Assembly: GCF_051903065.1 (NCBI RefSeq)
Contig: NZ_CP178438.1
Direction: 5' to 3' (one strand)
Length of the DNA: 64,000 nucleotides
Origin: Escherichia coli
GTDB taxonomy: Bacteria > Pseudomonadota > Gammaproteobacteria > Enterobacterales > Enterobacteriaceae
Shown: positions 1 to 64,000 of the stretch, piece by piece
Position numbering within the stretch: position 1 is the stretch's first letter
Layout of the letters: each line of letters starts with the position of its first letter
The notes under the pieces: model-generated
Told to the model about the DNA's origin: nothing
What the model saw: the letters and a program-made list of their open reading frames with translations, nothing else
Databases searched by the model: none
Made by a program: the position numbers and the translations under genes

Positions 1-1558
1 GGCGGCGTGCCTTAACTCGACGCAAACCCGCGAACAGCAACTTGAAGTGATGACAGGCTGCCGCACCGGGCAAATTCGTCTGCTTTATATCGCCCCGGAA
101 CGCCTGATGCTGGATAACTTTCTTGAGCATCTGGCGCACTGGAATCCGGTGTTATTAGCCGTTGATGAAGCGCACTGTATCTCCCAATGGGGCCACGATT
201 TCCGCCCGGAATATGCCGCGCTCGGTCAGTTGCGCCAGCGGTTCCCGACGCTGCCGTTTATGGCGCTGACCGCCACAGCCGACGACACCACGCGCCAGGA
301 TATCGTGCGCCTGCTGGGGCTGAACGATCCGCTGATTCAAATCAGCAGTTTTGACCGTCCGAATATTCGCTACATGCTGATGGAGAAATTCAAACCGCTC
401 GATCAGTTGATGCGCTACGTGCAGGAACAGCGCGGTAAGTCCGGCATTATCTACTGCAACAGCCGGGCGAAAGTAGAAGACACCGCTGCGCGCCTGCAAA
501 GCAAGGGTATTAGCGCGGCGGCCTATCATGCCGGGCTGGAAAATAATGTCCGCGCCGACGTGCAGGAGAAATTCCAGCGCGATGACCTGCAAATTGTGGT
601 GGCGACGGTGGCGTTCGGCATGGGCATCAATAAACCAAACGTTCGCTTCGTGGTCCACTTTGATATTCCGCGCAATATCGAATCCTATTATCAGGAAACC
701 GGTCGCGCCGGGCGTGATGGCCTGCCTGCGGAAGCGATGCTGTTTTACGATCCGGCTGATATGGCGTGGCTGCGCCGTTGTCTGGAAGAGAAGCCGCAGG
801 GGCAGTTGCAGGATATCGAGCGCCATAAACTCAATGCGATGGGCGCTTTTGCCGAAGCGCAAACTTGCCGTCGTCTGGTGCTGCTGAACTACTTTGGCGA
901 AGGGCGGCAGGAGCCGTGCGGGAACTGCGATATCTGCCTCGATCCGCCGAAACAATACGATGGTTCAACCGATGCTCAGATTGCCCTTTCCACCATTGGT
1001 CGTGTGAATCAGCGGTTTGGGATGGGTTATGTGGTGGAAGTGATTCGTGGTGCTAATAACCAGCGTATCCGCGACTATGGTCATGACAAACTGAAAGTCT
1101 ATGGCATGGGCCGTGATAAAAGCCATGAACATTGGGTGAGCGTGATCCGCCAGCTGATTCACCTCGGCCTGGTGACGCAAAATATAGCCCAGCATTCTGC
1201 CCTACAACTGACAGAGGCCGCGCGCCCGGTGCTGCGCGGCGAATCCTCTTTGCAACTTGCCGTGCCGCGTATCGTGGCGCTCAAACCGAAAGCGATGCAG
1301 AAATCGTTCGGCGGCAACTATGATCGCAAACTGTTCGCCAAATTACGCAAACTGCGTAAATCGATTGCCGATGAAAGTAATGTCCCGCCGTACGTGGTGT
1401 TTAACGACGCAACCTTGATTGAGATGGCTGAACAGATGCCGATCACCGCCAGCGAAATGCTCAGCGTTAACGGCGTTGGGATGCGCAAGCTGGAACGCTT
1501 TGGTAAACCGTTTATGGCGCTGATTCGTGCGCATGTCGATGGCGACGACGAAGAGTAG
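1..1558 (+). CDS. recQ: ATP-dependent DNA helicase RecQ (5' end lies upstream of window)
   Basis: ORF track 47..1558 in frame 2 is open back to window start; helicase C-terminal region and zinc-binding CxxC motifs match my recollection of E. coli RecQ. Confidence 0.9.
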
Positions 1559-1621
1559 TCAGCAGCATAAAAAAGTGCCAGGATGAAGACTCCGTAAACG
1601 TTTCCCCCGCGAGTCAAATGT

Positions 1622-2242
1622 ATGTTGATGTTATTTCTCACCGTCGCCATGGTGCACATTGTGGCGCTTATGAGTCCCGGTCCCGATTTCTTTTTTGTCT
1701 CTCAGACCGCTGTCAGTCGTTCCCGTAAAGAAGCGATGATGGGCGTGCTGGGTATTACCTGCGGCGTTATGGTTTGGGCAGGGATTGCGTTGCTTGGCCT
1801 GCATTTGATTATCGAAAAAATGGCCTGGCTGCATACGCTGATTATGGTTGGCGGTGGCCTGTATCTCTGCTGGATGGGTTACCAGATGCTGCGCGGCGCG
1901 CTGAAAAAAGAGGCGGTTTCTGCACCTGCGCCACAGGTCGAGCTGGCGAAAAGTGGGCGCAGTTTCCTGAAAGGTTTACTGACCAATCTCGCTAATCCGA
2001 AAGCGATTATCTACTTTGGCTCGGTGTTCTCATTGTTTGTCGGTGATAACGTTGGCACTACCGCGCGCTGGGGCATTTTTGCGCTGATCATTGTCGAAAC
2101 ACTGGCGTGGTTTACCGTCGTTGCCAGCCTGTTTGCCCTGCCGCAAATGCGCCGTGGTTATCAACGTCTGGCGAAGTGGATTGATGGTTTTGCCGGGGCG
2201 TTATTTGCCGGATTTGGCATTCATTTGATTATTTCGCGGTGA
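1622..2242 (+). CDS. rhtC: threonine efflux protein, LysE/RhtB family
   Basis: 206 aa ORF, hydrophobic LysE-family membrane protein, position after recQ as in K-12. Confidence 0.88.
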   Translation: MLMLFLTVAMVHIVALMSPGPDFFFVSQTAVSRSRKEAMMGVLGITCGVMVWAGIALLGLHLIIEKMAWLHTLIMVGGGLYLCWMGYQMLRGALKKEAVSAPAPQVELAKSGRSFLKGLLTNLANPKAIIYFGSVFSLFVGDNVGTTARWGIFALIIVETLAWFTVVASLFALPQMRRGYQRLAKWIDGFAGALFAGFGIHLIISR

Positions 2243-2243
2243 T

Positions 2244-2296
2244 GCCAGACGCGTCTTCAGAGTAAGTCGGATAAGGCGTTTACGCCGCATCCGACA
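2244..2296. repeat. REP / palindromic unit between convergent-divergent rhtC and rhtB
   Basis: gtcggataaggcgtttacgccgcatccgac type imperfect palindrome typical of E. coli REP. Confidence 0.7.
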
Positions 2297-2303
2297 TTAT
2301 TTT

Positions 2304-2924
2304 TCACGCATGCCTCGCCGATGCTAACAGCGCTCCCACCAGCATAAACAACGAGCCGAAAATCTTATTCAGCGCCTTCATCTGCTTTGGTCCTTTAATC
2401 CATAGAGCAATCCGTTGAGCAAGGGTGGCGTAACCGATCATCACAATAATATCGACCACAATAGTGGTGACGCCGAGCACGATATACTGCATCAGTTGCG
2501 GCTGTTGCGGCATGATGAATTGCGGAAATAGCGCCGCCAGAAACACAATACTTTTGGGATTGGTGAGATTCACAAAAACTGCGCGCTGGAACAAATGTCG
2601 ACGCGATTGAGTAGAGGCCAGCGATTTAAGATCAATTGCGCCAGCGGCGCGCCATTGCTGTATTCCTAGCCAAATCAAGTAAGCCGCGCCTGCCCACTTC
2701 AACACTTCAAACGCAATCACTGAGCGGGAAAATAGCGTCCCCAACCCCACGCCAACCAGCACAATATGAATCGCCAGTCCGGTCTGAAGCCCAGCAATAG
2801 ACGCCACCGCGCCGCGATAACCGTGGTTGAGCGAGGTGGTCATAGTGTTGATTGCACCAGAGCCTGGCGACAGGCTTAAAATGATCGATGTCAGCAGGTA
2901 GGCAAACCACCATTCTAAGGTCAT
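2304..2924 (-). CDS. rhtB: homoserine/homoserine lactone efflux protein, LysE family
   Basis: 206 aa ORF on minus strand, LysE-family, matches RhtB recollection. Confidence 0.88.
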
Positions 2925-3034
2925 GATGAACTCCCGGTGTGTCTATTTTTGTGCCACAATACGCTACTGTCGCAGCGTTGTGTCAGGCACGCTAAAAAAA
3001 ACGATTTTACGTGGTTTAAGAGGCAGATTACCCG

Positions 3035-4057
3035 ATGTTTCAGCAGCAAAAAGACTGGGAAACAAGAGAAAACGCGTTTGCTGCTTTTACCATGGGACCG
3101 CTGACTGATTTCTGGCGTCAGCGTGATGAAGCAGAGTTTACTGGTGTGGATGACATTCCGGTGCGCTTTGTCCGTTTTCGCGCACAGCACCATGACCGGG
3201 TGGTAGTCATCTGCCCGGGGCGTATTGAGAGCTACGTAAAATATGCGGAACTGGCCTACGATTTGTTCCATTTGGGGTTTGATGTCTTAATCATCGACCA
3301 TCGCGGGCAGGGACGTTCCGGTCGCCTGTTAGCCGATCCGCATCTCGGGCATGTTAATCGCTTTAATGATTATGTTGATGATCTGGCGGCATTCTGGCAA
3401 CAGGAGGTCCAGCCCGGTCCGTGGCGTAAACGCTATATACTGGCACATTCGATGGGCGGTGCGATCTCCACATTATTTCTGCAACGCCATCCAGGTGTAT
3501 GTGACGCCATTGCGCTAACTGCGCCAATGTTTGGGATCGTGATTCGTATGCCGTCATTTATGGCACGGCAGATCCTCAACTGGGCCGAAGCGCATCCACG
3601 TTTCCGTGATGGCTATGCAATAGGCACCGGGCGCTGGCGCGCGTTGCCGTTTGCTATCAACGTACTGACCCACAGCAGACAGCGATATCGACGTAACTTA
3701 CGCTTCTATGCTGATGACCCAACGATTCGCGTCGGTGGGCCGACCTACCATTGGGTACGCGAAAGTATTCTGGCTGGCGAACAGGTGTTAGCCGGTGCGG
3801 GTGATGACGCCACGCCAACGCTTCTCTTGCAGGCTGAAGAGGAACGCGTGGTGGATAACCGCATGCATGACCGTTTTTGTGAACTCCGCACCGCCGCGGG
3901 CCATCCTGTCGAAGGAGGACGGCCGTTGGTAATTAAAGGTGCTTACCATGAGATCCTTTTTGAAAAGGACGCAATGCGCTCAGTCGCGCTCCACGCCATC
4001 GTTGATTTTTTCAACAGGCATAACTCACCCAGCGGAAACCGCTCTACAGAGGTTTAA
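3035..4057 (+). CDS. pldB: lysophospholipase L2 (alpha/beta hydrolase, GHSMGG nucleophile elbow)
   Basis: 340 aa ORF with HSMGG motif; length and neighbours match PldB. Confidence 0.88.
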   Translation: MFQQQKDWETRENAFAAFTMGPLTDFWRQRDEAEFTGVDDIPVRFVRFRAQHHDRVVVICPGRIESYVKYAELAYDLFHLGFDVLIIDHRGQGRSGRLLADPHLGHVNRFNDYVDDLAAFWQQEVQPGPWRKRYILAHSMGGAISTLFLQRHPGVCDAIALTAPMFGIVIRMPSFMARQILNWAEAHPRFRDGYAIGTGRWRALPFAINVLTHSRQRYRRNLRFYADDPTIRVGGPTYHWVRESILAGEQVLAGAGDDATPTLLLQAEEERVVDNRMHDRFCELRTAAGHPVEGGRPLVIKGAYHEILFEKDAMRSVALHAIVDFFNRHNSPSGNRSTEV

Positions 4058-4064
4058 ATTTCTT

Positions 4065-4865
4065 ATGTACCAGGTTGTTGCGTCTGATTTAGATGGCACG
4101 TTACTTTCTCCCGACCATACGTTATCCCCTTACGCCAAAGAAACTCTGAAGCTGCTCACCGCGCGCGGCATCAACTTTGTGTTTGCGACCGGTCGTCACC
4201 ACGTTGATGTGGGGCAAATTCGCGATAATCTGGAGATTAAGTCTTACATGATTACCTCCAATGGTGCGCGCGTTCACGATCTGGATGGTAATCTGATTTT
4301 TGCTCATAACCTGGATCGCGACATTGCCAGCGATCTGTTTGGCGTAGTCAACGATAATCCGGACATCATTACTAACGTTTATCGCGACGACGAATGGTTT
4401 ATGAATCGCCATCGCCCGGAAGAGATGCGCTTTTTTAAAGAAGCGGTGTTCAAATATGCGCTGTATGAGCCTGGATTACTGGAGCCGGAAGGCGTCAGCA
4501 AAGTGTTCTTCACCTGCGATTCCCATGAACAACTGCTGCCGCTGGAGCAGGCGATTAACGCTCGTTGGGGCGATCGCGTCAACGTCAGTTTCTCTACTTT
4601 AACCTGTCTGGAAGTGATGGCGGGCGGCGTTTCAAAAGGCCATGCGCTGGAAGCGGTGGCGAAGAAACTGGGCTACAGCCTGAAGGATTGTATTGCGTTT
4701 GGTGACGGGATGAACGACGCCGAAATGCTGTCGATGGCGGGGAAAGGCTGCATTATGGGCAGTGCGCACCAGCGTCTGAAAGACCTTCATCCCGAGCTGG
4801 AAGTGATTGGTACTAATGCCGACGATGCGGTGCCGCATTATCTGCGTAAACTCTATTTATCGTAA
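4065..4865 (+). CDS. yigL: HAD-superfamily (Cof-type) sugar/pyridoxal phosphate phosphatase
   Basis: ORF track 3939..4865 trimmed to ATG at 4065 giving 266 aa; DLDGTLL HAD motif I near N-terminus. Confidence 0.85.
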   Translation: MYQVVASDLDGTLLSPDHTLSPYAKETLKLLTARGINFVFATGRHHVDVGQIRDNLEIKSYMITSNGARVHDLDGNLIFAHNLDRDIASDLFGVVNDNPDIITNVYRDDEWFMNRHRPEEMRFFKEAVFKYALYEPGLLEPEGVSKVFFTCDSHEQLLPLEQAINARWGDRVNVSFSTLTCLEVMAGGVSKGHALEAVAKKLGYSLKDCIAFGDGMNDAEMLSMAGKGCIMGSAHQRLKDLHPELEVIGTNADDAVPHYLRKLYLS

Positions 4866-4940
4866 TCGTTCTTTATTTGGTCAGTTGTCAACCTGATACT
4901 TCGCTACAATGGATACTCGTTAATCAAAGAGTTTTCCATT

Positions 4941-5840
4941 GTGGCGCTACTTATCATCACCACGATTTTGTGGGCCTTCTCCTTTAGTTTTTATGGCGAG
5001 TACCTTGCGGGGCACGTCGATAGCTATTTTGCGGTGCTGGTGCGCGTTGGCCTGGCGGCACTCGTTTTTCTGCCGTTTCTGCGTACCCGTGGCAATAGCC
5101 TGAAAACAGTAGGCCTGTATATGCTGGTGGGCGCGATGCAGCTCGGCGTGATGTATATGCTGAGTTTCCGCGCTTATCTCTACCTGACGGTTTCCGAACT
5201 GCTGCTGTTCACCGTACTGACGCCGCTCTACATCACGCTGATTTATGACATCATGAGTAAACGCCGTCTGCGCTGGGGATATGCTTTTAGTGCCTTGTTG
5301 GCGGTGATTGGTGCCGGGATTATTCGCTATGATCAGGTCACCGACCATTTCTGGACTGGCTTGTTGCTGGTGCAACTCTCCAATATCACTTTTGCCATCG
5401 GCATGGTGGGTTACAAACGCCTGATGGAAACTCGCCCGATGCCGCAGCATAACGCCTTTGCGTGGTTCTATCTTGGCGCGTTCCTGGTGGCGGTAATTGC
5501 ATGGTTCTTGCTGGGAAATGCGCAGAAAATGCCGCAAACCACGTTGCAATGGGGCATTCTGGTGTTTCTTGGCGTGGTGGCTTCCGGGATTGGCTACTTT
5601 ATGTGGAACTACGGCGCGACGCAGGTGGACGCCGGAACGCTGGGAATTATGAATAATATGCACGTTCCGGCAGGGCTGCTGGTAAACCTGGCTATCTGGC
5701 ACCAACAGCCGCACTGGCCAACGTTTATTACAGGCGCGCTGGTGATCCTGGCCTCACTGTGGGTGCATCGTAAGTGGGTCGCTCCGCGCTCTTCACAAAC
5801 GGCAGATGATCGCAGGCGTGATTGCGCGCTGAGCGAATAA
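4941..5840 (+). CDS. yigM: EamA/DMT-family inner membrane transporter (biotin transporter YigM/BioP)
   Basis: 299 aa polytopic membrane ORF, GTG start, position matches K-12. Confidence 0.8.
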
Positions 5841-6681
5841 ACGCTTCTGTAATCGGCTGACGCTGCTCGCCATCGCGCACGGCGGCGTACAGTCGGCTCC
5901 ACAAGCCTTCGCCCAGGGTTTTGGTCACCACCAGACCCTGGCGCTCAAAACTCTCTACTACCCAATGCGGCAGGGCGGCAATACCCATCCGCGCGGCAAC
6001 CATCTGAATCAACAATAAGGTGTTATCGACGCTTTTCAGTGACGGGCTGACGCCTGCCGGCTGAAGAAAATGCCGCCAGACATCCAGTCGGCTACGCTGC
6101 ACCGGATAAATCAACAGCGTCTCGCTGGCGAGATCTTCCGGTGTAATACGCGTTTTTGCCGCCAATGGATGGTCAGGTGCTAACACCAGGCGTACTTCAT
6201 AGTCGAACATCGACGAATAATGCAGGCCACTGCGCGGCAGAATATCGGAGGTCATCACCAGATCCAGCTCGCCCTGTTGCAACGCGGGCTGCGGGTCAAA
6301 CGTCACGCCCGATTTAAAATCCATCTCTACCTGCGGCCAGTTCTTATGGAAATTTTCTAACGCGGGCGTCAGCCACTGAATACAGCTATGGCACTCAATG
6401 GCAATGCGCAGACGTGTCTGCTGCGGTTCATTGCAGGCTTGCAGTGCCTGGCTGATTTGCGGCAGCACCTGGTTTGCCAGTTGCAACAGGATTTCTCCCT
6501 GCGGTGTAAAGCGTAGCGGCTGGCTCTTACGCACAAAGAGCCGGAAGCCAAGGCGTTGTTCCAGATCGCTAAACTGGTGAGACAGGGCGGATTGCGTCTG
6601 ATGCAACGTCGCCGCAGCGGCTGCGAGCGAGCCGCAGTTCCGCAACGCTTGTAGCGTTTTCAGGTGTTTTACTTCGATCAT
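5728..6681 (-). CDS. metR: LysR-type transcriptional activator of metE/metH
   Basis: 317 aa ORF with N-terminal LysR HTH, divergent from metE. Confidence 0.9.
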
Positions 6682-6916
6682 GAAAGTCCTTCACTTCGGC
6701 ATGAATAATTTGCGCTTGAGGAATATACAGTAACCGCCAATTATGGATGTGTAAACATCTGGACGGCTAAAATCCTTCGTCTTTTAAATTTATGGTGCGT
6801 TGGCTGCGTTTCTCCACCCCGGTCACTTACTTCAGTAAGCTCCCGGGGATGAATAAACTTGCCGCCTTCCCTAAATTCAAAATCCATAGGATTTACATAT
6901 AATTAGAGGAAGAAAA

Positions 6917-9178
6917 ATGACAATATTGAATCACACCCTCGGTTTCCCTCGCGTTGGCCTGCGTCGCGAGCTGAAAAAAGCGCAAGAGAGTTATTGGGCG
7001 GGGAACTCCACGCGTGAAGAACTGCTGGCGGTAGGGCGTGAATTGCGTGCTCGTCACTGGGATCAACAAAAGCAAGCGGGTATCGACCTGCTGCCGGTGG
7101 GCGATTTTGCCTGGTACGATCATGTACTGACCACCAGTCTGCTGCTGGGTAACGTTCCGGCGCGTCATCAGAACAAAGATGGTTCGGTAGATATCGACAC
7201 CCTGTTCCGTATTGGTCGTGGACGTGCGCCGACTGGCGAACCTGCGGCGGCAGCGGAAATGACCAAATGGTTTAACACCAACTATCACTACATGGTGCCG
7301 GAGTTCGTTAAAGGCCAACAGTTCAAACTGACCTGGACGCAGCTGCTGGAGGAAGTGGACGAGGCGCTGGCGCTGGGCCACAAGGTGAAACCTGTGCTGC
7401 TGGGGCCGGTTACCTGGCTGTGGCTGGGGAAAGTGAAAGGTGAACAGTTTGATCGCCTGAGCCTGCTGAACGACATTCTGCCGGTTTATCAGCAAGTGCT
7501 GGCAGAACTGGCGAAACGCGGTATTGAGTGGGTACAGATCGACGAGCCCGCGCTGGTACTGGAACTACCACAGGCGTGGCTGGACGCATACAAACCCGCT
7601 TACGACGCGCTCCAGGGACAGGTGAAACTGCTGCTGACCACCTATTTTGAAGGCGTAACGCCAAATCTCGACACGATTACTGCGCTGCCTGTTCAGGGGC
7701 TGCATGTGGACCTTGTACATGGTAAAGATGACGTTGTTGAACTGCACAAGCGCCTGCCTTCTGACTGGCTGCTGTCTGCGGGTCTGATCAATGGTCGTAA
7801 CGTCTGGCGCGCCGATCTTACTGAGAAATATGCGCAAATTAAGGACATTGTCGGCAAACGTGATTTGTGGGTGGCATCTTCCTGCTCGTTGCTGCACAGC
7901 CCCATCGACCTGAGCGTGGAAACGCGTCTTGATGCAGAAGTGAAAAGCTGGTTTGCCTTCGCCCTACAAAAATGCCATGAACTGGCACTGCTGCGCGATG
8001 CGCTGAACAGTGGTGACACGGCAGCTCTGGCAGAGTGGAGCGCCCCAATTCAGGCGCGTCGTCACTCTACTCGTGTACATAATCCGGCGGTAGAAAAGCG
8101 TCTGGCGGCGATCACCGCCCAGGACAGCCAGCGTGCGAATGTCTATGAAGTGCGTGCTGAAGCCCAGCGTGCGCGTTTTAAACTGCCAGCGTGGCCGACC
8201 ACCACGATTGGTTCCTTCCCGCAAACCACGGAAATTCGTACCCTGCGTCTGGATTTCAAAAAGGGCAATCTCGACGCCAATAACTACCGCACGGGCATTG
8301 CGGAACATATCAGGCAGGCCATTGTTGAACAGGAACGTTTGGGACTGGATGTGCTGGTACATGGCGAGGCCGAGCGTAATGACATGGTGGAATACTTTGG
8401 CGAGCACCTCGACGGGTTTGTCTTTACGCAAAACGGTTGGGTACAGAGCTACGGTTCCCGCTGCGTGAAGCCACCGATTGTTATTGGTGACGTTAGTCGC
8501 CCGGCACCGATTACCGTGGAGTGGGCGAAGTATGCGCAATCGCTGACTGATAAACCGGTGAAAGGGATGCTGACTGGCCCGGTGACCATTCTCTGCTGGT
8601 CGTTCCCGCGTGAAGATGTCAGCCGTGAAACTATCGCCAAACAAATTGCGCTGGCGCTGCGTGATGAAGTGGCGGACCTGGAAGCCGCAGGAATTGGCAT
8701 CATCCAGATTGATGAACCGGCGCTGCGCGAAGGTTTACCGCTGCGTCGTAGCGACTGGGATGCATATCTCCAGTGGGGCGTGGAGGCCTTCCGTATCAAC
8801 GCCGCCGTGGCGAAAGATGACACACAAATCCACACTCACATGTGTTATTGCGAGTTCAACGACATCATGGATTCGATTGCGGCACTGGATGCAGACGTCA
8901 TCACCATCGAAACCTCGCGTTCCGACATGGAGTTGCTGGAGTCGTTTGAAGAGTTTGATTATCCGAATGAAATCGGTCCAGGCGTCTATGACATTCACTC
9001 GCCAAACGTACCGAGCGTAGAATGGATTGAAGCCTTGCTGAAGAAAGCGGCAAAACGCATTCCGGCAGAGCGCCTGTGGGTCAACCCGGACTGTGGCCTG
9101 AAAACGCGCGGCTGGCCAGAAACCCGCGCGGCACTGGCGAACATGGTGCAGGCGGCGCAGAACTTGCGTCGGGGGTAA
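6917..9178 (+). CDS. metE: cobalamin-independent methionine synthase
   Basis: 753 aa ORF, sequence matches MetE recollection. Confidence 0.95.
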
Positions 9179-9185
9179 AATCCAA

Positions 9186-9215
9186 ACCGGGTGGTAATAC
9201 CACCCGGTCTTTTCT
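9186..9215. terminator. intrinsic terminator hairpin between convergent metE and ysgA
   Basis: accgggtgg-taata-ccacccggt stem-loop followed by T-run. Confidence 0.75.
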
Positions 9216-9217
9216 CA

Positions 9218-10033
9218 TTACAGCGACTTCTTCCCACCATACTGCTTAAACCATTCCAGCATACGCTGCCAGCCATCTTTCGCAGATTCGGCATGATAGC
9301 TCGGGCGATAATCAGCGTTGAATGCATGCCCGGCGTCCGGGTACACGATAATCTCTGCTTTCGCATTAGCAGCCCGCAGCGCCTGGCGCATGGTTTCAAC
9401 GCTCTCCTGCGGAATACTGTTATCCAGACCGCCATATAAGCCGAGAACCGGCGCGTTAAGATCGGTTGCGATATCAACAGGTTGTTTCGGTGAATTCAGC
9501 GACTTATCGCCCGTCAGTTTGCCGTACCACGCCACTGCGGCTTTTAGCTGTGGATTATGCGCGGCATACAGCCAAGTGATACGTCCACCCCAGCAGAATC
9601 CGGTGATCATTAAACGATGAACATCGCCGCCGTTGCGGGAAGCCCAACTGGCGACATGATCGAGATCGGCCAGCACCTGCGAGTCAGGCACTTTTGCTAC
9701 CAGACCGCTAAGCAACGTGGGGATATCGGCAAAATCATTCGGATCGCCTTCGCGGAAGTAAAGTTCAGGTGCGATAGCCAGATACCCCTCCAGCGCCAGA
9801 CGGCGACAAATGTCGCGGATATGTTCATGCACGCCAAAAATTTCCTGCACTACAATGACCACTGGCAGTGGGCCATCGCTTTGCTTTGGTCTGGCATGGT
9901 AAGCAGGCATGTTATCCCCTTGTGAAGGGATAGAGGTGAAGCCCGCCACAATCGCGTCGTCCGGGGTCTGAACGATGGTCGAAGCGAGAGGCGATGCAGC
10001 AGGTGCAAATCCAGATTGTTGTGTTGTTGCCAT
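9218..10033 (-). CDS. ysgA: dienelactone hydrolase family protein
   Basis: ORF track 9218..10099 trimmed to ATG at 10033 (271 aa); alpha/beta hydrolase with GFCWGG motif. Confidence 0.8.
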
Positions 10034-10294
10034 GGTATTCTCCGTACCCTTATAAAAATGTTGCGCAATGTTAACTATAGTCAGCATGCAACAAATCACA
10101 TTGCCTGAATCGGCTCATCTTTTATGCAGTCCTGCAGAATGAAGAGTGATTTATGTGATTTGCATCACTTTTGGTGGGTAAATTTATGCAACGCATTTGC
10201 GTCATGGTGATGAGTATCACGAAAAAATGTTAAACCCTTCGGTAAAGTGTCTTTTTGCTTCTTCTGACTAAACCGATTCACAGAGGAGTTGTAT

Positions 10295-11056
10295 ATGTCC
10301 AAGTCTGATGTTTTTCATCTCGGCCTCACTAAAAACGATTTACAAGGGGCTACGCTTGCCATCGTCCCTGGCGACCCGGATCGTGTGGAAAAGATCGCCG
10401 CGCTGATGGATAAGCCGGTTAAGCTGGCATCTCACCGCGAATTCACTACCTGGCGTGCAGAGCTGGATGGTAAACCTGTTATCGTCTGCTCTACCGGTAT
10501 CGGCGGCCCGTCTACCTCTATTGCTGTTGAAGAGCTGGCACAGCTGGGCATTCGCACCTTCCTGCGTATCGGTACAACGGGCGCTATTCAGCCGCATATT
10601 AATGTGGGTGATGTCCTGGTTACCACGGCGTCTGTCCGTCTGGATGGCGCGAGCCTGCACTTCGCACCGCTGGAATTCCCGGCTGTCGCTGATTTCGAAT
10701 GTACGACTGCGCTGGTTGAAGCTGCGAAATCCATTGGCGCGACAACTCACGTTGGCGTGACAGCTTCTTCTGATACCTTCTACCCAGGTCAGGAACGTTA
10801 CGATACTTACTCTGGTCGCGTAGTTCGTCACTTTAAAGGTTCTATGGAAGAGTGGCAGGCGATGGGCGTAATGAACTATGAAATGGAATCTGCAACCCTG
10901 CTGACCATGTGTGCAAGTCAGGGCCTGCGTGCCGGTATGGTAGCGGGTGTTATCGTTAACCGCACCCAGCAAGAGATCCCGAATGCTGAGACGATGAAAC
11001 AAACTGAAAGCCAAGCGGTGAAAATCGTGGTGGAAGCGGCGCGTCGTCTGCTGTAA
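10295..11056 (+). CDS. udp: uridine phosphorylase
   Basis: ORF track 10289..11056 trimmed to ATG at 10295 (253 aa); PNP/UDP family sequence. Confidence 0.92.
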
Positions 11057-11073
11057 TTCTCTTCTCCTGTCTG

Positions 11074-11105
11074 AAGGCCGACGCGTTCGGCCTTTTGTAT
11101 TTTTG
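11074..11105 (+). terminator. intrinsic terminator after udp
   Basis: aaggccga-cgcg-tcggcctt hairpin followed by ttttgtattttt. Confidence 0.75.
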
Positions 11106-11196
11106 CGTAGCGCCTCGCAGGAAATGCCTTTCCAACTGGACGTTTGTACAGCACAATTCTATTTTGTGCGGGTAAGTTGTTGCGTCAGGAGGCGTT

Positions 11197-12624
11197 GTGG
11201 ATTTCTCAATCATGGTTTACGCAGTTATTGCGTTGGTGGGTGTGGCAATTGGCTGGCTGTTTGCCAGTTATCAACATGCGCAGCAAAAAGCCGAGCAATT
11301 AGCTGAACGTGAAGAGATGGTCGCGGAGTTAAGCGCGGCAAAACAACAAATTACCCAAAGCGAGCACTGGCGTGCAGAGTGCGAGTTACTCAATAACGAA
11401 GTGCGCAGCCTGCAAAGTATTAACACCTCTCTGGAGGCCGATCTGCGTGAAGTAACCACGCGGATGGAAGCCGCACAGCAACATGCTGACGATAAAATTC
11501 GCCAGATGATTAACAGCGAGCAGCGCCTCAGTGAGCAGTTTGAAAACCTCGCCAACCGTATTTTTGAGCACAGCAATCGCCGGGTTGATGAGCAAAATCG
11601 TCAGAGTCTGAACAGCCTGTTGTCGCCGCTACGTGAACAACTGGACGGTTTCCGCCGTCAGGTTCAGGACAGCTTCGGTAAAGAAGCACAAGAACGCCAT
11701 ACCCTGACCCACGAAATTCGCAATCTCCAGCAACTCAACGCGCAAATGGCCCAGGAAGCGATCAACCTGACGCGCGCGCTGAAAGGCGACAATAAAACCC
11801 AGGGCAACTGGGGCGAGGTAGTATTGACGCGGGTGCTGGAGGCTTCCGGTCTGCGTGAAGGGTATGAATATGAAACCCAGGTCAGCATCGAAAATGACGC
11901 CCGCTCGCGGATGCAGCCGGATGTCATCGTGCGGCTGCCGCAGGGAAAAGATGTGGTGATCGACGCCAAAATGACGCTGGTCGCCTATGAACGCTATTTT
12001 AACGCCGAAGACGACTACACCCGCGAAAGCGCGCTACAGGAACATATCGCGTCGGTGCGTAACCATATCCGTTTGCTGGGACGCAAAGATTATCAACAGC
12101 TGCCGGGGCTGCGAACTCTGGATTACGTGCTGATGTTTATTCCCGTTGAACCCGCTTTTTTACTGGCGCTTGACCGCCAGCCGGAGCTGATCACCGAAGC
12201 GTTGAAAAACAATATCATGCTGGTTAGCCCGACTACGCTGCTGGTGGCGCTGCGCACTATCGCCAACCTGTGGCGTTATGAGCATCAAAGCCGCAACGCC
12301 CAGCAAATCGCTGATCGTGCCAGCAAGCTGTACGACAAGATGCGTTTGTTCGTCGATGACATGTCAGCGATTGGTCAAAGTCTCGACAAAGCGCAGGATA
12401 ACTACCGCCAGGCAATGAAAAAACTCTCTTCAGGTCGCGGAAATGTGCTGGCGCAGGCAGAAGCGTTTCGCGGTTTAGGAGTAGAAATTAAACGCGAGAT
12501 TAATCCGGATTTGGCTGAACAGGCGGTGAGCCAGGATGAAGAGTATCGACTTCGGTCGGTTCCGGAGCAGCCGAATGATGAAGCTTATCAACGCGATGAT
12601 GAATATAATCAGCAGTCGCGCTAG
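11197..12624 (+). CDS. rmuC: DNA recombination protein RmuC
   Basis: 475 aa ORF, GTG start, N-terminal TM then coiled-coil, matches RmuC. Confidence 0.88.
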   Translation: MDFSIMVYAVIALVGVAIGWLFASYQHAQQKAEQLAEREEMVAELSAAKQQITQSEHWRAECELLNNEVRSLQSINTSLEADLREVTTRMEAAQQHADDKIRQMINSEQRLSEQFENLANRIFEHSNRRVDEQNRQSLNSLLSPLREQLDGFRRQVQDSFGKEAQERHTLTHEIRNLQQLNAQMAQEAINLTRALKGDNKTQGNWGEVVLTRVLEASGLREGYEYETQVSIENDARSRMQPDVIVRLPQGKDVVIDAKMTLVAYERYFNAEDDYTRESALQEHIASVRNHIRLLGRKDYQQLPGLRTLDYVLMFIPVEPAFLLALDRQPELITEALKNNIMLVSPTTLLVALRTIANLWRYEHQSRNAQQIADRASKLYDKMRLFVDDMSAIGQSLDKAQDNYRQAMKKLSSGRGNVLAQAEAFRGLGVEIKREINPDLAEQAVSQDEEYRLRSVPEQPNDEAYQRDDEYNQQSR

Positions 12625-12718
12625 CCCATTGGGAGTAGTTAAGCCGGGTAGAAATCTAGGGCATCGACGCCCAATCTGTTACACTTCTGGAACAATTTTT
12701 TGATGAGCAGGCATTGAG

Positions 12719-13474
12719 ATGGTGGATAAGTCACAAGAAACGACGCACTTTGGTTTTCAGACCGTCGCGAAGGAACAAAAAGCGGATATGGTCGCCCACG
12801 TTTTCCATTCCGTGGCATCAAAATACGATGTCATGAATGATTTGATGTCATTTGGTATTCATCGTTTGTGGAAGCGATTCACGATTGATTGCAGCGGCGT
12901 ACGCCGTGGGCAGACCGTGCTGGATCTGGCTGGTGGCACCGGCGACCTGACAGCGAAATTCTCCCGCCTGGTCGGAGAAACTGGCAAAGTGGTCCTTGCT
13001 GATATCAATGAATCCATGCTCAAAATGGGCCGCGAGAAGCTGCGTAATATCGGTGTGATTGGCAACGTTGAGTATGTTCAGGCGAACGCTGAGGCGCTGC
13101 CGTTCCCGGATAACACCTTTGATTGCATCACCATTTCGTTTGGTCTGCGTAACGTCACCGACAAAGATAAAGCACTGCGTTCAATGTATCGCGTGCTGAA
13201 ACCCGGCGGCCGCCTGCTGGTGCTTGAGTTCTCGAAGCCAATTATCGAGCCGCTGAGCAAAGCCTATGATGCATACTCCTTCCATGTGCTGCCGCGTATT
13301 GGCTCACTGGTCGCGAACGACGCCGACAGCTACCGTTATCTGGCAGAATCCATCCGTATGCATCCCGATCAGGATACCCTGAAAGCCATGATGCAGGATG
13401 CCGGATTCGAAAGTGTCGACTACTACAATCTGACGGCAGGGGTTGTGGCGCTGCATCGTGGTTATAAGTTCTGA
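12719..13474 (+). CDS. ubiE: ubiquinone/menaquinone C-methyltransferase
   Basis: 251 aa ORF with SAM-binding LDLAGGTGD motif. Confidence 0.93.
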
Positions 13475-13487
13475 CAGGAGACCGGAA

Positions 13488-15730
<2,243 letters not shown>

Positions 15731-15808
15731 TTTTTTCATCGCTCAAGGCGGGCCGTGTAACGTATAATGCGGCTTTGTTTAATCATCATCTACCACAGAG
15801 GAACATGT

Positions 15809-16078
15809 ATGGGTGGTATCAGTATTTGGCAGTTATTGATTATTGCCGTCATCGTTGTACTGCTTTTTGGCACCAAAAAGCTCGGCTCCATCGGTTCCGA
15901 TCTTGGTGCGTCGATCAAAGGCTTTAAAAAAGCAATGAGCGATGATGAACCAAAGCAGGATAAAACCAGTCAGGATGCTGATTTTACTGCGAAAACTATC
16001 GCCGATAAGCAGGCGGATACGAATCAGGAACAGGCTAAAACAGAAGACGCGAAGCGCCACGATAAAGAGCAGGTGTAA
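15809..16078 (+). CDS. tatA: twin-arginine translocase subunit TatA
   Basis: ORF track 15767..16078 trimmed to ATG at 15809 (89 aa, [11 protein letters not shown]-terminus). Confidence 0.92.
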
Positions 16079-16081
16079 TCC

Positions 16082-16597
16082 GTGTTTGATATCGGTTTTA
16101 GCGAACTGCTATTGGTGTTCATCATCGGCCTCGTCGTTCTGGGGCCGCAACGACTGCCTGTGGCGGTAAAAACGGTAGCGGGCTGGATTCGCGCGTTGCG
16201 TTCACTGGCGACAACGGTGCAGAACGAACTGACCCAGGAGTTAAAACTCCAGGAGTTTCAGGACAGTCTGAAAAAGGTTGAAAAGGCGAGCCTCACTAAC
16301 CTGACGCCCGAACTGAAAGCGTCGATGGATGAACTACGCCAGGCCGCGGAGTCGATGAAGCGTTCCTACGTTGCAAACGATCCTGAAAAGGCGAGCGATG
16401 AAGCGCACACCATCCATAACCCGGTGGTGAAAGATAATGAAGCTGCGCATGAGGGCGTAACGCCTGCCGCTGCACAAACGCAGGCCAGTTCGCCGGAACA
16501 GAAGCCAGAAACCACGCCAGAGCCGGTGGTAAAACCTGCTGCGGACGCTGAACCGAAAACCGCTGCACCTTCCCCTTCGTCGAGTGATAAACCGTAA
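16082..16597 (+). CDS. tatB: twin-arginine translocase subunit TatB
   Basis: 171 aa ORF, GTG start, TatA/B family N-terminal helix. Confidence 0.92.
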
Positions 16598-16599
16598 AC

Positions 16600-17376
16600 A
16601 TGTCTGTAGAAGATACTCAACCGCTTATCACGCATCTGATTGAGCTGCGTAAGCGTCTGCTGAACTGCATTATCGCGGTGATCGTGATATTCCTGTGTCT
16701 GGTCTATTTCGCCAATGACATCTATCACCTGGTATCCGCGCCATTGATCAAGCAGTTGCCGCAAGGTTCAACGATGATTGCCACCGACGTGGCCTCGCCG
16801 TTCTTTACGCCGATCAAGCTGACCTTTATGGTGTCGCTGATTCTGTCAGCGCCGGTGATTCTCTATCAGGTGTGGGCATTTATCGCCCCAGCGCTGTATA
16901 AGCATGAACGTCGCCTGGTGGTGCCGCTGCTGGTTTCCAGCTCTCTGCTTTTTTATATCGGCATGGCGTTCGCCTACTTTGTGGTCTTTCCGCTGGCATT
17001 TGGCTTCCTTGCCAATACCGCGCCGGAAGGGGTACAGGTATCCACCGACATCGCCAGTTATTTAAGCTTCGTTATGGCGTTGTTTATGGCGTTTGGTGTC
17101 TCCTTTGAAGTGCCTGTGGCAATAGTGCTGCTGTGCTGGATGGGGATTACCTCGCCAGAAGACTTACGCAAAAAACGCCCGTATGTGCTGGTTGGTGCAT
17201 TCGTTGTCGGGATGTTGCTGACGCCGCCGGATGTCTTCTCGCAAACGCTGTTGGCGATCCCGATGTACTGTCTGTTTGAAATCGGTGTCTTCTTCTCACG
17301 CTTTTACGTTGGTAAAGGGCGAAATCGGGAAGAGGAAAACGACGCTGAAGCAGAAAGCGAAAAAACTGAAGAATAA
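16600..17376 (+). CDS. tatC: twin-arginine translocase subunit TatC
   Basis: 258 aa polytopic membrane ORF. Confidence 0.93.
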
Positions 17377-17417
17377 ATTCAACCGCCCGTCAGGGCGGTT
17401 GTCATATGGAGTACAGG

Positions 17418-18730
<1,313 letters not shown>

Positions 18731-18851
18731 TTACGCTAAGTTAATTATATTCCCCGGTTTGCGTTATACCGTCAGAGTTCACGCTAATTTAACAAATTTA
18801 CAGCATCGCAAAGATGAACGCCGTATAATGGGCGCAGATTAAGAGGCTACA

Positions 18852-20345
18852 ATGGACGCCATGAAATATAACGATTTACGCGACTTCTTGACGCTGCTTG
18901 AACAGCAGGGTGAGCTAAAACGTATCACGCTCCCGGTGGATCCGCATCTGGAAATCACTGAAATTGCTGACCGCACTTTGCGTGCCGGTGGGCCTGCGCT
19001 GTTATTCGAAAACCCTAAAGGCTACTCAATGCCGGTGCTGTGCAATCTGTTCGGTACGCCAAAGCGCGTGGCGATGGGCATGGGGCAGGAAGATGTTTCG
19101 GCGCTGCGTGAAGTTGGTAAATTATTGGCGTTTCTGAAAGAGCCGGAGCCGCCAAAAGGTTTCCGCGACCTGTTTGATAAACTGCCGCAGTTTAAGCAAG
19201 TATTGAACATGCCGACAAAGCGGCTGCGCGGTGCGCCTTGCCAACAAAAAATCGTCTCTGGCGATGACGTCGATCTCAATCGCATTCCCATTATGACCTG
19301 CTGGCCGGAAGATGCCGCGCCGCTGATTACCTGGGGGCTGACCGTAACGCGCGGCCCGCATAAAGAGCGGCAGAATCTGGGCATTTATCGCCAGCAGCTG
19401 ATTGGTAAAAACAAACTGATTATGCGCTGGCTGTCGCATCGCGGCGGCGCGCTGGATTATCAGGAGTGGTGTGCGGCGCATCCGGGCGAACGTTTCCCGG
19501 TTTCTGTGGCGCTGGGTGCCGATCCCGCCACGATTCTCGGTGCAGTCACTCCCGTTCCGGATACGCTTTCAGAGTATGCGTTTGCCGGATTGCTACGCGG
19601 CACCAAAACCGAAGTAGTAAAGTGTATCTCCAATGACCTTGAAGTGCCCGCCAGTGCGGAGATTGTGCTGGAAGGGTATATCGAACAAGGCGAAACTGCG
19701 CCGGAAGGGCCGTATGGCGACCACACCGGTTACTATAATGAAGTCGATAGTTTCCCGGTATTTACCGTGACGCATATTACCCAGCGTGAAGATGCGATTT
19801 ACCATTCCACCTATACCGGGCGTCCGCCAGATGAGCCCGCGGTACTGGGCGTGGCGTTGAACGAAGTGTTCGTGCCGATTCTGCAAAAACAGTTCCCGGA
19901 AATTGTCGATTTTTACCTGCCGCCGGAAGGCTGTTCTTATCGTCTGGCGGTAGTGACAATCAAAAAACAGTACGCCGGACACGCGAAGCGCGTCATGATG
20001 GGCGTCTGGTCGTTCTTACGCCAGTTTATGTACACTAAATTTGTGATCGTTTGCGATGATGACGTCAACGCACGCGACTGGAACGATGTGATTTGGGCGA
20101 TTACCACCCGTATGGACCCGGCGCGGGATACTGTTCTGGTAGAAAATACGCCTATTGATTATCTGGATTTTGCCTCGCCTGTCTCCGGGCTGGGTTCAAA
20201 AATGGGGCTGGATGCCACGAATAAATGGCCGGGGGAAACCCAGCGTGAATGGGGACGTCCCATCAAAAAAGATCCAGATGTTGTCGCGCATATTGACGCC
20301 ATCTGGGATGAACTGGCTATTTTTAACAACGGTAAAAGCGCCTGA
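18852..20345 (+). CDS. ubiD: 3-octaprenyl-4-hydroxybenzoate decarboxylase
   Basis: 497 aa ORF matching UbiD. Confidence 0.93.
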
Positions 20346-20390
20346 TGCGCGTTTGTTTTGCCCTATTTATCGATCCGACAGAGAAAGCGC

Positions 20391-21092
20391 ATGACAACCT
20401 TAAGCTGTAAAGTGACCTCGGTAGAAGCTATCACGGATACCGTATATCGTGTCCGCATCGTGCCAGACGCGGCCTTTTCTTTTCGTGCTGGTCAGTATTT
20501 GATGGTAGTGATGGATGAGCGCGACAAACGTCCGTTCTCAATGGCCTCGACGCCGGATGAAAAAGGGTTTATCGAGCTGCATATTGGCGCTTCTGAAATC
20601 AACCTTTACGCGAAAGCAGTCATGGACCGCATCCTCAAAGATCATCAAATCGTGGTCGATATTCCCCACGGAGAAGCGTGGCTGCGCGATGATGAAGAGC
20701 GTCCGATGATTTTGATTGCGGGCGGCACCGGGTTCTCTTATGCCCGCTCGATTTTGCTGACAGCGTTGGCGCGTAACCCAAACCGTGATATCACCATTTA
20801 CTGGGGCGGGCGTGAAGAGCAGCATCTGTATGATCTCTGCGAGCTTGAGGCGCTTTCGTTGAAGCATCCTGGTCTGCAAGTGGTGCCGGTGGTTGAACAA
20901 CCGGAAGCGGGCTGGCGTGGGCGTACTGGCACCGTGTTAACGGCGGTATTGCAGGATCACGGTACGCTGGCAGAGCATGATATCTATATTGCCGGACGTT
21001 TTGAGATGGCGAAAATTGCCCGTGACCTGTTTTGCAGTGAGCGTAATGCGCGGGAAGATCGCCTGTTTGGCGATGCGTTTGCATTTATCTGA
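20391..21092 (+). CDS. fre: NAD(P)H-flavin reductase
   Basis: ORF track 20358..21092 trimmed to ATG at 20391 (233 aa); ferredoxin-NADP reductase fold motifs. Confidence 0.9.
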
Positions 21093-21098
21093 GATATA

Positions 21099-21128
21099 AA
21101 AAAACCCGCCCCTGACAGGCGGGAAGAA
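21099..21128 (-). terminator. intrinsic terminator of fadBA operon (also lies just 3' of fre)
   Basis: cccgcc-cctgaca-ggcggg stem; on minus strand it is followed by a run of 7 T. Confidence 0.75.
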
Positions 21129-21164
21129 CGGCAACTAAAACTTTATTCAGTGGCATTTAGATCT

Positions 21165-21272
21165 ATGTCGCATCCGGCACACGATGCCTGATGCGACGCT
21201 GGCGCTTCTTATCAGGCCTACATTGGTGCCGGATCGGTAGACCGGATAAGGCGTCACGCCGCATCCGGCAAG
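21165..21272. repeat. cluster of REP palindromic units (BIME-like) between fre and fadA
   Basis: gcctgatgcgacgctggcgcttcttatcaggcctac and ccggataaggcgtcacgccgcatccggca REP consensus copies. Confidence 0.8.
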
Positions 21273-21275
21273 TGG

Positions 21276-22448
<1,173 letters not shown>

Positions 22449-24638
22449 TTAAGCCGTTTTCAGGTCGCCAACCGGACGGGCTGGCTCAACCGGGGGATAG
22501 TACGGTTCGTTATGACGCGCTTTATTACGCAGACCTTCCGGCACTTCGTACAGCGGGCCGAGGTGCTGATATTGCTGTGCCATATCGAGGTATTTCGCGC
22601 TGCCGAGGGTGTCCAGCCAGCGGAACGCGCCGCCGTGGAACGGAGGGAAGCCCAGGCCGTAGACCAGCGCCATATCCGCTTCTGCCGGAGTGGCGATAAT
22701 GCCTTCTTCCAGACAACGCACCACTTCGTTGACCATCGGGATCATCATGCGGGCGATAATCTCTTCTTCGCTGAAATCGCGCTTCGGCTGGCTCACTTCT
22801 ACTAGCAGGTCGTCAACAGCGGCGTCTTCTTCTTTCTTCGGCTTACCTTTGCTGTCTTCTTTATAACGCCAGAAACCGAGGCCGTTCTTCTGACCAAATC
22901 GGTTGGCATCAAACAGCGCGTCGATGGCATCGCGATAATCTTTCTGCATCCGCTGCGGGAAGCCTGCTGCCATCACCGCCTGGGCGTGATGCGCGGTGTC
23001 AATGCCCACAACGTCCAGCAGATATGCCGGACCCATAGGCCAGCCAAACTGTTTTTCCATCACTTTGTCGATCTTGCGGAAATCCGCGCCGTCGCGCAGC
23101 AACTGGCTGAAACCGGCGAAATACGGGAACAGCACGCGGTTGACGAAGAAGCCGGGGCAATCGTTAACCACAATCGGCGTTTTACCCATCTTGCTCGCCC
23201 AGGCGACGACTTTCGCAATAGTTTCGTCGGAGCTTTTCTCGCCGCGAATAATTTCCACCAACGGCATTCGGTGGACCGGGTTAAAGAAGTGCATCCCGCA
23301 GAAGTTTTCCGGACGTTCCAGCGCGTTGGCCAGTTCGCTGATAGGAATGGTTGAAGTGTTAGACGCCAGCACGGTATCCGGGCGTACTTTCTGCTCGGTT
23401 TCTGCCAGTACGGCTTTTTTCACTTTCGGGTTTTCGACAACCGCTTCTACCACAACATCCACGCGGTCAAACCCGGCGTAGTCGAGCGTTGGGTGGATTG
23501 TAGAGATCACGCCAGCCAGTTTCAGACCATCGATCTTGCCGCGCTCAAGCTGCTTGTTCAGCAGTTTCGCGGCTTCGGTCATGCCGAGGGTTAACGACTT
23601 GTCGTTGATATCTTTCATGACAACCGGCACGCCTTTCCACGCAGACTGGTAAGCGATGCCGCCGCCCATAATGCCTGCGCCCAGCACAGCGGCCTGTTTC
23701 GGGGTTTCAACGTCTTTGGTGAGTTTCTTCGCTTTGCCTTTTACATATTGATCGTTAAGGAATATGCCGACCAGTGCGCGAGCTTCGTTGGTATGCGCCA
23801 GCGGGACAAAACTTTTGTTTTCCAGGTTTAGGGCTTCTTCACGACCAAAACGGGCCGCAGCTTCAATGGTTTTTACTGCGGTGATGGGGGCCGGATAATG
23901 TTTCCCCGCCGTTTGTGCGACCATCCCTTTAGCGATGGTGAAGCTCATGGTAGCTTCAATCTTGCTCAGTTTTAGCGGTTCCAGCTTCGGCTGACGTTTC
24001 GCTTTCCAGTCGAGGTCGCCGTTAATGGCCTGGCGTAAAATCGCCATCGCCCCTTCAATCAGTTTTTCTGCTTTGACTACGCCATCCACCAGACCGATTT
24101 TCAGCGCCTGATCCGCGCCGACATCTTTACCGGCGGCAATGATTTCCAGCGCACTGTCAGCGCCCAGCATACGTGGCATACGTACAGAACCGCCAAAGCC
24201 CGGCATGATGCCCAGTTTGGTTTCCGGCAGACCGATGCGCAGATCTGGCGTCGCCAGACGATAATCGGTCGCCAGCACGCATTCACAGCCACCGCCCAGA
24301 GCGTAACCGTTAACCGCAGCAATGGTCGGCACCGGCAGATCTTCCAGGCGATTAAACACGCTATTGGCAAAGTGCAGCCACTGACTTAACTGTTCTTCAG
24401 GAACGAGGAACAGGGACAAAAATTCGGTGATATCAGCACCGACGATAAAGGCTGCTTTGTTCGAACGCAGCAGCAGCCCTTTTAGATCTGATTGCTGTTC
24501 CAGCACGCCGATGGCCTCGCCGAGGCTGGCGACGGTCGCAGTGTCGAGTTTATTAACTGAACCTGGGGCATCAAATACCAGTTCGGCAATGCCATCTTCC
24601 AGCCAGTCAAGGTACAGGGTGTCGCCTTTGTAAAGCAT
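22449..24638 (-). CDS. fadB: fatty acid oxidation complex alpha subunit (enoyl-CoA hydratase / 3-hydroxyacyl-CoA dehydrogenase)
   Basis: ORF track 22449..24764 trimmed to ATG at 24638 (729 aa, [13 protein letters not shown]-terminus). Confidence 0.95.
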
Positions 24639-24827
24639 GTCAGTCTCCTGAATCCGCAAGGTGATCTGGTCGTACCAGATGAGTCGAAGTGTGTATTTTG
24701 TGTTAAAAATATGCAAATAAAAGATTAAAGAAATGCCAATCTGATCACGCTCGGCAGAAATCACGCTCTGGATGAACGATGTGCTAAGATGCGGAGACTT
24801 AAGGTCAAAAAAACAGAAGGGTAAAAA

Positions 24828-26159
24828 ATGGAATCACTGGCCTCGCTTTATAAAAATCATATAGTTACCTTACAGGAACGGACTCGCGATGCGCTGGCGC
24901 GCTTCAAGCTGGATGCGTTACTTATTCACTCCGGCGAACTGTTCAACGTTTTTCTCGACGATCATCCCTATCCGTTTAAAGTGAACCCGCAATTCAAAGC
25001 GTGGGTGCCGGTAACTCAGGTACCAAACTGCTGGTTGCTGGTGGATGGCGTGAACAAGCCGAAACTGTGGTTTTATCTGCCGGTTGATTACTGGCACAAC
25101 GTCGAACCGCTGCCGACCTCCTTCTGGACTGAAGATGTAGAAGTGATCGCGCTGCCGAAAGCCGATGGCATTGGTAGCCTGCTGCCTGCTGCGCGCGGCA
25201 ATATCGGTTATATCGGTCCGGTGCCGGAACGTGCGCTGCAACTGGGTATTGAGGCCAGCAATATCAACCCGAAAGGGGTTATCGACTACCTGCATTACTA
25301 CCGCTCCTTCAAAACCGAGTACGAACTGGCCTGTATGCGTGAAGCGCAGAAAATGGCGGTCAACGGTCATCGCGCGGCAGAAGAAGCGTTCCGTTCTGGC
25401 ATGAGCGAGTTCGATATCAACATTGCCTATCTGACCGCGACCGGTCATCGTGATACCGACGTACCTTACAGCAACATTGTGGCACTCAACGAACACGCTG
25501 CGGTGCTGCATTACACCAAACTGGATCATCAGGCGCCGGAAGAGATGCGCAGCTTCCTGCTGGATGCCGGGGCCGAATATAACGGCTATGCCGCTGACCT
25601 GACCCGTACCTGGTCGGCAAAAAGTGACAACGATTACGCACAGCTGGTGAAAGACGTAAATGATGAACAACTGGCGCTGATCGCGACCATGAAAGCTGGC
25701 GTTAGCTATGTGGATTACCACATCCAGTTCCATCAGCGCATCGCCAAATTGCTGCGTAAACATCAAATCATCACCGATATGAGTGAAGAAGCGATGGTCG
25801 AAAACGATCTCACCGGACCGTTTATGCCGCACGGTATCGGCCATCCGCTGGGCCTGCAGGTGCATGACGTCGCCGGTTTTATGCAGGATGATAGCGGTAC
25901 GCACCTCGCGGCACCGGCAAAATATCCGTACCTGCGCTGCACCCGTATTCTCCAGCCGGGCATGGTGTTAACCATCGAACCGGGTATCTACTTCATTGAA
26001 TCGCTACTGGCACCGTGGCGTGAAGGGCAGTTCAGCAAGCACTTCAACTGGCAGAAAATTGAAGCACTGAAACCGTTCGGCGGCATTCGTATCGAAGACA
26101 ACGTGGTGATCCACGAAAATAACGTGGAAAACATGACCCGGGATCTGAAACTGGCGTGA
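24828..26159 (+). CDS. pepQ: Xaa-Pro dipeptidase (prolidase)
   Basis: 443 aa ORF, M24 metallopeptidase. Confidence 0.93.
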
Positions 26160-26773
26160 TGGAAAGCTGGTTAATTCCTGCGGCACCGGTCACGGTCGTT
26201 GAAGAGATCAAAAAAAGCCGCTTCATAACGATGTTGGCGCATACCGATGGCGTTGAGGCGGCGAAAGCGTTTGTTGAATCGGTGCGGGCAGAACACCCCG
26301 ATGCCCGCCACCATTGCGTGGCGTGGGTGGCGGGTGCGCCGGATGATTCTCAACAGCTGGGTTTCTCTGACGACGGGGAGCCGGCGGGAACGGCAGGTAA
26401 ACCGATGCTCGCCCAGCTAATGGGCAGCGGCGTTGGGGAAATTACCGCTGTGGTGGTGCGCTACTACGGCGGCATATTGCTTGGCACCGGTGGGTTAGTG
26501 AAAGCGTATGGCGGCGGCGTGAATCAGGCGCTGCGGCAGCTAACGACCCAACGCAAGACGCCATTAACCGAATATACTTTGCAATGTGAATATAGTCAGT
26601 TAACCGGCATTGAAGCGTTGCTGGGGCAGTGTGACGGCAAAATTATCAACAGTGATTATCAGGCATTCGTTCTGCTGCGGGTGGCGCTTCCGGCGGCGAA
26701 AGTGGCTGAATTTTCCGCAAAGCTGGCGGATTTTAGCCGTGGTTCATTGCAATTGTTAGCGATTGAAGAATAA
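26159..26773 (+). CDS. yigZ: IMPACT-family protein YigZ
   Basis: ORF track 26156..26773; ATG at 26159 overlaps pepQ stop, 204 aa. Confidence 0.85.
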   Translation: MESWLIPAAPVTVVEEIKKSRFITMLAHTDGVEAAKAFVESVRAEHPDARHHCVAWVAGAPDDSQQLGFSDDGEPAGTAGKPMLAQLMGSGVGEITAVVVRYYGGILLGTGGLVKAYGGGVNQALRQLTTQRKTPLTEYTLQCEYSQLTGIEALLGQCDGKIINSDYQAFVLLRVALPAAKVAEFSAKLADFSRGSLQLLAIEE

Positions 26774-26811
26774 TCCCCACTTCGTTTTGCAGAACTAAGG
26801 AAGCGGCAGAG

Positions 26812-28263
26812 ATGCATTTTCGCGCCATTACCCGAATCGTTGGACTACTGGTCATCTTATTTTCAGGGACCATGATTATCCCTGGGCTGGTAGCACTCAT
26901 CTACCGGGATGGAGCGGGCCGCGCTTTTACCCAGACCTTTTTTGTCGCCCTCGCCATTGGCTCTATGCTGTGGTGGCCGAACCGCAAAGAGAAGGGCGAA
27001 CTGAAATCCCGTGAGGGGTTTCTGATAGTGGTGCTGTTCTGGACCGTGCTGGGTAGTGTCGGTGCGCTCCCTTTTATCTTCTCGGAAAGCCCGAACCTCA
27101 CGATTACCGATGCGTTTTTTGAATCTTTCTCTGGCCTGACCACCACCGGGGCCACTACGCTGGTGGGGCTGGATTCGCTCCCTCATGCCATCCTCTTTTA
27201 TCGCCAGATGCTGCAATGGTTTGGCGGGATGGGGATCATCGTGTTAGCGGTTGCGATACTGCCTATCCTCGGCGTGGGTGGGATGCAGCTCTATCGTGCA
27301 GAAATGCCCGGCCCGCTGAAAGATAACAAAATGCGCCCGCGAATTGCGGAAACGGCGAAAACCCTGTGGTTGATTTATGTCTTGCTGACCGTCGCCTGTG
27401 CGCTGGCGTTGTGGTTTGCCGGAATGGATGCCTTTGATGCCATCGGCCATAGCTTTGCGACTATCGCTATTGGCGGCTTCTCGACACATGATGCCAGTAT
27501 CGGTTATTTCGATAGCCCGACTATTAACACTATCATTGCTATCTTCCTGCTGATCTCCGGCTGTAACTACGGTCTGCACTTTTCACTGTTAAGTGGGCGT
27601 AGTCTGAAGGTTTATTGGCGCGATCCGGAATTTCGCATGTTTATCGGCGTACAGTTTACGCTGGTGGTTATTTGTACCCTCGTACTGTGGTTTCATAATG
27701 TCTACAGTTCGGCGCTGATGACAATTAACCAGGCGTTTTTCCAGGTGGTGTCGATGGCGACAACCGCCGGGTTTACGACTGACAGCATTGCCCGCTGGCC
27801 GCTCTTTTTGCCGGTACTGCTTTTATGTTCCGCTTTTATCGGCGGTTGTGCCGGGTCAACGGGCGGTGGCCTGAAAGTGATCCGCATCCTGCTGCTGTTT
27901 AAGCAGGGGAACCGTGAGCTGAAACGACTGGTGCATCCGAACGCCGTCTATAGCATTAAGCTGGGGAATCGCGCACTGCCGGAACGTATCCTCGAAGCCG
28001 TTTGGGGATTTTTCTCCGCCTATGCATTGGTGTTTATTGTCAGTATGCTGGCGATTATCGCCACGGGCGTGGATGACTTTTCTGCTTTTGCCTCGGTTGT
28101 TGCGACATTGAATAACCTGGGGCCGGGGCTTGGCGTGGTTGCTGATAACTTTACCAGTATGAACCCGGTGGCTAAATGGATCCTGATTGCCAACATGCTG
28201 TTTGGTCGTCTCGAGGTCTTTACATTGCTGGTGCTCTTTACCCCGACTTTCTGGCGTGAATGA
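26812..28263 (+). CDS. trkH: potassium uptake protein TrkH
   Basis: 483 aa polytopic membrane ORF matching TrkH. Confidence 0.93.
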   Translation: MHFRAITRIVGLLVILFSGTMIIPGLVALIYRDGAGRAFTQTFFVALAIGSMLWWPNRKEKGELKSREGFLIVVLFWTVLGSVGALPFIFSESPNLTITDAFFESFSGLTTTGATTLVGLDSLPHAILFYRQMLQWFGGMGIIVLAVAILPILGVGGMQLYRAEMPGPLKDNKMRPRIAETAKTLWLIYVLLTVACALALWFAGMDAFDAIGHSFATIAIGGFSTHDASIGYFDSPTINTIIAIFLLISGCNYGLHFSLLSGRSLKVYWRDPEFRMFIGVQFTLVVICTLVLWFHNVYSSALMTINQAFFQVVSMATTAGFTTDSIARWPLFLPVLLLCSAFIGGCAGSTGGGLKVIRILLLFKQGNRELKRLVHPNAVYSIKLGNRALPERILEAVWGFFSAYALVFIVSMLAIIATGVDDFSAFASVVATLNNLGPGLGVVADNFTSMNPVAKWILIANMLFGRLEVFTLLVLFTPTFWRE

Positions 28264-28274
28264 TGGAGTAATAC

Positions 28275-28820
28275 GTGAAAACATTAATTCTTTTCTCAAC
28301 AAGGGACGGACAAACGCGCGAGATTGCCTCCTACTTGGCTTCGGAACTGAAAGAACTGGGGATCCAGGCGGATGTCGCCAATGTGCACCGCATTGAAGAA
28401 CCACAGTGGGAAAACTACGACCGTGTGGTCATTGGTGCTTCTATTCGCTATGGTCACTACCACTCTGCGTTCCAGGAATTTGTCAAAAAACATGCGACGC
28501 GACTGAATTCGATGCCGAGCGCCTTTTATTCCGTAAACCTGGTGGCGCGCAAACCGGAGAAGCGTACTCCACAGACCAACAGCTACGCGCGGAAGTTTCT
28601 GATGAACTCGCAATGGCGTCCCGATCGCTGCGCGGTCATTGCCGGGGCGCTGCGTTACCCACGTTATCGCTGGTACGACCGTTTTATGATCAAGCTGATT
28701 ATGAAGATGTCAGGCGGTGAAACGGATACGCGCAAAGAAGTTGTCTATACTGATTGGGAGCAGGTGGCGAATTTCGCCCGAGAAATCGCCCATTTAACCG
28801 ACAAACCGACGCTGAAATAA
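28275..28820 (+). CDS. hemG: protoporphyrinogen IX dehydrogenase (menaquinone), flavodoxin-like
   Basis: 181 aa ORF matching HemG. Confidence 0.92.
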
Positions 28821-28845
28821 GCATAAAGAATAAAAAATGCGCGGT

Positions 28846-29066
28846 CAGAAAATTATTTTAAATTTCCTCTTGTCAGGCCGGAATAACTCCCTATAATGCG
28901 CCACCACTGACACGGAACAACGGCAAACACGCCGCCGGGTCAGCGGGGTTCTCCTGAGAATTCCGGCAGAGAAAGCAAAAATAAATGCTTGACTCTGTAG
29001 CGGGAAAGCGTATTATGCACACCCCGCGCCGCTGAGAAAAAGCGAAGCGGCACTGCTCTTTAACAA
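28846..29066 (+). promoter_or_regulatory. rrn tandem promoters P1 and P2 with UP element and boxA antiterminator
   Basis: P1 -35 TTGTCA (28870-28875) and -10 TATAAT (28892-28897) with AT-rich UP element upstream and GC-rich discriminator; P2 -35 TTGACT (28989-28994) and -10 TATTAT (29011-29016); boxA-like TGCTCTTTAACAA at 29054-29066. Confidence 0.85.
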
Positions 29067-29197
29067 TTTATCAGACAATCTGTGTGGGCACTCGAAGATA
29101 CGGATTCTTAACGTCGCAAGACGAAAAATGAATACCAAGTCTCAAGAGTGAACACGTAATTCATTACGAAGTTTAATTCTTTGAGCATCAAACTTTT

Positions 29198-30739
<1,542 letters not shown>

Positions 30740-30807
30740 CCTTAAAGAAGCGTACTTTGCAGTGCTCACACAGATTGTCTGATGAAAATGAGCAGTAAAA
30801 CCTCTAC

Positions 30808-30884
<77 letters not shown>

Positions 30885-30926
30885 AATTTGCACGGCAAAT
30901 TTGAAGAGGTTTTAACTACATGTTAT

Positions 30927-31002
30927 GGGGCTATAGCTCAGCTGGGAGAGCGCCTGCTTTGCACGCAGGAGGTCTGCGGTTCGATCCCGCATAGCTCCAC
31001 CA
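30927..31002 (+). tRNA. alaT: tRNA-Ala (UGC)
   Basis: GGGGCTATAGCTCAGCTGGGAGAGCGCCTGCTTTGCACGCAGG...CTCCACCA in spacer. Confidence 0.97.
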
Positions 31003-31176
31003 TCTCTGTAGTGATTAAATAAAAAATACTTCAGAGTGTACCTGCAAAGGTTCACTGCGAAGTTTTGCTCTTTAAAAATCTGGATCAAGCTGAAAATTGA
31101 AACACTGAACAACGAGAGTTGTTCGTGAGTCTCTCAAATTTTCGCAACTCTGAAGTGAAACATCTTCGGGTTGTGA

Positions 31177-34079
<2,903 letters not shown>

Positions 34080-34172
34080 ACAACGCCGAAGCTGTTTTGG
34101 CGGATTGAGAGAAGATTTTCAGCCTGATACAGATTAAATCAGAACGCAGAAGCGGTCTGATAAAACAGAATT

Positions 34173-34292
34173 TGCCTGGCGGCCGTAGCGCGGTGGTCCC
34201 ACCTGACCCCATGCCGAACTCAGAAGTGAAACGCCGTAGCGCCGATGGTAGTGTGGGGTCTCCCCATGCGAGAGTAGGGAACTGCCAGGCAT
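34173..34292 (+). rRNA. rrfA: 5S ribosomal RNA
   Basis: TGCCTGGCGGCCGTAGCGCGGTGGTCCCACC...GGGAACTGCCAGGCAT, 120 nt. Confidence 0.98.
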
Positions 34293-34303
34293 CAAATAAA
34301 GCG

Positions 34304-34332
34304 AAAGGCCATCCTGACGGATGGCCTTTTTG
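34304..34332 (+). terminator. rrn operon intrinsic terminator
   Basis: aaaggccatcc-tgac-ggatggccttttt hairpin plus T-run directly after 5S. Confidence 0.85.
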
Positions 34333-34371
34333 CGTTGGTGAAAAAAATGCCGGATGCGACGCTGGTGAACA

Positions 34372-35120
<749 letters not shown>

Positions 35121-35224
35121 ATCAGCATACTTGTCCTTAGCCTTCTGCAGTGACAGCTGGTAGTACAGCGTGCTTCTGGCCAGCCCTGCAGCCTTTAACA
35201 GGTCAGACTGGCAGTGTCCGCACT

Positions 35225-35755
35225 TCAGGTTCTGGATGACTTTCGTTTTTTCTCCAGCTCCTGGCGCTTTTTTTCCAGGAGATGCTCCTGCATGGCTTTC
35301 AGATATGCATTTTCTGCGCGAAGATAACGCAGCTCATTCTTCATCTCTTCCGGCGTCATGTTTGCCTCGTTTTCATGGGTATCATCAGAACGGGTCATGC
35401 TTTTCTCCTTCCTGCGCCTGATAAAGGCCTCATTACCAGATTTGCGGTAGCCTTTTATCCAGTTTTTAACCATGTTGTGGCTGGGAATGTTAAACCGGGC
35501 AGCTACCCGGGGTAGAGACTCAGAATGCCCGAGAGCATAAAGAACCACGCAAAGTTTATCTTCAGGAGAATAGCTACGCTTGTGTCTGCAATCCAGTGCC
35601 TGAGGACCGTGAAGAAGAAAAAGATTAATCCAGTGTGAGAGGCTGGTGTGAGAAAGTTGAAAGAGTTTTGCCGTAGAAATGATGCCTGCATGACCGGCCA
35701 GGTAATGATTTACAGCGGCAAGTTTTACTTCAAATGAATGTTTCATAAACTGCAC
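35225..35755 (-). CDS. IS3-family transposase OrfA (HTH DNA-binding, leucine-zipper-like C-terminus)
   Basis: 176 aa ORF immediately upstream of orfB on same strand; C-terminal EKKRQELEKKRK region contains A-rich putative slippery sequence. Confidence 0.8.
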   Translation of the reverse strand: MQFMKHSFEVKLAAVNHYLAGHAGIISTAKLFQLSHTSLSHWINLFLLHGPQALDCRHKRSYSPEDKLCVVLYALGHSESLPRVAARFNIPSHNMVKNWIKGYRKSGNEAFIRRRKEKSMTRSDDTHENEANMTPEEMKNELRYLRAENAYLKAMQEHLLEKKRQELEKKRKSSRT

Positions 35756-35825
35756 CTTCAGATGTCAGATTATGTCCAACATTTGGGGTGCAGTTCATGG
35801 CGCGTCTTATCCAGCCTACTCTTGC

Positions 35826-36353
35826 TTATCCGTTCTGCTTTTGCATCCACTCCACCACAAAATCAGCCAGCCCCTCAACATCATTAATATCCAGTAATGC
35901 GACATCAAGATTAAGCGGCACATCACTGGCTACAGCAATAACATGCCTGTCTATCACTAATTCTTCCGGTCGATGTCCGGCTCTATCGCGAAACAGCACA
36001 ATCTTTGCGATCTCTTCATGCTTAAACCCTTCGACCAGAATCAAATCCAGCTTTGAGGTATCCATTCGACTTGCGAGAAAATGTAGATCCAGCTCTTCTT
36101 CGTCTGGTGTTTCCGTCATCAAGGCCCATCGTTGCTGGCTGGCAACGATGGTTTGTGCCGCGCCAGCCTTGCGCAGCTCATAGCTATCTTTGCCTGGCTT
36201 ATCAACATCCATATCATGGTGCGTATGCTTAATCAGCCCTGGACGGAGCCCTCTGGCGCATAATGCCGGGATCAGTTTTTTCAAAAGCGTAGTTTTTCCG
36301 GTACCACTCCACGCGGCAAAGGCGAGTAACGGTATCATCGTTTTTCCTGCCAT
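35826..36353 (-). CDS. mobB: molybdopterin-guanine dinucleotide biosynthesis adapter protein MobB
   Basis: 175 aa ORF with Walker A GTGKTT. Confidence 0.9.
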
Positions 36354-36919
36354 CGGGCAAGCTCCTCTGGCGTATTCACGTTAACAAATGCATCTTTATG
36401 ATCGCTGAAATCAACCGCATGCCCGCCAGCCAGACGCATAAATGCCATTACCCGGCGTTCTCCTGCTTGCAGATATTCCAGTAATAAAGGCTCAATAGCG
36501 CGGTTTACCAGAGCAATAGTCGGGTGATCGCGTTCACCGTCATGGACCCACACGACAGGCGCATCTTTGCGCTGATGATTAAGCCGGGCGGCTAAATCAG
36601 GGGGAATGTAAGGCGTATCGCAAGGGCAAAACAAAAACCACTCACCAGCTTCCTGCTGCATTACTGAAAGCATTCCTGCCAGAGGGCCTGGGTAATCCGC
36701 CAGTGAATCTTCAATCACTTTCAGACCGCCTGCCTGATAGATTTCCTGATGACGATTAGCATTAACCACGACGTGAGAGAGCTGCGTCATAAGCGCGTCA
36801 GCGACATGTTGCCACAGCGGTTTGCCATTTAAGTCCAGCAATCCTTTATCTACGCCGCCCATTCGTCTGGCTTTACCGCCTGCCAGCACAACGCCTGTTA
36901 TCGTCGTCATCAGATTCAC
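36335..36919 (-). CDS. mobA: molybdenum cofactor guanylyltransferase MobA
   Basis: 194 aa ORF overlapping mobB start. Confidence 0.9.
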
Positions 36920-36988
36920 CGATATCGCCTCTTTTATTGTGGGATTGACCCTGCTAACGTGTCTGTCTCAAGAGTAAGGAGCATTACT

Positions 36989-37258
36989 ATGAAATGTAAA
37001 CGTCTGAATGAAGTTATTGAACTCCTCCAGCCAGCCTGGCAAAAAGAGCCAGATCTTAACCTGTTGCAATTTTTGCAGAAACTGGCGAAAGAGTCAGGTT
37101 TTGACGGCGAACTGGCGGATTTGACGGATGACATTCTGATCTATCACCTGAAAATGCGTGATTCCGCGAAAGATGCGGTGATCCCGGGTTTGCAGAAAGA
37201 TTATGAAGAAGACTTCAAAACGGCGCTGTTACGCGCTCGCGGCGTAATTAAAGAGTAA
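36989..37258 (+). CDS. yihD: DUF1040 protein YihD
   Basis: ORF track 36959..37258 trimmed to ATG at 36989 (89 aa). Confidence 0.8.
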
Positions 37259-37334
37259 AAGCTTGTAAGCGGCGCCACCAAAATCATCGTGAAATGATAT
37301 CCTTCATCATTCGTAATGTTTTCCGGATGATGGG

Positions 37335-38321
37335 ATGAACAACAGCGCTTTTACTTTCCAGACACTACACCCGGATACCATCATGGACGCTCTGTTTGAG
37401 CAAGGGATCCGGGTGGATTCCGGTCTTACCCCGCTTAACAGCTATGAAAACCGTGTCTATCAATTTCAGGACGAAGATCGTCGACGTTTTGTCGTCAAAT
37501 TTTATCGCCCTGAACGTTGGACAGCCGATCAAATCCTCGAAGAACATCAATTTGCGTTGCAGCTGGTAAATGATGAAGTTCCGGTCGCAGCACCTGTGGC
37601 CTTTAACGGTCAGACTTTATTGAATCATCAGGGATTTTATTTCGCTGTTTTTCCCAGCGTCGGTGGTCGCCAGTTCGAAGCTGATAATATCGATCAGATG
37701 GAAGCGGTTGGGCGTTATTTAGGGCGTATGCACCAGACGGGGCGCAAACAGCTTTTTATCCATCGCCCGACCATCGGTCTGAATGAATATCTCATTGAGC
37801 CACGCAAGCTGTTTGAGGACGCTACACTGATACCTTCCGGGTTGAAAGCGGCATTCCTGAAAGCGACAGATGAGCTGATCGCCGCCGTTACAGCACACTG
37901 GCGGGAAGATTTCACCGTTCTGCGGCTACATGGAGACTGCCACGCCGGGAATATTCTCTGGCGCGATGGTCCAATGTTTGTTGATCTGGATGATGCACGT
38001 AATGGTCCAGCTATTCAGGATTTGTGGATGTTGCTCAATGGCGATAAAGCCGAGCAGCGGATGCAACTGGAAACTATTATTGAAGCTTATGAAGAATTTA
38101 GCGAGTTCGACACCGCTGAAATCGGACTGATTGAACCTTTACGCGCCATGCGTTTGGTTTATTATCTTGCCTGGCTAATGCGGCGTTGGGCTGATCCCGC
38201 GTTCCCGAAAAATTTCCCGTGGTTAACCGGGGAAGATTACTGGCTACGACAGACGGCGACTTTTATAGAACAGGCAAAAGTTCTACAAGAACCCCCTTTG
38301 CAATTAACACCTATGTATTAA
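37335..38321 (+). CDS. srkA: stress response serine/threonine kinase SrkA (YihE/RdoA)
   Basis: 328 aa ORF, aminoglycoside-phosphotransferase-like kinase fold (HGDCHAGN, DLDD motifs). Confidence 0.88.
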   Translation: MNNSAFTFQTLHPDTIMDALFEQGIRVDSGLTPLNSYENRVYQFQDEDRRRFVVKFYRPERWTADQILEEHQFALQLVNDEVPVAAPVAFNGQTLLNHQGFYFAVFPSVGGRQFEADNIDQMEAVGRYLGRMHQTGRKQLFIHRPTIGLNEYLIEPRKLFEDATLIPSGLKAAFLKATDELIAAVTAHWREDFTVLRLHGDCHAGNILWRDGPMFVDLDDARNGPAIQDLWMLLNGDKAEQRMQLETIIEAYEEFSEFDTAEIGLIEPLRAMRLVYYLAWLMRRWADPAFPKNFPWLTGEDYWLRQTATFIEQAKVLQEPPLQLTPMY

Positions 38322-38337
38322 TCGGAGAGAGTAGATC

Positions 38338-38964
38338 ATGAAAAAGATTTGGCTGGCGCTGGCTGGTTTAGTTTTAGCGTTTAGCGCATCGGCGGCGCAG
38401 TATGAAGATGGTAAACAGTACACTACCCTGGAAAAACCGGTAGCTGGCGCGCCGCAAGTGCTGGAGTTTTTCTCTTTCTTCTGCCCGCACTGCTATCAGT
38501 TTGAAGAAGTTCTGCATATTTCTGATAATGTGAAGAAAAAACTGCCGGAAGGCGTGAAGATGACTAAATACCACGTCAACTTCATGGGTGGTGACCTGGG
38601 CAAAGATCTGACTCAGGCATGGGCTGTGGCGATGGCGCTGGGCGTGGAAGACAAAGTGACTGTTCCGCTGTTTGAAGGCGTACAGAAAACCCAGACCATT
38701 CGTTCTGCTTCTGATATCCGCGATGTATTTATCAACGCAGGTATTAAAGGTGAAGAGTACGACGCGGCGTGGAACAGCTTCGTGGTGAAATCTCTGGTCG
38801 CTCAGCAGGAAAAAGCTGCAGCTGACGTGCAATTGCGTGGTGTTCCGGCGATGTTTGTTAACGGTAAATATCAGCTGAATCCGCAGGGTATGGATACCAG
38901 CAATATGGATGTTTTTGTTCAGCAGTATGCTGATACTGTGAAATATCTGTCCGAGAAAAAATAA
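38338..38964 (+). CDS. dsbA: periplasmic thiol:disulfide oxidoreductase DsbA
   Basis: 208 aa ORF with signal peptide and CPHC active site. Confidence 0.95.
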
Positions 38965-38981
38965 TTCAATGTAAATTACAT

Positions 38982-39011
38982 AAAGCCCGTGAATATTCAC
39001 GGGCTTTTTTT
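38982..39011 (+). terminator. intrinsic terminator after dsbA
   Basis: aaagcccgtgaat-attcacgggcttttttt perfect hairpin with T-run. Confidence 0.85.
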
Positions 39012-39118
39012 ATTATTTTATAAATATAAATACATTCTGATAATGCATCCTGCCGCTGGACATTATTTCAGCATAAGTGGATATTCAAAGTTTTGCTGTT
39101 TTATCAGGGAATATTTAT

Positions 39119-39379
39119 ATGATACGTAAGTCAGCTACAGGTGTTATTGTTGCGTTAGCCGTAATCTGGGGTGGTGGCACATGGTACACAGGTACGCAAA
39201 TTCAGCCTGGTGTCGAAAAATTTATTAAAGATTTTAACGATGCTAAAAAGAAAGGTGAACATGCCTACGATATGACGTTAAGTTATAAAAACTTTGACAA
39301 AGGCTTTTTTAATTCCCATTTTCAAATGCAAATTTCATTTGATAACGGTGCACCCGATCTCAATATCAAGCCAGGCCAG
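39119..39379 (+). pseudogene. yihF: yihF 5' fragment (DUF945 protein), interrupted by IS1 after codon 87
   Basis: MIRKSATGVIVALAV... reading frame runs into IS1 end at 39380; continues in same frame after IS1. Confidence 0.85.
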
Positions 39380-39394
39380 GGTAATGACTCCAAC

Positions 39395-39898
39395 TTATTG
39401 ATAGTGTTTTATGTTCAGATAATGCCCGATGACTTTGTCATGCAGCTCCACCGATTTTGAGAACGACAGCGACTTCCGTCCCAGCCGTGCCAGGTGCTGC
39501 CTCAGATTCAGGTTATGCCGCTCAATTCGCTGCGTATATCGCTTGCTGATTACGTGCAGCTTTCCCTTCAGGCGGGATTCATACAGCGGCCAGCCATCCG
39601 TCATCCATATCACCACGTCAAAGGGTGACAGCAGGCTCATAAGACGCCCCAGCGTCGCCATAGTGCGTTCACCGAATACGTGCGCAACAACCGTCTTCCG
39701 GAGCCTGTCATACGCGTAAAACAGCCAGCGCTGGCGCGATTTAGCCCCGACATAGCCCCACTGTTCGTCCATTTCCGCGCAGACGATGACGTCACTGCCC
39801 GGCTGTATGCGCGAGGTTACCGACTGCGGCCTGAGTTTTTTAAGTGACGTAAAATCGTGTTGAGGCCAACGCCCATAATGCGGGCTGTTGCCCGGCAT
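39395..39898 (-). CDS. insB: IS1 InsB (expressed as InsAB' by frameshift)
   Basis: 167 aa ORF matching IS1 InsB. Confidence 0.95.
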
Positions 39899-40092
39899 CC
39901 AACGCCATTCATGGCCATATCAATGATTTTCTGGTGCGTACCGGGTTGAGAAGCGGTGTAAGTGAACTGCAGTTGCCATGTTTTACGGCAGTGAGAGCAG
40001 AGATAGCGCTGATGTCCGGCGGTGCTTTTGCCGTTACGCACCACCCCGTCAGTAGCTGAACAGGAGGGACAGCTGATAGAAACAGAAGCCAC
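39817..40092 (-). CDS. insA: IS1 InsA
   Basis: 91 aa ORF, zinc-finger CPSCSA...CSHC, matches IS1 InsA. Confidence 0.95.
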
Positions 40093-40147
40093 TGGAGCAC
40101 CTCAAAAACACCATCATACACTAAATCAGTAAGTTGGCAGCATCACC

Positions 40148-41326
40148 CCAGGCCAGAAAGTTGTATTTGATGTGGATGTTGAGCACGGTCCGTTGCCCAT
40201 CACAATGTTAATGCATGGTAATGTCATCCCAGCACTGGCAGCGGCAAAAGTGAACTTAGTGAATAATGAACTGACACAACCGCTATTTATCGCCGCGAAA
40301 AATAAATCGCCCGTGGAAGCGACATTGCGATTCGCGTTTGGTGGCTCATTCTCTACGACATTAGATGTTGCCCCTGCAGAGTATGGAAAGTTTTCTTTTG
40401 GTGAGGGCCAGTTTACTTTTAATGGTGATGGTAGTTCATTGTCTAACCTGGATATTGAAGTCAAAGTCGAAGATATTGTTCTGCAATTATCACCAATGAA
40501 CAAAGTAACGGCAAAAAGTTTTACCATTGATTCTCTGACACGATTAGAAGAAAAGAAATTTCCGGTTGGTGAAAGCGAGTCGAAATTTAATCAGGTTAAT
40601 ATTATCAATCAGGGGGAAGACGTTGCCCAAATCGATGCTTTCGTTGCAAAAACCAGGCTGGATCGCGTTAAAGACAAAGATTATATCAATGTCAATCTGA
40701 CCTACGAACTTGATAAGTTAACAAAAGGGAATCAGCAACTCGGTAGTGGTGAGTGGTCATTGATTGCTGAATCTATTGATCCCTCAGCAGTGCGCCAATT
40801 TATCATCCAGTATAACATTGCGATGCAGAAGCAGCTTGCTGCACACCCTGAGTTAGCAAACGATGAAGTTGCTCTGCAAGAAGTGAATGCTGCATTGTTC
40901 AAAGAGTATTTACCGTTATTACAACAAAGTGAGCCGACCATTAAACAACCGGTAAGATGGAAGAACGCACTCGGCGAACTAAATGCCAATCTGGATATCA
41001 GTATTGCCGACCCAGCCAAATCTTCATCATCCACAAACAAAGATATTAAATCGCTCAATTTTGATGTGAAGATACCGCTTAATGTCGCCACAGAAATCGC
41101 AAAACAGCTTAATTTATCTGAAGGAATGGATGCGGAAAAAGCGCAAAAGCAGGCTGATAAACAAATCAGCGGGATGATGACATTAGGTCAGATGTTTCAG
41201 TTAATCACGATTGACAACAATACCGCCTCGCTGCAACTGCGTTATACACCGGGTAAAGTTGTTTTTAACGGACAGGAGATGAGCGAAGAAGAATTTATGT
41301 CTCGTGCCGGACGTTTTGTTCATTAA
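40148..41326 (+). pseudogene. yihF: yihF 3' fragment (DUF945), continues frame of 5' fragment across IS1 and its 9-bp duplication
   Basis: PGQKVVFDVDVEHGPLP... same frame as 39119..39379; ORF track 40172..41326. Confidence 0.85.
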
Positions 41327-41366
41327 AATACTCACTCGCCTCTGCTCATTCAGAGGCGAGCAAAAT

Positions 41367-42299
41367 TTACTTGTCCTGCCGCTGTGATGACATCAACGAC
41401 GTCAGAAGCCGGTCTTTTTCCTGCCACAGTGAGTTCAGCCATTGCTGAAAATGGCGCTTAAAGCTTTTGTCATTGATGTAGTCGCCATGTAACTCATCGG
41501 CAACAGGCTGCAAATCCACATGTACGACAATCCGCGTCAGTTTACCGCTTAACATATCGAAGAACGGCTGACGGTTATTGTCCGGATAACACAGCGTAAC
41601 ATTAAGCAGTTTATCGAATTGTTTACCCAGTACATTTAGCGCCATCGCAATGCCTGCCGCCTTTGGTGGCAACAAGTTTTGAAAAGTGGAGTGGGTTTGC
41701 TGATGTTTTTCTTGCGTGAAACGGGAGCCTTCAACGAAATTGACAATGGTGGTGGGATGCAGGCGAAACTTTTCACAAGAACGCCGAGTGGTTTCAACAT
41801 CTTTACCACGTCGCTCCGGATGACGTAATAAATAAGCGCGGGAATAACGCTTCATAAACGGCATATCCAGCGCCCAGCACGCCAGGCCAAGAAATGGCAC
41901 CCAGGCCAGCTGTTGCTTGAGGAAATATTTATTCATCGGAATGTGCTTACGAAACAGCACGCACAGTACGACAATATCTGCCCAACTACGGTGGTTACAA
42001 ATAAGCAGATACCAGTTCTTCTTACTTAACCCTTCCAGCCCGTGAACTTCCCATTGCAGGTGTGGGTTCAGATGCAGTAATACCGCCAGACCTTCACACC
42101 AGCAATACATCATAAAATCACAAAAACGCGAAACCTTTCGCCAAATGACTGGCACAGGTAGCAATAGTTTTACAATCCCGGCAATGATGATCGGGACGGA
42201 ACAAAAAATAGTGACCAAAATGGTCAATACGATACTCAGCAAAAGGGTTATCGCAGCGAGTATTCTCGTCATAATGAATTTATTCAAAAGGTTAGCCAT
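41367..42299 (-). CDS. yihG: acyltransferase (PlsC/lysophospholipid acyltransferase family) YihG
   Basis: ORF track 41367..42323 trimmed to ATG at 42299 (310 aa); NHRSWADIV acyltransferase motif. Confidence 0.85.
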
Positions 42300-42662
42300 A
42301 GACAGTGCGCTAAAGAAGCGCAAGGCGCAGATTTTAGCAGAAAACGACCCAAATAACGGATGATCCTTAAGGAGAAAAATAATTCATATCTATCCACATT
42401 AGAAAAAATCCCATTATCTCAATTATTAGGGATGGCTTTATTTTTAACTGCATGAAAAACAAAGACAAACATCATGCTGTAAAAAGCATGATAATAAATT
42501 AAAAGCGATGTAAATAATTTATGCACAAAGTTATCCACATGACGATTTGCGAGCGATCCAGAAGATCTACAAAAGATTTTCACGAAAAGCGGTGAAAAAC
42601 TCATGTTTTTATCCTGTCTGTGGCATCCTTTACCCATAATCTGATAAACAGGCACGGACATT

Positions 42663-45449
42663 ATGGTTCAGATCCCCCAAAATCCACTTATCCTTGTAGA
42701 TGGTTCATCTTATCTTTATCGCGCATATCACGCGTTTCCTCCGCTGACTAACAGCGCAGGCGAGCCGACCGGTGCGATGTATGGTGTCCTCAACATGCTG
42801 CGCAGTCTGATCATGCAATATAAACCGACGCATGCAGCGGTGGTCTTTGACGCCAAGGGAAAAACCTTTCGTGATGAACTGTTTGAACATTACAAATCAC
42901 ATCGCCCGCCAATGCCGGACGATCTGCGTGCACAAATCGAACCCTTGCACGCGATGGTTAAAGCGATGGGACTGCCGCTGCTGGCGGTTTCTGGCGTAGA
43001 AGCGGACGACGTTATCGGTACTCTGGCGCGCGAAGCCGAAAAAGCCGGGCGTCCGGTGCTGATCAGCACTGGCGATAAAGATATGGCGCAGCTGGTGACG
43101 CCAAATATTACGCTTATCAATACCATGACGAATACCATCCTCGGACCGGAAGAGGTGATGAATAAGTACGGCGTGCCGCCAGAACTGATCATCGATTTCC
43201 TGGCGCTGATGGGTGACTCCTCTGATAACATTCCTGGCGTACCGGGCGTCGGTGAAAAAACCGCGCAGGCATTGCTGCAAGGTCTTGGCGGGCTGGATAC
43301 GCTGTATGCCGAGCCAGAAAAAATTGCTGGGTTGAGCTTCCGTGGCGCGAAAACAATGGCAGCGAAGCTCGAGCAAAACAAAGAAGTTGCTTATCTCTCA
43401 TACCAGCTGGCGACGATTAAAACCGACGTTGAACTGGAGCTGACCTGTGAACAACTGGAAGTGCAGCAACCGGCAGCGGAAGAGTTGTTGGGGCTGTTCA
43501 AAAAGTATGAGTTCAAACGCTGGACTGCTGATGTCGAAGCGGGCAAATGGTTACAGGCCAAAGGGGCAAAACCCGCCGCGAAGCCACAGGAAACCAGTGT
43601 TGCAGACGAAGCTCCAGAAGTGACGGCAACGGTGATTTCTTATGACAACTACGTCACCATCCTTGATGAAGAAACACTGAAAGCGTGGATTGCGAAGCTG
43701 GAAAAAGCGCCGGTATTTGCATTTGATACCGAAACCGACAGCCTTGATAACATCTCTGCTAACCTGGTCGGGCTTTCTTTTGCTATCGAGCCAGGCGTAG
43801 CGGCATATATTCCGGTTGCTCATGATTATCTTGATGCGCCCGATCAAATCTCTCGCGAGCGTGCACTCGAGTTGCTAAAACCGCTGCTGGAAGATGAAAA
43901 GGCGCTGAAGGTCGGGCAAAACCTGAAATACGATCGCGGTATTCTGGCGAATTACGGCATTGAGCTGCGTGGGATTGCGTTTGATACCATGCTGGAGTCC
44001 TACATTCTCAATAGCGTTGCCGGGCGTCACGATATGGACAGCCTCGCGGAACGTTGGTTGAAGCACAAAACCATCACTTTTGAAGAGATTGCGGGTAAAG
44101 GCAAAAATCAACTGACCTTTAACCAGATTGCCCTCGAAGAGGCCGGACGTTACGCCGCCGAAGATGCGGATGTCACCTTGCAGTTGCATCTGAAAATGTG
44201 GCCAGATCTGCAAAAACACAAAGGGCCGTTGAACGTCTTCGAGAATATCGAAATGCCGCTGGTGCCGGTGCTTTCACGCATTGAACGTAACGGTGTGAAG
44301 ATCGATCCGAAAGTGCTGCACAATCATTCTGAAGAGCTTACCTTGCGTCTGGCTGAGCTGGAAAAGAAAGCGCATGAAATTGCAGGTGAGGAATTTAACC
44401 TTTCTTCCACCAAGCAGTTACAAACCATTCTGTTTGAAAAACAGGGCATTAAACCACTGAAGAAAACGCCGGGTGGCGCGCCGTCAACGTCGGAAGAGGT
44501 ACTGGAAGAACTGGCGCTGGACTATCCGTTGCCAAAAGTGATTCTGGAGTATCGTGGTCTGGCGAAGCTGAAGTCGACTTACACCGACAAGCTGCCGCTG
44601 ATGATCAACCCGAAAACCGGGCGTGTGCATACCTCTTATCACCAGGCAGTAACTGCAACGGGACGTTTATCGTCAACCGATCCTAACCTGCAAAACATTC
44701 CGGTGCGTAACGAAGAAGGTCGTCGTATCCGCCAGGCGTTTATTGCGCCAGAGGATTATGTGATTGTCTCAGCGGACTACTCGCAGATTGAACTGCGCAT
44801 TATGGCGCATCTCTCGCGTGACAAAGGCTTGCTGACCGCATTCGCGGAAGGAAAAGATATCCACCGGGCAACGGCGGCAGAAGTGTTTGGTTTGCCACTG
44901 GAAACCGTCACCAGCGAGCAACGCCGTAGCGCGAAAGCGATCAACTTTGGTCTGATTTATGGCATGAGTGCTTTCGGTCTGGCGCGGCAATTGAACATTC
45001 CACGTAAAGAAGCGCAGAAGTACATGGACCTTTACTTCGAACGCTACCCTGGCGTGCTGGAGTATATGGAACGCACCCGTGCTCAGGCGAAAGAGCAGGG
45101 CTACGTTGAAACGCTGGACGGACGCCGTCTGTATCTGCCGGATATCAAATCCAGCAATGGTGCTCGTCGTGCAGCGGCTGAACGTGCAGCCATTAACGCG
45201 CCAATGCAGGGAACCGCCGCCGACATTATCAAACGGGCGATGATTGCCGTTGATGCGTGGTTACAGGCTGAGCAACCGCGTGTACGTATGATCATGCAGG
45301 TACACGATGAACTGGTATTTGAAGTCCATAAAGATGATGTCGATGCCGTCGCGAAGCAGATTCATCAACTGATGGAAAACTGTACCCGTCTGGATGTGCC
45401 GTTGCTGGTGGAAGTGGGGAGTGGCGAAAACTGGGATCAGGCGCACTAA
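42663..45449 (+). CDS. polA: DNA polymerase I
   Basis: 928 aa ORF, 5'-3' exonuclease, 3'-5' exonuclease and polymerase domains recognisable. Confidence 0.97.
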
Positions 45450-45596
45450 GATTCGCCTGAACATGCCCTTTTTTCGTAAGTAAGCAACATAAGCTGTCAC
45501 GTTTTGTGATGGCTATTAGAAATTCCTATGCAACAACTGAAAAAAAATTACAAAAAGTGCTTTCTGAACTGAACAAAAAAGAGTAAAGTTAGTCGC

Positions 45597-45706
45597 GTAG
45601 GGTACAGAGGTAAGATGTTCTATCTTTCAGACCTTTTACTTCACGTAATCGGATTTGGCTGAATATTTTAGCCGCCCCAGTCAGTAATGACTGGGGCGTT
45701 TTTTAT
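45597..45706 (+). ncRNA. spf: Spot 42 small RNA
   Basis: GTAGGGTACAGAGGTAAGATGTTCTATCTTTCAGACC...GCCGCCCCAGTCAGTAATGACTGGGGCGTTTTTTA matches Spot 42 including terminator. Confidence 0.9.
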
Positions 45707-45728
45707 TGGGCGAAAGAAAAAATCCGCA

Positions 45729-45812
45729 ATGCCTGATGCGCCATGTTTATCAGGCCAACGGTAGAATTGTAATCTATTGAATTTACGGGCCGGATACGCC
45801 ACATCCGGCACA
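45729..45812. repeat. REP palindromic units downstream of spf
   Basis: gcctgatgcgccatgtttatcaggcc and gccggatacgccacatccggca REP-type palindromes. Confidence 0.75.
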
Positions 45813-45830
45813 AGCATTAAGGCAAGAAAA

Positions 45831-46463
45831 TTATTCGCCGTCCTGCGTTTCTTCTACAGGCTGCATCTCGCTAAACCAGGTATCCAGTTTCTGCCGCAGC
45901 TTGTCCACGCCTTGTTTCTTCAACGAAGAAAACGTTTCAACCTGCACATCACCGTTAAACGCCAGTACAGCTTCACGCACCATATTCAATTGCGCTTTAC
46001 GTGCGCCGCTTGCCAGTTTGTCCGCTTTGGTCAGCAACACCAGCACGGCGATATTGCTGTCTACCGCCCACTCAATCATCTGCTGATCCAAATCTTTCAG
46101 CGGATGGCGAATATCCATTAGCACTACCAGACCTTGTAGGCTCTGACGTTTTTCGAGGTACTCGCCGAGCGCGCGCTGCCATTTGCGCTTCATCTCTTCC
46201 GGGACTTCCGCATAACCGTACCCAGGCAAGTCAACCAGACGCTTGCCGTCAGCCACTTCAAACAGGTTGATAAGCTGGGTGCGTCCTGGGGTTTTTGAGG
46301 TACGAGCCAGGCTTTTCTGGTTAGTCAGCGTGTTCAGCGCGCTGGATTTACCTGCGTTGGAACGGCCTGCAAAAGCCACTTCAATTCCGGTATCGGAAGG
46401 TAGGTGGCGAATATCAGGCGCACTCATCACAAAATGCGTCTGTTGATAATTCAAATTAGTCAA
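45831..46463 (-). CDS. engB: ribosome biogenesis GTP-binding protein EngB (YihA)
   Basis: 210 aa ORF with G1 motif GRSNAGKSS. Confidence 0.92.
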
Positions 46464-46733
46464 AGCGGTCGTCTCCGTCAGTCAAAGCTTTGTGGCGATT
46501 ATACCTGAACCATAATAAAAGGCGGATTTTTCGGCGTGAGCGTTGTAAGTAAAAGCCATACGCTTTGTGAGACATTGCCGATAGTCTTTATGCGAAATAG
46601 CAGAGAAAATTCTGCGATGCATGTCAAATAAGCTATATAAATCAGTGAATTGCTTTTATATAAAACTCTGAAAATGTGCAAATACTGATGGCGGTTGATT
46701 GTTTGTTTAAAGCAAAGGCGTAAAGTAACACCC

Positions 46734-46977
46734 ATAGAGCGAGGACGCTAACAGGAACAATGACTCAGGATGAGGGTCAGGAGCGCCAGGAGGCGAAGAC
46801 AGAGGATTGTCAGGAAGACAAACGTCCGGAGACGTAATTAAACGGAAATGGAATCAACACGGATTGTTCCGGCTAATGGAAAAACAGGGTGTGTTGGCGG
46901 CCTGCAAGGATTGTAAGACCCGTTAAGGGTTATGAGTCAGGAAAAAAGGCGACAGAGTAATCTGTCGCCTTTTTTCT
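46734..46977 (+). ncRNA. csrC: CsrC small RNA (CsrA-sequestering)
   Basis: Multiple GGA motifs in AGGA/CAGGA contexts (caggatgagggtcaggagcgccaggaggcg...) ending in hairpin ggcgacagagtaatctgtcgcc plus T-run; location between engB and yihI. Confidence 0.85.
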
Positions 46978-47044
46978 TTGCTTGCTTTCTGTTAGATTCC
47001 GCCGCAAATCTATACTGAATAAAACGGCTAAAAGACGAACCATT

Positions 47045-47551
47045 ATGAAACCATCTTCACCATCACGCAGCAAAGGTCATGCAAAAGCGCGTCGCAAAAC
47101 GCGCGAAGAGCTGAATCAGGAAGCTCGTGACCGCAAGCGTCAGAAAAAACGTCGTGGTCATGCGCCGGGCAGCCGCGCAGCGGGCGGTAACACCACGTCA
47201 GGCAGCAAAGGCCAGAACGCACCAAAAGATCCACGTATTGGCAGTAAAACCCCTATTCCATTGGGCGTGACTGAAAAAGTCACCAAACAGCACAAACCGA
47301 AGAGTGAGAAACCTATGCTTTCACCGCAGGCGGAGTTGGAATTACTGGAAACGGATGAGCGTCTGGATGCGCTGCTGGAACGTCTGGAAGCAGGCGAAAC
47401 CCTGAGTGCCGAAGAGCAATCCTGGGTGGATGCTAAACTGGATCGTATTGATGAGTTGATGCAGAAACTCGGCCTCTCTTATGACGATGACGAAGAAGAG
47501 GAAGAAGACGAGAAGCAAGAAGACATGATGCGTCTGCTGCGGGGCAACTAA
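47045..47551 (+). CDS. yihI: Der GTPase-activating protein YihI
   Basis: ORF track 46982..47551 trimmed to ATG at 47045; basic N-terminus and acidic C-terminus. Confidence 0.85.
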
Positions 47552-47739
47552 CGGATTGCCGCCGTGGGCCTTCCCGTTCTGCTGATAACCCTTCCGGTTA
47601 TATGTTATCTGGTGTGGTTATTCGTTAAACTACAGCGGTTGTCGCGGCGACAAAAGTGGCTGCGCAACCGGCTGATGACCCGAAACGGGCATCCGCCGGT
47701 ACGCCGTAGCCGCCAGAGACGCCATCGGAAGGAGTGAGC

Positions 47740-49113
47740 ATGTCTGTACAGCAAATCGACTGGGATCTGGCCCTGATCCAGAAATATAACTATTCCGGGC
47801 CACGATACACCTCGTACCCGACCGCGCTGGAGTTTTCAGAAGACTTCGGCGAACAGGCGTTTTTACAAGCCGTGGCGCGCTATCCTGAGCGTCCATTATC
47901 TCTCTACGTACATATCCCGTTCTGCCATAAGCTTTGTTACTTCTGCGGCTGCAATAAGATTGTTACTCGCCAGCAGCACAAGGCCGATCAGTATCTGGAC
48001 GCGCTGGAGCAAGAAATCGTCCATCGTGCACCGCTGTTCGCCGGGCGTCACGTCAGCCAATTGCACTGGGGCGGCGGAACGCCGACGTATCTTAATAAAG
48101 CGCAAATCAGCCGCCTGATGAAGCTGCTGCACGAAAACTTCCAGTTCAATGCCGATGCGGAGATTTCGATCGAAGTCGATCCGCGGGAAATCGAACTGGA
48201 TGTACTCGATCATTTACGCGCCGAAGGCTTTAATCGCCTGAGCATGGGCGTGCAGGACTTCAACAAAGAAGTGCAACGTCTGGTTAACCGCGAGCAGGAT
48301 GAAGAGTTTATCTTTGCACTGCTTAACCATGCGCGTGAGATTGGTTTTACCTCCACCAACATCGACCTGATTTACGGCCTGCCGAAACAGACGCCGGAAA
48401 GTTTCGCCTTTACCCTGAAACGTGTGGCGGAGCTGAACCCCGATCGTCTGAGCGTCTTTAACTACGCGCATTTGCCGACCATTTTTGCTGCTCAGCGCAA
48501 AATCAAAGATGCTGACCTGCCGAGTCCGCAGCAAAAACTCGATATCCTGCAGGAAACCATCGCCTTCCTGACGCAATCGGGCTATCAGTTTATCGGTATG
48601 GATCACTTTGCCCGTCCTGATGACGAGCTGGCGGTGGCCCAGCGTGAAGGCGTGCTGCATCGTAACTTCCAGGGCTACACCACTCAGGGCGATACCGATC
48701 TGCTGGGGATGGGCGTTTCCGCCATCAGCATGATTGGCGACTGCTACGCGCAGAACCAGAAAGAGTTGAAACAGTACTATCAGCAAGTGGATGAACAAGG
48801 CAATGCGCTGTGGCGTGGTATTGCGCTAACGCGTGATGACTGTATTCGCCGCGATGTGATTAAGTCGCTCATCTGCAACTTCCGTCTGGATTACGCCCCT
48901 ATTGAGAAACAGTGGGATTTGCACTTCGCTGATTACTTTGCGGAAGATCTCAAGCTGCTCGCCCCGTTAGCAAAAGATGGGCTGGTGGATGTGGATGAGA
49001 AGGGGATTCAGGTGACGGCGAAAGGTCGCTTGCTGATCCGCAACATTTGCATGTGCTTTGATACCTATCTGCGCCAGAAAGCGCGGATGCAGCAGTTCTC
49101 TCGGGTGATTTAA
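47740..49113 (+). CDS. hemN: oxygen-independent coproporphyrinogen III oxidase (radical SAM)
   Basis: ORF track 47734..49113 trimmed to ATG at 47740 (457 aa); CxxxCxxC radical SAM motif (CHKLCYFC). Confidence 0.93.
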   Translation: MSVQQIDWDLALIQKYNYSGPRYTSYPTALEFSEDFGEQAFLQAVARYPERPLSLYVHIPFCHKLCYFCGCNKIVTRQQHKADQYLDALEQEIVHRAPLFAGRHVSQLHWGGGTPTYLNKAQISRLMKLLHENFQFNADAEISIEVDPREIELDVLDHLRAEGFNRLSMGVQDFNKEVQRLVNREQDEEFIFALLNHAREIGFTSTNIDLIYGLPKQTPESFAFTLKRVAELNPDRLSVFNYAHLPTIFAAQRKIKDADLPSPQQKLDILQETIAFLTQSGYQFIGMDHFARPDDELAVAQREGVLHRNFQGYTTQGDTDLLGMGVSAISMIGDCYAQNQKELKQYYQQVDEQGNALWRGIALTRDDCIRRDVIKSLICNFRLDYAPIEKQWDLHFADYFAEDLKLLAPLAKDGLVDVDEKGIQVTAKGRLLIRNICMCFDTYLRQKARMQQFSRVI

Positions 49114-49179
49114 ATAGTGAATGGCGCTTCGTTTACAAAGTAGAAAACGAAAGCGCCATCAATGTGCTGAGAACAAGAT

Positions 49180-49270
49180 TGCCTGATGCGCTACGCTTAT
49201 CAGGCCTACAAAACCTGTTGAAAATATTGCTTTTGTAGGCCGGATAAGGCGTTCACGCCGCATCCGGCAT
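49180..49270. repeat. REP palindromic units (BIME-like) downstream of hemN
   Basis: gcctgatgcgctacgcttatcaggcctac and ggccggataaggcgttcacgccgcatccggca. Confidence 0.8.
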
Positions 49271-49302
49271 GAACAAAGAGCACTTCATCAGCAATCTGAA
49301 AC

Positions 49303-49413
49303 TCAACTAAACAGCCCAATCATCGCGGCACACAGCACGGCAGCAACAGCAGTTTGCGGTGTGTGGCTGTCAACTGCGCCACTCGATACCAGATTAATTA
49401 TTGATTCCAGCAT
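49303..49413 (-). CDS. yshB: small hydrophobic protein (36 aa), YshB-like
   Basis: Minus-strand ATG at 49413 gives MLESIINLVSSGAVDSHTPQTAVAAVLCAAMIGLFS; below ORF-track size cutoff; recalled small gene between hemN and glnG in K-12. Confidence 0.5.
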   Translation of the reverse strand: MLESIINLVSSGAVDSHTPQTAVAAVLCAAMIGLFS

Positions 49414-49524
49414 AATGACTCTCCCCGTTTTCCGGGCAAGATCATACTGAACTTATCGGAACAGTAAAGCGCAAAATACCAGCAATTTGCGCTCAATAAT
49501 CAATCTTTACACACAAGCCGTGAA

Positions 49525-50934
49525 TCACTCCATCCCCAGCTCTTTTAACTTACGCGTCAGGGTGTTACGGCCCCAGCCAAGTAGCCGCGCCGCTTCCTGT
49601 TTATGCCCCTGCGTATGTCGCAACGCGGTCGTCAGTAACGTCCGCTCCAGCTCTGGCTGCGCTTCGGAAAGCAGATTTTGATGACCGGAACGCAGCGCTC
49701 TGTCTGCCCACTGCGCAAGAAGCGTCGCCCAACTGTCCGGTTGCATTTGCGAAGTACTCTCCGCAACCGTTGATTCAAACAGTTCGCCGGGCAAATCCTG
49801 AATCAACACTTCCTGCCCGGCGGCCATCACCGTTAGCCAGCGGCAGGTGTTTTCCAGCTGGCGCACGTTGCCTGGCCACGCCAGACGCGTCAGAGCAGCT
49901 TCGGTTTCCGGATGCAGCAACTTCGCTTCTACGCCCAGTTCGCGCGCGGCAACCTGTAAAAAATGGCGCGCCAGACGGGGAATATCTTCCCGACGCTCAC
50001 GCAGCGGCGGCAGATGAACGCGGATAACGTTCAGGCGGTGGAACAGATCCTCACGGAACTTACCTTCCTGCACCCGCTGTTCGAGATTCTGGTGAGTGGC
50101 AGCGATAATCCGCACATCCACTTTCACCGGCGCATAGCCGCCAACGCGGTAAAACTGGCCGTCTGCCAGCACGCGCAGCAAACGCGTCTGCACATCCAGC
50201 GGCATATCGCCAATTTCATCGAGAAATAATGTACCGCCATCAGCCTGTTCAAAACGCCCCTGACGAATGGTATTCGCGCCGGTAAACGCGCCTTTCTCGT
50301 GACCAAACAGTTCTGATTCGATCAAATCCTTCGGGATAGCCGCCATATTCAGAGCGATAAATGGCGCTTTGGCTCGCGGACTGTGGCGATGCAGGGCATG
50401 AGCGACCAGTTCTTTACCGGTGCCGGATTCGCCGTTAATCAGCACGCTAATAGAAGAACGCGAAAGCCGACCGATAATACGGAACACGTCCTGCATGGCT
50501 GGCGCTTCGCCGATGATATCGGTCGTTGGGCCGTTAAGCTGAACATTACGCGGCTGCTGCTGTTCCTGGTAATGACTGATGGCGCGCTCAACCAGCGCCA
50601 CGGCTTCGTCGATATCAAACGGTTTGGGCAGATAATCAAACGCCCCTTGTTGATAGGCGCTGACGGCAGCATCCAGATCGGAATGTGCGGTCATAATGAT
50701 GACCGGAAGCATCGGATGGCGCTGTTTAATCTGCTTGAGCAGTGCCAGCCCGTCCATTCCCGGCATACGGATATCTGAAAGCAGCACATCCGGCGTTTTG
50801 CTCGCCAGCGCCTCCAGTACCTCCGCGCCGTTCTCAAATGTCGTACAGGTTAAACCCGCTCCAGCGAGCGCACGTTCAAGCACCCAACGGATGGAACTAT
50901 CGTCATCGACTACCCAGACTATCCCTCGTTGCAT
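49525..50934 (-). CDS. glnG: nitrogen regulation response regulator NtrC (sigma54-dependent activator)
   Basis: ORF track 49525..50994 trimmed to ATG at 50934 (469 aa); receiver domain, AAA+ GESGTGKE, C-terminal HTH. Confidence 0.95.
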
Positions 50935-50945
50935 AAACGTCACCT

Positions 50946-51995
50946 TTATTTCCTGATAGGCAGGTAAACCGAGAACTCGGTATGCCCTGGCCAACTGGTA
51001 AATTCAATTTTGCCTGAATGCTGATCAATCAAATTACGAGCGATGGATAAGCCAAGCCCGGTGCCACCTTCGCGGCCGCTGACCATCGGGTAAAACAGCG
51101 TATCCTGCAAATGAGGCGGAATGCCTGGCCCGTTATCTTCCACATCAATCCGCGCCGCCAGCCGATAGCGTTCGCCGTGTAAGGTCAGTTGAAACGCGGT
51201 ACGGGTACGCAGAATGATTTCACCGCCTTCCGGCCCCAGCGCCTGTAGCGCATTGCGCACAATATTCAGCAAGACCTGTTCAATTTGATCCGGGTCGTGC
51301 GCCAGTTCTGGCAGGCTGGGGTCGTAATCACGAATCAACCGCACGTTGTCCGGCAGTTCCATCGACACCAGCGTCACCACGCGTTCAGCTACTTTGTGAA
51401 TACTTTCGGTCACGCGCGTACCGGGCAGCTGCGGCCCCAACAGACGGTCGACCAGATTTCGCAGCCGGTCCGCCTGTTCGATAATCACTTTGGTATATTC
51501 CAGCAGTGACGGGTCAGGTAATGCTTTGCTGAGTAGCTGCGCCGCGCCACGTAAACCGCCAAGCGGATTTTTAATCTCATGTGCCAGGCCACGCACTAAA
51601 TCACGGGCAGCAACTTGTTGAGCATGTTGTAGCTGTTCCTGGCTTAAGCGGCGCTGGTTATCCATCGGCGCCATCTCCAGCAGGATCATGCCGTCCGGCA
51701 TACGCTGGGCCGTCACAGAAAGGATATGCGAGCGCCCGTCGATGACCAGCGTCACTTCGTTATCGGTAAAACCTTGCCCCGCCTCCAGACTTTCTTGCAT
51801 CAGCTCGATATTTAATGAGAAGTAGCTCAACAGTTCCGGTAACGGTGTACCAAACAATTTGCGGGAGCTTTGGGCGAGCAGTTGTTGCGCGGCGGGGTTG
51901 GCGTAATGGATCGCCAGGTTGTCATCGATTAACAAAATACTGTTAATCAGCGAGTTGAGGATCTGCCCAGCATCGGGCTGCGTGCCTGTTGCCAT
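50946..51995 (-). CDS. glnL: nitrogen regulation sensor histidine kinase NtrB
   Basis: 349 aa ORF with H-box HEIKNPL. Confidence 0.95.
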
Positions 51996-52168
51996 AAAGC
52001 AGTCTCCTGAACAGGTTGCACCATTTTAGTGCATTATAGCTTTTTACGGATAAAAAGCGCGAAGCATCAGAGAATTGACGGAGAAAAAAGCCCATGCAGA
52101 GATGGGCTGAAAGTTTCCACGGCAACTAAATCCCGGCGTTGTTGCGCCGGGTAGTACAACTTCAACTA

Positions 52169-53578
52169 TTAGACGCTGTAGTACAGCTCAAACTCTACCG
52201 GATGCGGAGTCATACGCACGCGGTCATCTTCTTCGCGACGCAGAGCGATGTACGCATCGATCGCTTCATCCGTGAACACGCCACCGGCTTTCAGGAACTC
52301 GCGGTCCAGATCCAGCTCGTTCAGTGCTTCTTCCAGAGAGCCTGCAACTTGTGGGATCTCTTTCGCTTCTTCTGGCGGCAGGTCATACAGGTTTTTGTCC
52401 ATGGCTTCGCCCGGATGGATCTTGTTCTTGATACCATCAAGACCGGCCATCAGCAGGGCAGCAAAGCACAGGTACGGGTTAGCCGCCGGATCCGGGAAAC
52501 GTACTTCGATACGACGCGCTTTCGGAGAAGAAACCACTGGAATACGGATAGAAGCAGAACGGTTACGTGCAGAGTAAGCCAGCATTACCGGTGCTTCGTA
52601 GCCCGGGACCAGACGCTTATAAGAGTTGGTGGTCGGGTTTGCCAGGGCGTTAATCGCTTTCGCGTGTTTGATTACGCCGCCAATGTAGTACAGCGCCTGC
52701 TCAGACAGACCAGCGTATTTGTCGCCCGCGAACAGGTTAACGCCGTTTTTAGACAGAGACATGTGGCAGTGCATACCGGAGCCGTTATCACCGAACATCG
52801 GTTTTGGCATAAAGGTCGCGGTTTTACCGAAGCGGTGCGCTACGTTGTGCACAACATATTTGTAGATCTGAATTTCGTCAGCTTTTTTGGTCATGGTATT
52901 GAAGCGGGTAGCCACTTCGTTCTGACCAGCAGTTGCTACTTCGTGGTGATGGGCTTCAACCACCAGACCCATCTGTTCCATCACCAGACACATTTCAGAA
53001 CGAATATCCTGAGCCGAGTCTACCGGCGGAACCGGGAAGTAACCGCCTTTAACTGCCGGACGGTGACCTTTGTTACCACCTTCATATTGGGTGGAGGAGT
53101 TCCATGCGCCTTCGATATCGTCGATAGCAACATGAGAACCGGAGATAGATGATCCGAAACGGATATCATCGAACAGGAAGAATTCAGGTTCTGGCCCGAA
53201 CAGTACGGTGTCGGCAATGCCAGTAGAACGCAGGTAATCTTCAGCGCGCTTCGCGATGGAGCGCGGGTCACGGTCATAGCCTTGCAGGGTGCCAGGTTCA
53301 AGGATGTCGCAACGGATAATCAGGGTGGAGTCGGCGAAGAACGGGTCAATCACTGCGGTGGATGCGTCTGGCATCAGCACCATGTCGGACTCGTTAATGC
53401 CTTTCCAGCCGCCAATCGAGGAGCCGTCAAACATTTTGCCTTCTTCGAAGAATTCGGCATTCACCTGATGAGCAGGGATAGTGACGTGCTGTTCTTTACC
53501 TTTGGTATCGGTGAAGCGCAAATCAACAAACTTCACTTCGTGCTCGTTCAGCATCGTCAGTACGTGTTCAGCGGACAT
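52169..53578 (-). CDS. glnA: glutamine synthetase
   Basis: 469 aa ORF matching GlnA. Confidence 0.97.
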
Positions 53579-53659
53579 ACTTTAACTCTCCTGGATTGGT
53601 CATTGTCGTCGTGGTAACGAAATCTGCAATTATTTTGGCCGTGTCGCCGTAAAAAAGAT

Positions 53660-53800
53660 AAAGCGAAAACTGTGCCAACTTTTAAATTGCCCCTAAAAGG
53701 CGTTATCATGCTTAACATCGTGCAAAAGGGCTGCACCATGATGTGAATGTTGCACCAATATAGTGCTTCAATGGAAACATTAAGCACCATATTGGTGCAA
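53660..53800 (-). promoter_or_regulatory. glnA regulatory region: sigma54 promoter glnAp2 and upstream NtrC enhancer sites
   Basis: Minus-strand TTGGCACAGTTTTCGCT (-24 GG / -12 GC spacing) at about 53662-53679; NtrC-type palindromes TGCACCAATATAGTGC (53751-53766) and GCACCATATTGGTGC (53785-53799). Confidence 0.8.
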
Positions 53801-53950
53801 TGACCTTTGGATAACCCTTTTTATGCTCCGTGAAAGCGATCACAAAGGGACTCTGCAATACTTGTTTGCGGAGGATGTTTGTGATCCTGTTTTGTAGTGC
53901 GATTAATCCGTGTACAATAACGCGCTATTTCTAATGCCTGAGGCAAAGTT

Positions 53951-55774
53951 GTGATCGAAAAATTGCGTAATATCGCCATCATCGCGCACGTAGACCATGG
54001 TAAAACCACCCTGGTAGACAAGCTGCTCCAACAATCCGGTACGTTCGACTCTCGTGCCGAAACCCAAGAGCGCGTGATGGACTCCAACGATTTGGAGAAA
54101 GAGCGTGGGATTACCATCCTCGCGAAAAACACCGCTATCAAATGGAATGATTACCGTATCAACATCGTTGATACCCCGGGGCACGCCGACTTCGGTGGTG
54201 AAGTTGAACGTGTAATGTCCATGGTAGACTCAGTGCTGCTGGTGGTTGACGCATTTGACGGCCCGATGCCGCAAACGCGCTTCGTAACCAAAAAAGCGTT
54301 TGCTTACGGCCTGAAGCCGATTGTTGTTATCAACAAAGTTGACCGCCCTGGCGCGCGTCCTGATTGGGTTGTGGATCAGGTATTCGATCTGTTCGTTAAC
54401 CTCGACGCGACCGACGAGCAGCTGGACTTCCCGATCGTTTACGCTTCTGCGCTGAACGGTATCGCGGGTCTGGACCACGAAGATATGGCGGAAGACATGA
54501 CCCCGCTGTATCAGGCGATTGTTGATCACGTTCCTGCGCCGGACGTTGACCTTGACGGTCCGTTCCAGATGCAGATTTCTCAGCTCGATTACAACAGCTA
54601 TGTTGGCGTTATCGGCATTGGCCGCATCAAGCGCGGTAAAGTGAAGCCGAACCAGCAGGTCACTATCATCGATAGCGAAGGCAAAACCCGCAACGCGAAA
54701 GTCGGTAAAGTGCTGGGCCACCTCGGTCTGGAACGTATCGAAACCGATCTGGCGGAAGCTGGCGATATCGTGGCGATCACGGGCCTGGGCGAACTGAACA
54801 TTTCTGACACCGTTTGCGACACGCAAAACGTTGAAGCGCTGCCGGCACTCTCCGTTGATGAGCCGACCGTTTCTATGTTCTTCTGCGTTAACACCTCGCC
54901 GTTCTGCGGTAAAGAAGGTAAGTTCGTAACGTCTCGTCAGATCCTGGATCGTCTGAACAAAGAACTGGTACACAACGTTGCGCTGCGCGTAGAAGAAACC
55001 GAAGACGCTGATGCGTTCCGCGTTTCTGGTCGTGGCGAACTGCACCTGTCTGTTCTGATCGAAAACATGCGTCGTGAAGGTTTCGAACTGGCGGTATCCC
55101 GTCCGAAAGTTATCTTCCGTGAAATCGACGGTCGTAAACAAGAGCCGTATGAAAACGTGACTCTGGACGTTGAAGAACAGCATCAGGGTTCTGTAATGCA
55201 GGCGCTGGGCGAACGTAAAGGCGACCTGAAAAACATGAATCCAGACGGTAAAGGCCGCGTACGTCTCGACTACGTGATCCCAAGCCGTGGTCTGATTGGC
55301 TTCCGTTCTGAGTTCATGACCATGACTTCCGGTACTGGTCTGCTGTACTCCACCTTCAGCCACTACGACGACGTACGTCCGGGCGAAGTGGGTCAGCGTC
55401 AGAACGGTGTACTGATCTCTAACGGTCAGGGTAAAGCGGTCGCGTTCGCGCTGTTCGGTCTGCAGGATCGCGGTAAGCTGTTCCTCGGTCACGGTGCAGA
55501 AGTTTACGAAGGTCAGATTATCGGTATTCATAGCCGCTCTAACGACCTGACTGTAAACTGCCTGACCGGTAAGAAACTGACCAACATGCGTGCTTCCGGT
55601 ACTGACGAAGCCGTTGTTCTGGTTCCGCCTATCCGCATGACTCTGGAACAAGCTCTGGAGTTCATCGATGATGACGAACTGGTAGAAGTGACTCCGACCT
55701 CTATCCGTATTCGTAAACGTCACCTGACGGAAAACGATCGTCGCCGCGCCAACCGCGCACCGAAAGACGATTAA
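53951..55774 (+). CDS. typA: ribosome-associated translational GTPase BipA/TypA
   Basis: 607 aa ORF, GTG start, EF-G-like GTPase (AHVDHGKTT). Confidence 0.95.
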
Positions 55775-55792
55775 TTTCGTTTTTTAGTTATA

Positions 55793-55825
55793 AAAAACCT
55801 GCCATCGCTGGCAGGTTTTTTTTTA
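55793..55825 (+). terminator. intrinsic terminator after typA
   Basis: aacctgccagcgatggcaggtt hairpin flanked by A-run and T-run. Confidence 0.85.
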
Positions 55826-55990
55826 CCTGTCGTGAGCGCACACCAATGCGAGTATCTCCCTTATAAGTCTGTGATTACGTCAATAGAGAGCTTTGTCACA
55901 ATTATCTGCAAAGTCATACGCCGTTAATTGCTTTCTTTTTTGGCGTAAGCGTAAGATGCTTCATCTGGTTTAAACCAAAAGGATTAAACA

Positions 55991-56701
55991 ATGGCGGAGA
56001 ATCAATCCACCGTAGAAAATGCAAAAGAGAAACTGGATCGGTGGTTGAAAGATGGCATCACCACGCCGGGTGGAAAACTCCCTTCAGAAAGAGAGCTGGG
56101 AGAACTGCTGGGCATTAAACGTATGACGCTGCGCCAGGCGTTGTTGAACCTCGAGGCAGAATCCAAAATCTTCCGTAAAGATCGTAAGGGGTGGTTCGTG
56201 ACCCAGCCGCGATTTAATTACAGTCCGGAGCTGTCGGCGAGCTTTCAGCGGGCCGCAATTGAGCAAGGGCGGGAACCTTCCTGGGGGTTTACCGAGAAAA
56301 ACCGTACCAGCGATATTCCCGAGACGCTCGCGCCACTGATTGCAGTGACACCATCAACTGAACTCTATCGCATCACCGGCTGGGGGGCGCTGGAAGGACA
56401 TAAAGTTTTCTATCACGAAACATATATTAATCCTGAAGTTGCTCCGGGTTTTATTGAACAACTTGAAAACCACTCATTTTCTGCAGTCTGGGAAAAGTGC
56501 TACCAAAAAGAGACGGTAGTAAAAAAATTGATTTTCAAACCCGTCAGAATGCCGGGCGATATCAGCAAGTATCTTGGCGGTTCTGCGGGTATGCCAGCGA
56601 TCTTAATTGAAAAGCATCGCGCCGACCAGCAAGGCAATATTGTCCAGATAGATATTGAATATTGGCGATTTGAGGCCGTAGACCTCATCATTAATCTGTA
56701 G
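55991..56701 (+). CDS. yihL: GntR-family transcriptional regulator YihL (UTRA effector domain)
   Basis: 236 aa ORF with N-terminal GntR-type HTH. Confidence 0.85.
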   Translation: MAENQSTVENAKEKLDRWLKDGITTPGGKLPSERELGELLGIKRMTLRQALLNLEAESKIFRKDRKGWFVTQPRFNYSPELSASFQRAAIEQGREPSWGFTEKNRTSDIPETLAPLIAVTPSTELYRITGWGALEGHKVFYHETYINPEVAPGFIEQLENHSFSAVWEKCYQKETVVKKLIFKPVRMPGDISKYLGGSAGMPAILIEKHRADQQGNIVQIDIEYWRFEAVDLIINL

Positions 56702-56708
56702 GTGTTTT

Positions 56709-56789
56709 ATGGTGACAATAAATAACGCAAGAAAGATTCTACAACGTGTCGACACTCTTCCTCTTTATTTACATGCTTATGCCTTTCAT
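56709..56789 (+). pseudogene. 27-codon 5' stub of a gene (yihM-like by position) truncated by IS1
   Basis: ATG at 56709 opens frame MVTINNARKILQRVDTLPLYLHAYAFH that runs directly into IS1 left end at 56790; identity as yihM is positional inference only. Confidence 0.45.
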
Positions 56790-56844
56790 GGTGATGCTGC
56801 CAACTTACTGATTTAGTGTATGATGGTGTTTTTGAGGTGCTCCA

Positions 56845-57120
56845 GTGGCTTCTGTTTCTATCAGCTGTCCCTCCTGTTCAGCTACTGACGGGGTGGTGCG
56901 TAACGGCAAAAGCACCGCCGGACATCAGCGCTATCTCTGCTCTCACTGCCGTAAAACATGGCAACTGCAGTTCACTTACACCGCTTCTCAACCCGGTACG
57001 CACCAGAAAATCATTGATATGGCCATGAATGGCGTTGGATGCCGGGCAACAGCCCGCATTATGGGCGTTGGCCTCAACACGATTTTACGTCACTTAAAAA
57101 ACTCAGGCCGCAGTCGGTAA
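56845..57120 (+). CDS. insA: IS1 InsA
   Basis: Identical 91 aa protein to copy 1. Confidence 0.95.
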
Positions 57121-57542
57121 CCTCGCGCATACAGCCGGGCAGTGACGTCATCGTCTGCGCGGAAATGGACGAACAGTGGGGCTATGTCGGGGCTAAATCG
57201 CGCCAGCGCTGGCTGTTTTACGCGTATGACAGGCTCCGGAAGACGGTTGTTGCGCACGTATTCGGTGAACGCACTATGGCGACGCTGGGGCGTCTTATGA
57301 GCCTGCTGTCACCCTTTGACGTGGTGATATGGATGACGGATGGCTGGCCGCTGTATGAATCCCGCCTGAAGGGAAAGCTGCACGTAATCAGCAAGCGATA
57401 TACGCAGCGAATTGAGCGGCATAACCTGAATCTGAGGCAGCACCTGGCACGGCTGGGACGGAAGTCGCTGTCGTTCTCAAAATCGGTGGAGCTGCATGAC
57501 AAAGTCATCGGGCATTATCTGAACATAAAACACTATCAATAA
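57039..57542 (+). CDS. insB: IS1 InsB
   Basis: Identical 167 aa protein to copy 1. Confidence 0.95.
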
Positions 57543-57557
57543 GTTGGAGTCATTACC

Positions 57558-64000: not shown

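What the first reader, a model, noticed from the sequence alone, without database searches (positions are those of the whole stretch)
35100..35300. OrfB frame of the IS3-family element stays open upstream into orfA, consistent with a programmed -1 frameshift producing an intact OrfAB transposase
Translating the minus strand in the orfB frame upstream of the ORF-track start gives ...NLKCGHCQSDLLKAAGLARSTLYYQLSLQKAKDKYADVKQLIASIF..., with no stop until inside orfA, and A-rich heptamer-like sequences lie at the orfA 3' end (gaaaaaag / gagaaaaaacga). This suggests the element is potentially transposition-competent rather than a decayed relic.
Basis: partly seen in the sequence, partly recalled or inferred. 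Interest (0 to 1): 0.25.

Follow-up and report, generated by a model that had tools for sequence, protein, structure and literature searches.

The report
Intact IS1397 insertion sequence, frameshift site
This is an ordinary, apparently intact copy of the known E. coli insertion sequence IS1397, sitting in a REP repeat between the 5S rRNA gene and mobB, and it has the usual A-AAA-AAG signal that fuses its two reading frames into one transposase.

Summary

- **Element.** Window 34366-35797 (minus strand) is a 1432-bp IS3-family element. It has 25-nt TG...CA inverted repeats and a 3-bp TGG target duplication, and it sits inside a REP unit between rrf and mobB. It is 97-100% identical to RefSeq copies annotated [quoted passage not shown]. 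One of these is a 100% identical copy at the same locus.
- **Frameshift site.** orfA (173 codons) contains one in-phase X_XXY_YYZ heptamer, A_AAA_AAG, at 35273-35267. From there the -1 frame runs open for 289 codons, through an intact DD(35)E triad (D295, D355, E391), to the stop at 34400-34398. The fusion product is 449 aa.
- **Possible stimulators.** A GGAG lies 11 nt upstream. A modest 38-nt hairpin (-11.7 kcal/mol) starts 4 nt downstream. Both meet published empirical criteria. Neither is proven.
- **State of this copy.** It differs by 1-2 nt from a variant found at four other REP loci in four strains, so it looks recent rather than decayed.
- **Minor new point.** In 54 sequence-distinct relatives the heptamer lies in a conserved ENAYLKK motif. 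IS1397 has lost it there and uses a new one 9 codons downstream.

Frameshifting and transposition were not tested.

The parts
34366..35797 (-). Complete IS1397 element (1432 bp; IS3 family, IS150 group)
   Evidence: Bounded by the inverted repeats (I1). Full length is 97-100% identical to RefSeq copies annotated IS1397. It is the only copy in the window.
35773..35797 (-). Left inverted repeat (IRL), starting 5'-TGAACTGCACCCC
   Evidence: I1: 25-nt arms, 80% complementary. The TG...CA termini are read directly from the sequence.
34366..34390 (-). Right inverted repeat (IRR). Position 6 from the tip is T here (element position 1427), where 9 of the 10 other fetched copies that differ from this one have A
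   Evidence: The ECNB21-M121 copy, at a different locus, shares the T.
34363..34365 (.). Target-site duplication TGG, rrf-proximal copy
   Evidence: The empty site in strain MB53 has a single TGG.
35798..35800 (.). Target-site duplication TGG, mobB-proximal copy
   Evidence: alignment of both window flanks to the empty site.
34346..34365 (.). Left half of the split REP / palindromic unit (AATGCCGGATGCGACGCTGG)
   Evidence: In the empty site the REP reads GCCGGATGCGACGCTGGCGCGTCTTATCCAGCCTAC without interruption.
35798..35819 (.). Right half of the split REP / palindromic unit (TGGCGCGTCTTATCCAGCCTAC)
35225..35746 (-). orfA: 173 codons plus TGA, helix-turn-helix DNA-binding protein
   Evidence: Pfam HTH_28 (E 5e-17) and HTH_Tnp_1. 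The ATG at 35746 is the start PGAP uses.
35267..35273 (-). Slippery heptamer A_AAA_AAG (orfA codons 159-160), the proposed -1 frameshift site
   Evidence: It is the only in-phase X_XXY_YYZ heptamer in orfA. It is present in all 11 other E. coli copies fetched. IS150, ISKpn8 and most distant relatives use the same heptamer.
34398..35267 (-). orfB-frame part of OrfAB: 289 codons plus stop, with HTH_21, rve and rve_2 domains
   Evidence: Pfam rve E 1e-21 over the full profile, HTH_21 E 1e-17.
35285..35288 (-). Internal Shine-Dalgarno-like GGAG, 11 nt upstream of the heptamer (candidate 5' stimulator)
   Evidence: Read from the sequence. [quoted passage not shown]
35226..35263 (-). 38-nt bipartite hairpin CAGG-AG-CUGGA...UCCAG-AA-CCUG, starting at the 4th nt after the heptamer and ending in the orfA stop codon (candidate 3' stimulator)
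   Evidence: dG -11.7 kcal/mol, 0.308 kcal/mol per nt, 0.131 above the local average. It meets the empirical rules of PMC4066793. The shuffle z-score of the 87-nt context is only -1.25.
35246..35251 (-). Second A-run (GAG AAA AAA CGA), which lies in the loop of the hairpin and is not a canonical in-phase heptamer
   Evidence: It is changed to AAAAAG in strain 3150.
35744..35799 (-). 5' hairpin pairing the IRL tip with the orfA ribosome-binding site and ATG
   Evidence: (I7): dG -28.5 kcal/mol, z = -5.9, and none of 200 shuffles folds as well.
34863..34865 (-). Catalytic D295 (WVTDITEF)
   Evidence: The column is conserved in IS150, ISKpn8, a B. thuringiensis element and an ETEC plasmid element.
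34683..34685 (-). Catalytic D355 (LHSDQGW)
34575..34577 (-). Catalytic E391 (DNAVMENFF); 35 residues lie between D355 and E391

Best explanation
The region is the orfA/orfB overlap of an intact copy of the known insertion sequence IS1397 (IS3 family, IS150 group). The copy inserted, probably recently, into the central part of a REP unit between the rrn terminator and mobB.

Proposed mechanism:
- Most ribosomes translate orfA to its TGA and make a 173-aa helix-turn-helix protein.
- A minority slip back one nucleotide while the two Lys-tRNAs decode A_AAA_AAG (35273-35267). They continue in the orfB frame and make a 449-aa OrfAB protein (...LLEKK-APGAGEK...).
- OrfAB joins the DNA-binding N-terminus to the DD(35)E catalytic domain and is the transposase.
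- An upstream GGAG (pairing with 16S rRNA) and a modest hairpin 4 nt downstream probably raise the slip frequency.

Shown here: the element's identity, boundaries, target duplication, open frames, heptamer phase, intact catalytic residues, and near-identity to copies dispersed at other loci.

Inferred by homology with IS150 and IS911 and from annotation: that slippage occurs at this heptamer, that the two flanking elements stimulate it, and that this copy can transpose.
For: **Identity**
- The full 1432 bp is 97-100% identical to copies that RefSeq labels IS1397, present full-length in 1707 of 5426 complete E. coli genomes.
- A 100% identical copy sits at the same srkA-yihD-mobA-mobB / rrf locus. 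It is annotated as a joined CDS with 'programmed frameshift'.

**Anatomy**
- 25-nt inverted repeats.
- TGG duplication and an exact empty site in strain MB53.
- A single in-phase A_AAA_AAG, followed by 289 open codons in the -1 frame.
- Pfam HTH domains in OrfA; HTH_21, rve and rve_2 in the orfB frame.
- NF033516 at 389 bits against a cutoff of 160.
- D295, D355 and E391 with DD(35)E spacing.

**Fusion product**
- 449 aa, matching 120 database proteins at 98-99% identity and 100% coverage.

**Comparison with relatives**
- IS150, ISKpn8, a B. thuringiensis element and an ETEC plasmid element all carry A_AAA_AAG 12-20 codons before the orfA stop, with an open -1 frame.
- So do 54 sequence-distinct relatives from other phyla, some with A_AAA_AAA instead.

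**Literature**
- In the IS3 family the frameshift fusion is the transposase, and the level of frameshifting sets the level of transposition (PMC5009743).
- -1 frameshifting stimulated by a stem-loop is reported as proven for IS clusters including the one cited to the IS150 paper of Vogele et al. 1991 (PMC4066793).
- IS1397 is experimentally shown to insert into REP sequences (PMC1525189).

**Stimulators**
- The GGAG spacing and the 38-nt hairpin meet the PMC4066793 criteria.

**Recency**
- The copy is 1-2 nt from a variant found at four different REP loci in four strains.
- At least 97% of genomes have this site uninterrupted.
Against: - No experiment or expression data were available, and the original IS1397 papers are not held. 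Frameshifting at this exact site rests on homology and annotation.
- The downstream hairpin is weak. At 0.308 kcal/mol per nt it is below the IS3-family mean of 0.452 +/- 0.124 quoted in PMC4066793. The shuffle z-score is -1.25. It starts at the shortest allowed spacing.
- Among E. coli copies the hairpin shows one compatible change (U-A to U-G) and one disruptive change (A-U to U-U, strain 3150). Neither supports or refutes it.
- No relatives of intermediate divergence were found, so covariation could not be tested.
- This copy carries T rather than A at position 6 of the IRR, and a private N173 in OrfAB. The effect of either is unknown.
- No sigma-70-like promoter was found in the IRL by the simple scan.
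Confidence: 0.88

Rival explanations
1. OrfAB is made mainly by transcriptional slippage. RNA polymerase adds one extra A in the A7 run (35274-35268). Standard translation of the A8 mRNA then gives the same ...EKK-APG... fusion without any ribosomal frameshift.
For: A run of seven A's overlaps the heptamer. The product would be identical in sequence, so sequence analysis cannot tell the two routes apart. Transcriptional realignment is a recognised route in some IS families (title and scope of PMC5009743).
Against: From general knowledge, efficient polymerase slippage usually needs runs of about 9 or more A/T. The heptamer is in exactly the phase needed for tandem tRNA slippage. Relatives conserve the phased A_AAA_AAG rather than a longer run. 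The flanking GGAG and hairpin fit a ribosomal mechanism.
Confidence: 0.06
2. The slip occurs mainly at the second A-run (GAG AAA AAA CGA, 35254-35243) rather than at A_AAA_AAG. This is one of the two sequences the first reader listed.
For: The -1 frame is also open from there. A_AAA-type tetramers can support low-level -1 shifting (abstract of PMC4066793).
Against: In the orfA phase it is G_AAA_AAA, so the P-site tRNA cannot re-pair at the first codon position. It is not an X_XXY_YYZ heptamer. It varies in strain 3150, which PGAP still annotates as intact. It lies in the loop of the predicted hairpin, with no structure at a suitable distance downstream.
Confidence: 0.04
3. The copy is inactive despite its open frames, because of its private changes (IRR position 6 T; N173) or lack of expression. 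The frameshift signal would then be a fossil with no current function.
For: 9 of the 10 other fetched copies that differ from this one have A at element position 1427. All ten have G at position 568, giving S173 in OrfAB. No promoter-like site was detected in the IRL. Truly decayed copies do exist elsewhere: APEC O1 has a 1-bp deletion and strain 401656 a 5-bp deletion.
Against: The IRR T variant is also found at a different locus, next to yhjD in ECNB21-M121, so a copy with that end has probably moved. There is only one amino-acid difference from WP_100245061.1, which sits at four loci. All frames, the heptamer and the DDE triad are intact. The insertion is rare in the species, so it is recent.
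Confidence: 0.07
4. OrfA and OrfB are made only as separate proteins, with OrfB starting at GTG 35120. No fusion is produced.
For: The mechanical ORF list gives a 240-aa ORF from GTG 35120.
Against: The orfB frame stays open for 51 codons upstream of that GTG and has no earlier start codon. That upstream stretch aligns with the OrfAB linker of relatives. A phased heptamer lies in the overlap. In the IS3 family the fusion is the transposase (PMC5009743).
Confidence: 0.02

Closest known systems
IS1397 (IS3 family, IS150 group; E. coli; inserts into REP/BIME palindromic units)
   Same: - 97-100% nucleotide identity over all 1432 bp to RefSeq-annotated IS1397 copies.
- Same 449-aa fusion product.
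- Insertion in the centre of a REP unit with a 3-bp duplication. Other copies show 3- or 4-bp duplications, all in REPs.
- REP targeting matches what PMC1525189 reports as experimentally proven.
   Different: Only 1-2 nt differ from the commonest close variant: A568 (N173 in OrfAB) and T1427 in the IRR. The ISfinder reference sequence itself could not be fetched.
IS150 (E. coli K-12 insJ/insK), with the related ISKpn8
   Same: - 173-codon orfA, orfB in the -1 frame, and the same A_AAA_AAG heptamer near the end of orfA.
- A hairpin downstream of the heptamer.
- Similar inverted repeats (TGTACTGCACCC... against TGAACTGCACCCC...).
- DD(35)E triad.
   Different: - Only 42% amino-acid identity in OrfAB.
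- IS150's heptamer lies in the conserved YLKK motif, followed 6 nt later by a 10-bp stem (-18.5 kcal/mol). IS1397 reads YLKA there. It uses a heptamer 9 codons further on (LLEKK), with a weaker bipartite hairpin starting at nt 4 and an upstream GGAG.
- IS150 is not REP-specific (general knowledge).
IS911 and dnaX type -1 frameshift signals (A_AAA_AAG with an upstream Shine-Dalgarno-like element and a downstream structure)
   Same: Same heptamer, and the same three-part layout: an SD-like GGAG upstream at a spacing reported as stimulatory, plus a 3' stem-loop.
   Different: The proteins are unrelated (dnaX) or belong to a different IS3 subgroup (IS911). IS911's 3' element is a three-way junction. 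No AUU-initiated OrfB was looked for here.

Membership tests
IS3 family insertion sequence | Element of about 1.2-1.6 kb bounded by imperfect inverted repeats ending 5'-TG...CA-3' | tested here: met
   1432 bp; 25-nt inverted repeats, 80% complementary; TGAAC...GTTCA termini.
IS3 family insertion sequence | Two partly overlapping ORFs, with orfB in the -1 frame relative to orfA | tested here: met
   107-nt overlap; frame offset verified.
IS3 family insertion sequence | Slippery X_XXY_YYZ (typically A_AAA_AAG) motif in the overlap, in the orfA phase | tested here: met
   A_AAA_AAG at 35273-35267, the only such heptamer in orfA.
IS3 family insertion sequence | DD(35)E catalytic triad in an rve (integrase core) domain | tested here: met
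   D295, D355 and E391. Pfam rve covers profile positions 2-102 of 102, E 1e-21.
IS3 family insertion sequence | Fusion protein passes the curated IS3 transposase model | tested here: met
   NF033516: 389.2 bits against a cutoff of 160, profile positions 1-369 of 369.
IS3 family insertion sequence | 3-4 bp direct target duplication | tested here: met
   TGG on both sides, single in the empty site of strain MB53.
IS3 family insertion sequence | OrfAB is actually produced by -1 ribosomal frameshifting and acts as the transposase | not testable with these tools
   Needs a reporter, immunoblot or mass-spectrometry assay and a transposition assay. Only the annotation ('programmed frameshift') and homology are available.
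IS1397 (the specific element) | Near-identity over the full length to sequences named IS1397 | tested here: met
   97-100% over 1432 bp to RefSeq copies annotated 'IS3-like element IS1397 family transposase'.
IS1397 (the specific element) | Insertion within REP / palindromic units of BIMEs | tested here: met
   The REP is split at 34365/35798. Nine of the ten other copies whose flanks were read also lie in REP-like GCCGGATG.../...TTATCCGGC sequence. The LH50-c copy is not clearly in one. The property is described in PMC1525189.
IS150-type frameshift window | Heptamer located in the conserved orfA motif (E)NAYLKK | tested here: not met
   IS1397 reads ENAYLKA (CTG AAA GCC) there. Its heptamer is 9 codons downstream at LLEKK. 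IS150, ISKpn8, the B. thuringiensis and ETEC elements and 54 sequence-distinct relatives have it at YLKK.
IS150-type frameshift window | Stable stem-loop beginning about 6 nt after the heptamer | tested here: inconclusive
   A 38-nt hairpin (-11.7 kcal/mol) starts at nt 4 and meets the PMC4066793 rules. It is weak (z = -1.25) and has no covariation support.

The most novel reading that the evidence does not exclude
IS1397 has moved its programmed slip site. The ancestral A_AAA_AAG in the ENAYLKK motif, used by IS150 and by 54 sequence-distinct relatives across phyla, was lost. A new A_AAA_AAG arose 9 codons downstream in the Lys/Glu-rich OrfA tail, so 9 linker codons of OrfAB changed reading frame.

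The new site is embedded in three mutually exclusive pairing segments: CAGGAG (35290-35285), CUCCUG (35281-35276) and CCAGGAG (35264-35258). These could act as a switch that exposes or hides the upstream GGAG and the 3' hairpin, tuning frameshift efficiency.

The relocation is well supported by the alignments. The switch is speculation. The probability given is for the whole reading, including the switch.
Probability: 0.15. Interest if true: 0.3.

Novelty: already known. Interest (0 to 1): 0.1.

Why it matters
It matters little beyond annotation. The result says the IS between rrf and mobB is a recently inserted IS1397 that looks functional, not a relic. That is relevant to genome stability and strain typing in this lineage.

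Two small points may interest IS or recoding specialists:
- IS1397 is a natural case where the slip site has moved within the overlap compared with the rest of the IS150 group.
- RefSeq's conceptual fusion protein (…EKKPPGAG…) differs by one residue from the product predicted by tandem slippage on the heptamer (…EKKAPGAG…).

Tried and rejected
- **Original IS1397 papers.** PMC94167, PMC95333 and PMC169884 are not held. Published details of the IS1397 frameshift window and of the OrfAB constructs could not be checked. The secondary papers cite IS1397 only in their reference lists.
- **Protein database search.** The fused protein returned only near-identical IS1397 entries in the 120 listed. This confirmed the product but gave no intermediate relatives.
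- **Species-representative genome scan.** Apart from one E. coli contig at 99%, the nearest relatives are 39-57% identical. The downstream hairpin could therefore not be tested by covariation, and no covariance model was built.
- **Plasmid tblastn.** It gave three hits in the 95-99% band (IS1397 itself where checked). All others were below 60%: IS150, ISKpn8 and Bacillus elements.
- **Rfam.** At gathering thresholds it finds only 23S and 5S rRNA in 33000-37000, and no curated frameshift element.
- **Promoter scan.** No sigma-70-like site in the IRL. The element's own promoter stays unidentified.
- **Decayed relic.** Considered and rejected: frames, heptamer, DDE triad, inverted repeats and length are all intact.
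- **Second copy in the window.** Rejected.
- **First hairpin-enumeration script.** It crashed and was rerun in a simpler form.

Full report
**1. What is at the coordinates**

That frame is open from the stop at 35336-35334 to the stop at 34400-34398.

orfA runs from the ATG at 35746 to the TGA at 35227-35225, 173 codons, and lies one nucleotide ahead of that frame. orfB is therefore in the -1 frame, and the two frames overlap by 107 nt.

A scan of every orfA codon found one X_XXY_YYZ heptamer: A_AAA_AAG at 35273-35267, codons 159-160. After a -1 slip there, 289 codons are open to the orfB stop, giving a 449-aa fusion.

That is G_AAA_AAA, which is not a canonical tandem-slip motif.

AAAAAAG occurs 29 times on both strands of the window. 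My arithmetic from that count puts the chance of one falling in the right phase inside a 107-nt overlap at about 0.01.

**2. What the element is**

- **Boundaries.** Inverted-repeat search gives 25-nt arms at 34366-34390 and 35773-35797. They end TG...CA and delimit 1432 bp.
- **Identity.** A megablast of those 1432 bp against 5426 complete E. coli genomes finds full-length copies in 1707 genomes, at 97-100% identity. They are annotated 'IS3-like element IS1397 family transposase'.
- **Same-locus copy.** The best hit is 100% identical and lies at the same locus (srkA-yihD-mobA-mobB / IS / rrf-23S).
- **Domains.** OrfA has helix-turn-helix domains. The orfB frame has HTH_21, a complete rve domain and rve_2.
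- **Family model.** The fusion scores 389 bits against NCBIfam's IS3 transposase model, whose cutoff is 160.
- **Catalytic residues.** D295, D355 and E391 are present, with 35 residues between the last two. They align with those of IS150, ISKpn8, a B. thuringiensis element and an ETEC plasmid element.
- **Database proteins.** The fused protein matches 120 database proteins of 448-449 aa at 98-99% identity and full coverage. Nearly all are named IS1397 or IS3 family transposase.

**3. Insertion site**

The flanks are the two halves of a REP / palindromic unit. It lies just after the rrn terminator hairpin (34304-34329) and 5S rRNA (34175-34290), and just before the mobB stop at 35826.

I joined the flanks with one TGG removed and searched with that sequence. 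At least 97% of genomes hold the site in one uninterrupted piece. Alignment to strain MB53 shows a perfect empty site, GCCGGATGCGACGCTGGCGCGTCTTATCCAGCCTAC, with a single TGG.

So this is a clean insertion with a 3-bp duplication, and it is rare in the species. Nine of the ten other copies whose flanks I read also sit in REP-like sequence, with 3- or 4-bp duplications. The exception, LH50-c, is not clearly in a REP. This fits what PMC1525189 reports as experimentally proven for IS1397.

**4. Is this copy intact or decayed?**

I compared this copy with ten others fetched from different strains and loci.

- Nine of them, and this one, are 1432 bp or within a small deletion of it, and all keep GGAAAAAAAG.
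- Two are real pseudogenes: APEC O1 has a 1-bp deletion in orfA, and strain 401656 has a 5-bp deletion in orfB.
- The window copy has neither defect.
- It differs by 1-2 nt from a variant encoding WP_100245061.1. That variant lies at four different loci in four strains where the element matches at 2-11 places each.
- The two differences are A rather than G at element position 568 (N173 rather than S173 in the OrfAB linker) and T rather than A at position 1427 (position 6 of the IRR).
- The IRR T is shared by the ECNB21-M121 copy at another locus.
- In one strain (BH100N) the element matches at 33 places. In another it reaches the 40-piece reporting limit.

The copy therefore belongs to a recently proliferating lineage. 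Competence of this particular copy remains an inference.

**5. How the frameshift probably works**

In the IS3 family the -1 fusion is the transposase, and its level sets the level of transposition (PMC5009743). PMC4066793 reports -1 frameshifting stimulated by a stem-loop as proven for IS clusters including the one it cites to the IS150 paper of Vogele et al. 1991.

Applying the empirical criteria of PMC4066793:
- **Upstream element.** A GGAG at 35288-35285 lies 11 nt before the heptamer, inside the 6-17 nt range.
- **Downstream element.** A 38-nt hairpin (35263-35226; CAGG/CCUG plus CUGGA/UCCAG) starts at the 4th nt after the motif. Its dG is -11.7 kcal/mol, or 0.308 kcal/mol per nt, which is 0.131 above the local average. 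The paper's thresholds are 7.6 kcal/mol and 0.09. Its 3' arm includes the orfA stop codon.

The hairpin is weak, however. It is below the IS3-family mean of 0.452 kcal/mol per nt quoted in the paper. The 87-nt context has a shuffle z-score of only -1.25. Population variation gives one compatible and one disruptive change. I rate the heptamer as well supported and the two stimulators as plausible but unproven.

Transcriptional slippage on the A7 run would give the same protein and cannot be excluded as a minor route.

**6. Comparison with relatives: a displaced slip site**

IS150 (fetched from K-12), ISKpn8, a B. thuringiensis element and an ETEC plasmid element are 42-46% identical to this OrfAB. 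In all four, A_AAA_AAG encodes the KK of a conserved ...ENAYLKK motif.

A scan of species-representative genomes returned 80 loci. Apart from one E. coli contig, the relatives were 39-57% identical. In 54 sequence-distinct relatives the heptamer (A_AAA_AAG, sometimes A_AAA_AAA) sits in that same motif.

IS1397 reads ENAYLKA (CTG AAA GCC) at that point. It carries its heptamer 9 codons downstream, in LLEKK. That position aligns with the Lys/Glu-rich OrfA tail of the relatives (…LNALVQEKEK…KKRK).

The distance from YLK to the conserved EK.KVI..L(R/K) block of OrfAB is kept. The IS1397 -1 frame is still open across the old position. So the slip site has moved within the overlap, and about 9 linker codons are now read in frame 0 instead of frame -1.

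This is the only point where IS1397 departs from the IS150-type window. It is minor, and I could not check whether it has been described before.

**7. Verdict**

The feature is a textbook IS3-family recoding site in a named element that RefSeq already annotates as such. Novelty: already known. Interest is low.

What remains untested is biochemical: frameshift efficiency, the stimulators, and the activity of this exact copy.

Noticed in passing
window 35267-35300 (minus strand); compare L002 (IS150), L004-L006 and L017-L096: The IS1397 slip site is displaced. Relatives have A_AAA_AAG at the conserved ENAYLKK motif. IS1397 has YLKA there and a new A_AAA_AAG 9 codons downstream, at LLEKK.
   Followed up: yes
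window 35264-35273; proteins P0001, P0005, P0011, P0037: RefSeq/PGAP fusion proteins read ...LLEKKPPGAGEK..., which corresponds to re-reading the C just after the heptamer. Tandem slippage on A_AAA_AAG predicts ...LLEKKAPGAGEK.... The DNA is identical, so the deposited proteins probably carry one wrong residue (Pro161 for Ala161).
   Followed up: partly
window 35744-35799 (minus strand): A strong hairpin (-28.5 kcal/mol, z = -5.9) pairs the tip of the IRL with the orfA Shine-Dalgarno sequence and ATG. It would form only in transcripts entering from outside, for example read-through from mobAB, which is co-oriented and ends 28 bp upstream. It probably blocks their translation.
   Followed up: partly
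window 35258-35290 (minus strand): Three mutually exclusive pairing segments surround the heptamer: CAGGAG (35290-35285, containing the SD-like GGAG), CUCCUG (35281-35276) and CCAGGAG (35264-35258). The middle one can pair with either neighbour; the version that encloses the heptamer has dG -12.4. In the BH100N, APEC O1 and 401656 copies it reads CUUCUG.
   Followed up: no
L097:601-665 (E. coli K-12, between yhhI and yhhJ): A 65-bp solo remnant of the IS1397 right end (element positions 1368-1432, 95% identical), abutting half a REP. It was the only match in all 22 sampled records that lack a full copy, including K-12 and B strains; about 1790 genomes lack one.
   Followed up: partly
window 34371 (element position 1427, IRR position 6): This copy has T where 9 of the 10 other fetched copies that differ from it have A. 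A makes the IRR match the IRL better (TGAACTG in both). The ECNB21-M121 copy at another locus also has T.
   Followed up: partly
L008 (APEC O1) and L009 (strain 401656): Decayed IS1397 copies for contrast: a 1-bp deletion at element position 197 in orfA, and a 5-bp deletion at 615-619 in orfB. PGAP marks both as frameshifted pseudogenes. The APEC O1 copy also lies next to an rrf gene.
   Followed up: yes
L049, L082, L084 (Pseudomonas relatives): These three relatives have overlapping orfA and orfB frames but no X_XXY_YYZ heptamer in the overlap. They may use a tetramer motif or may be inactive.
   Followed up: no
as a whole: Outside E. coli/Shigella, the closest relatives of the IS1397 transposase in one-genome-per-species sampling are 51-57% identical (best aligned segment). 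They come mostly from Bacillaceae and Pseudomonas, not from other Enterobacterales. IS1397 therefore looks like an isolated lineage in enterobacteria.
   Followed up: no

Follow-up and report, generated by a model that had tools for sequence, protein, structure and literature searches.

A simple IS1 insertion in yihF of Escherichia coli and its likely consequence for the gene

Introduction

In the stretch of Escherichia coli DNA analysed here, 64,000 nucleotides of contig NZ_CP178438.1 that are referred to below as the window, the reading frame of yihF is split by a copy of the insertion sequence IS1. The locus raises the question of how the element came to lie there, by one simple transposition or by a larger rearrangement, and of whether the part of the gene behind it could still be expressed. 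An initial annotation, made from the sequence without database searches, placed an intact 768-bp IS1 in the yihF frame after codon 87 and saw a perfect 9-bp repeat coding for Pro-Gly-Gln on both of its sides. It read this arrangement as a clean transposition with no secondary rearrangement, and suggested that an open frame of 384 codons in the 3' part of the gene could be expressed from outward transcription by IS1. The evidence presented below very strongly favours one simple transposition of an active IS1 into yihF, leaving a null or severely truncated allele. A literature search on the function of yihF or of DUF945 returned only list entries and NsrR ChIP data. The coordinates of the features discussed are collected in Table 1.

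Table 1. Features at and around the interrupted yihF gene, in window coordinates.
Feature	Position	Strand	Details and basis
Hairpin between dsbA and yihF	38982-39007		Strong, 11-bp stem; plus-strand T-runs, terminator-like on both strands
Candidate native yihF promoter	39057..39085	+	TGGACA-17-GATATT; consensus match only
yihF 5' fragment, codons 1-87	39119..39379	+	Covers 3-82 of the 460 positions of Pfam DUF945
Left copy of 9-bp target-site duplication	39371..39379		CCAGGCCAG
Intact IS1, 768 bp	39380..40147	-	IS1A-type variant
IS1 right-end inverted repeat (IRR)	39380..39402	+	GGTAATGACTCCAACTTATTGAT; adjoins yihF 5' fragment
insB reading frame, 167-aa ORF	39395..39898	-	Pfam PF03400 (DDE_Tnp_IS1), 1-131/131
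insA, 91 aa	39817..40092	-	Zinc ribbon and helix-turn-helix; Pfam PF03811, PF12759, full length
A6C (AAAAAAC) programmed -1 frameshift motif	39835..39841	-	IS1 positions 307-313
Inward insA promoter-like site in IRL	40140..40113	-	Promoter scan
IS1 left-end inverted repeat (IRL)	40125..40147	-	GGTGATGCTGCCAACTTACTGAT; adjoins yihF 3' fragment
Right copy of 9-bp target-site duplication	40148..40156		CCAGGCCAG
yihF 3' fragment: Pro-Gly-Gln codons again, then codons 88-476 and stop	40148..41326	+	Covers 81-459 of the 460 positions of Pfam DUF945
Intragenic NsrR 11-1-11 operator-like sequence	40158..40180	+	AAGTTGTATTTGATGTGGATGTT; match to published yihF site
Second IS1	56790-57557		100% identical to yihF copy, opposite orientation

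The inserted element

The element shows the features by which a member of the IS1 family is recognized, namely its length, the two imperfect terminal inverted repeats of about 23 bp, both of which match the IS1 ends exactly, the insA and insB' frames, the A6C motif and a 9-bp duplication of the target. The conceptual InsAB' protein obtained by fusing the two frames through the -1 frameshift is 232 aa long and matches the NCBIfam model NF033558 from end to end (1-199/199) at 245 bits, the cut-off being 100. Compared to IS1A of K-12, a single nucleotide is different, and it falls within the insB frame. With the second IS1 copy of the window, and with many plasmid copies from E. coli, Salmonella and Citrobacter, the element shares 100% identity; because it is identical to such widespread copies, it is presumably a standard and active IS1.

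Insertion site and target duplication

Counted from the yihF ATG at 39119, the nucleotides up to 39379 number 261, or 87 codons, after which the intact element begins just where the initial annotation had placed it. The nonamer CCAGGCCAG directly adjoins both ends of IS1 as a perfect direct repeat, both by reading of the sequence and by pattern search, and it does code for Pro-Gly-Gln as first described, these being residues Pro85-Gly86-Gln87 of YihF. Behind the element, 392 codons can be read from 40148 before the stop at 41324-41326; counted from the first possible start (GTG 40172) this gives an ORF of 384 aa, which is the open frame that had been reported for the 3' part.

Removal of IS1 together with one copy of the repeat restores an ORF of 1,431 nt, a yihF of 476 codons whose product covers the NCBIfam model NF008472 completely (1-476/476, 1029.7 bits against a cut-off of 738). 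Between the reconstructed gene and yihF of K-12 there are 19 nt differences, which change 12 aa; yihF of O145 RM9872 differs at 1 nt. The reconstructed protein belongs to the YihF/YdgA family (DUF945), and the gene holds the syntenic position dsbA-yihF-yihG. What the initial annotation had named as evidence against itself was an alignment in which the flanking 9-mers did not go back to one copy in the uninterrupted allele. In the intact yihF of K-12, of O145 RM9872 and of the near-isogenic strain ECNB21-M121, CCAGGCCAG is present as a single copy at nt 253-261, and the repeat is therefore a true target-site duplication. When the window without IS1 and one repeat is aligned with ECNB21-M121, 5,224 bp are covered with 2 mismatches and 0 gaps; the flanks of yihF are therefore collinear and nothing else in them has been rearranged, in agreement with the clean transposition that had been proposed.

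Copies of insertion sequences are classic sites of misassembly, and CCAGGCCAG occurs three times in the whole window, where 0.44 copies are expected, the third copy being at 41901. The element in yihF could on these grounds be taken as an assembly artefact flanked by 9-mers that match by chance. Against this, the same junctions are found in two independently deposited complete genomes, 23CRST027 and 23CRST031, and the repeat not only adjoins both IS ends exactly but also equals the single-copy target in the empty-site alleles, while a particular 9-mer would turn up again at one set position with a probability of 4^-9, or about 4e-6. An artefact of this kind is vanishingly improbable.

The second IS1 copy and the question of rearrangement

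The presence of another IS1 in the window suggests a different route to the same arrangement, in which yihF::IS1 would stem from a rearrangement, either by transposition of a composite element with the two copies as its ends or through recombination or inversion between them. The two copies form an inverted pair (39380-57557) that brackets 16.6 kb with yihG, polA, yihA, hemN, glnALG, typA and yihL, and their complete identity would suit such an event. The second copy also lies at a deletion. No target duplication was found at its flanks (56781-56789, GCCTTTCAT; 57558-57566, CAGATCGTA), the left of which is nt 81 of yihM while the right is inside an MFS transporter gene. At this point the window lacks 9,628 bp that are present in E. 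coli OSUCMP42NDM; the lost genes are yihM, yihN, yihU and those for a DeoR regulator, a sugar kinase, an aldolase, an alcohol dehydrogenase and MFS proteins, a sugar-catabolic cluster among them. The second IS1 thus marks an IS1-associated deletion, which is common to 23CRST027, 23CRST031 and ECNB21-M121, and IS1-mediated rearrangement has happened near yihF.

The arrangement of the duplication, however, argues against such an origin for the copy in yihF. The 9 bp are duplicated around this single copy, whereas the outer flanks of the pair are CCAGGCCAG and CAGATCGTA; a Tn9-like element would have its duplication at the outer ends of the IS1 pair, and these do not match. An inversion between the two copies would have separated the two copies of CCAGGCCAG from each other. 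From dsbA to yihL the genes follow each other as they do in K-12 and other strains, and in ECNB21-M121 the second IS1 occurs without the first. Both a composite transposon and an inversion are ruled out by the geometry of the duplication and by collinearity, and any origin of yihF::IS1 by rearrangement is extremely improbable. As the duplication in yihF is intact and the gene order is that of K-12, no inversion has taken place between the copies; the inverted identical pair is a potential substrate for inversion of the 16.6-kb segment by homologous recombination.

Elsewhere in the window, the roughly 6 kb from 28263 to 34398 hold no ORF of at least 200 aa wholly inside them on either strand. 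In K-12, rrlA and rrfA are located just upstream of mobB, and by this synteny the segment probably corresponds to rrnA, a ribosomal RNA operon.

Consequence for yihF

In a simple transposition, the IS1 transposase would have cut the DNA with a 9-bp stagger at CCAGGCCAG, within yihF, and repair of the staggered cut would have duplicated the 9 bp. The GC content of this target is 78%, compared to 31% for the 100 bp on its left, 41% for yihF and 51% for the window. IS1 is said to favour G/C-rich targets within AT-rich DNA, and the G/C-rich nonamer in the AT-rich yihF fits this preference.

Translation from the 5' end of yihF runs 26 codons into IS1 before a stop at 39458-39460, resulting in a truncated product of 113 aa; the native transcript would now code for residues 1-87 followed by 26 residues derived from the element. 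The protein is cut at 18% of its length, which suggests that yihF has been inactivated. The strongest hydrophobic segment of YihF, at residues ~5-23, is on the 5' fragment and is likely the membrane anchor of the protein. The remaining 389 native codons would be severed from this segment as well as from the promoter and the ribosome-binding site, for which reason they may be regarded as a pseudogene fragment. The neighbouring gene yihG is convergent to yihF, which leaves no gene downstream open to polar effects. The anatomy of the element, its duplication, the empty site, the collinearity and the distribution among genomes are seen directly; loss of yihF function, lack of expression of the 3' part and selective neutrality of the insertion are inferred.

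Upstream of the gene, a candidate promoter and a hairpin are present (Table 1), the hairpin being a strong terminator-like structure in both directions that sets dsbA apart from the yihF locus. An Rfam scan of positions 37000-43000 at E<=0.1 returned nothing beyond two sub-threshold Leu_leader matches over the dsbA terminator hairpin, which were taken as chance.

Expression of the 3' fragment

The initial annotation had also proposed that the 3' part of yihF is open to expression from outward transcription by IS1, a proposal that is left unsupported by the absence of a promoter at the junction, a poor -10 and weak Shine-Dalgarno sequences. The case for it begins with the hexamer TTGGCA in IRL (40134-40139, + strand), an outward -35 with a 5/6 match to consensus that could feed a hybrid promoter. 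According to PMC8764528, which cites Prentki et al. 1986, an outward -35 box at the ends of IS1 makes a hybrid promoter when a -10 is correctly spaced from it. A weak promoter of this type, or read-through from the yihF promoter across IS1, are possible sources of a 3' transcript, and with 392 open codons behind the element a fragment of 384-392 codons might still be made as an N-truncated YihF.

The same ST131 study found that IS1 activated its neighbour in 1 of 3 tested cases, and only with optimal spacing from a -10 (PMC8764528), which argues against activation here. A -10 for TTGGCA would have to fall in 40156-40163, where the hexamers at spacers of 16-18, GAAAGT, AAAGTT and AAGTTG, match TATAAT at 3, 2 and 1 of 6 positions; of the two parts of a hybrid promoter (a -35 and a -10 at 16-18 bp), the -35 is present and the -10 is at most a 3/6 match. 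A promoter scan of 39086-41500 detected no plus-strand promoter-like site, the IS1/yihF junction included. Were transcription to start near 40165-40170, the GTG at 40172 would be essentially leaderless. Ribosome-binding sites were sought at every in-frame start in the first 65 codons of the 3' fragment and were all weak or absent; for the in-frame starts, which include GTG 40172, TTG 40193 and the ATG codons at 40205 and 40211 as well as others further on, the anti-Shine-Dalgarno energies range from +1.2 to -3.4 kcal/mol, with the first of them between -0.4 and -3.4, compared to -5.1 for the native start. An in-frame TAA within IS1 at 40130-40132 blocks translational read-in from the element. 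Any 3' product would be without residues 1-87 and hence without the N-terminal hydrophobic segment, and would probably be mislocalised for want of its likely membrane anchor. IS1 insertions are classically polar in both orientations, as is known from the gal and lac literature of the 1970s, and this polarity also counts against transcription reaching the 3' fragment. Continued expression of the 3' fragment by either route is unlikely, and the same holds for residual expression that would be functional.

An NsrR operator next to the junction

The operator-like sequence for NsrR, AAGTTGTATTTGATGTGGATGTT, begins 2 nt past the right copy of the duplication and was left uncut by the insertion; it is 18 bp downstream of the outward -35-like TTGGCA. 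The corresponding yihF site in CFT073, AAATTGTATTTGATGTGGATGTT, which begins with AAATTG there, is ChIP-seq positive (PMC5320621, Table 4), and this intragenic operator has the fifth-best score in the CFT073 genome (PMC5320621). As reported within that article, yihF was also among the earlier ChIP-chip targets of NsrR in K-12, and most intragenic NsrR sites were judged non-functional by its authors (PMC5320621). The adjacency of the IS1 insertion and the operator is probably coincidental. It is very unlikely that the juxtaposition of the -35-like hexamer and the NsrR site makes or unmasks a weak NO-responsive promoter, whether for the 3' fragment or for a non-coding RNA. In a related reading, the NsrR site within the gene would belong to an internal promoter that exists naturally and is now split from the 5' end of yihF.

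Distribution among E. coli genomes

A search of 5,426 complete genomes of E. coli found the empty site, reconstructed as 500 bp, uninterrupted in 5,395 of them. Just two genomes, 23CRST027 and 23CRST031, both from human faeces in Ecuador, have this exact junction between IS1 and yihF. These two genomes match the window over 22.5 kb at ~100%, and 23CRST027 is identical to it over 6.3 kb save for 1 indel. In the PGAP annotation of 23CRST027 an IS1A transposase stands between the two halves of yihF, each of which is tagged as a pseudogene ('DUF945 family protein, incomplete'). ECNB21-M121 carries both junctions of the second IS1 of the window and an intact yihF, so the insertion in yihF is the younger of the two. 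The event is recent and restricted to one lineage, and it is real, ordinary and already known, in that public genomes of the same lineage carry it annotated as a pseudogene. It can be used as a lineage marker, being present in 23CRST027 and 23CRST031 and absent from ECNB21-M121, which orders the two IS1 events in time. As one more knockout of a non-essential and uncharacterised membrane-protein gene it is of little importance, beyond being a natural null allele of yihF.

Independent insertions of IS1-family elements in yihF occur in other E. coli lineages, each with a 9-bp duplication of its own. About 23 of the 5,426 genomes carry IS1 in yihF, with 18 oriented as in the window and 5 oppositely. 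A constraint on orientation, which would hint at selection for outward transcription, was looked for, and both orientations occur; the excess comes largely from one clonal ETEC group, hence no inference is drawn from it. A very rough neutral expectation, ~58,000 chromosomal IS1 places multiplied by the ~0.8 kb searched and divided by 4.9 Mb, gives a few insertions per orientation; this rough expectation and the observed counts are of the same order, and yihF is therefore not called a hotspot for IS1. Such counts agree with a dispensable yihF, and the independent insertions, at least a dozen among the 5,426 genomes, add to the evidence that the gene is dispensable in nature.

Comparison with known systems

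The nearest precedent for an expressed 3' fragment is the activation of genes by IS1 hybrid promoters (Prentki et al. 1986, as cited in PMC8764528, and afaA in ST131, as described in PMC8764528), with which yihF::IS1 shares an outward -35-like hexamer in the flanking IS1 end. Unlike promoters of the afaA type, it has no acceptable -10 at 16-18 bp, and the insertion is inside a coding sequence instead of upstream of one. As an element, the copy in yihF is like the IS1A/IS1R type in its 768 bp, terminal repeats, insA, insB', A6C motif and 9-bp duplication; no structural difference separates it from IS1A of K-12, and the plasmid copies identical to it are annotated as 'IS1A family'.

The closest relatives are the alleles of 23CRST027 and 23CRST031 (NZ_AP045789.1 and NZ_AP045800.1), in which the site, orientation and duplication are the same as in the window. 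The copy in 23CRST027 (NZ_AP045789.1) differs in that one C is missing in insB, corresponding to window position 39647, whereas the window copy is intact. The missing C is why PGAP labels that transposase 'frameshifted'; it may be either a genuine mutation that inactivates the element or a homopolymer misread in sequencing. In strain 203740 and the ETEC O25 group, IS1 is inserted in yihF with the duplication TCAATGTCA, 537 bp downstream of the site in the window, and in APEC-O117H42 an IS1X2 variant is present with the duplication CGGTGCACC, 24 bp upstream of it. These other yihF::IS1 alleles are like that of the window in that both halves of the gene are annotated as DUF945 pseudogene fragments.

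Follow-up and report, generated by a model that had tools for sequence, protein, structure and literature searches.

The window analysed here, a 64,000-nt stretch of Escherichia coli DNA (contig NZ_CP178438.1), contains two copies of the insertion sequence IS1 in opposite orientation, copy 1 at 39380..40147 on the minus strand and copy 2 at 56790..57557 on the plus strand, with 16,642 bp between them. An earlier note on this DNA, made from the sequence alone, placed polA, spf, csrC, hemN and glnALG in this interval, and the RefSeq annotation of a sister strain together with Rfam bears out that gene content. Reading from copy 1, the interval holds the 3' fragment of yihF (40148..41326, plus), the acyltransferase gene yihG (41367..42299, minus, from the sister RefSeq annotation), polA for DNA polymerase I (42663..45449, plus), spf for the Spot 42 sRNA, with spfP (45587..45705, plus; Rfam RF00021, 122.8 bits), yihA/engB for a ribosome-biogenesis GTPase (45831..46463, minus), the csrC sRNA gene (46734..46987, plus; Rfam RF00084, 277.9 bits), yihI (47045..47551, plus), hemN (47740..49113, plus), yshB (49303..49413, minus), glnG, glnL and glnA of the glnALG operon (49525..53578, minus), typA/bipA (53951..55774, plus), yihL for a GntR-family regulator (55991..56701, plus) and a yihM stub comprising the first 81 nt of that gene (56709..56789, plus). 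Of these, yihG, yihA/engB, yihI, yshB, typA, yihL and the yihF and yihM fragments had gone unlisted earlier.

The two elements are identical and inverted, as had been claimed: each is 768 bp long, and they are exact reverse complements with 100% identity. A repeat search of the whole window returned a single inverted pair, with 100% complementary arms of 769 nt (39379-40147 and 56790-57558), in which the 769th base is a chance match of the flanks and the IS1 elements proper account for 768 bp. Since this repeat is perfect over 768 bp, the pair cannot be attributed to chance similarity. Both copies are intact, with 23-bp terminal inverted repeats (IRL, GGTGATGCTGCCAACTTACTGAT; IRR, GGTAATGACTCCAACTTATTGAT) that are identical at 18 of 23 positions, and with open reading frames for InsA (91 aa) and InsB' (167 aa). 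The A6C slippery site AAAAAAC lies at IS position 307 (window position 57096), and a simulated -1 shift gives a predicted 232-aa InsAB' fusion. Pfam matches were obtained to Zn_ribbon_InsA (PF03811, 1.3e-21), HTH_Tnp_IS1 (PF12759, 4.7e-31) and DDE_Tnp_IS1 (PF03400, 2.3e-78), while a long ORF at the right end had no Pfam or NCBIfam match. In RefSeq this element is listed as 'IS1-like element IS1A family transposase'. Length, inverted repeats, insA/insB' with the A6C motif, domains and, at copy 1, a target site duplication (TSD) all place these elements in the IS1 family. A target duplication marks the insertion event and not the element.

Copy 1 (IS1A type, IRR left, IRL right) cuts yihF, leaving a 5' fragment of 261 bp (39119..39379, plus) that the sister RefSeq record annotates as 'DUF945 family protein, missing C-terminus'. 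The perfect 9-bp duplication CCAGGCCAG is present on both sides of the element, at 39371..39379 and 40148..40156, in agreement with the earlier statement that this copy keeps its own duplication. In the close relative ECNB21-M121 copy 1 is absent, yihF is intact, CCAGGCCAG occurs once at the empty site, and the matching span is shorter by 777 bp, that is 768 + 9. By this comparison copy 1 is evidently a recent simple insertion into yihF. IS1 was found in or near yihF in 28 genomes, several of them with an equal total span. The copy 1 site was rejected as an IS1 hot spot, the other insertions being located elsewhere (the yihF stubs they leave measure 927 and 744 bp, versus 261 bp here), and the exact site is, as far as these genomes indicate, private to this lineage.

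At copy 2 (IRL left, IRR right), the flanks were compared at every length from 5 to 14 bp, and none gave a target duplication. The element fuses yihM at codon 27 to the final 431 nt of an MFS transporter gene (57558..57988, plus). On the IS-free relative OSUCMP42NDM its flanks correspond to L003 positions 20015 (yihM nt 81) and 29644, on the same strand, the latter within an MFS gene spanning 28725-30074, and the 9,628 bp between them (L003 20016-29643) are gone from the window. Lost with them are yihN and the genes for a DeoR regulator, a sugar kinase, YihU, an aldolase, a Zn-alcohol dehydrogenase and one MFS transporter, along with the rest of yihM and the 5' two-thirds of the second MFS gene. 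The missing duplication and the deletion were both overlooked by the earlier note. Flanks that are collinear yet non-adjacent in an IS-free relative, around an element with no TSD, characterise an IS-associated deletion scar; on this mapping copy 2 is evidently the scar of a 9,628-bp deletion, and IS1 has thus already reshaped this region, through a deletion and not an inversion. The loss of seven yih sugar-catabolism genes and the truncation of two more predict loss of the pathway, a consequence that had likewise been missed. Because ECNB21-M121 carries copy 2 with identical junctions but an empty yihF site, the deletion is, on this evidence, older than copy 1.

As for how the scar formed, an IS1 would first have entered the 5' end of yihM, and the 9,628 bp beyond its IRR end, on the right, would then have been lost. 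Either the element itself would have promoted an adjacent deletion by intramolecular transposition, or it would have recombined homologously with another IS1 in direct orientation; both routes leave a lone IS1 without target duplication. No relative was found that has IS1 at exactly yihM nt 81 together with an intact cluster, so we infer this two-step origin; the genome nearest to such an intermediate, 2015C-3121, has an independent IS1 at yihM nt 80, one base off, with a duplication of its own. Adjacent deletions promoted by IS1 are reportedly classic, having been described in the gal region by Reif and Saedler in 1975. IS elements lacking a TSD are known to result from adjacent deletion or from IS-by-IS recombination (PMC11708052). 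The same study proposes a one-step 'insertion with deletion', which may also account for copy 2. RecA-dependent recombination between two direct IS1 copies, located at yihM nt 81 and within the second MFS gene, in place of a transposase-driven event, is quite plausible, if somewhat short of an even chance. The lineage is rich in IS1, and this region has been struck repeatedly, 2015C-3121 carrying IS1 in both yihM and the first MFS gene. Junctions elsewhere are combinatorial, the left junction of HL15 being that of EC-07 and its right junction that of E41, a pattern that two-IS recombination explains easily, and most IS-associated deletions observed by Lee et al. involved a newly inserted copy together with one already present (PMC5009759). 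Against this, no genome was found with a TSD-bearing IS1 at the MFS endpoint (L003 29644), and the two models give an identical final product between which sequence cannot decide.

Scars of this kind recur at the yih cluster. IS1 in the orientation of copy 2 was found at most ~1.3 kb downstream of yihL in 54 of 5,426 complete genomes, and seven of the eight sampled proved to be TSD-less deletion scars with differing endpoints. Their left junctions fall at yihM nt 80, 81, 137, 222 (twice), 241 and 505, with one in yihN. A single fixed hot spot in yihM with nested deletions was considered and holds only partly, the left junctions being scattered; judged from these positions, yihM is a hit-prone region and not one site. 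Possibly, though we regard this as rather doubtful, the yih sugar (sulfoquinovose-type) cluster has been eroded by IS1 repeatedly and independently across unrelated lineages through selection for its loss or a regional hot spot, as opposed to neutral decay. A population-genomic survey of the IS1 scars that recur from yihM to yihS in other lineages might be worthwhile.

With respect to orientation, the segment between the copies is collinear, in one piece, with that of OSUCMP42NDM and has the K-12 gene order, which upholds the earlier view that no inversion has occurred in the assembled sequence. Furthermore, both duplicates of copy 1 lie on one element, whereas after one inversion each IS1 copy would have had one of them at its side; neither a reversed segment nor exchanged TSD halves were found. 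These observations also bear on duplicative inversion, in which one-step intramolecular replicative transposition would have placed an inverted copy at the target and inverted the intervening DNA. The gross architecture, identical inverted copies around a segment of which one has no direct duplication, superficially resembles what such an event would leave. The segment, however, runs the same way as in IS-free relatives and K-12. At copy 1 the 9-bp duplication is direct and lies on both sides of that element, where the model calls for inverted repeats shared between the copies, and no such repeats emerged from cross-comparison of the flanks (L1 vs rc L2, R1 vs rc R2). In ECNB21-M121, moreover, where copy 2 and the deletion are present but copy 1 is not, the segment has the same orientation. 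Collinearity, together with the direct TSD around copy 1, refutes this model, and we give it virtually no chance.

Nor does the 18.2-kb unit behave as an IS1-bounded composite transposon, moved or movable as a whole. Tn9 has direct IS1 copies and Tn1681 inverted ones, so that the arrangement here resembles the latter, and intact IS1 with functional-looking ends and transposase genes is present on both sides. Yet there is no duplication around the whole unit, the outer flanks being CCAGGCCAG and CAGATCGTA, all inner genes are in their native chromosomal context, and no plasmid in PLSDB has an IS1-bounded E. coli copy, the matches being mislabelled chromosomes or Salmonella and Citrobacter homologues of ~84% identity. 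Transposition of IS1-flanked units is also said, after work by Chandler et al. in 1982, to drop steeply with length. We assign this reading next to no probability: by its flanks and context the pair is apparently coincidental and not a moved transposon.

In searching for the inverted form among other genomes, junction-only tests were discarded on logic, because recombination inside the IS leaves every IS-flank junction unchanged. The diagnostic feature is linkage across the whole IS1, for which we used a 2,368-bp chimeric query, A-IS1-rc(C), the reciprocal chimera rc(B)-IS1-D being redundant with it. This query found the inverted linkage in none of 5,426 complete E. coli genomes, while parental-linkage controls of the same design recovered the expected genomes with 100% coverage in one piece. 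The two-IS configuration is shared by only two genomes, the sisters 23CRST027 and 23CRST031, both uninverted, and with so few genomes at risk the zero count says little about the rate of inversion. The interpretation in the earlier note consequently stands in part: the ancestral orientation and the presence of an inversion substrate are supported, but nothing in these data supports the predicted polymorphism, and the two genomes at risk speak neither for nor against it.

The earlier note had also raised assembly ambiguity, in which the culture would be visibly mixed (at least 1%) or truly inverted and the assembler would have chosen or forced the ancestral path. The window differs from 23CRST027 by ~6 substitutions and five single-base homopolymer gaps, and by this measure is not the 23CRST027 assembly itself but a sister strain or assembly. 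The homopolymer indels in the sister assemblies lend the idea some support; such indels are typical of long-read consensus errors. In addition, short reads cannot resolve 768-bp perfect inverted repeats (PMC5009759). However, the window and the two independently assembled sisters all show the ancestral orientation, and an error that restored exact collinearity and reunited the TSD of copy 1 is improbable. The benchmark is a pair of IS1A copies in direct orientation, separated by 11.5 kb, which recombined in 12 lines over ~2.2 million generations, or ~5e-6 per generation (PMC5009759). From this we infer that the present pair would invert at a rate of the order of 1e-6 to 1e-5 per generation, and that after tens of generations inverted cells would be a rare minority (only ~1e-4) in culture, with no visible polymorphism. 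A mixed or inverted culture is therefore very unlikely.

Taken together, the pair very probably arose in an IS1-rich E. coli lineage through two distinct IS1 events of an ordinary kind and is not the product of an inversion. IS1 occupies ~37 places in 23CRST027/031 versus ~28 in ECNB21-M121, which indicates that it is active in this lineage and makes the present pair one of many and not special. After the older event that left copy 2, an identical IS1 would recently have entered yihF, 16.6 kb upstream and in the opposite orientation, with the standard 9-bp duplication. Copy 1 may be a local hop from copy 2; IS1A is known for local hopping, with 23 insertions observed versus 5.1 expected within 10 kb and 37 versus 25.1 within 50 kb, and makes TSDs of 8-9 bp (PMC5009759). 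Inverted IS copies serve as substrates for inversions, which create no new junctions and are missed by short reads (PMC5009759), and an IS1-mediated inversion of 1.49 Mb has been seen experimentally (PMC4173774). Both copies are valid substrates for RecA-dependent recombination that would flip the 16.6 kb, and a flip would kill no further gene because both breakpoints lie in already dead genes. We consider it exceedingly improbable that the polA-glnA segment switches reversibly between orientations in the population and thereby affects the phenotype. The pair is routine insertion-sequence biology, inversion by inverted IS copies being textbook knowledge, and is a potential inversion substrate, as are the hundreds of further pairs that ~37 copies of IS1 form within one genome. 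In practice, a short-read assembly of this lineage cannot orient the polA-glnA block, but the intact duplication of copy 1 lets one confirm from the sequence itself that the orientation as published is ancestral.

Several known systems resemble parts of this locus. Like Tn9 and Tn1681, the 18.2-kb unit has an intact IS1 pair around unrelated genes, inverted as in Tn1681, but it differs from them in having no whole-unit duplication, a native context and no second location. The IS-bounded inversions of the LTEE (Raeside et al. 2014, PMC4173774; Lee et al. 2016, PMC5009759) share its geometry of identical inverted IS copies on one chromosome, whereas here inversion has not occurred, in the window or in either sister, and 16.6 kb is far below the documented sizes. 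Copy 2 matches IS-associated adjacent and IS-by-IS deletions (PMC11708052; PMC5009759) in being a TSD-less IS with one flank at the site of the original insertion and a far flank that is several kb off and collinear; in its lineage, where no intermediate was found, adjacent deletion and recombination both fit. Finally, both copies agree with IS1 of the IS1A type of E. coli in their 768-bp length, imperfect 23-bp ends, insA/insB' frames with the A6C site for a predicted -1 frameshift to InsAB', domains and, at copy 1, the 9-bp duplication. They show no notable difference from it, the absence of a duplication at copy 2 being due to the adjacent 9.6-kb deletion.

Across the whole window, repeat scanning returned a single long repeat, an inverted pair whose 769-nt arms (39379-40147 and 56790-57558) are 100% complementary and lie 16,642 nt apart. 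Reading of the element ends placed IS1 copy 1 at 39380-40147 on the minus strand, with IRR (GGTAATGAC...) at its left end, and copy 2 at 56790-57557 on the plus strand, with IRL (GGTGATGCT...) at its left end. Both are 768 bp and are exact reverse complements of each other, in accord with the earlier note, which had described two identical IS1 elements in inverted orientation at these positions. The terminal inverted repeats, 23 bp each, agree at 18 of 23 positions, the reading frames encode InsA (91 aa) and InsB' (167 aa), the A6C slippery motif lies at IS position 307, and a simulated -1 shift gives a predicted InsAB' fusion of 232 aa. The IS1 proteins matched Pfam families PF03811, PF12759 and PF03400 (1e-21 to 1e-78), and RefSeq names the same element IS1A. 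Both copies are intact, typical IS1. In the sister genome 23CRST027 (NZ_AP045789.1) both IS1 copies (L001 5881-6647 and 23290-24056) are 767 bp, with a G4 run inside insB' reduced to G3 (window 39647 and 57287), and they are annotated as frameshifted pseudogenes; copy 1 of a second sister, 23CRST031, is 768 bp. Since the remaining single-base gaps between the window and 23CRST027 likewise fall in short one-base runs (TT, TTTT), the 767-bp forms are probably consensus errors and not real inactivation.

Genes were assigned by an Rfam scan and by transfer of annotation from the near-identical 23CRST027; across 64 kb, ∼6 substitutions and 5 single-base gaps separate that genome from the window. 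From left to right, the bracketed interval contains the 3' portion of yihF, yihG (-), polA (+), spf encoding Spot 42 (+), yihA/engB (-), csrC (+), yihI (+), hemN (+), yshB (-), glnG-glnL-glnA (-), typA (+), yihL (+) and the initial 81 nt of yihM. The genes previously listed for the segment (polA, spf, csrC, hemN and glnALG) were correctly named, although the list was incomplete. K-12 and IS-free E. coli, OSUCMP42NDM for example, have the same gene order. The plus strand is the leading one, as GC skew is positive throughout the window and the rrnA operon lies on this strand; within the segment ∼8.4 kb of coding sequence (the yihF 3' fragment, polA, yihI, hemN, typA and yihL) is therefore co-directional with replication and ∼5.5 kb (yihG, yihA, yshB and glnGLA) is head-on. 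Gathering-level Rfam matches to Erse (13842-14093, inside the ubiE-ubiJ region), ES222 (53762-53869, upstream of typA) and STnc370 (55759-55827, at the 3' end of typA) are expected enterobacterial sRNA annotations. An IS3-family element annotated as IS1397, with a programmed frameshift, lies at ∼34398-35746 on the minus strand between the rrnA 5S rRNA gene and mobB, and is common to 23CRST027 and the close relative ECNB21-M121 (NZ_CP083585.1). A continuous open frame (62216-64000, plus strand; at least 595 codons) runs past the window end between fabY and yiiE and had no matches in Pfam or NCBIfam; RefSeq annotates it as two features sharing one frame, a 'hypothetical protein, incomplete' and a 'transposase' (WP_226156879.1), and its counterpart in ECNB21-M121 is broken by ISKpn26.

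Copy 1, for which a duplication had been noted previously, lies between two perfect 9-bp direct repeats, CCAGGCCAG, and breaks yihF after 261 bp. ECNB21-M121 has an intact yihF in which the 9-bp motif is present once, and its matching span is exactly 777 bp shorter (768 + 9). Over 28.4 kb of flank it and the window differ at 17 positions. Copy 1 is therefore a simple and recent insertion. In this orientation, 28 genomes have IS1 within yihF or close to it. The gene (window 39119-41326), a member of the DUF945/YdgA family, is interrupted at other positions in other lineages (loci L005 and L006), leaving 5' stubs of 927 bp (2017.06.04CC) and 744 bp (NT1F31).

Copy 2 has a different structure. 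Comparison of its flanks at all lengths from 5 to 14 bp revealed no direct repeat. Its left flank ends at yihM nt 81, where an un-deleted IS1 would show the duplication GCCTTTCAT, and its right flank consists first of the last 431 nt of an MFS transporter gene; an IS1 at this endpoint would have a left flank ending ...GGATGGTTAT. In the IS-free OSUCMP42NDM locus (L003) these two points, 20015 and 29644, are on the same strand and 9,628 bp apart; the missing DNA comprises the remainder of yihM, yihN, a DeoR-type regulator, a sugar kinase, yihU, an aldolase, a Zn-alcohol dehydrogenase, one whole MFS transporter gene and the 5' portion of another. Copy 2 is a deletion scar, which the earlier note overlooked. 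An IS lacking a duplication at a collinear deletion junction is attributed to adjacent deletion or to recombination of two direct IS copies (PMC11708052, PMC5009759), and the sequence at copy 2 would fit either route. In ECNB21-M121 copy 2 and both its junctions are identical, but copy 1 is absent, so the deletion came first and copy 1 later. IS1A is known for local hopping, with 23 observed versus 5.1 expected events within 10 kb and 37 versus 25.1 within 50 kb (PMC5009759), so copy 2 may have been the source of copy 1.

IS1 in the orientation of copy 2 was present at most ∼1.3 kb downstream of yihL in 54 of 5,426 genomes. We sampled eight lineages (window 56709-57988; loci including L004 and L007-L012), with left junctions at yihM nt 81 (ECNB21-M121), 80 (2015C-3121), 505 (E41), 222 (HL15 and EC-07), 241 (BKQWHE) and 137 (EC09), and in yihN (HS30-1). 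HL15 has the same left junction as EC-07 and the same right junction as E41. In seven of the eight, IS1 lacks a duplication and adjoins deletions with different endpoints in the yih cluster (yihR', yihS', MFS' and epimerase), so copy 2 is part of a recurring IS1-driven erosion of this sugar-catabolism locus in unrelated E. coli. In IS-free relatives of this lineage the plus strand (L003 19935-30951) carries yihM, yihN, the DeoR regulator, kinase, yihU, aldolase, Zn-ADH, two MFS transporters and an aldose 1-epimerase, with no sulfoquinovosidase or isomerase annotated in this interval. This gene set differs from that of K-12, ompL-yihOPQRSTU/VW, and resembles an alternative allelic cluster occupying the same site.

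We confirmed that the 16.6-kb segment is uninverted, as had been claimed, since it is collinear with IS-free relatives, both 9-mers of copy 1 still lie beside one IS1 (a single crossover would put one at each copy) and the inverted linkage was not found. As a crossover inside the IS keeps every IS-flank junction, linkage was examined across the whole IS1, using a query that joined the 800 bp left of copy 1 to IS1 and then to the reverse-complemented 800 bp left of copy 2; none of 5,426 complete E. coli genomes had any place covering at least 80% of this query. Parental-linkage controls of the same design were recovered whole, A-IS1-B in one piece in 23CRST027 and 23CRST031, and C-IS1-D in these two and ECNB21-M121. 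This null says little about the rate of inversion because just two database genomes have both copies. Duplicative inversion, a one-step intramolecular replicative transposition, would leave a similar gross picture and was ruled out by the direct duplication at copy 1, the collinearity and the ECNB21-M121 intermediate. A composite transposon was also ruled out, as no duplication flanks the unit, its genes lie in their native context and no plasmid in PLSDB has an IS1-bounded E. coli copy of it. Strain 2015C-3121 (L004 20015-28829) has another natural inverted IS1 pair, with one copy in yihM and the other 7.3 kb away in an MFS gene; each copy retains its own 9-bp duplication, indicating that it too is uninverted. 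Salmonella and Citrobacter plasmid records (NZ_LN868945.1, NZ_CP051374.1, NZ_CP019203.1 and NZ_CP151862.1; 148-426 kb) carry a polA-hemN-glnALG-typA block at ∼84% identity to the window. They could be chromosomal contigs filed under the wrong label, or F-prime-like elements; several 4.8-4.9 Mb 'plasmid' records are plainly chromosomes.

The earlier note had also forecast a polymorphic inversion, a prediction that is plausible on textbook grounds. Such an inversion would break no further gene, since both ends lie in already dead genes, and would exchange the co-directional and head-on gene sets; we see no strong reason to expect selection for or against it. With ∼37 IS1 places per chromosome in this lineage, versus ∼28 in ECNB21-M121 and a per-genome median of ∼10-11 places matched by the same queries, the polA–glnA pair is one among several hundred possible IS1 pairs. 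Recombination between inverted IS copies is known to invert the intervening DNA, to which paired-end short reads are blind because no junction changes (PMC5009759, Lee et al.), and IS-mediated inversions in the long-term evolution experiment include one of 1.49 Mb between IS1 copies (PMC4173774). In CP4-6, two direct IS1A copies separated by 11.5 kb underwent recombination in 12 mutation-accumulation lines during ∼2.2 million generations (PMC5009759), or roughly 5e-6 per generation. If the present pair behaves alike, a culture grown for tens of generations from one cell would hold ∼1e-4 inverted cells, within reach of sensitive PCR and below ordinary long-read coverage. Nothing seen here falls outside known IS1 behaviour.
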